In this document: piece by piece, positions 1 to 25,963 of the stretch | Numbering within the stretch: the stretch's first letter is position 1 | How the letters are laid out: each line of letters starts with the position of its first letter | UHGV virus genome: UHGV-1408657 | Strand: one strand, 5' to 3' | DNA length: 25,963 nucleotides | Origin: a virus | The notes under the pieces: generated by a model | What the model saw: only the letters and a program-made list of their open reading frames with translations | Database searches by the model: none | What the model was told of the DNA's origin: nothing | Translations under genes and position numbers: made by a program

Positions 1-33
1 CACAGCGCCATCCGAACTATCGGAGGTGAGGCT

Positions 34-312
34 ATGACCAGAATGAGCACCATTTACAGCAGACTTTCATATGGAACAGGAACCACGCTGACCGGCTGCG
101 GTGTATCAGCGAAGGCATATGCCGAAACAGCTAAAACAGCAAAAGAGGTGTCCTGGATGTTGGCCGACAGAATTGCAGGGTTAAGCCTGAGCGACTGGGC
201 AATTATTGTCGGTATCTCATGCACTGTTATCACCTGTGCAGTGAACTGGTACTACAGGAAAAAGGAAAGGGAGGACCGGCTTAATGGCAATGTCACCAAA
301 GCTGAAGAATAG
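34..312 (+). CDS. putative holin (first gene of lysis cassette)
   Basis: 92 aa; strong hydrophobic segment [25 protein letters not shown] followed by charged C-terminus RKKEREDR; RBS GGAGGTG upstream of ATG 34; 3' end overlaps the endolysin start. Called by position and topology only. Confidence 0.55.
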
Positions 313-856
313 CGTTATTGCAGCTATACCCGCTGGCGCTATTGCTATCGCAGCGGCGTTGATTATTGGTCCAACGGGTAATGATGGCCTTGAAGGAGTG
401 CGCTATCAGCCTTATCGGGATGTTGTTGGGGTGTGGACGGTATGCTACGGGCACACTGGCAGCGACGTCAAAATCGGGAAGACGTACACCGAGACAGAGT
501 GTGCCATTCTGCTCACAAAAGATCTGAATACCATCGCACGTCAGATTGACCCCTACATCAAGGTTCCGATCCCGGCAACAATGCGGGGTGCACTTTACTC
601 ATTCGCGTACAACGTCGGTGCTGGCAACTTCAAAACCTCCACGCTGCTACGCAAAATCAACCTGGGCGACACAAAAGGGGCTTGCGAACAATTACGGCGC
701 TGGACATATGCCGGTGGCAAACAGTGGAAGGGGTTAATCACCCGGCGTGAGATTGAGCGTGAAGTTTGTCTGTGGGCTGAGAAATCACAAAATCTGAGTG
801 ATGGATATGAGCCGCTTAACCCAGGCATTCCAGTATCAGTTTCGGGGGTATTTTGA
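284..856 (+). CDS. SAR endolysin, T4-lysozyme-like (GH24) muramidase
   Basis: N-terminal weakly hydrophobic Gly/Ala-rich signal-anchor-release segment ([23 protein letters not shown]) followed by lysozyme catalytic region [24 protein letters not shown] (E...D...T spacing as in P1 Lyz / phage 21 R); strong RBS AAAGGAAAGGGAGG before ATG 284. Confidence 0.85.
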
Positions 857-1389
857 TGAACCCGAAACACCAGATTGTTGTTGGGTTGCTGCTGGTGGCC
901 GTCGCATTCATCGCCGGCAGTGTATGGAGCAGTCGCGGGTGGGAAAAAAAGTGGGCGGAACGTGACAGCGTGGAATCATCGCAAACAGCGAACGCACAGA
1001 CCGCTGCCCGCATGATTGAACAAGGGCGCATTATTGCCCGTGATGAGGCTGTAAAAGATGCACAAGCGCAAGCCGCTAAATCTGCTGCCACTGCTGCTGG
1101 TCTGTCTGCCACTGTTAGCCAGCTGCGCACCGAAGCAACAAAACTCGCTACCCGCCTGGACGCCGCAAAGCACACCGCAGATCTTGCCGCTGCCGTCAGA
1201 AGCAAAACAACCGACGCCGACACCAGAATGCTCGCCGACATGCTCGGAGATATTGCAGCAGAAGCTAAACGTTATGCTGGAATCGCTGACGAACGCTACC
1301 GTGCCGGAATGACATGTGAACGCATTTACGATTCGGTGAGACAGTCGAATAACGGGAAGTGGCAAAAAGCGGGGACGAATCCCCGCTAG
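856..1389 (+). CDS. Rz: Rz-like inner-membrane spanin (i-spanin)
   Basis: ORF-track start 853 is TTG; ATG at 856 overlaps the endolysin stop (TGATG). N-terminal TM helix ([18 protein letters not shown]) then Ala/Gln-rich coiled-coil-like periplasmic domain; position right after the endolysin. Confidence 0.75.
1058..1312 (+). CDS. Rz1: Rz1-like outer-membrane lipoprotein spanin (o-spanin), embedded out of frame inside Rz
   Basis: ATG at 1058; signal peptide with lipobox-like LLASC; proline-rich mature part ([25 protein letters not shown]); wholly embedded in the +1 frame of Rz, the classic lambda Rz/Rz1 architecture. Confidence 0.7.
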
Positions 1390-1392
1390 CTG

Positions 1393-1608
1393 TTAGCCAA
1401 CTTTGCGATAAGGGTAGCCAGCTTTTTTGATGTGGGCATCAAAATACTGACCTTTTGACGGTGCATTCATTAGCGCTGTGTGCACGGCAGAAGGAACCCG
1501 AGAGTATTGATAAATGCCACTGCTATGGAATGCAATTTCCAGCGTTGAAGTGGCCGGGTCATAACCTACTGATTGGAGATTTGAAGATGAAACAGGTTGA
1601 CGAATCAA
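1393..1608 (-). CDS. KTSC-domain protein (moron, opposite strand to late operon)
   Basis: 71 aa; matches the KTSC pattern as I recall it (SSNLQSVGYDPATSTLEIAFHSSGIYQYSRVPSAVHTALMNAPSKGQYFDAHIKKAGYPY). Start codon is TTG with GAGGAA 6 nt upstream on the minus strand. Confidence 0.7.
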   Translation of the reverse strand: MIRQPVSSSNLQSVGYDPATSTLEIAFHSSGIYQYSRVPSAVHTALMNAPSKGQYFDAHIKKAGYPYRKVG

Positions 1609-1757
1609 AGCAGTTTCCTCGTTTGAATGGGAAAAGTCCCGAGGAAATCGTAGAGCTATTCAAAGGGTATAACTTTGTCGACGATCATGGTCATCGACTG
1701 GATATGTGCCAGGACTTCATTGACTTAGTAGAGATGGCGACCGAAACAGATAAGTAG
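1587..1757 (+). CDS. hypothetical small acidic protein (56 aa)
   Basis: ATG 1587 preceded by GGAG (ttGGAGatttgaagATG); the ORF-track ORF 1455-1757 has a non-ATG start. Its first 22 nt overlap the 5' end of the minus-strand KTSC gene head-to-head, so only one of the two starts may be genuine. Confidence 0.35.
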   Translation: MKQVDESKQFPRLNGKSPEEIVELFKGYNFVDDHGHRLDMCQDFIDLVEMATETDK

Positions 1758-1794
1758 CCATTCCAAAGCTCATCTGCGGATGGGCTTGATAATT

Positions 1795-1830
1795 GTGACT
1801 CCCAAGTCAAACCCGTGATTGTGGTAAAAT
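1795..1830 (+). promoter_or_regulatory. candidate sigma70 promoter with extended -10 (TGgTAAAAT) upstream of the 79-aa ORF
   Basis: TG at 1822-1823, one nt, TAAAAT 1825-1830; poor -35 (gTGACt about 1795-1800); about 28 nt upstream of ATG 1859. Sequence reading only. Confidence 0.3.
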
Positions 1831-1858
1831 TTAAAAAATCATCAACACGGGGGTTACC

Positions 1859-2098
1859 ATGGAAAATTGTACGATTTCGTTACGTGTTACGCCTGGAATC
1901 AGAGTGAATGCTTTACGTATAAAAGAGGAAAACGGCGAAGTAAATTACTTCATTGGCAGGGGGCCTGTGTCAGAAATGATTTTCCCTAAAATTCCCTTAG
2001 GAGCACTCCTCGATGTTGATATCGACTCTAATGCAAACATTCGCCTTATGTATCTCGGCTATGAAAGTGAAGACTACATCTTAACGAATGACTTCTAG
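1859..2098 (+). CDS. hypothetical protein (79 aa), AT-rich moron
   Basis: ATG 1859 with G-rich stretch (ACGGGGG) upstream; AT-richer than the flanking phage core; followed by a hairpin terminator. No recognisable motif. Confidence 0.5.
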   Translation: MENCTISLRVTPGIRVNALRIKEENGEVNYFIGRGPVSEMIFPKIPLGALLDVDIDSNANIRLMYLGYESEDYILTNDF

Positions 2099-2144
2099 AA
2101 GACGCATACAAGACCGTCTAAAGGCTATTTTTCATTGCCATCGC

Positions 2145-2170
2145 AAAGGCCACCTTCGGGTGGCTTTGTT
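2145..2170. terminator. hairpin between convergent genes (possible bidirectional intrinsic terminator)
   Basis: AAAGGCCACC-TTCG-GGTGGCTTT followed by TTTGTTGTT on the + strand; lies between the 3' ends of the + ORF 1859-2098 and the - ORF 2212-2643. Confidence 0.5.
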
Positions 2171-2211
2171 GTTGCCATCACCATGGGCAGACCCATCGTG
2201 ATGGCTTTAAT

Positions 2212-2643
2212 TTATAGAAGTTGGGCTTTAACAGCGGCTTTGACCAACTCGTCCATGAAGTGATTTTCGAGGTTGTCAGCATAATCAATAGAGATTGATG
2301 GCGCCTCTGGCCTGCTTGGGATAGTCATCGTATTATCGCTATCGATGTGGAAAACAGCAAACTTGATAATATCGTCCTTCTGCTTGATGCAGAAGGCTAT
2401 TTCAGCTATCGGCTGATTTCCTATGAACTTAATCTTCGTCTTACTGAAGCAGTGGAAATCGCATTGCGGAATATTAATCTCAAGCTCATCATTCTCCATC
2501 ACAAAGGTGATCTCGCGATTAAGTGTTTTTGAACGACTCCAGTAATTGTACACGCGGTCAAATAGGCATTTTTTCTTAAAAAGTATGTCTTCTCCCTGCA
2601 ATCCCAGGGCTCGCGATAGTGTTGCAAATTTCAGTATTTCCAT
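2212..2643 (-). CDS. hypothetical protein (144 aa), minus-strand moron adjacent to terS
   Basis: ORF-track ORF 2212-2670; preferred start is the internal ATG (MEILKF...) at 2643 preceded by GGAGTGATT on the minus strand. No signal peptide, no motif I recognise; AT-rich; transcribed opposite to the late operon. Confidence 0.55.
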   Translation of the reverse strand: MEILKFATLSRALGLQGEDILFKKKCLFDRVYNYWSRSKTLNREITFVMENDELEINIPQCDFHCFSKTKIKFIGNQPIAEIAFCIKQKDDIIKFAVFHIDSDNTMTIPSRPEAPSISIDYADNLENHFMDELVKAAVKAQLL

Positions 2644-2663
2644 AATCACTCCATAGGTTTTAC

Positions 2664-3236
2664 ATGGCACTTACCGACAAACAGGATATGTTCTGTCGTG
2701 AGTACCTCATCGATTTAAACGCCACTCAGGCAGCGATTCGTGTGGGGTACAGCGCAAAAACTGCTAACCGTACCGCTACAAAATTGCTGTCAAAAGCTGT
2801 CATTCAAAACAGGATTGCTGAACTCAAAGCGAAGCGCAACGAGGATGTGGGCATTGATGCCGATTATGTGCTTCGGCGCTTGGTTGAAATCGACCAGATG
2901 GATGTTCTGGATATCCTCAATGATGACGGCAGCCTTAAGCCGATCACCTCATGGCCAAAGGCCTGGCGAATATCGCTAACCGGCCTGGACATCAGCACCA
3001 CGATTCAGAACTTCGACGAGGAGACGGCGGAAACCATCCTCAAAAAAGTTAAGTGGCCTGACAAAGTGAAGAACCTCGAGCTACTCGGCAAGCATGTATG
3101 CGTCCAGGCGTTCAAAGAGCAGGTTGAACAGAAAGTCGTAGCGACTCATAACGTCATGCTGGTGCCAACCAGCGACAACGTGGATAGCTGGGAAGCCGCA
3201 GCACAGAAACAGCAGAGCGAGGTTCTTGGTGGATGA
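2664..3236 (+). CDS. terminase small subunit
   Basis: N-terminus MALTDKQDMFCREYLIDLNATQAAIRVGYSAKTA is the characteristic helix-turn-helix start of the Terminase_2-type small subunits; immediately upstream of and overlapping the large subunit gene. Confidence 0.8.
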   Translation: MALTDKQDMFCREYLIDLNATQAAIRVGYSAKTANRTATKLLSKAVIQNRIAELKAKRNEDVGIDADYVLRRLVEIDQMDVLDILNDDGSLKPITSWPKAWRISLTGLDISTTIQNFDEETAETILKKVKWPDKVKNLELLGKHVCVQAFKEQVEQKVVATHNVMLVPTSDNVDSWEAAAQKQQSEVLGG

Positions 3237-4804
3237 ATTACAAAGCTGTCTGGAAACCTTTGCCGGGATCACAATCGCTCTCCCTTAGTTGCCCGTGTAA
3301 CGAAATCCTCTACGAGGGAACACGCGGGCCGGGTAAAACTGCCGCTCAGTTAGCGCGCTTCCGTCGTCTCGTTGGCCTGGGCTATGGCTCGTTCTGGCGC
3401 GGCGTCATTTTTGATACCGAGTATAAAAACCTCACCGACATCATCACCCAGTCAAAGCGTATGTACCGCCTGTTTAACGATGGGGCGCGCTATCTGGCGT
3501 CAGCATCTGAACTGCGCTGGGTATGGCCGACTGGCGAAGAGCTGCTCTTTCGATTCGGGAAAGAAGAGAGTGACTACTGGGACTACCACGGTCAGGAGTT
3601 CCCATTCATCGGATTCAACGAGCTGACCAAGCAGCAGTCTGCTGAGTTCTACGAAATGATGTTCTCCTGCCGACGCTCGTCGTTCCGGCCAGAGAATTAC
3701 CCGCTGGATGATGGCTCGCTGCTTAAGCCGATCCCGCTGGAGACGTTCAGCACCACCAACCCGTTTGGCATCGGCCATACTTGGGTGAAGAAACGCTTCA
3801 TTGAGCCAGCACCGCGCGGCACTATCATTCGCGAAACGCAGAAGGTGTTTAACCCGCAGACCGAACGCGAAGAGGATGTGACGCTGACGCGAGTGGCTAT
3901 TCACGGCTCGTTCAAAGAGAACCCGTATCTCGATCCCCAGTACATCGCAACGCTGATGGCCATCAAAGACCCTAATCGGCGCAAAGCGTGGGTAGAGGGC
4001 TCGTGGGATGTCACCAGCGGCGGACGCTTTGACCACCTGTGGAATGCCTCACTGCACGTTATTAAGCCGTTCCGCATCCCGGATAGCTGGACGGTCGACC
4101 GCTCCCATGACTGGGGTGAGTCGAAGCCGTTTTCTAATCTCTGGTGGGCGCGCGCCGACGGTACCGCCGCAGAGTTGCCCGACGGTCGCCAGTTCTGTCC
4201 GCCTGCCGGGTCGCTGATCCTGATTGGAGAATGGTACGGCTGCCCGCCTGATGAGCTCAACAAAGGCCTGAACATGTCATCCACTAACGTCGCCAGAGGC
4301 GTGGCGTGGGTGGATAAACGGCTGGTGGGCGAGGAACTGGCAGAACCCGAAGAGATAAAGCTCAACGGAATCACTCAGGGGCAACTGAACATCATGCCCG
4401 GCATCTGCAAGAAAATTGTTGCTGGCCCTGCTGACGGTGCGATCTATAACACCGGCGATGATGAGTTATCTATTGCGCAGAAGATGGAATCACAGGGCGT
4501 TAAATGGGTTCCATCCAACAAGAAACCGGGATCGCGTGTGAACGGCGCGGCCCTGTTTGCTGACATGCTAGAGGCCGTCATTGAGGGCAAGAAGCTGGAA
4601 TCTGGCACTCCTGAGAAGCCAGCATTCTACGTATTCGACTACTGCCGTGGATGGATAAGCCGCGTGCCGGTGCTCGTTCGCGACAGTAAGAACCCTGATG
4701 ACGTTGATACCCAGCAGGAAGACCACGACTGGGATGGTACGCGATATGCCGTCCTGCATTCACCGCCGAAGAAAGTCGGCAAAGTCACCAACCTGAGGCT
4801 CTAA
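3233..4804 (+). CDS. terminase large subunit
   Basis: 523 aa; Walker A-like GTRGPGKT near N-terminus; start ATG overlaps terS stop (ATGA); size and position typical. Confidence 0.9.
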   Translation: MNYKAVWKPLPGSQSLSLSCPCNEILYEGTRGPGKTAAQLARFRRLVGLGYGSFWRGVIFDTEYKNLTDIITQSKRMYRLFNDGARYLASASELRWVWPTGEELLFRFGKEESDYWDYHGQEFPFIGFNELTKQQSAEFYEMMFSCRRSSFRPENYPLDDGSLLKPIPLETFSTTNPFGIGHTWVKKRFIEPAPRGTIIRETQKVFNPQTEREEDVTLTRVAIHGSFKENPYLDPQYIATLMAIKDPNRRKAWVEGSWDVTSGGRFDHLWNASLHVIKPFRIPDSWTVDRSHDWGESKPFSNLWWARADGTAAELPDGRQFCPPAGSLILIGEWYGCPPDELNKGLNMSSTNVARGVAWVDKRLVGEELAEPEEIKLNGITQGQLNIMPGICKKIVAGPADGAIYNTGDDELSIAQKMESQGVKWVPSNKKPGSRVNGAALFADMLEAVIEGKKLESGTPEKPAFYVFDYCRGWISRVPVLVRDSKNPDDVDTQQEDHDWDGTRYAVLHSPPKKVGKVTNLRL

Positions 4805-4809
4805 CCCCC

Positions 4810-6213
4810 ATGCCTGATATTTCAACACCCAATCTGGACTATGGGAACATGGTTCAGGCGTGGGACATTAACGACGCCCTGATGGGCGGCACGCTGTACA
4901 TGCGCCAGCTTGGTGAGGCATACCTGCCGCGTTGGCCGAAGGAAGACAAAGAGGACTACAAAAAGCGCCTGGCGGTGGCTACGCTGCTGCCGGCGTACGA
5001 AGAGACGATTAACCAGAACGTTGGGCGCGTTTTTGCTGAGCCCATTCAGTTGGGCGAGAATGTGCCGGACCAGCTCCGTGAGTTTGCGAAGAATGTGGAT
5101 CTAGAAGGTAGTCGCCTTGATGTCTGGGCGCAGGCATTCTTCAGCCTGGCGATGCAGTATGGCCTGTCTCATGCGCTGGTGGACTATCCCCGGGTGGACG
5201 CCGAACAGGTTAAGACTAAGGCTGATGAAAAGGCCACTGGCGCACGGCCGTACGTCACCATGCTCAATCCCCGCCAGGTGATTGGCTGGAAGTCGAAGAT
5301 GGTCGGCGGCAAGGTCCAACTCACTGCGCTGCGCATCAAAGAGGTTGTGGTTGAAGATGGCGACGATTTCGGGCAAACCAAGGTTGAGCAGATTCGACTG
5401 CTGACGCCCGGGAAGGTGCAGATTTACCGCAAGGCCACTGGCGACAATGCCCAGGCGAACTGGACGCTGCACGAAGAGTGGGAAACCTCCCGCAGGGATA
5501 TCACTCTGGTCACGCTCTATACCAAGCGCACCGGGTTTATGTGCGGTTCTCCGCCGCTGCTCAACATGGCGTTGCTGAATGTGAAGCACTGGCAGAGTCA
5601 GAGCGAGCAGGACAACATCCTGCACGTAGCGCGCGTCCCACTGCTCACGGTATTCGGGCTGGAGGAGGGGCAGGAACTTGTAATTGGCTCATCCTCTGCG
5701 ACTCAGTTCTCCGATCGACAGAAACAGGGGCTTGAATATGTGGAACACACTGGAACGTCAATCAGTGCCGGTAAAGAGTCGCTAACCGACCTGGTGGAGC
5801 AGATGCGTCAGGCAGGCGCGAAGCTGCTGCGCACTGATAACACCTCAACCAAGTCCGTAGACCAGACCTCGGAAGAGAAAATGCAGGAACAGTCGCCGCT
5901 CTACACTATGGCAACCAGCCTGGAAGATGCGATCGACAACATCCTGCAAATTATGGCCGAGTACATCGGGGAATCTGAGGGTGGTAACGTCGATGTCCGC
6001 ACCGAGCTGGATGTCGAGTCGAAAGAGTTCAATCCTCCTGCTGCACTGGCCATTCAGTCGCTACGTCAGGGCGGTGACCTTCGCCGCATCGATGCGATTA
6101 AATCCCTGCAAAAACTCAACCTGATTGATGCCGATGCAGACCCGGAGAAGGTCCTGGACGAATTGCTGGCTGAATCATCGTCTCTGGATACCAGAACGTT
6201 AGACGAGGTATAG
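4810..6213 (+). CDS. portal protein
   Basis: 467 aa, immediately downstream of terL and upstream of the head-morphogenesis gene; called mainly by conserved gene order and size. Confidence 0.75.
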   Translation: MPDISTPNLDYGNMVQAWDINDALMGGTLYMRQLGEAYLPRWPKEDKEDYKKRLAVATLLPAYEETINQNVGRVFAEPIQLGENVPDQLREFAKNVDLEGSRLDVWAQAFFSLAMQYGLSHALVDYPRVDAEQVKTKADEKATGARPYVTMLNPRQVIGWKSKMVGGKVQLTALRIKEVVVEDGDDFGQTKVEQIRLLTPGKVQIYRKATGDNAQANWTLHEEWETSRRDITLVTLYTKRTGFMCGSPPLLNMALLNVKHWQSQSEQDNILHVARVPLLTVFGLEEGQELVIGSSSATQFSDRQKQGLEYVEHTGTSISAGKESLTDLVEQMRQAGAKLLRTDNTSTKSVDQTSEEKMQEQSPLYTMATSLEDAIDNILQIMAEYIGESEGGNVDVRTELDVESKEFNPPAALAIQSLRQGGDLRRIDAIKSLQKLNLIDADADPEKVLDELLAESSSLDTRTLDEV

Positions 6214-6214
6214 C

Positions 6215-7321
6215 ATGGTCCGCTCTGTCAATGACCGCCTGCAGGACGAGACCATAGCGCATGGCCTGTATGTGACCCGCTATGGTAATGGCGTCGCCCG
6301 GCGCATGGTGGCGCTGCTGAGTAAGATGGATAATGACCTGGCGGCCAGGCTGCTGGTGCTGCTGGATGGCAAGCGCGCAGACACCTACAGTGCCCGCCGC
6401 CTGGCTTCGCTGCTGGCTGGCGTACGCGACCTGAACCAACAGGCCTATGAGCCAGTTAACGATGCGCTGGCGCGGGAACTGAGGCGCTACGTTGAGTATG
6501 AGGCCGGGTATCAGTTGGACCTGTTCAGCAGCATCATTCCGAAGCAGATCCTCACTCACGTTCCGCTTCAGAGCATTGCCCCCGAGCAGGTATACGCAGC
6601 AGCAGTGGCACAGCCCTTCCAGGGGCGCCTGCTGAAGGAGTGGGGCCAGAAGCTTGAAGCCGATCGGCTGGACAAAATCACCAACGCTGTGCGCTCCGGT
6701 TTCCTCCAGGGTGAAACGGTAGAGCAGATTGTCCGGCGCGTCGCTGGCACGCCGAATCTCAACCGTGAAGATGGGGTGATTCACGCTTCCCGGCGCGACC
6801 TTGCTGTGGTGACCCGTACGGCAGTGAACCATATGGCCGCCACGGCGCGCCAGGAGTTCGCCCAGACCAACAGCGATATCGTGAAGGCCAAGCAGTGGTC
6901 CTCAACCCTGGATACGCATACCAGCCAGTGGTGCATCATCCGCGACCGCAAGCTCTACACGCTCGACGGCAAGCCGCTGGGGCATGTGGTCCCGTACCTG
7001 CGCGGTCCCGGCAAAATCCACTTTTGCTGCCGCTCCTGCGAAATCCTGATCACTAAATCGTGGGAGGAAATGCAAATAGCCTCAGGCGAACTGAGCAACG
7101 CCACGCGCGCCTCAATGGACGGACAGGTGCCAGCGCATACCAGCTATGCCGAATGGCTCGTCAGGCAGCCGTACGCACGGCAGGAACAGGTGCTGGGCGT
7201 TACTCGCGTGCGGATGCTACGCGACGGCAAAATCACGGTGCCGGAGATGTTTAACGATGCCGGGGAATTTCTCACTCTGGATGAACTGCGCCGCGTGGAT
7301 GCGTCGGCGTTTGAGGGTTAG
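6215..7321 (+). CDS. head morphogenesis protein (SPP1 gp7 / Mu F-like minor capsid protein)
   Basis: 368 aa following the portal gene; position and size consistent with the F-like head morphogenesis family; ATG 6215 two nt after the portal stop. Confidence 0.65.
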   Translation: MVRSVNDRLQDETIAHGLYVTRYGNGVARRMVALLSKMDNDLAARLLVLLDGKRADTYSARRLASLLAGVRDLNQQAYEPVNDALARELRRYVEYEAGYQLDLFSSIIPKQILTHVPLQSIAPEQVYAAAVAQPFQGRLLKEWGQKLEADRLDKITNAVRSGFLQGETVEQIVRRVAGTPNLNREDGVIHASRRDLAVVTRTAVNHMAATARQEFAQTNSDIVKAKQWSSTLDTHTSQWCIIRDRKLYTLDGKPLGHVVPYLRGPGKIHFCCRSCEILITKSWEEMQIASGELSNATRASMDGQVPAHTSYAEWLVRQPYARQEQVLGVTRVRMLRDGKITVPEMFNDAGEFLTLDELRRVDASAFEG

Positions 7322-7323
7322 CC

Positions 7324-7467
7324 ATGCAAAATGAGAAAGGCAAAACTATCACCCTGACAGAGGCTGAGCGCAAATTCATCATGATTGCGATGATTGCCTA
7401 TACCTTATCTGGTGAGGCGTCAGAAGAAGACGCAAAAATCGCAGAGCAAATAATCAATAAGCTCTGA
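7324..7467 (+). CDS. small hypothetical protein (47 aa) with one hydrophobic segment, not in ORF track
   Basis: ATG 7324 three nt after the upstream stop with GAGGG 11 nt upstream; translation MQNEKGKTITLTEAERKFIMIAMIAYTLSGEASEEDAKIAEQIINKL; followed by a hairpin plus T-run. Confidence 0.3.
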   Translation: MQNEKGKTITLTEAERKFIMIAMIAYTLSGEASEEDAKIAEQIINKL

Positions 7468-7487
7468 GCATTACAAAATTCAACTCA

Positions 7488-7512
7488 AGGCTGCCTTCGG
7501 GGGGCCTTTTTT
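7488..7512 (+). terminator. intrinsic terminator-like hairpin plus T6
   Basis: AGGCTGCC-TTCG-GGGGGCCT (one mismatch) followed by TTTTTT. Confidence 0.45.
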
Positions 7513-7593
7513 ATGCCTGCCGCTAAGCGGATGCGACGCGGTGCCCGGGTCGGATGACCCATTACGTATGGCCGGAAGGCTGGAGCAAAAACA

Positions 7594-8346
7594 ATGAAAC
7601 TGAAACTTGATGCTAACGGAAATGTGGTCGTTGAAAACGGTATGCCTGTGTACATCCATGATGACGGCAAAGAAATCCCGTTCGATGCGGTCGCAGCGAT
7701 GACCAAAATCACCTCTCTGAATGGCGAGGCGAAAACTCACCGTGAAGCGAAGGAAGCGGCGGAAGCCAATCTCGCGAAATTCTCTGGCATCACCGACCCG
7801 GCCAAGGCGCTCGAAGCTCTGGAAATGATGACCAAAATCGACCAGAAAAAACTGATCGATGCTGGTGCTGTTGACCAGGTAAAGGCGGAGATCACCAAAG
7901 TTTTCCAACAGCAGCTGGACGAAGCGAACGGCAAGACCCAGCAGCTGGAAACTCAACTCTACGACGAGATGATCGGCGGCCGCTTTGGTGGCTCTAAGTT
8001 CATTTCCGAGAAGATGGCGATCCCGACTGAGTTCGTTCGTTCCTACTTCGGTCAGAACTTCAAAATCGAAGAAGGGAAGGTTGTGGCCTACGACGGCCAG
8101 GGCAATAAGGTGTTCTCACGCACCAAGCCCGGCGAGTTAGCCAGCTTTGATGAGGCCCTGGAGTCTCTGGTCGAGTCGCATCCGCAGAAAGATTACATCC
8201 TCAAAGCGTCCGGTAACAGCGGCGGCGGTTCTCACCAGTCGCAGCACCAGGCCGGGCAAAAAACCATGAAACGCGCTGCTTTTGACGCCTTACCGCCAGT
8301 TGAACAACAAACGGTAATTGGCGGCGGCACGAGCATCGTTGATTAA
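7594..8346 (+). CDS. head scaffolding protein
   Basis: 250 aa, acidic, helical/coiled-coil-looking with Ala/Glu/Lys-rich segments; directly upstream of the major capsid gene; RBS GGAG 9 nt before ATG. Confidence 0.65.
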   Translation: MKLKLDANGNVVVENGMPVYIHDDGKEIPFDAVAAMTKITSLNGEAKTHREAKEAAEANLAKFSGITDPAKALEALEMMTKIDQKKLIDAGAVDQVKAEITKVFQQQLDEANGKTQQLETQLYDEMIGGRFGGSKFISEKMAIPTEFVRSYFGQNFKIEEGKVVAYDGQGNKVFSRTKPGELASFDEALESLVESHPQKDYILKASGNSGGGSHQSQHQAGQKTMKRAAFDALPPVEQQTVIGGGTSIVD

Positions 8347-8362
8347 TTGAAAGGAAACCTGA

Positions 8363-9499
8363 ATGTCCAATACCCTTACTGGCCTCATCCCAACCATCTT
8401 CACCGCGCTTAATCGCGTATCCCGCGAGCAGGTGGGCTTTATCCCCGCGGTGGCCCGTAACGCTAAGGCCGATGCCGCAGCAAAAGACCAGACCGTGACC
8501 GCGCCCGTTGCACCGAAAACCACCACCGTTGATATCACCCCGGCGGCAACCGCGCCAAACGACGGCGATCAGAACATCGGTACCGTGGACGTCAAGATCA
8601 CCAAATCCAAAATGGCCCCAGTCAAATGGAATGGTGAAGAGCAGCTTGCTATCGGGCCATCAGGTACCTATGACATTGTCCTGGCTGACCAGTTCTCTCA
8701 GGCCTTCCGCGCGCTGAGCAACGAAATGGATGCTGACCTGGCAGCGCTGGCCTACAAATCTTCCCGCGCCGTCGGAACGCCTAAAGACACCCCGTTTAGC
8801 ATCAAAGACGATCTGTCTGATGCAGCGAACGCTCGCCAAATTCTGACCGATAACGGCGCCCCTACCACTGACCTTCGCATGGTGCTGGGCGGCGAAGCGA
8901 TGGCGTCCATCCGTGGTAAGCAGTCCGTACTGTTCAAAGCAAACGAAGCCGGTACCGATCAGTTGCTGCGCGAAGGCATCATCGGCCGTGTGATGGGTTT
9001 TAACCTGCATGAATCCGCCAACATCAAGCGTACCGCGAAAAGCACTGCGGCGGGCTATAAGGTAAACGGCGCGAAGAAAGAGGGCGACATCATTATTGCT
9101 ATCTCTGCTGGCACTGGCGGTATTGCTGCCGGGACCGCAGTGAAGTTCGATGGCGATGACAACCAGTACATGGTCGTAGCGGCAACCTCTTCGACTATCA
9201 CCATCGGCGCACCGGGCCTGCGTCAGGATCTGGCAGATCAGGCAACTGTCACTGTGCTGAGCGAGTTCGTGCCAAACGTTGCCTTTGACCGTAACGCATT
9301 CCTGCTGGCTTGCCGTACCCCGGCCATGCCAAAAGGCGGCGATACCGCTGACGACGTGATGAACGTAACCGATCCGGTCTCTGGTATTACCTTCCAGATC
9401 GCGCTGTACCGCCAGTACCGTCAGGTGCGTTACGAGGTTGGTGTGGCGTGGGGTGTGGCCTCCGTTCAGCCTGAACACTCTACCATCATCATGGGTTAA
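8363..9499 (+). CDS. major capsid protein
   Basis: 378 aa between scaffold and head-tail joining genes; strong RBS AGGAAA; followed by a strong hairpin, typical of highly expressed coat genes. Family assignment (possibly P22-coat-like fold family) is from memory only. Confidence 0.8.
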   Translation: MSNTLTGLIPTIFTALNRVSREQVGFIPAVARNAKADAAAKDQTVTAPVAPKTTTVDITPAATAPNDGDQNIGTVDVKITKSKMAPVKWNGEEQLAIGPSGTYDIVLADQFSQAFRALSNEMDADLAALAYKSSRAVGTPKDTPFSIKDDLSDAANARQILTDNGAPTTDLRMVLGGEAMASIRGKQSVLFKANEAGTDQLLREGIIGRVMGFNLHESANIKRTAKSTAAGYKVNGAKKEGDIIIAISAGTGGIAAGTAVKFDGDDNQYMVVAATSSTITIGAPGLRQDLADQATVTVLSEFVPNVAFDRNAFLLACRTPAMPKGGDTADDVMNVTDPVSGITFQIALYRQYRQVRYEVGVAWGVASVQPEHSTIIMG

Positions 9500-9502
9500 C
9501 CC

Positions 9503-9527
9503 AGGGGGCTTCGGCCCCTTTGTTTTT
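9503..9527 (+). terminator. hairpin plus T-run after capsid gene (likely partial terminator)
   Basis: AGGGGGC-TTCG-GCCCCTT followed by TGTTTTT; sits between capsid stop and the RBS AGGAGG of the next gene. Confidence 0.5.
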
Positions 9528-9538
9528 CAGGAGGCCCA

Positions 9539-9820
9539 ATGGCCGGATTGACCAAAGAGCAGCGCGCGCAGCGTGAGGCTGAAAAGCTTGCGGCGAAGAA
9601 CGGCGCTGAACATGCTCCTGCCCAGCAGGAACAGCAGCAGGAACAGCAGCAGGAACAGCAGCAGGAACAGCAGCAGGAACAGCAGCAGGAACAGCAGGGT
9701 ATTGAGCTGGTGTTCATGGTACGTGACACCCCAGAATTCCCTGGCGGCCCGCTGCGCGCAGATGTTCATTCTGATGAAGTGGATAACTGGCTGGCGCTGG
9801 ACTGGCGTCTGGAGGAATAA
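9539..9820 (+). CDS. small acidic protein with (EQQQ)n tandem repeat, unknown function
   Basis: 93 aa; excellent RBS CAGGAGGCCCAATG; contains about 6 in-frame copies of a 12-nt unit encoding EQQQ; conserved-looking C-terminal part (GIELVFMVRDTPEFPGGPLRADVHSDEVDNWLALDWRLEE). Confidence 0.5.
   Translation: MAGLTKEQRAQREAEKLAAKNGAEHAPAQQEQQQEQQQEQQQEQQQEQQQEQQGIELVFMVRDTPEFPGGPLRADVHSDEVDNWLALDWRLEE
9623..9697 (+). repeat. perfect tandem repeat, 12-nt unit GAACAGCAGCAG, about 6 copies
   Basis: Directly visible: cagcag(gaacagcagcag)x5 gaacagcag; in frame within ORF 9539-9820. Confidence 0.9.
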
Positions 9821-9822
9821 AC

Positions 9823-10305
9823 ATGCTGGTTGCCGATCCCAACTCTCCAGGCTTCAACAGCTACGCAAGCGTGTCAGACCTGCGGGCATTTGCCGCCGGG
9901 CGCGGATATAGCATTCCTGCAGATGATGATGAGTGCGGCCAGATGCTGATGCAGGCAATGGACTTTCTGGAAGGGAAGGCCTGGCGCGGTCAGCGTTCCA
10001 GCGCATCACAGCCTCTATCCTGGCCGCGTTCCGGCGTGCGCTTCGATGGTGTTGAGCTGCCGAATGATACTATTCCACAACGTCTGATTGATGCTCAATG
10101 TCGCCTGGCTATCGAATCGCAGGAGATTGACCTCACCCCGTCGGTCGCTGGCGGTGGGGCGGTGACGATGGAGCGCGTTGAGGGTGCGGTAACAATCCAG
10201 TATGAGCCGGGAACGAATAAAGCTTCTCCGTCATTCCCATGGTTCTATTCCGCACTGCGCGGGCTTGTAGTGGGCGGCAACCAGGTCCGGGTCGAAAGGG
10301 GGTAG
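9823..10305 (+). CDS. putative head-tail adaptor / connector protein
   Basis: 160 aa; first of four consecutive small genes between capsid and major tail genes, the standard siphovirus adaptor, head-closure, neck, tail-completion block. Called by position. Confidence 0.5.
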   Translation: MLVADPNSPGFNSYASVSDLRAFAAGRGYSIPADDDECGQMLMQAMDFLEGKAWRGQRSSASQPLSWPRSGVRFDGVELPNDTIPQRLIDAQCRLAIESQEIDLTPSVAGGGAVTMERVEGAVTIQYEPGTNKASPSFPWFYSALRGLVVGGNQVRVERG

Positions 10306-10306
10306 C

Positions 10307-10660
10307 ATGGCAATCGACTATCGCCGCATGCGTGCTACGGCAACGCGGCTGCTGACGGAGAACGGCAAAGCCTACCAACTGACTCGCGGAGGTACTACCA
10401 CCCGCGATCAGTACGGGAAAGAAGTTGTTACCCCTGCTGTTACTGCCACTGTAACAGGCGTGATCACAGAGTATTCTGCTCGCGAAATCGACGGTTCTCT
10501 GATTGCTACTGGCGATAAGAAACTGGCAGCCACGTTTGAAACCGAAGTGCGCATTGGCGACCTTATCGATATCGAGGGAAAGAAGTGGCGCGTGGTACAG
10601 CCGAATCCGGTTAAGCCGGCAGACGTGCTGATCTCCTACAACATCCAGCTTAGGGCTTGA
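10307..10660 (+). CDS. putative head closure protein
   Basis: 117 aa; second gene of the head-tail joining block; ATG 2 nt after upstream stop. Confidence 0.45.
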   Translation: MAIDYRRMRATATRLLTENGKAYQLTRGGTTTRDQYGKEVVTPAVTATVTGVITEYSAREIDGSLIATGDKKLAATFETEVRIGDLIDIEGKKWRVVQPNPVKPADVLISYNIQLRA

Positions 10661-10662
10661 TT

Positions 10663-11262
10663 ATGACCAGTTCTGCAAATCAGCCGTTCCTGGCAGCCAT
10701 TCAGTTGTTCGTAGATGGTTCTAAGCAGGAGATTGAGGAGGCGGTCCGCCGGACGGGTATCAAAATCCTCGGGCGGTTGGTGGACATGTCACCTGTCGGG
10801 CAGCCAGAAATCTGGCAGGTTAACCAGACGGCATCAGCCTATAACACCGCGGTGCGAGAGCATAACGCGGCGCTACGTGATGATCCGGCCAACCTTACAA
10901 AAGCAGGGCGGCTCAGGCGAGGCCTGCGTGTCAACGATTCGATGGACATCAAAAAGCCAGAGGGTTATGTCGGGGGGCGATTCAAAAATAACTGGTATGT
11001 GGGGCTCGACAGCCAGCCCACAGAGACGAACGATATCCCAGATGCTTCCGGGCAGGGTTCCAACTCCCGCGGGTTGGCGGTGCTCGAAGTGTTCCGGGTG
11101 GGGCAGGTGAACTCGATTTACTTTACCAATAACCTGCCATATGCCCAGGCGCTGGAGAATGGTCATTCGAATCAGGCGCCCGGCGGCATGGTCGGGCTGA
11201 CCGCACTGGATGCTGCGCAATATTTCCGAGAGGCAATGAGCGAGGTATGCAATGGTCGGTGA
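10663..11262 (+). CDS. putative neck / HK97 gp10-like head-tail joining protein
   Basis: ORF-track start 10657 is TTG overlapping the upstream stop; ATG at 10663 preferred. Third gene of the joining block. Confidence 0.45.
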   Translation: MTSSANQPFLAAIQLFVDGSKQEIEEAVRRTGIKILGRLVDMSPVGQPEIWQVNQTASAYNTAVREHNAALRDDPANLTKAGRLRRGLRVNDSMDIKKPEGYVGGRFKNNWYVGLDSQPTETNDIPDASGQGSNSRGLAVLEVFRVGQVNSIYFTNNLPYAQALENGHSNQAPGGMVGLTALDAAQYFREAMSEVCNGR

Positions 11263-11698
11263 TCAGTCCATGCGAATAGCTGACCTGCTGGAGAGCCGGG
11301 TAGCCATAATCTCGGCCTCTCTCGGCTTGCCGATCGCCTGGCCGAATATCGTATTCGATCCACCGGATGCGCCATTCGCCCGTGTTTATGTTTTACCTGC
11401 ACAAACTGTAGGTCAGGACATCGAAGGTTTGATGCGTACCTATCAGGGGATATTGCAGGTAAACATCATTACTCCCGCAGGCTCAGGCGTGAGCCATGCG
11501 AGAGGGCTGGCCCAGTCGGTGGCAGATGCATTCCCTGAAGGACTGCCGCTGGTGGACGGTGAACTGACGGTTTACATCAACGGGCCGCCGCAGGTGAGAC
11601 AACCCATCCAGGACCGGCCAACCTCGGCGCCCAACGGGTCCAGTGGCTCCATAACCTACACCATTCCCGTCAGCATGCAGTACCGCGCTGACTACTGA
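11252..11698 (+). CDS. putative tail completion / tail terminator protein
   Basis: 148 aa; last gene before the major tail protein; overlaps the upstream gene by 11 nt; followed by a strong terminator hairpin. Confidence 0.45.
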   Translation: MVGDQSMRIADLLESRVAIISASLGLPIAWPNIVFDPPDAPFARVYVLPAQTVGQDIEGLMRTYQGILQVNIITPAGSGVSHARGLAQSVADAFPEGLPLVDGELTVYINGPPQVRQPIQDRPTSAPNGSSGSITYTIPVSMQYRADY

Positions 11699-11720
11699 CC
11701 CGCCAGATGGCGGGTTTTTT
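11699..11720 (+). terminator. intrinsic terminator
   Basis: CCCGCC-AGAT-GGCGGG followed by TTTTTT immediately after stop TGA 11696-11698. Confidence 0.6.
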
Positions 11721-11744
11721 ATTACCTAAATTCAGGAGAGTGCT

Positions 11745-12677
11745 ATGGCATTCGCAATCCCTAACGGGTCGCGTGTTAACGTGGCCAAGGCGTATCTTGC
11801 GCCGATTGTCTTCACTGCGGCATCCAATGCGACGGAATGCGAACTGACCGTTGCCTCTGCGGCTGGCATCCTCGCGGGCGATGTTGTTCAGGTTAATTCA
11901 GGATGGCTGAAGCTTGACAACATGGTGGTGCGTGTCAAGTCAGTAACCGGTACGAAAATCGTGCTGGAAGCATTTGATACCACCGATACCAAGAAATTCC
12001 CGGCGGGTACTGGGGCAGGTACGCTGCGTAAAATTGATTCGTGGATCACCATGCCTCAGGTGATGACGCTGTCCACCGAAGGCGGTGACCAGCAGACCAT
12101 CAGTGTGCAGTTCCTGGAGGATGATAAGGCCCGTACCATCCCGACGTTCAAAAACGCCGTGGTTCAGGTCTACACCTTCGCACACGACCCGAATCTGGCG
12201 ATTTACAAGCGCCTCATCGACCTGGACGACTCCAGCGACACCACGGCGGTCTGGTTCCACAACCCACGCGGCAAAGCGGATCGTTACTACTCTGCCAAAG
12301 TGTCGTTCCAGCGCGTGCCACGTACCGAAATCAACGCCGTCGAGAGTAACGAAGCGCGAATGAACTTCGAATCGGATATGCAGATTTACCCGATTGCCGA
12401 TTCCTCCGCTACGCCGCTGGCGTTCCTGACCGACCTGCCAGCAACTAAGTCTGTTGCTGCTAATGCAGCTCTGGATCTGTCGGTGGTCATGCAGGGCGGT
12501 TCCGCGCCGTATACCTACGTATGGAAGAAAGACGGCACAGCCATTCCGGGCAAAACCGCATCCACGCTCAACATTCCGTCCGCTCAGTCTTCCGATGCTG
12601 GGGTGTATACCTGCGAAGTTACCGATGCCGCAGGCAAGACGCTCACTTCTGCCGGATGCACCGTCAGCATTACTTGA
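11745..12677 (+). CDS. major tail (tube) protein with C-terminal Ig-like domain
   Basis: 310 aa; RBS CAGGAGAG; C-terminal about 90 aa has Ig-fold hallmarks (YTYVWKKDGTAIPG...DAGVYTCEVTDAAGKT); position upstream of the G/G-T chaperone genes. Confidence 0.8.
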   Translation: MAFAIPNGSRVNVAKAYLAPIVFTAASNATECELTVASAAGILAGDVVQVNSGWLKLDNMVVRVKSVTGTKIVLEAFDTTDTKKFPAGTGAGTLRKIDSWITMPQVMTLSTEGGDQQTISVQFLEDDKARTIPTFKNAVVQVYTFAHDPNLAIYKRLIDLDDSSDTTAVWFHNPRGKADRYYSAKVSFQRVPRTEINAVESNEARMNFESDMQIYPIADSSATPLAFLTDLPATKSVAANAALDLSVVMQGGSAPYTYVWKKDGTAIPGKTASTLNIPSAQSSDAGVYTCEVTDAAGKTLTSAGCTVSIT

Positions 12678-12684
12678 TTAATCT

Positions 12685-12702
12685 GGCCCGGTAAGCCGGG
12701 CC
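12685..12702 (+). other. perfect 7-bp stem hairpin after the major tail gene (no T-run)
   Basis: GGCCCGG-TAAG-CCGGGCC; may act as an RNA stability element or weak attenuator. Confidence 0.4.
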
Positions 12703-12718
12703 TTACCGAGATGAACAA

Positions 12719-13057
12719 ATGACCAAATTCTCCCTGCTCCCCAATCCGACATTTTCCGTTACTGCCAGCATCCCGCGCGCTGGGGCCGAAGATGGCAAGC
12801 TGACCTTCACTTTCCGCCATAAAACGCTGGACGAGCTGCGCTCCATGGACGAGAAGCTGCAAAAGGCTGCTGAAGGTAAAAAGGCTGCTATTGAGCCGCA
12901 GGCCAATTACCTCATGGAAATTGTCGAAGGCTGGGCGCTGCCGGATGAGTTCAACCGCGATAACGTGATCATCCTCCTGAAGAACTATCCGCGCGCTTTC
13001 GACAGCATCGGTCTGGCCTACACCAAAGAACTGATGGGTATCCGCGAAAAAAACTGA
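12719..13057 (+). CDS. tail assembly chaperone (lambda gpG analogue)
   Basis: 112 aa acidic protein directly upstream of the tape measure gene, ending in a slippery A-run; typical G position. Confidence 0.8.
   Translation: MTKFSLLPNPTFSVTASIPRAGAEDGKLTFTFRHKTLDELRSMDEKLQKAAEGKKAAIEPQANYLMEIVEGWALPDEFNRDNVIILLKNYPRAFDSIGLAYTKELMGIREKN
13048..13054 (+). other. programmed -1 ribosomal frameshift site, slippery heptamer A_AAA_AAC
   Basis: Zero-frame codons GAA AAA AAC TGA end gpG; the -1 frame is open from here to 13362 and joins the ORF-track ORF 13075-13362 (whose listed start is TTG). Confidence 0.7.
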
Positions 13058-13362
13058 GGCAGGTCGCCGCAGCGTTGTACACGCCGGGACCGACTCTCGC
13101 GGAACTGAGCGCTTTTGGTTTGACGCCTGAGGACGTGGAGGAAGAGGTGGGGATCCTGCCGTCGGTATGGAAAGCCTTCACTATCTTCTCCACGCTGGCG
13201 ACTCAATGGCGCGTTGGCGCGGGTGGGGCGACCGGCCTTGATTACAACGTTCTCCCTTGGGTGTTTGAGTTACACGGGGTTGAGGATGCGGCGGCCTGCA
13301 TGGCTGACCTTCAGATTATGGAAAGCGAGGCTCTCAAAGTAATGCACAAGGAGACGAAATAA
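13054..13362 (+). CDS. gpT-like extension, expressed only as G-T fusion via -1 frameshift
   Basis: The -1 frame continues ...EKKLRQVAAALYTPGPTLAELSAFGLTPEDVEEE... to a stop just before the tape measure ATG; no independent RBS or ATG. Confidence 0.7.
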   Translation: MRQVAAALYTPGPTLAELSAFGLTPEDVEEEVGILPSVWKAFTIFSTLATQWRVGAGGATGLDYNVLPWVFELHGVEDAAACMADLQIMESEALKVMHKETK

Positions 13363-16300
13363 TGACAGACCAAATCGCCTCGATCACATTGCGTGCTGAC
13401 GTATCCGATCTGAAAACAGCCAGCAATGAACTGGATAAACTCGGTGAAGCCGCGGCGGGTGCCGTCGGCAAAGCTGATGACCTCAACAGCGTATTCCGTG
13501 CTGGTGCTGAGTCTGCGAAGCAGGGCAGCGAAGGTATCAAAGAGCAGCAGATGGCGCTGAAAGGCCTGCTGGAGAATATCGACCCGGTAAACAAGGCGCT
13601 TAACCGGCTGGATGAACAGCAGGCCGCCCTGCGTAACTTCCAGACCAAAGGCTTCCTGGATACCGATGATTTTCAGCACTACAACAAAATCCTCGACGAT
13701 ACGCGGCTAAAGCTGACGGATACCGGCGAAGCTGCTGCCAGGGCACAAGCCGAACTGGCAGCGACTCAGGCCGCTGAGAAGCAGTCCGCTGCGCTGAAGA
13801 ACCTGCTGGGCTCTATCGACCCGACGATCCGCGCATTCAACTCACTGGATGAGCAGCACGCGCAGCTGGTGGCGCATTTCGAAGCTGGGCGCATCAACGG
13901 CGCGCAGTTCGAGCACTTCAATACAATCCTCAACCAGACGCGGGAGCGTCTGTCTGGCGTGGCTGACGTGCTGCCAGAGGCACTATCCCGACAGGAAGCA
14001 GCGGCGCGTCGTGCCGGTATATCGGTCGGCCAGTACAGCGCCGCGATGCGCACGCTACCAGCACAGTTCACAGATATCGCCACACAGCTGGCTGGCGGTC
14101 AGTCGCCGTTCCTGATCCTGCTGCAACAGGGTGGGCAGATTAAAGACCAATTTGGTGGGGTTAAAGGGGCTCTATCGGGGGTGGGCGACTATTTACGCAC
14201 TCTGTTAGGTTTCATTAATCCTATAACGATAGGTATTAGCGGCCTGGTTGTAGGCCTCGGGGCGATGGCTGTAGCTTGGTACAAAGGCAGCCAGGAAGCC
14301 AGTGAGTTTAATAAGCAGCTCATACTCACGGGTAATTATTCGGCCAGTTCGGCGAGTCAACTGTCAGACATGGCTCAAAAAATTGGAGGCTCCAGTGGTA
14401 AGGTTGCGGCTGCCGCTCGGACGCTCGCGGATGTGGTTGGGGTAGGGACGTTTAAAACGGAGCAGCTCGAAACAGTTACCAGGGCGGCGCTGGCGATGCA
14501 GGAGGCCACTGGCCAGTCTGTTGACGCCACCATTAAGAACTTCCAAAAGCTGTATGCCAGCCCAACCAAGGCGGCGGAGGATCTTAATTCTACGCTCCAT
14601 TTTCTTACCTCATCGCAATACGACTACATTTCGGCACTGGAGCGTCGGGGTGATAAAGAGGGAGCAGCAGAGGAGGCTGCAAAAGCTTATAGCCTAGCCG
14701 AGCAAAAGCGCAGCCAGCAAATCCTCGACAACATGGGATTAATTGAGAGAGCTGCTGGTAGCGTCAGCAAGGCCCTTAAGGGGATGTGGGATGAACTTCT
14801 GAATATTGGTCGCCCTGAAGCTCCGAACGACATGCTCCGCAAGATGCAGTCCGAACTTGCTGAGCGTGAGAAAGCCTTGCTTCCAGATAGACAGCGTCAG
14901 GGATATGGATATAGCTATGATGCGAGCAGTAACGATCAGGAATATGACGCACGTAGGAAAGCTCAGTTATCAGCGATAAGTGCTTTAAAGGCACAAATAG
15001 CGCCACTTCAGCAAGCTGCTCAGCTTCAGGAAGATATTAATGCTTCTATTCAGCAAGGAACCGAGGATGATAACAAGCGAACTAATGCCCTGATTTATCG
15101 AAACCGCATCCTTGAACAGTCAGCTACATGGCAGGAAAAACGCAGCAAGGCCCTGTCTGAACTTTGGAAAAATGTCGCGGCCTCGCCCGGCGACTGGAGC
15201 TCAGCACAGCGGCAGCAGGCTGTAGATGCCATTAATAAACAGTTTCATCCGGACAAAACTCCCAAAACTCCAGCCGTTAAGGTTTCAACAGGTGATCGCT
15301 CAACCGACACCTACAATGCTGAGACTCTAGCTCTGCAAGCGCAGCTCAAAACGCTGCAGGATCATCGTGACATCAACGATGTAATCAGCCAGCAGCGTAA
15401 GCAGCAGTGGGAGTTAATCTCAAAAATCACCATCCTCGAGTCCACAGCTAACGATCCGAAAGGGCGTGCATTAACTTTCGATGAAAAATCGTTGCTGGCG
15501 AACAAAGAGAAGCTGCTGGCCCAGGCAGATATTAATGCCGGACTGGGTGATCAAATTGCCAAGCAGCAAAAATTGAACTCATTGGCTGACCAGGCAACTA
15601 AGTTCGCCCAGCAACAGTCTGCCAAGCAGGCGGAAATTGCGGCAGCAGCTAGAGGCTTGTCCACCAGAGAGGCTGAAAGGGAGGCGACGCGCCAGCGCCT
15701 GACTGAATCCTACGGCTTTAACCAAGACGCTCAGAAAAAGGTTCTCGCAGATCAAGAGGAGACCTACCGGAAAGAAGATGAACTTCGCAGCGACTGGCAG
15801 GCTGGCGCAAAGCGGGGCTGGGCCGATTATGCCGACTCAGCAACAAACACGTTTGAAGCAATGCGAAATGTGGCCGGTTCAACCTTCAGTGGTCTATCCG
15901 ACATGTTGACAGATCTGGTTACTACCGGCACTGCAAGCTTCAAAGACTTCACCAAGTCCATGTTGAAGATGATCGCGCAGGTAACGAATCAGTTGCTTGT
16001 GGCTTACGCCGTTCAGGCTGCGATGGGGTGGATTAGCGGTAGTGCTGGTGGCAACACGCCAGGCGGAGCATATGCCAGCGCTGCAAACTCTGGAGTTAGC
16101 CTGTTTGATTCCGGTGGTTACACAGGTGCGGGCGGTAAATATGAACCCGCAGGCATCGTGCATAAAGATGAGTTCGTTTTCACCAAAGAAGCCACTAGGC
16201 GGATCGGCGTAGATAACCTATATCGTCTAATGAACAACGGTAATTTAGGCCGTTACGCTTCTGGTGGGCTTGTTGGGGGAAATCAGGCTGGGGCGGCAGA

Positions 16301-16493
16301 CTCTGGTGTGCCAATTATCAGCGTCAGTTTTGGTGACATAAACATTGGTTCAGGTGGACAGGCCAATACAGGTGGCTCAGCAAATGCTGCAGCTATTGGC
16401 AGGCAACTCAACGATGCGATGATTGACACCATTAATACTCAAGTAAGAAAACCAGGCACTCCGCTGTGGAATGCCGTTAGAGGGAAATACTAA
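13362..16493 (+). CDS. tail tape measure protein
   Basis: 1043 aa, Ala/Gln/Glu-rich coiled-coil N-terminal half, hydrophobic central segment (FLILLQQGG...GLVVGLGAMAVAW), Gly-rich C-terminus; follows G/G-T. Confidence 0.9.
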   Translation: MTDQIASITLRADVSDLKTASNELDKLGEAAAGAVGKADDLNSVFRAGAESAKQGSEGIKEQQMALKGLLENIDPVNKALNRLDEQQAALRNFQTKGFLDTDDFQHYNKILDDTRLKLTDTGEAAARAQAELAATQAAEKQSAALKNLLGSIDPTIRAFNSLDEQHAQLVAHFEAGRINGAQFEHFNTILNQTRERLSGVADVLPEALSRQEAAARRAGISVGQYSAAMRTLPAQFTDIATQLAGGQSPFLILLQQGGQIKDQFGGVKGALSGVGDYLRTLLGFINPITIGISGLVVGLGAMAVAWYKGSQEASEFNKQLILTGNYSASSASQLSDMAQKIGGSSGKVAAAARTLADVVGVGTFKTEQLETVTRAALAMQEATGQSVDATIKNFQKLYASPTKAAEDLNSTLHFLTSSQYDYISALERRGDKEGAAEEAAKAYSLAEQKRSQQILDNMGLIERAAGSVSKALKGMWDELLNIGRPEAPNDMLRKMQSELAEREKALLPDRQRQGYGYSYDASSNDQEYDARRKAQLSAISALKAQIAPLQQAAQLQEDINASIQQGTEDDNKRTNALIYRNRILEQSATWQEKRSKALSELWKNVAASPGDWSSAQRQQAVDAINKQFHPDKTPKTPAVKVSTGDRSTDTYNAETLALQAQLKTLQDHRDINDVISQQRKQQWELISKITILESTANDPKGRALTFDEKSLLANKEKLLAQADINAGLGDQIAKQQKLNSLADQATKFAQQQSAKQAEIAAAARGLSTREAEREATRQRLTESYGFNQDAQKKVLADQEETYRKEDELRSDWQAGAKRGWADYADSATNTFEAMRNVAGSTFSGLSDMLTDLVTTGTASFKDFTKSMLKMIAQVTNQLLVAYAVQAAMGWISGSAGGNTPGGAYASAANSGVSLFDSGGYTGAGGKYEPAGIVHKDEFVFTKEATRRIGVDNLYRLMNNGNLGRYASGGLVGGNQAGAADSGVPIISVSFGDINIGSGGQANTGGSANAAAIGRQLNDAMIDTINTQVRKPGTPLWNAVRGKY

Positions 16494-16717
16494 TGAAAAT
16501 TGCAGAAGTAAAGGTCTCTGATGTTGTTTGGTATGCCAACGAAAATGGAAAGGCGATCAGTGCCTTCGTGACTTTCTATGGCCCAGACGATTGCACTCGC
16601 ATTGCAAGTGTCCCTGTTAACTTGCCATATCAGCTAGACCTGACCCTTAAGCAAGTTGAAGAGCTTGCCATTGCCACTGCTAAGGGTACGCTAAAAGCGG
16701 TCGCTACTAGTTTCTGA
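16493..16717 (+). CDS. hypothetical protein (74 aa), translationally coupled to tape measure stop
   Basis: ATG overlaps the TMP stop (TAATG); no motif recognised; sits where lambda has gpM directly after H, so it is extra relative to the canonical tail order. Confidence 0.5.
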   Translation: MKIAEVKVSDVVWYANENGKAISAFVTFYGPDDCTRIASVPVNLPYQLDLTLKQVEELAIATAKGTLKAVATSF

Positions 16718-16779
16718 TCGTTACATCCCTATCTCCCCTGGTTATCATGAGAAAAAACATGATAATCATGGGGATGATA

Positions 16780-25963: not shown

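Follow-up and report, generated by a model that had tools for sequence, protein, structure and literature searches.

We found that orf143, an uncharacterized gene of a lambdoid prophage, is bound to a conserved slot that abuts the small terminase gene, terS, and not to the three other accessory genes with which it shares the gap between Rz and terS. The boundaries of this slot are fixed. To the left, it is delimited by a terminator on the late strand and a conserved inverted repeat of 32 nt (positions 2144-2205), and to the right, by the start of terS. We consider it highly probable that the anatomy is one of accessory cargo inside a conserved hotspot. As phage accessory genes, all four belong to an ordinary kind, and we rate orf143 as a further moron or phage hotspot cargo.

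Mosaic accessory genes between Rz and terS

The window is the whole stretch of viral DNA that was analyzed (25,963 nt; UHGV-1408657). Rz ends at position 1389 and terS starts at 2664, and between them lie four small ORFs, on both strands, together with the signals given here.

1393-1608, minus strand: KTSC-domain gene, TTG start, 71 aa, pI 9.6, Pfam PF13619 (E = 2e-25)
1587-1757, plus strand: orf56, acidic (pI 4.6), in the same direction as the late operon, phrog_18255 (E = 5e-35)
1767-1786, plus strand: hairpin AGCTCATC-TGCG-GATGGGCT, which travels with orf79
1822-1830, plus strand: candidate extended -10 promoter TGgTAAAAT for orf79, conserved in an alignment of the upstream region
1859-2098, plus strand: orf79, small acidic protein, predicted all-beta, Citrobacter restricted
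2144-2173, plus strand: GC-rich stem-loop with T-rich tail, intrinsic-terminator-like, directly before the 32-mer
2174-2205, plus strand: 32-nt inverted repeat GCCATCACCATGGGCAGACCCATCGTGATGGC, conserved, left boundary of the cargo slot
2212-2643, minus strand: orf143, 143 aa, cargo gene of the slot, uncharacterized family
2644-2663: divergent intergenic region of 20 bp, with GGAG for orf143 and, on the other strand, AGG for terS
2664-3236, plus strand: terS, Terminase_2, 190 aa, Pfam PF03592 (E = 9e-37), phrog_51
2664-2813, plus strand: 5′ part of terS (~50 codons), bounding the slot on the right, synonymous variation suppressed

The first-pass annotation had described positions 1393-2660 as a single AT-rich moron island. 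The AT-richness is real: GC content is 0.43 across the region versus 0.53 in the lysis genes, 0.53 in the whole window, and 0.56 in terL. Gene by gene, it is 0.40 to 0.45 in the four accessory genes (0.42 in orf143 alone) and 0.51 to 0.56 in terS and terL, and all four genes have the deviant base composition that marks morons. The distribution of these genes among related prophages also bears out that the gap is filled with accessory, noncore genes. The single island did not hold up: the region is a mosaic of separate units (KTSC plus orf56, orf79, and orf143), each distributed independently. A comparison that had been suggested at the outset, of the cassette among closely related prophages, was carried out, and the cassette does vary. 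All four ORFs have homologs elsewhere; among complete E. coli genomes, the region had no match except for its KTSC/orf56 part. The best explanation is that a lambdoid prophage of the Citrobacter type has a variable region between its lysis and terminase genes, in which at least three accessory units move independently of one another. This prophage is carried, for example, by Citrobacter CP167050.1 at 2,403,226-2,415,657 (locus L003).

The minus-strand KTSC-domain gene with its TTG start had been recognized correctly. Its product matches PF13619 over residues 7-63 with 88.7 bits (gathering cutoff, 25) and belongs to that family, the only one of the four products that does. Its 5′ end and the start of orf56, on opposite strands, overlap by 22 nt. 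The 56-aa acidic plus-strand ORF is likewise present as described, with homologs in 66 clusters that are spread over the Enterobacterales. The three non-KTSC proteins had been said to show no recognizable motif; none of them matched Pfam or NCBIfam, but orf56 does match a PHROG, as given above. The KTSC-orf56 pair recurs beside differing lysis cassettes and differing terminases, and these two divergent, overlapping genes appear to form one mobile unit.

Homologs of orf79 fall into only three clusters that are 72 to 99% identical, with a conserved N terminus, and its AF2 model is unreliable (pLDDT, 45). The hairpin at 1767-1786 is kept upstream of a 72%-identical homolog in a different prophage of the Nu1/GpA type. 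Upstream of the same homolog, the extended -10 motif that had been put forward as the orf79 promoter is invariant and the -35 region differs; the motif was not among the sites reported by a two-hexamer promoter scan. With this candidate promoter, the gene, and a terminator on the late strand, orf79 would have a classic moron-like arrangement.

A slot with fixed boundaries and exchangeable cargo

A hairpin had been noted between the convergent ends of orf79 and orf143. Hairpin structure is present there, in the form of two hairpins (2144-2168 and 2174-2205) and not one. Strong hairpins lie 3′ of both genes, with folding z-scores against shuffled sequences of -4.6 (late strand) and -4.7 (opposite strand). 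Because the T-tracts are on the late strand only, these hairpins fit a terminator for orf79 and not one for orf143. Most related loci have a stem followed by TTTTTTATT at the terminator position, and the sequence of the stem varies. The homology shared with loci that carry the same orf143 allele starts at window positions 2129-2150, which corresponds to the terminator hairpin.

The 32-mer is present in a single copy within the window. It was found in at least 119 IMG/VR contigs, always between lysis and terminase genes where the flanks were recognizable, and it sits from a few to some tens of nucleotides past the stop codon of single-gene cargoes of any family. Its arms are conserved in sequence, and its 4-nt center is hypervariable. 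A search of Rfam with the 32-mer was empty, and its identity with a known RNA family was rejected.

The content of the slot differs widely. Among 89 loci with both boundaries, there were 54 distinct slot sequences of 258 to 1,964 bp, nearly always containing one gene on the minus strand, antisense to the late operon. A separate set comprised 80 IMG/VR loci whose terS is 66 to 96% identical. Of these, 77 have enough upstream sequence, and in 72 of the 77 a divergent ORF begins 15 to 70 bp from terS, representing 27 families; when an ATG start was required, the count was 65 of 75, compared with 10% at random anchor positions. Pooling the cargo of the 89 two-boundary loci with the terS-proximal ORFs of related-terS loci gave at least 32 unrelated families, which are mostly uncharacterized. 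The commonest occupants are tiny proteins, for example, DUF2158. One family carries DUF4145/HEPN, and others include membrane proteins, a lipoprotein, and an LRAT-type protein. PADLOC returned no significant match for the 31 proteins tested (30 cargo representatives and orf143). The slot combines the conserved flanks and highly variable cargo that characterize hotspots of the P2/P4 type.

Within this repertoire, the orf143 family occupies only 3 of the 80 related-terS loci, which is the presence or absence at one position among close phages that is typical of a moron. One orf143 allele adjoins at least three different lysis cassettes as well as different neighbors. Furthermore, orf143 and terS have diverged discordantly: between the window and locus L031, dS is 0.20 for orf143 versus 0.88 for terS, and between the window and L028, it is saturated for orf143 versus 0.59 for terS. 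This discordance indicates recombination at the orf143-terS junction. In L040, terS has been replaced, yet a remnant of about 19 codons from its 5′ end stays joined to orf143.

The terS start as right boundary and putative promoter site

The packaging and head module begins with terS. As the first-pass annotation had stated, only 20 bp separate the start codon of orf143 (ATG) from that of terS (ATG at 2664), and orf143 has a good ribosome-binding site, the GGAG Shine-Dalgarno sequence. The spacing of 20 to 21 bp and the GGAG are kept in all close alleles and in a 34%-identical homolog, and most other cargo families start 15 to 37 bp from terS. Intergenic regions of 15 to 37 bp have room for two Shine-Dalgarno sequences only, so any promoter of the cargo would have to sit inside terS.

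The 5′ end of terS is constrained at the nucleotide level. Across 71 unique terS sequences, normalized synonymous entropy was 0.31 to 0.48 in windows over codons 2-53 and mostly 0.7 to 0.86 (range, 0.60 to 0.86) from codon 54 on; synonymous diversity in codons 1-50 was about half that in the rest of the gene. This stretch is a candidate site for the cargo promoter and 5′ untranslated region, a packaging signal, or both, and the constraint could equally reflect a pac site or a structure involved in translation initiation instead of a promoter. A two-hexamer scan and a weight-matrix scan of 70 terS variants found no sigma-70 promoter for orf143 above the shuffled background, the best candidate being TTGACA-15-TACGGT at 2793-2767 (score of 10.0 versus a shuffled maximum of 7.9 ± 1.8).

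A conserved, rare protein family

The orf143 product had been given as 144 aa. It has 143 residues, and the figure of 144 corresponds to codons with the stop included. The absence of an export signal was confirmed: there is no transmembrane or signal segment, the maximum hydropathy over 19 residues is 0.83, and an N-terminal hydrophobic segment is absent. Its homologs form 14 full-length clusters (51 to 100% identical) of 143 to 148 aa, with a single 69-aa match as the exception. The family is rare, with 15 representative clusters in 1.84 billion proteins and one locus in 185,579 species-representative genomes. Values of dN/dS of 0.06 to 0.24, versus 0.05 to 0.09 for terS, show that orf143 is a genuine gene under purifying selection, and gene-wide dN/dS carries no arms-race signature. 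We rejected the idea that orf143 is a disrupted remnant on the grounds of this selection and of full-length conservation.

Searches of orf143 against Pfam, PHROGs, NCBIfam, and PADLOC returned no match, and Pfam searches with 20 members of the family at E ≤ 10 gave scattered single matches only. Against the PDB, a sequence profile search and Foldseek were both empty, and tblastn against 50,697 deposited phage genomes found nothing at E ≤ 1. The protein is soluble, and a confident structural model gives it an alpha/beta sandwich. The only residues kept in every family member are P59, F84, and A137, and no catalytic residues are conserved; we therefore read orf143 as probably nonenzymatic, and most likely, it acts by protein binding. 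Two more specific assignments were rejected. Residues C61 and C65, invariant in the close family, are not conserved in distant members as a metal site would be. A Frataxin/CyaY identity would entail membership in that sequence family and a conserved acidic iron-binding ridge, neither of which was found. An hhalign comparison of the family with a structural analog, Mana gp15 of a Burkholderia phage (A0A873WDE3), was not significant.

The genomic setting of the family extends to distant relatives. Even at 16 to 34% identity, homologs are flanked by lysis genes on one side and by a Terminase_2 terS on the other and run against the late operon; one further distant homolog is known only as divergent from a terS. 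In one lineage, the gene is instead found at the end of a prophage, well away from any terS and next to variable cargo (Abi_2 or PemK).

Relation to known accessory loci

The position of orf143 between the end of Rz and terS, antisense to the late operon, is bor-like, as the first-pass annotation had proposed. Lambda bor encodes a serum-resistance lipoprotein. The moron concept reportedly goes back to Juhala and Hendrix and to Cumby and colleagues in 2012 (as cited in PMC9122126). Like bor and other morons, orf143 has a deviant composition, lies in the Rz-terminase gap against the direction of the late operon, and is present in some relatives only; orf79 resembles a moron in its putative promoter-gene-terminator layout. 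Unlike bor, orf143 has no lipoprotein signal, and its slot is fixed by conserved boundary elements as opposed to being an arbitrary intergenic insertion. Membership in the Bor/Iss lipoproteins was rejected, as neither a signal peptide with lipobox nor homology was found with Pfam, NCBIfam, and hydropathy.

Another parallel is offered by the hotspots of P2 and P4, which directly adjoin the packaging site and whose cargoes were shown by experiment in 2022 to act in defense (PMC9122126). Like those hotspots, the slot is a narrow locus with conserved flanks beside packaging genes, it holds many unrelated and mostly small cargoes that differ between close elements, and exchange presumably occurs via recombination in the flanks. 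The differences are several. The phage is lambdoid with a Terminase_2 terS, and the slot is bounded by the terS start codon on one side and by a terminator with the 32-mer on the other. Its cargo lies within the late operon in antisense orientation, with a promoter apparently inside terS. In addition, none of the slot proteins tested matches a defense system known to PADLOC, and the slot is located relative to the terS start rather than to pac or cos.

Convergent transcription regulates antisense genes nested in phage operons in a reciprocal manner and so couples immunity to the life cycle, as in the noncontiguous tha/ith operon of Staphylococcus aureus phage 80α (PMC11087260). There, the nested gene is the inhibitor and belongs to the cI operon; here, it is in the late operon, and the regulation we propose is inferred.

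Possible functions of orf143

Our best reading, which we favor by a narrow margin over doubt, is that orf143 is a lysogeny-expressed accessory gene that is silenced by convergent late transcription. Transcription of the cargo would start at a promoter within the ~150 nt at the 5′ end of terS. As long as the phage is a lysogen, unmodified transcripts from the lysis side would end at the terminator, leaving cargo expression free of interference. Upon induction, Q-antiterminated late transcription would pass the terminator and cross the cargo head-on, which could silence it through polymerase collision and antisense RNA. Cargo may be swapped via homologous recombination within the two conserved flanks. 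We regard lysogen-specific expression itself as an even call. The most probable kind of role is one that benefits the lysogen, for example, superinfection exclusion or antiphage defense, and defense in particular is a tentative assignment that we would sooner doubt than accept. Since no sigma-70 promoter scored above background and no match to a known defense family was found, the original description of orf143 as a candidate conversion or defense gene draws on position and orientation. Going further, the slot might be a dedicated cassette platform of lambdoid prophages, with its 32 or more cargo families as a reservoir of single-gene immunity or exclusion proteins. The platform would supply fixed signals, namely, a promoter embedded near the 5′ end of the terS coding sequence and, as insulator and recombination anchor, a terminator with the 32-nt inverted repeat, and convergent late transcription would act as an automatic off-switch at induction so that self-targeting is avoided. 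We think this extension rather unlikely.

An argument can be made that orf143 and the other cargoes serve the lytic cycle and are expressed in infection rather than in the lysogen. Possible activities during infection would be modulation of TerS or of packaging, takeover of host functions, and action against host defenses. The tight coupling to the terS start (20 to 21 bp in close alleles) is consistent with this, as is the persistence of the Terminase_2 terS association down to 16 to 20% protein identity; the constraint at the terS 5′ end could be a pac site, and no cargo that was tested matches a known defense family. However, 32 unrelated families share the slot and orf143 is missing from most phages whose terS is nearly identical, which means that no single cargo is needed for packaging. 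The lineage beside Abi_2 or PemK lies well away from any terS, the antisense orientation sets late transcription against orf143 expression, and recombination in the conserved flanks would explain the association with terS. On balance, we consider a lytic role improbable. We judge it just as improbable that orf143 is lysogenic-conversion or hitchhiking cargo unrelated to phage defense, for instance, a factor in host physiology or stress, or a selfish passenger maintained through linkage. The family is rare, sandwich folds of the Frataxin/CyaY-like and chaperone-like kinds serve as generic scaffolds for binding, and the lambda occupant of the analogous position is not a phage-defense gene. Nevertheless, no positive evidence pointed to a particular host function, and the idea of a neutral passenger sits poorly with the strong purifying selection seen between alleles whose synonymous sites are saturated.

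It is very improbable that orf79 and orf143 constitute a functional pair, either toxin-antitoxin or effector-immunity. Several prophages of Citrobacter share with the window an arrangement in which the two genes are adjacent and their convergent 3′ ends meet at shared hairpins. However, orf143 occurs without orf79 in loci L001, L007, L009 to L016, and others, orf79 occurs without orf143 in the Nu1/GpA-type prophage, and a mosaic breakpoint falls between them. A type II toxin-antitoxin pair was rejected because the genes are distributed independently and not coinherited.

Implications

The slot can be recognized by a simple rule: the 32-nt repeat is followed by a single antisense gene and then by terS. 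If its cargoes are expressed in lysogens, it would be a compact and easily recognized place to find new single-gene prophage functions in the Enterobacteriaceae. The 32-nt repeat, widely conserved between the lysis and packaging modules, may mark a site of module exchange or RNA processing. More generally, if our reading is true, it would represent a simple design that is coupled to the phage life cycle, in which a gene lying antisense in the late operon and driven from within terS is expressed in the lysogen and shut off once the prophage is induced.

Gene content between the lysis and terminase genes

The region at window 1393-2660 lies between a left flank of holin, lysozyme, and a DUF2514 Rz-type spanin and a right flank that begins with a Terminase_2 small terminase gene (terS). 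Reading the sequence alongside an ORF listing, we recovered every feature described in the first-pass annotation, including the AT-rich character of the genes: GC content is 0.43 over 1393-2660, compared with 0.53 in the lysis genes and 0.51-0.56 in terS and the large terminase gene (terL). Two details required revision. The large minus-strand gene has the reported position, 20-bp gap to terS, ribosome binding site, and lack of an export signal, but encodes 143 rather than 144 aa. Similarly, the hairpin placed between convergent gene ends is in fact two strong hairpins. The observation is confirmed, and the interpretation attached to it is partly supported. The features are as follows.

1393-1608, minus strand: KTSC-domain gene, 71 aa, TTG start preceded by GAGGA (Pfam KTSC, E=2e-25)
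1587-1757, plus strand: orf56, acidic (pI 4.6), member of phrog_18255
1859-2098, plus strand: orf79, N-terminus conserved among homologues
2144-2168: hairpin 1, between the convergent 3' ends of orf79 and orf143
2174-2205: hairpin 2, between the same 3' ends, identical to the 32-nt inverted repeat described below
2212-2643, minus strand: orf143, 143 residues, GGAG ahead of its ATG, which is 20 bp from the terS ATG (2664); no hydrophobic segment

Relative to shuffled sequences, the two-hairpin region folds with z = -4.6 on the late (plus) strand and -4.7 on the opposite strand. Homologues of orf56 form 66 clusters spread over Enterobacterales; those of orf79 form only three, all from Citrobacter and 72-99% identical. 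Embedded out of frame in Rz is an 84-aa ORF (1058-1312, plus strand) with a signal sequence and lipobox (LLASC), as would be expected of an o-spanin of the Rz1 type; Pfam gave no match.

A second accessory cluster (16493-18364) follows the tape-measure gene (13362-16493) and precedes the gene for minor tail protein M (18442-18792).

within 16493-18364: 74-aa ORF
16747-17190: 147-aa predicted lipoprotein, lipobox LTAC
ending at 17856: possible 59-aa antitoxin reading frame
17867-18364: 165-aa Fic/Doc-family protein with a Doc-type HPFANANKR motif

Mosaic structure of the region

The first-pass annotation treated the four genes as a single island. This view was not borne out, given that the lysis side varies, a breakpoint falls at 2129-2150, and KTSC plus orf56 and orf79 occur separately. 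Loci that share an identical orf143 protein have an unchanging terS-terL-portal-MuF side; on the opposite side are at least three different lysis cassettes and differing small genes, and nucleotide homology to these loci begins at 2129-2150, that is, at the first hairpin. KTSC and orf56 are always found as a pair of opposite-strand genes that overlap at their 5' ends (window 1393-1757; 3504-3862 in related locus L046), and the pair is also present in loci L134, L152, L160, L164, L182, and L217. They adjoin different lysis cassettes, spanin types, and terminases, including, in E. coli H5, a DUF2280 terS; H6 has a match of identical size. This constant pairing in varied surroundings suggests a two-gene unit. 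KTSC has been described as a DNA-binding domain in one paper (PMC9503650).

A homologue of orf79 occurs in a Nu1/GpA-type prophage that lacks KTSC, orf56, and orf143. About 100 bp 5' of that homologue is conserved with the window, including the hairpin at 1767-1786 and an invariant TGgTAAAAT (1822-1830), the candidate extended -10 promoter proposed earlier for orf79. Because of this upstream conservation, orf79 appears to be laid out on the late strand as a classic moron. Toxin-antitoxin pairing of orf79 with orf143 was considered and rejected, each gene being found without the other.

A cargo slot between an inverted repeat and terS

On the left, orf143 is bounded by a 32-nt inverted repeat, GCCATCACCATGGGCAGACCCATCGTRATGGC (window 2174-2205), that is unannotated and without an Rfam match. 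The repeat lies beyond the stop codon of single-gene cargoes of any family, at a distance of a few nucleotides to some tens, and in most loci it is directly preceded on the late strand by a GC stem-loop carrying a TTTTTTATT tail. We found the repeat in at least 119 IMG/VR contigs, in 5 of 5,426 E. coli genomes, and in a few deposited phages, including Salmonella phage Oslo and Enterobacter phage CobraSix. Wherever flanking genes were recognizable, it fell between the lysis cassette and the terminase genes, with at least four types of lysis cassette, Terminase_2, DUF2280, and other terS genes, and at least four terL types represented. Its 4-nt center is hypervariable. The arms show sequence conservation, and one and the same C.A mismatch persists in most copies; this pattern suggests sequence-specific recognition rather than a plain hairpin.

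On the right, the start of orf143 is 20-21 bp from that of terS, with GGAG conserved, in all close alleles and in a 34%-identical homologue (L020). Of 80 IMG/VR loci with a terS 66-96% identical to that of the window, 77 had sufficient upstream sequence for assessment, and in 72 of these a divergent ORF begins 15-70 bp ahead of terS. The ORFs of these 72 loci (44-218 aa) belong to 27 unrelated families, the orf143 family accounting for three loci. When the ORF had to begin with ATG and reach 57 aa or more, 65 of 75 loci qualified, compared with 10% at random anchor positions. In Cronobacter phage phiES15 (JQ780327.1), which has the closest deposited terS (80%), an unannotated 72-aa ORF (3261-3479, minus strand) starts 21 bp from terS and closely resembles cargo family F20, found in IMG/VR locus L080.

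Both boundaries are present in 89 loci, yielding 54 distinct slot sequences of 258-1964 bp that contain minus-strand genes, almost always one and sometimes two. Pooled with the terS-proximal ORFs, the cargo comprises 32 families. Recognizable domains comprise DUF2158, DUF4145/HEPN, DUF6173, DUF6953, and LRAT; sequence inspection adds one lipoprotein and several membrane proteins. None of 30 cargo representatives had a significant match in PADLOC.

Cargo and terS have discordant histories. Between the window and locus L031, dS is 0.20 for orf143 versus 0.88 for terS, while against L028 orf143 is saturated and terS dS is 0.59, a discordance that points to recombination at the orf143-terS junction. 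In L040 (3673-4000), the Terminase_2 terS has given way to an unrelated small-terminase-like gene, and the orf143 allele still has next to it an intact ATG and about 19 codons from the 5' end of the former terS. The same allele occurs in L041-L043 without a detectable Terminase_2 terS.

The orf143 family

Among 5.8 billion proteins, orf143 homologues form 14 clusters, found in Citrobacter, Enterobacter, and Raoultella; identity ranges from 51 to 100%, and every one is 143-144 aa long. When a family profile was run against 1.84 billion cluster representatives, only 15 matches reached E<=0.001: 13 of 143-148 aa, one of 69 aa, and a short stretch of a 1,624-aa protein. The gene is carried by only 1 of 185,579 species-representative genomes and is found at 17 IMG/VR loci. 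It is a real gene, with dN/dS of 0.06-0.24 in unsaturated pairwise comparisons versus 0.05-0.09 for terS. Since only P59, F84, and A137 are invariant across the wider family, a conserved catalytic site is unlikely.

No match to orf143 was found in Pfam, PHROGs, NCBIfam, or PADLOC, by PDB sequence profile, or by tblastn against 50,697 phage genomes. Its AlphaFold model is confident (pLDDT 86, pTM 0.81), with a long helix at the N-terminus, a second helix at the C-terminus, and a six-stranded antiparallel sheet between them, and had no Foldseek match in the PDB. Membership in the frataxin family was considered and rejected. The sole significant viral structure match (TM 0.76) is an uncharacterized 151-aa protein of Burkholderia phage Mana, judged by size to be CPT_Mana_015 (within 9269-9783 of MT701591.1). 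This gene is inserted between tail-completion genes and a gpV-like tail spike gene and is followed by an annotated terminator. It would represent another moron-like insertion with the orf143 fold. Sequence homology between the two proteins received no support from hhalign.

Even homologues of only 16-34% identity keep this place, flanked by lysis genes on one side and a Terminase_2 terS on the other, and run antisense to the late operon; two of them have a second co-oriented gene alongside. Another, on a 1.2-kb contig, is known only to be divergent from a terS. In one lineage, the gene lies past the tape-measure gene at the end of a prophage, adjoining alternative Abi_2/acetyltransferase or PemK/HTH cargo. 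Because of this lineage, the orf143 protein is not regarded as tied to packaging.

Proposed regulation and comparison with known systems

In most families, the cargo-terS intergenic region is 15-37 bp and contains only two back-to-back Shine-Dalgarno sequences, so any cargo promoter would have to lie inside terS. Over 71 unique terS sequences, normalized synonymous entropy is 0.31-0.48 in windows over codons 2-53 and mostly 0.7-0.86 (range, 0.60-0.86) from codon 54 on; synonymous diversity in codons 1-50 (2664-2813) is about half that of the remaining gene, and Ser43 is TCA in 99% of variants. This constraint and the terS remnant in L040 are consistent with an embedded antisense promoter. Yet the constraint could equally mark a pac signal, or it could be a recombination anchor, and no sigma-70-like promoter for orf143 scored above shuffled background.

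Beyond the observed anatomy and comparative pattern, we infer a promoter, a timing of expression, and a function for the cargo. The terminator-like stem-loop and the 32-nt repeat have T-tracts on the late strand only. In a lysogen, they may stop unmodified transcription that comes in from the lysis genes; after induction, Q-antiterminated transcription would read through, meet the cargo head-on, and silence it. In S. aureus phage 80alpha, tha/ith provides a demonstrated case of an antisense-nested gene under such reciprocal regulation (PMC11087260); the nesting is common to both systems, whereas for the slot such regulation is our proposal. Defense hotspots of P2 and P4 are immediately adjacent to cos, with many alternative systems among their cargo (PMC9122126).

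The layout of the region agrees with the moron concept, with variable presence and deviant composition of its genes; the conserved flanks are a feature shared with hotspots of the P2/P4 type. The bor gene of lambda has the same position and orientation as orf143; homology of orf143 to Bor was considered and rejected. It is conceivable, if rather doubtful, that the slot works as a platform-driven cassette system whose cargo consists of new immunity genes, self-silencing when the prophage is induced. The four genes themselves are ordinary in kind, being phage accessory genes. The added value lies instead in the architecture, a conserved antisense cargo slot that abuts terS, has defined boundary elements, and holds at least 32 mostly unknown cargo families, orf143 among them.

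Follow-up and report, generated by a model that had tools for sequence, protein, structure and literature searches.

Why should a phage keep, directly behind the gene for its major capsid protein, a small gene with a perfect tandem repeat in its middle, and what might the product of such a gene do? We examined this question in the UHGV virus genome UHGV-1408657, which was analysed as one strand of 25,963 nt (hereafter the window). A first-pass annotation had offered a capsid decoration protein, an accessory protein or a variable linker as guesses, all of which remain compatible with the data described below. We consider it very probable that the gene encodes a three-part protein of the phrog_1514 family, whose spacer lies on a fast-changing, in-frame, CAG-rich microsatellite. 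As to function, we tentatively favour a flexible tether docking on the capsid, which by analogy may work in the manner of lambda gpFI.

The small gene and its neighbours

The following features frame the gene in the window.

8363..9499, plus strand: major capsid protein gene, P22-coat-like with the HK97 fold (phrog_283, E 5.9e-122; PF11651 P22_CoatProtein, E 8e-12)
9503..9520, plus strand: terminator-like GC hairpin AGGGGGCTTCGGCCCCTT, then TGTTTTT (terminator scan)
9529..9534, plus strand: ribosome-binding site AGGAGG, 4 nt upstream of the ATG (read from the sequence)
9539..9820, plus strand: small gene, 93 aa, ATG start, phrog_1514 member (ORF list, profile match)
9811..9816, plus strand: GGAGGA within the final codons of the small gene; the adaptor gene's likely ribosome-binding site (read from the sequence)
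9823..10305, plus strand: head-tail adaptor Ad1 gene (phrog_477, E 3.3e-54; PF20557 DnaT_2, E 1.7e-41)

The profile matches upstream (phrog_283, PF11651) and downstream (phrog_477, PF20557) bear out the position between the major capsid and head-tail adaptor genes that the first-pass annotation had given. The acidic 93-aa protein and the excellent ribosome-binding site that it described were recovered as well: the product has a pI of 4.41, with 20 D+E against 8 K+R and with 21 Q, and AGGAGG stands at the distance listed above. Between the capsid stop codon and this ribosome-binding site sits the hairpin with its T-run, for which the terminator-like scan gave 3 overlapping predictions versus 0.6 expected; the putative hairpin may lower downstream expression relative to the capsid protein, or may stabilise the capsid mRNA. 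At the other end of the gene, GGAGGA lies 6 nt before the adaptor ATG at 9823. Elsewhere in the window, a 47-aa ORF (MQNEKGKTITLTEAERKF..., 7324-7467) separates the gene for Mu-F-like head morphogenesis from that for the scaffold.

The small protein matched phrog_1514 (PHROGs v4) with an E value of 2.9e-26, its residues 1-93 aligning with profile positions 1-58 of 58, and relative to this 58-position profile the repeat is an insertion. A protein database contained 328 homologs, every one named 'hypothetical protein', and the 16 records of cultured phages with the family are all annotated in the same way; a search for proteomic or cryo-EM data on phages with the family found none. Variable sites at codon positions 1, 2 and 3 numbered 17, 14 and 32 in the C-terminal module and 8, 10 and 16 in the N-terminal module. 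Judged by the profile match, the homologs and this third-position variation, the small ORF is a real gene. The substitution pattern also favours the annotated frame over three overlapping ORFs (9573..9911 on the plus strand, 9496..9729 and 9527..9769 on the minus strand), which were rejected as by-products of the repeat with their NSSR, CCCS and LLLF runs. The phrog_1514 family is without a Pfam entry, and a Pfam scan of the window protein returned sub-threshold low-complexity matches only (AIM3, TFIIA, Septin).

A perfect tandem array within the gene

The repeat itself was delimited as follows.

9623..9697, plus strand: perfect tandem array, CAGCAGGAACAG x6.2 (Tandem Repeats Finder)

The array has a period of 12, 6.2 copies, 100% matches and a score of 150, and was the sole outstanding array of the whole window. 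Read in the register of the first-pass annotation, which had claimed 'about six' perfect tandem copies, it comprises five full GAACAGCAGCAG units plus GAACAGCAG, in good agreement with that count. The 36-nt triple unit gave 4 overlapping matches against 0.00 expected from 100 dinucleotide-preserving shuffles. The exact 93-aa allele was found with the same neighbours on 8 independently assembled human-gut metagenome contigs, the metagenomes with this allele being SRR1047110 and its series, and since it recurs in this way the array is not an artefact of the window. We found that as single-stranded nucleic acid the array folded no better than shuffles on either strand (z 0.25 and -1.8), and hairpin-driven instability was rejected on these values as a necessary ingredient.

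Two conserved ends joined by a hypervariable spacer

Alignment and structure prediction divided the protein into three parts.

9539..9595, plus strand: conserved N-terminal module MAGLTKEQRAQREAEKLAA, aa 1-19, predicted helical (alignment, AlphaFold2)
9596..9697, plus strand: hypervariable spacer, aa 20-53, KNGAEHAPAQQ then (EQQQ)5 EQQ (length variation)
9698..9817, plus strand: C-terminal mini-domain, aa 54-93, predicted beta-beta-alpha-beta (AlphaFold2, profile search)

In an alignment of 40 close homologs the N-terminal module, whose helix sequence begins MAGLTKEQRAQR, and the C-terminal module, the last 40 residues GIELVVMVRDTPEFPGGPLRADVHPDEVDNWLALDWRLEE, were near invariant, while all length variation among relatives was confined to the spacer between them. 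In keeping with the earlier idea of a variable linker, the repeat forms a spacer between two conserved modules. The mini-domain motif reads MVRDxPxFPGGPxxADVHPDEVxNWxxxxW. When 1.84 billion representative proteins were searched with a profile, 242 relatives were obtained at E<=1e-3, most of which share the C-terminal motif only, as hVxMxRDxPxxPGGPxxADVHPDEVxNWxxxGW. The N-terminal motif MAGLTKEQRA recurs in distant members with unrelated linkers, which are Ala/Glu-rich or Pro-rich and 5 to about 90 residues long. Distant members match the phrog_1514 profile too (E values from 1e-10 to 1e-17), among them the protein of the Microcystis phage and those that bear HeH.

A subset of the distant relatives carries an extra module of the HeH/Rho_N type, that is, of the DNA-binding helix-extended-helix motif type. 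Rho_N was matched in 10 of the 14 relatives tested (best E 1.4e-6), and the module also matched HeH (E 7.7e-7) and SAP. The window protein gave no match to PF07498, PF12949 or PF02037. One 223-aa protein of the representative library (P0129) has a ParB-like N-terminal region fused in frame before a complete small protein, which is either gene-calling read-through or a real fusion.

The full-length AlphaFold2 model shows a single helix over residues 6-62, with pLDDT 71-87 over the N-terminal module and the repeat, and places the C-terminal 40 residues at pLDDT about 49, which is why this model was not used in the fold search. The long helix is not treated as established, because low-complexity sequence rich in Glu and Gln is prone to be drawn as helix by AlphaFold. 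When the C-terminal 43 residues were modelled alone from a diverse 88-sequence alignment, the mean pLDDT rose to 89.6, with three predicted strands (7-12, 23-27 and 39-41) and one helix (28-36) in the segment. Foldseek of this mini-domain model against the PDB gave no match, and against BFVD only a family member and uncharacterised phage proteins. Searching the sequences of solved structures with the full-length and C-domain profiles gave chance-level matches only (SMC5, MTA phosphorylase, E>0.1).

Copy number changes faster than the flanking sequence

The first-pass annotation had predicted slippage in 12-nt steps that keeps the frame and yields a protein of variable length. The relatives behave in this way, with 0-32 copies and an intact frame, and near-identical genomes are distinguished by the array alone; an identical copy number in all relatives, which would have been at odds with the prediction, was clearly not what was seen. 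Perfect copies of the CAGCAGGAACAG unit numbered 0, 2-11, 14, 19 and 32 in relatives. At the lower end, phage HK639 (as its gene 07) and one E. coli prophage have a 61-aa gene without the repeat, and further E. coli prophages have genes of 66, 77, 81, 85 and 89 aa. At the upper end, the complete chromosome of Enterobacter hormaechei B17-3 carries 32 perfect copies, that is, 384 nt of repeat in the gene for a 197-aa protein. The E. coli prophages CX21, EC09 and ABWA45 have 2, 3 and 4 EQQQ units, respectively, and are separated from one another by 6-9 substitutions over about 1.9 kb.

Viral contigs were then scanned with the back-translated core motif, yielding 120 loci with 89 distinct genes. 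Perfect arrays of at least 3 copies were present in 62 of these 89, and the window unit occurred in 2, 3, 4, 5, 6, 7, 8, 9, 10, 11, 14 and 19 copies. Array periods were 3, 6, 9 or 12 nt, only multiples of 3 having been searched, as an intact ORF requires. Among 13 pairs of loci with at most 6 mismatches per 1,200 nt of flanks, 11 differed in copy number, including 7 with 0 flank mismatches that were 1-3 units apart; pairs with a single flank mismatch had 9 or 11 copies versus 19. Because pairs with near-identical flanks differ in this manner, the array turns over faster than point substitutions accumulate. Clonal isolates agreed with one another (five CX strains had the same match span, and two H strains likewise), so that the array is not so unstable that clonal isolates differ.

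Retrieval by the capsid protein only, at 93-99% identity, provided a sample that was unbiased with respect to the small gene. The gene was present in 72 of the 72 complete loci so obtained, in 24 different lengths (57-113 aa) and with more than 50 linker alleles.

The unit that is repeated differs by lineage as well. Spacers were built of EQQQ, DQQQ, GQQQ, EQQ, DQQ, EQ, ETQ, EPQ, EPQQ, LQEQ or EQP, and elsewhere of QAP (27 copies), collagen-like PQG or pure poly-Gln, showing that lineages expanded different units independently at one position. Poly-Gln is encoded in Leclercia adecarboxylata NCTC13032 by 45 perfect CAG codons at the matching spacer position, and at a further locus (L047) by a (CAG)33.7 tract in the spacer. 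One viral contig has PQGPQGPQGPQG in its spacer, a short run of the Gly-X-Y type known from collagen. Across the family the spacer ranges from about 2 to about 138 residues with both ends intact. Since spacers range from predicted-helical to proline-rich, neither the length nor the structure of the spacer appears to be conserved.

These data bear on whether the repeat acts at the level of the nucleic acid, be it as an array bound by protein, as a site of recombination or as a structured RNA, or is an assembly artefact, a reading that we regard as hardly credible. CAG/CTG repeats can form slipped structures, and in relatives the array is followed immediately on its 3' side by a Chi site, GCTGGTGG, both of which would suit action as nucleic acid. 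Against this, the units differ by lineage (CAGCAGGAACAG, GAGCAGCAG, GCACCGCAG, CAGGAG, CAG) while the frame and a Q/E/P-rich composition persist, which is why we read the repeat as a protein spacer; moreover, repeat-free alleles exist and single-strand folding did not exceed that of shuffles. An artefact is opposed by the presence of arrays in closed chromosomes from RefSeq, in a reference genome of the NCTC and in that of a cultured phage, as well as in many metagenome assemblies made independently.

The Chi sites deserve a separate description. The window has nine on the plus strand (891, 4321, 5175, 11548, 13865, 16044, 20681, 25039 and 25810) and none on the minus strand, versus about 0.4 expected per strand. 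In five relatives (loci L001-L004 and L007) the repeat is bordered on its 3' side by one more Chi site, within GAGCTGGTGGTC, which encodes ELVV. At 9703-9710 the window has GCTGGTGT instead, by which the Chi site is destroyed and Val58 becomes Phe. A Chi-rich structural arm of HK639-type lambdoid phages has already been described (PMC12315714).

Could the variation itself be what is selected, so that the locus would serve as an adaptive diversity generator of the contingency type, for escape from host defence or immunity directed at this protein or for tuning of packaging? The array does change faster than the flanking point substitutions, expansion of different units at one site has arisen convergently in independent lineages, and perfect arrays imply recent, repeated turnover. 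As in the contingency loci and in-frame VNTRs of bacteria, perfect short repeats differ in copy number between otherwise identical genomes. Classical contingency loci, however, switch on and off by frameshift and lie in surface-antigen genes, whereas the phrog_1514 repeat is located within an ORF of the phage head-assembly module and alters protein length only, all periods being multiples of 3. An equal pattern is predicted by mutation pressure on an unconstrained linker; alleles without the repeat are viable (HK639), and the allele is stable among clonal isolates (the five CX and two H strains) and, for the window allele, across 4 samples. We therefore find adaptive generation of diversity very unlikely, and an unconstrained spacer the preferred reading.

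The small gene travels with the capsid gene

The order of genes around the small gene is well kept. Where the flanks reach far enough, nearly every locus has a 378-384-aa ORF that stops 38-49 nt before the small gene and a 130-180-aa ORF that begins 2-3 nt after its stop. P22-type coat, phrog_1514 gene and connector follow one another in Klebsiella phage 5 LV-2017 too, whose spacer has 17 EQQ units. The same three genes were seen in Microcystis phage Me-ZS1 (MK069556.2), with a recorded cyanobacterial host; a head module of this type was otherwise seen in proteobacterial prophages. As a prophage gene, the family occurs in Enterobacter, Citrobacter, E. coli, Klebsiella, Salmonella, Leclercia and methylotrophs.

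A homolog of the window capsid protein (34-88% identity) stands beside the small gene in 96 of 102 loci, whereas a homolog of the window adaptor is found in only 63 of the 102 and missing in the other 39. The small gene accordingly travels with the capsid gene, and it is on this ground that we infer docking of the C-terminal domain on the P22-type capsid. Presence of the N-terminal motif, when set against the neighbouring proteins, simply followed overall relatedness.

Insertions were noted in several loci. The prophage of E. coli VREC0761 has an additional gene, of the 'Gp49 family' (2374-2685 of locus L008), between the small gene and the adaptor gene, and this junction therefore tolerates insertions. 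In the E. coli prophages CX21 and ABWA45 a reverse-strand gene of about 246 aa (136-876 of locus L004 and 129-869 of L006) lies between the scaffold (DUF6651) and capsid genes; annotated as a helix-turn-helix domain protein in CX21 and as hypothetical in ABWA45, it looks like a moron within the head module.

Co-variation with the capsid protein and not with the adaptor would also be expected of a capsid decoration (minor capsid) protein, in which the C-terminal domain would sit on the exterior of the mature head, the N-terminal helix and spacer would form an outward stalk, and spacer variation would alter surface properties or reach. JBD30 gp39 of a Pseudomonas phage, a small Soc-like capsid-binding minor capsid protein, likewise has an unresolved flexible N-terminal region, its first 52 residues being disordered. 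The strongly acidic, Gln-rich character of the spacer and of the whole protein is plausible for a solvent-exposed surface, AlphaFold2 draws the N-terminus and the repeat as one long helix, and one lineage has the collagen-like PQGPQGPQG spacer. On the other hand, the N-terminal tip is highly conserved in phrog_1514 across very different hosts, in contrast to decoration proteins such as JBD30 gp39 and T4 Soc, and relatives carry DNA-binding modules. No decoration protein (Soc-, gpD- or Dec-like) stood among the fold or sequence matches listed. Although it would suit many of the observations, a decoration protein, the main rival to the tether, is a rather unlikely identity for the product.

Some other role in the head module (completing the head, recruiting portal or adaptor, releasing the scaffold or retaining DNA, for example), with the spacer as neutral slippage-prone sequence and the gpFI resemblance a coincidence, appears to us rather improbable. 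Tight coupling to the adaptor gene, whose likely ribosome-binding site lies within the last codons of the small gene and whose ATG follows the stop by 2-3 nt, is in keeping with such a role, as are copy numbers without an obvious optimum across 0-32 and no demonstrable homology to any characterised protein. Coupling to the adaptor is countered by the 39 of 102 loci that lack a window-type adaptor, against the 96 with a capsid homolog. Furthermore, retention of the gene in all 72 complete loci with both ends strongly conserved indicates that the two end modules are functional, and two such ends joined by a spacer of arbitrary length are a tether-like layout.

Comparison with lambda gpFI and Mu gp35

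The tether that we prefer has its closest parallels in two proteins encoded in the same slot. A small gene between the capsid and head-tail genes, an order conserved in about 100 loci here, corresponds to E-FI-FII of lambda, where gpFI is a DNA-packaging chaperone (PF14000, phrog_92, PDB 2LSM), and to T (major head)-gp35-gp36 (adaptor) of Mu, with Haemophilus FluMu gp35 (HI1506; PF17891 FluMu_N; PDB 2OUT). Popovic et al. 2012 reportedly described gpFI as helical in its N-terminal part, which a flexible linker connects to a C-terminal domain, and the latter as binding the major head protein. The gp35 protein has two domains, with a C-terminal HeH-like module at residues 88-122 of FluMu gp35. 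The three proteins thus seem alike in combining a small domain, a linker and a helical or HeH module in a gene right after the capsid gene, and the HeH-bearing members of phrog_1514 match the order of gp35, namely small domain, linker and HeH. In lambda, gpFI is essential in vivo, although mutations in terminase and capsid can bypass it (PMC13595911).

There are also differences. The C-terminal domain has about 60 aa in FI and 40 aa here; the N-terminal part of the window protein, in contrast to that of gpFI, is only a 19-aa helix; the partner capsid is P22-type for phrog_1514 and lambda E for gpFI; and the gpFI linker, unlike the phrog_1514 spacer, is not a tandem repeat. PF14000 and phrog_92 gave no match to the window protein at E<=0.1, and neither PF14000 nor PF17891 matched any of 88 family members even at E<=10, although Mu gp35 itself matches PF17891 (E 1.8e-10). 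With hhalign, comparison of the family C-domain with lambda FI and with Mu gp35, each as a single sequence and as a family, was non-significant (probability 0.3-0.4% and 0.1-0.5%, respectively), as was comparison of the HeH module with FI; the FI and gp35 profiles used were very shallow, searches having given only close homologs (473 and 14). The HeH module of relatives did match FluMu gp35 residues 88-122 (PDB 2OUT, E 0.0025), and the N-terminus of lambda FI had a weak SAP match. Because the family matches neither PF14000 nor PF17891 and the profile-profile comparisons were non-significant, we propose that the protein may work like gpFI or gp35 and not that it is a member of either family.

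Discussion

The variability of this locus is solidly shown: replication slippage or unequal recombination adds and removes whole units far faster than point substitutions arise. With unit lengths always a multiple of 3 nt, the changes fall on spacer length alone, from 0 to 32 EQQQ units, and both ends stay under purifying selection. For the function of the product, in contrast, we infer the following mechanism. The C-terminal mini-domain would dock on the P22-type major capsid protein. A second partner would be bound by the N-terminal helix, in whose place some relatives carry a predicted HeH/Rho_N DNA-binding module. The protein would then be a flexible tether of non-critical length; since a tether needs only to be long enough, its spacer would be free to drift. 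Its most likely role would be that of an assembly or DNA-packaging accessory, similar to gpFI in bridging the procapsid and the terminase-DNA complex.

A bolder proposal is that phrog_1514, lambda gpFI and Mu gp35 form one ancient and widespread class, in which a tiny capsid-docking domain is tethered to a DNA- or terminase-binding module by an element made to evolve. The CAG-rich repeat (0-32 EQQQ, up to 45 Gln) would then be a length dial under selection, and the locus a contingency locus whose changes affect geometry and not an on/off state. We think this improbable. If it were true, the dial would let phage populations continuously sample tether lengths, and would tune the initiation of packaging or allow escape from host systems by which proteins of head assembly are sensed.

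Linkers with in-frame VNTRs have been described before, and so have chaperones of the gpFI type. The novelty is in combining the two: a CAG-rich microsatellite, hypermutable and expanded convergently, lies within a head-module gene that is universally retained, and reaches 32 x 12 nt or 45 CAG. A literature search on the repeat unit or its peptide yielded papers on miRNA and food peptides only, all unrelated. Perfect repeats of such size are unusual for enterobacterial genomes, the (CAG)45 and (CAG)33.7 tracts being unusually long as trinucleotide repeats, and these arrays offer a natural bacterial and phage system for the study of CAG-type repeat instability. The locus is also a high-resolution VNTR marker, one that separates prophages identical elsewhere. 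While the interest will be mainly for specialists in phage assembly and repeat instability, the analysis assigns an architecture and a testable role to phrog_1514, a widespread and uncharacterised family of the head module. If the protein is indeed a gpFI-like chaperone, the length of its tether would be non-critical, which would bear on how packaging chaperones find the portal vertex.

Follow-up and report, generated by a model that had tools for sequence, protein, structure and literature searches.

The DNA analysed here, a stretch of 25,963 nt that is called the window throughout, represents the late operon of a lambdoid siphophage of the HK639 type, and has approximately 82% nucleotide identity to HK639. 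Four gene junctions on the + strand, U-V, doc-M, I-J and cor-stf, carry a terminator-like element of common anatomy, in which a GC hairpin of 7-8 bp with a 4-nt loop is followed by T6-T7 and then directly by the SD of the following gene. The stems contain 5-6 GC pairs (dG -11.3 to -14.6 kcal/mol; 8 T per 10-nt tail window), all four hairpins are intergenic and share the orientation of the operon, and the U-tract lies directly 3' of the stem, at 11715, 18424, 20937 and 25529. At U-V the hairpin CCCGCCAGATGGCGGG occupies 11699-11714 and the T-run begins at 11715. At each of the four sites the U-run adjoins the SD, and the SD-ATG spacing is fixed at 5-6 nt. By their anatomy the four elements appear to be ordinary hairpin-plus-T-run terminators, each fused to the following tail gene's ribosome-binding leader (Table 1), and the positions at which an earlier note had placed such terminator-linker-RBS cassettes proved accurate to 1-2 nt.

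Table 1. Terminator-like hairpins, leaders and islands of the window
Feature	Position	Strand	Particulars
Hairpin + T6 after head-morphogenesis gene, terminator-like	7487..7514	+	HK639 4901-4922 annotated "terminator"
Hairpin after major head protein gene, terminator-like	9503..9527	+	Conserved in relatives and HK639
U-V hairpin + T6, terminator-like	11697..11720	+	Stem GACCCGCC/GGCGGGTT, loop AGAT; 8 bp, 6 GC, dG -14.6
V leader	11721..11744	+	Linker ATTACCTAAATTC, SD AGGAG, 6-nt spacer; ATG at 11745
V-G hairpin without T-run	12685..12702	+	GGCCCGG-TAAG-CCGGGCC; T-run and/or moron at orthologous site of relatives
Island 1 (morons)	16493..18405	+	p74, p147, internal terminator 17234-17258, Phd-like ORF, Doc (Fic/DOC); GC 0.42-0.46
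Phd/Doc moron terminator	18406..18430	+	AACCCGC-TTCG-GCGGGTT + T7; T-run shared with M leader
M leader	18431..18441	+	ATGGAGCAAAT, SD GGAG; ATG at 18442
I-J hairpin + T7, terminator-like	20920..20943	+	AGCACCC-AATT-GGGTGCT; annotated in HK639 (19137-19160) and N15 (15307-15330)
J leader	20944..20954	+	ATGGATGCAAT; ATG at 20955; N15 at the same place: TTTTTTTATGGGCGCAATATGGC
Island 2	24161..25510	+	phrog_557, phrog_425, conserved regulatory gap 25153-25260, cor; same gene order in N15, HK225
cor moron terminator	25511..25534	+	AACCCGC-TTCG-GCGGGTT + T6; N15 20021-20045 and HK225 20075-20096 annotated between cor and fibre gene
Tail-fibre leader	25535..25558	+	Linker ATTATCTGAATTC (palindrome CTGAATTCAG), SD AGGAG, 6-nt spacer; ATG at 25559

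Distribution and prior annotation of the elements

Further + strand hairpins resembling the four are found at 1766, 2146, approximately 7487-7514, 9503, 12685 (this one without a T-run) and 17234. At the four sites the hairpin comes within 0-45 nt of the stop codon of the preceding gene. From terS onward every gap of at least 39 nt holds a strong hairpin except G-H and p224-cor, the G-H gap (the G-T frameshift region) having merely a weak 6-bp stem without a T-run. A permissive terminator scan of the window returned 25 sites as against 17.6 +/- 4.0 in shuffled sequence, a mild enrichment overall. A known structured RNA is ruled out in the window, where an Rfam scan at gathering thresholds matched 0 families, and an attenuator working through a leader peptide or an alternative fold was rejected, as folds of 51-66 nt around the sites gave no alternative structure; the z-scores of these folds (-0.5 to -3.2) are driven by the hairpin alone.

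The elements were already known, in that they are orthologous to terminators annotated in HK639, N15 and HK225. GenBank "terminator" features stand at the orthologous U-V, pre-M and pre-J junctions of HK639 (NC_016158: 9019-9040, 16631-16655, 19137-19160, and others), and N15 and HK225 have putative rho-independent terminators before J/gene 21 and fibre gene 25, at matching positions. The HK639 feature at 9019-9040 is the orthologue of the U-V element and is identical to it bar one linker base, while the J hairpin and the M and J leaders are near-identical in the two phages. HK639 differs in having two tandem terminators before M, where the window has a single fused one, in carrying YafO toxin rather than Phd/Doc in its island, in possessing a moron at V-G, where the window has none, and in its lack of a cor/stf-type junction with this cassette. 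N15 and HK225 have the J leader TTTTTTTATGGGCGCAATATGGC, and the gene order gp22-gp23-cor-terminator-fibre is common to them and the window, but their hairpin stems are different, there is no terminator at U-V or H-M, and their fibre linker reads ATTGCCC(A/G)AAAGGAG against ATTATCTGAATTCAGGAG in the window. As a discovery the four elements therefore carry small weight, since orthologues are already annotated and moron terminators are textbook phage genomics.

Conservation, islands and mosaic boundaries

Across a conservation set of 25 species-level related prophage loci, the hairpin with its T-run is retained at V, M and J, the stems varying but remaining complementary. V was found in 23 prophage loci, and a hairpin precedes it in every one of them, including those with a V family of only 40% identity; the stem or U-tract is weakened or broken in two of the 23. 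The corresponding figures are 24 of 25 related loci for M, with at least 6 different complementary stems, and 25 of 25 other loci for J; a stricter terminator scan, counted over loci with both flanking genes found, passes 16/17 at M and 24/25 at J. The U|V loop is hypervariable and the stem next to it occurs in compensatory variants (CCCGTC/GACGGG, CCCACC/GGTGGG), whereas the V leader is conserved at 0.79-1.0 per position as against 0.07-0.29 in the adjacent loop (15 loci), a difference that points to purifying selection on the V linker relative to the neighbouring loop. For the M hairpin covariation was scored on an alignment anchored on the hairpin loop, plain MAFFT having misaligned the stems; in this alignment, the anchoring of which favours structure, 93% of cells are paired, double-sided changes occur in 5 of 8 pairs, and the score of 0.565 compares with 0.20 in shuffles (0/500) and at most 0.12 for slid partners.

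Islands of variable size are found among relatives only at V-G, H-M, I-J and J-stf, and resident hairpins are present at all four junctions. At V-G, 6 loci have a gap of 41-68 nt and 9 one of 769-1413 nt; at H-M, 5 relatives have a gap of 30-33 nt and 12 loci (window and HK639 counted) one of 301-2258 nt; at I-J, 19 loci have 53-56 nt and 6 have 146-3132 nt. The M terminator is kept even where H-M is island-free (5 loci). It had been proposed that the two islands of the window are each bounded downstream by such a hairpin, and both do end in one. Their GC content is low (0.40-0.46 vs 0.51-0.59 in the flanks) and their genes are of moron type: island 1 encodes a Fic/Doc toxin, island 2 phrog_557, phrog_425 and Cor; the 108-nt regulatory gap preceding cor is more strongly conserved than cor itself. 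A terminator at the downstream boundary follows from the classical definition of morons, which carry their own promoter and their own terminator (PMC3594210). In the window the morons' own terminators are those at 17234, 18408 and 25513; weak promoter-like matches lie at 16396, 16720 and 25215, and promoter-like sites in the islands are not above shuffle expectation. Like described morons (Juhala et al., 2000; Cumby, Davidson & Maxwell, 2012, PMC3594210), the islands are variably inserted between genes that lie side by side in relatives, are of lower GC, hold genes of benefit to the lysogen (Doc toxin, Cor exclusion) and have their own downstream terminator; they depart from that model in that the U-V and I-J terminators of the window have no moron attached and in that the moron promoters here are only putative.

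Homology joints map to the 5' edge of the hairpin, to the T-run or to the ATG. At the M junction identity of 21 other loci to the window is approximately 1.0 from -20 to the ATG and approximately 0.25 (random) upstream of about -22, and the M hairpin AACCCAGC..GCTGGGTT is preceded by at least 5 unrelated upstream sequences. Homology to phage SW-37 (Salmonella) spans 17221-18429, ending at the end of the T-run; the block has a terminator at each side, and the SW-37 copy of the Phd/Doc unit has the same terminator in another context. Tandem terminators occur at the junctions in HK639 and in prophages L141 and L142. The fibre cassette is preceded by 17 different upstream contexts, and 47 of 80 close fibre homologues (59%) have no upstream terminator and directly abut the preceding gene; the cassette is thus dispensable for stf, and the idea that it forms an obligatory part of the fibre gene was rejected. 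The modest value of these data lies in the lineage, which is a clean comparative system for the role of internal terminators of late operons: islands come and go at four junctions (V-G, H-M, I-J, J-stf), island-free terminators persist, and breakpoints are seen at the nucleotide level. It could be used to set insulation against attenuation and RNA stability, and to study the part of terminator micro-homology in moron mobility.

Likeness between the sites

The mutual likeness of the sites, which had first drawn attention to them, probably reflects a generic design together with module shuffling at these junctions. The U-V element does recur before stf with two mismatches (TTTTTTATTACCTAAATTCAGGAGA at 11715-11739, TTTTTTATTATCTGAATTCAGGAGA at 25529-25553); for this 25-nt pair two matches were obtained in 0 of 100 dinucleotide shuffles, and a repeat finder extends it to 42 nt at 83%. 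These raw shuffle statistics overstate the specificity of the pair, because half of each 25-nt match is generic U-tract plus SD; the similarity of the two linkers is itself specific. A sigma-70 promoter in the V/stf linker was considered and set aside, since inspection by eye showed no acceptable -35 at a distance of 16-18 nt and the promoter scan called no site in that stretch.

The linker before M likewise resembles that before J, as had been reported (TTTTTTTATGGAGCAAATATGGC at 18424-18446 and TTTTTTTATGGATGCAATATGGC at 20937-20959; 20 of 23 positions identical, a level that 0 of 100 shuffles reach). This similarity of the M and J leaders is old. In the Pantoea prophage L141 an identical 80-nt cassette stands before both M and J, and this duplicate appears to be a homogenised M/J leader, one cassette having been copied between the junctions.

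The 24-mer ATAACCCGCTTCGGCGGGTTTTTT is a different case. It is indeed identical at 18406-18429 and 25511-25534 (the first coordinate had been given one position off), but the tie between the doc-M and cor-stf sites that was read into it does not hold, the sequence being a generic terminator that is met with in more than 120 viral contigs between unrelated flanks. Its 23-mer core has matches in at least 120 IMG/VR stretches, where an M-type leader follows it in one and a V/stf-type leader in one, and nearly all flanks differ. A mobile repeat of REP or MITE type was rejected on the ground that only about 23 nt are shared, between unrelated flanks and without terminal inverted repeats or target duplications.

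Termination, read-through and competing readings

A gene of the Phage_antiter_Q family (PF06323) lies 830 nt upstream of the holin gene in contigs L267-L270, and L267 is 100% identical to window positions 1-13136 except for one repeat-number difference. In L267 terminator-like sites at 6607 and 7234 follow Q, and there is a single promoter-like site at 6675-6702. The four sites are probably intrinsic terminators of an HK639-like late operon that are read through under Q and insulate the morons, their likeness having three causes. Each terminator would occupy one of the few gene junctions without overlap, with its U-tract running into the next leader. During lytic growth polymerase modified by the phage Q would read through all the sites, whereas unmodified polymerase, whether it started at the promoters of morons (Phd/Doc, cor) or at spurious ones in the lysogen, would stop at them, and the morons would in consequence be self-contained and M to I, J and stf silent in the prophage. 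The first cause of likeness would be that AACCCGC-UUCG-GCGGGUU plus a U-run is a generic and very common terminator design; the second, that the short M and J leaders are old translation-initiation parts, which recombination can homogenise; and the third, that gain and loss of morons at the junctions may fuse a moron-borne hairpin to the resident U-run and leader, of which the doc-M site (18406-18441) would be an example.

The earlier note had suggested conserved attenuators read through by a late antiterminator, and it is from the observed anatomy, the conservation, the compensatory variation of stems, the mosaic breakpoints and the presence of a Q gene upstream, together with the annotation in HK639, N15 and HK225, that we infer termination, read-through and an insulating role. 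A literature search found no Term-seq or RNA-seq study of HK639-like phages. One point against the terminator model is the strong terminator before V, the most abundant tail protein, where there is no moron to insulate and for which the model gives no specific reason. Also against it are the V-G hairpin without a T-run, the many fibre homologues with no terminator upstream, the mildness of the enrichment in the permissive scan, and the promoter-like sites of the islands, which do not rise above shuffle expectation. There are parallels with the lambda Q system, in which tR' is read through: here too a Q-family gene and then terminators lie upstream of the lysis and structural genes, and a single long late operon contains terminators, the difference being that Q here is of the PF06323 family. 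Lambda is not known to carry so many terminators within its structural operon. Another precedent is P22-like phage L, where terminators within a late operon were recognised and partial termination or the blocking of non-antiterminated transcription was proposed (10.1101/2020.10.05.325894), the role of terminators within one-promoter late operons being stated there as unknown. Phage L and P22 thus share with the window terminators inside a one-promoter late operon and the same two candidate roles, and P22 has in addition a variable moron (ant) directly upstream of its receptor-binding protein gene (tailspike); they are podoviruses with unrelated sequences.

Some hairpins may act on RNA and not on polymerase, because in the window, N15 and HK225 alike no T-run follows the V-G hairpin. 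An explanation built on this, possible if on the unlikely side, holds that the hairpins are barriers to 3' exonucleases or processing landmarks in the read-through mRNA that lengthen the half-life of segments such as MCP and V, that the U-rich tract immediately before the SD is a ribosome (S1) standby site or enhancer, and that termination is incidental. The two most abundant structural genes do have hairpins beside them (that at 9503 after MCP; those at 11697 and 12685 around V), that at V-G is conserved yet lacks a U-tract, and both the contact of U-run and closely spaced SD at 4/4 sites and the conservation of the V linker far above that of the neutral loop are in keeping with a role in the message. 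Most sites, however, keep an unbroken T6-T7 across relatives, which a pure stability hairpin would not need, and the hairpin that precedes V would lend stability to the low-copy genes upstream of it and not to V. Action on RNA is in any case compatible with termination.

The sites might also act as partial attenuators, at each of which a fixed fraction of polymerase would terminate even when modified by Q, lowering the transcription of the distal low-copy genes M to I, J and stf. We regard this as unlikely. The sites do precede genes of decreasing copy need (M, J, stf), but that at U-V precedes the high-copy V, and lambda-type Q modification is highly processive over many terminators. A precedent comes from P22, whose ant moron is believed to modulate late read-through into the tailspike gene (PMC2629481), and partial termination is among the roles listed by the authors of the phage L study (10.1101/2020.10.05.325894).

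The suggestion that the cassettes are linkers guiding modular recombination is borne out as a correlation, in that breakpoints fall in the cassette or at its edge and a cassette has been copied in L141; the guiding role is not, since selection for functional boundaries predicts the same pattern. In its strong form this reading, which we consider quite doubtful, has micro-homology in terminators and leaders actively directing the exchange of morons and tail modules, with the recurrence kept for or by exchange. It resembles the "linker" hypothesis of Susskind and Botstein, with short conserved sequences at module boundaries between unrelated flanks, but the conserved sequences here serve an evident purpose themselves, as terminator and RBS; a literature search on "linker sequences" in lambdoid phages found nothing specific. 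The abrupt loss of identity upstream of about -22 at M, the unrelated sequences that precede the M hairpin and the fibre cassette, the terminator-bounded SW-37 block, the confinement of islands to four junctions with resident hairpins, and the duplicated L141 cassette and tandem terminators all fit such a role. Selection acting on random illegitimate recombinants would, however, equally yield breakpoints at gene boundaries; some breakpoints lie before the hairpin and others after it, and in 59% of stf homologues, which have no cassette, the breakpoint coincides exactly with the ATG; many of the unrelated contexts of the 23-mer lie outside module junctions of tail operons, which fits a convergent optimal terminator; and a homology of 20-25 nt is marginal for RecA or Red recombination. 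It is similarly improbable that the cassettes are preferred crossover substrates and that terminator-to-terminator units (the Phd/Doc block at 17221-18429, SW-37) are a mobile currency among enterobacterial siphophages, with the V and fibre leaders as a trace of exchange or a shared translational operator.

Lastly, a cis-regulatory site shared by V and the fibre gene, AUUAYCURAAUUCAGGAG, at which a protein or sRNA would co-regulate translation, is very improbable: the two linkers are equally spaced and share 23 of 25 positions, the motif matches in IMG/VR (at least 119) are confined to V and fibre contexts except for two fibre-like variants, the V linker is under purifying selection relative to the loop, and the perfect palindrome CTGAATTCAG lies within the fibre version, but no more than about 14 of the 25 positions fall outside U-tract and SD, two of the central five differ, L131, L132 and L136 combine the same V leader with different fibre leaders, most fibre homologues have no cassette, and there is neither an Rfam match nor a known candidate binding factor. 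The hairpin of this same cor-stf junction (25511..25534) has an A-tract upstream of it, by virtue of which it scores on the - strand as well.

Hairpin cassettes at the late gene boundaries

The window covers the lysis, head and tail genes of a lambdoid siphophage whose nearest sequenced relative is Escherichia phage HK639 (81.8% nucleotide identity over 57% of a 17-kb query), and Pfam and PHROGs identify a tail terminator (U-like), an Ig-domain tail tube protein (V), a gpM-like Phage_min_tail protein, J and a tail-fibre N-terminus. At four gene boundaries an earlier note had described a cassette comprising a hairpin, a T-run and a linker with the Shine-Dalgarno (SD) sequence of the next gene. 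Re-reading the sites gave the same sequences, with coordinates good to 1-2 nt, and a repeat finder recovered all three similarities claimed between them. The two linker patterns are confined, in the window, to the places reported for them (0/100 dinucleotide shuffles matched this). A terminator consensus scan placed all four sites, along with 9503 and 17234, as the best plus-strand terminator-like sites; the four hairpins have energies between -11.3 and -14.6 kcal/mol, and 8 of the 10 nucleotides in the tail are T.

Hairpin cassettes at four gene junctions
Site	Junction	Hairpin element	Coordinates	Following sequence	ATG	Strand	Basis
1	U/V	hairpin CCCGCCAGATGGCGGG	11699-11714	TTTTTTATTACCTAAATTCAGGAGAGTGCT	11745	+	sequence reading
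2	doc/M	ATAACCCGCTTCGGCGGGTTTTTTT	18406-18430	ATGGAGCAAAT	18442	+	sequence reading
3	I/J	AGCACCCAATTGGGTGCTTTTTTT	20920-20943	ATGGATGCAAT	20955	+	sequence reading
4	cor/stf	ATAACCCGCTTCGGCGGGTTTTTT	25511-25534	ATTATCTGAATTCAGGAGACATCC	25559	+	sequence reading

The four sites are members of a larger hairpin set. From terS onward, every intergenic gap of at least 39 nt holds a strong hairpin with a 4-nt loop except the regulatory gap before cor and the G/H gap (the G-T frameshift region), which has just a weak 6-bp stem without a T-run. The V/G hairpin (12685-12702; 7 bp, all GC) is conserved and is without a T-run in the window, locus L130, N15 and HK225; at the same spot HK639 and eight other relatives have a T-run, followed by a moron (an extra gene unit between phage genes) of 0.8-1.4 kb that ends in its own terminator.

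Orthologues of these elements are already annotated, so that they are of a known kind and of low novelty. The HK639 GenBank record carries the label 'terminator' at 9019-9040 (U/V), 16631-16655 (before M) and 19137-19160 (before J), as well as after the head-morphogenesis gene and around the V/G moron. Its U/V element differs from that of the window by one linker base, its J element is AGCACCCAATTGGGTGCTTTTTTTATGGATGTAATATGG, and before M it has two tandem terminators, the first of which (ACCCGCTTCGGCGGGTTTTTG) ends the HK639 YafO moron while the second, resident one is fused to TTTTTTTATGGAGAAAATATGGC. In N15 and HK225, whose tail lineage is other than the window's, rho-independent terminators are annotated ahead of J (AGCCACCTCCGGGTGGCTTTTTTTATGGGCGCAATATGGC) and in the gap that separates cor from the fibre gene.

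A perfect 13-bp inverted repeat without a T-run (AGCAGACAGACGA..TCGTCTGTCTGCT, 18033-18064) falls within the doc coding sequence. A long GC-rich leader at 7515-7593, downstream of the 7487-7514 terminator and 5' of ORF 7594-8346, is matched nearly base for base in HK639 (4925-5003), is recognisable in two other loci (L126, L139), and may be a structured 5' UTR. At 1760-2670, after the lysis genes and before terS, two plus-strand terminator-like hairpins (1766-1787, 2146-2167) accompany a minus-strand ORF (2212-2670) that is called as a 143-aa gene in contig L267; here the late operon holds a unit of opposite orientation.

Structural conservation and proposed read-through

A gpL-based scan of species-representative genomes yielded 25 prophage loci with 10-kb flanks, the closest from Kluyvera (95%) and others from Leclercia, Enterobacter, Pantoea and elsewhere. 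A hairpin precedes V in all 23 loci in which V was found, including eight whose V is only ~40% identical, although the stem is weakened in L130 and the U-tract broken in L140. Before M it is present in 24/25 loci (L125 lacks it), with at least six kinds of stem (CCCGC, CCTCGC, CCCAGC, CCCAC, CCACC, CCCGCC), each self-complementary. All 25 other loci have one before J, in two main classes: a resident class, AGCACCC..GGGTGCT, and a second, TAACCCGCTTCGGCGGG, found wherever an island is inserted between I and J; L135 has a third stem. Under stricter terminator criteria, applied where both flanking genes were found, 16/17 loci pass for M and 24/25 for J.

When M hairpins are anchored on the loop, in an alignment fitted to the hairpin, 93% of cells pair, both sides change in 5/8 pairs, and covariation scores 0.565, compared with 0.20 for shuffled alignments (0/500) and at most 0.12 for slid partners. 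At U/V the stem and 18-nt linker keep a per-position identity of 0.79-1.0, with compensatory stems such as CCCGTC/GACGGG and CCCACC/GGTGGG, whereas the tetraloop (11705-11708) has only 0.07-0.29 identity to the window, with at least 13 variants among contigs with near-identical flanks, and is essentially neutral. Its variants include AGAT and its inverse ATCT, as template switching within a palindrome would produce. Because of the covariation, the compensatory stems and the neutral loop, selection is seen to act on the structure of the hairpin and on the U-run as an unbroken tract.

Contigs from gut metagenomes match window 1-13136 at 100% identity except in repeat number and continue further upstream, where they hold a Phage_antiter_Q gene (PF06323) 830 nt ahead of the holin, with terminator-like sites after it. 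Structural selection together with this Q gene makes intrinsic terminators that Q-modified polymerase would read through the best-supported mechanism, and to this extent the earlier note's terminator interpretation is supported. Late-operon terminators in phage L have been proposed to terminate partially or to halt transcription begun without antitermination (10.1101/2020.10.05.325894). A role at the RNA level, in protecting or processing 3' ends while the U-run enhances translation, is plausible and compatible with termination; the V/G hairpin without a T-run and the placement of hairpins around the major head protein gene and V both favour it. Partial attenuation at the sites has a precedent in P22 (PMC2629481) and is rather improbable here, and it is unlikely that the V and fibre leaders are a shared operator. 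A known RNA family and leader-peptide attenuation were rejected (no Rfam match at the gathering threshold; no alternative fold), as was, by promoter scan, a promoter hidden in the V/stf linker.

In L267 a small ORF (6740-7000) lies after the Q gene and before the holin; it encodes a lipoprotein-like signal (MHKIIFYSTVLSAFFLSAC...) and has a terminator-like site on either side, at 6607 and 7234. This spot, downstream of pR', is the classical moron position. The repeat that varies is a tandem 12-nt unit, (CAGCAGGAACAG)n, encoding QQEQ (9611-9706, in ORF 9539-9820, a small head-region protein homologous to HK639_07), whose copy number sets the window apart from the otherwise identical contigs L267 and L270.

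Islands, fusions and mosaic boundaries

The 24-mer identical at sites 2 and 4 had been taken to tie them together; it carries no specific information of that sort. At least 120 IMG/VR stretches contain its 23-nt core, TAACCCGCTTCGGCGGGTTTTTT, and among the matches listed nearly all flanks differ on both sides, the M-type leader following it in only one and the V/stf-type leader in only one. The 24-mer is a generic C(UUCG)G-tetraloop terminator, and showing this is one of two small additions made here. The unrelated flanks also led to rejection of a MITE-like repeat.

Site 2 itself is a fusion: homology to Salmonella phage SW-37 stops at the T-run, where the leader of M takes over. The Phd/Doc unit (17221-18429) is 86% identical to SW-37 in a block that starts at the preceding terminator (17234) and extends through the final T of the T-run, beyond which SW-37 has unrelated sequence. 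The M junction of 21 other loci has an identity to the window of ~0.25 between -120 and -22, rising to ~1.0 between -20 and the ATG. In tblastn the doc match to SW-37 breaks into three segments, and the SW-37 copy may therefore be frameshifted. In a nearby 188-aa TTG ORF (17290-17856) just the last 59 residues match the Phd-like family phrog_2208, and its region is overlapped by a 119-aa minus-strand ORF (17193-17552) without a family match.

Two GC-poor islands, their gene content assigned by Pfam and PHROGs, precede M (p74, p147, a Phd-like ORF and a Fic/Doc toxin) and stf (phrog_557, phrog_425 and Cor). Among relatives the gap is 41-68 or 769-1413 nt at V/G, 30-33 or 301-2258 nt at H/M, and 53-56 or 146-3132 nt at I/J; these sizes show V/G, H/M, I/J and J/stf to be the insertion hot spots. 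The terminator adjoins the downstream ATG in relatives with or without an island, an arrangement that would fit the definition of a moron as having its own promoter and terminator (PMC3594210). Breakpoints coincide with the cassettes, as had been predicted, falling at the hairpin 5' edge, the U-run or the ATG. For the proposal that the linkers guide recombination this is no more than a correlation, since exchange guided by homology would look the same as selection that keeps gene boundaries intact.

The 108-nt gap between p224 and cor (25153-25260) is AT-rich and better conserved than cor itself among cor homologues of 50-100% amino acid identity, N15 and HK225 included. It contains a palindrome (TGATCG-N7-CGATCA, ~25154-25175) and a further GATC at ~25186, which makes 3-4 Dam sites within 35 nt. 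These features fit a separate regulatory region that probably serves the cor moron as operator and promoter.

Leader similarities between junctions

The M leader (TTTTTTTATGGAG.AAATATGGC) and the J leader (TTTTTTTATGGAYGYAATATGGC) are each kept throughout the family, the J version also in N15. The prophage of Pantoea sp. 1.19 has an identical 80-nt unit 5' of gpM and gpJ (9580-9660 and 15158-15238 of locus L141), each copy after a different island and consisting of two tandem CCCGCTTCGGCGG hairpins and the leader TTTTTTATGGGAGACATATGGCAA; whole cassettes can therefore be copied between these junctions. This duplication is the second small addition.

The leader pattern common to V and the fibre gene, TTTTTATTAYCTRAATTCAGGAG, has at least 119 IMG/VR matches and, among the matches listed, only two contexts: upstream of HK639-type V (~56 matches; 4 upstream contexts, 1 downstream) and upstream of MSAGT-type fibre genes (~61 matches; 17 upstream contexts, 6 downstream clusters, 20 hairpin variants). 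The cassette is not intrinsic to the fibre gene: in 47 of 80 fibre homologues retrieved by protein the upstream gene abuts, there is no hairpin, and homology begins exactly at the ATG; the other 33 have it. Relatives sharing the V leader have fibre leaders of other types. About half of the 25-nt V/stf match is U-tract or SD, and the rest is alike at 12/14 positions. The resemblance is real and the sole such residue without an explanation, for which past exchange between the two junctions is the simplest account.
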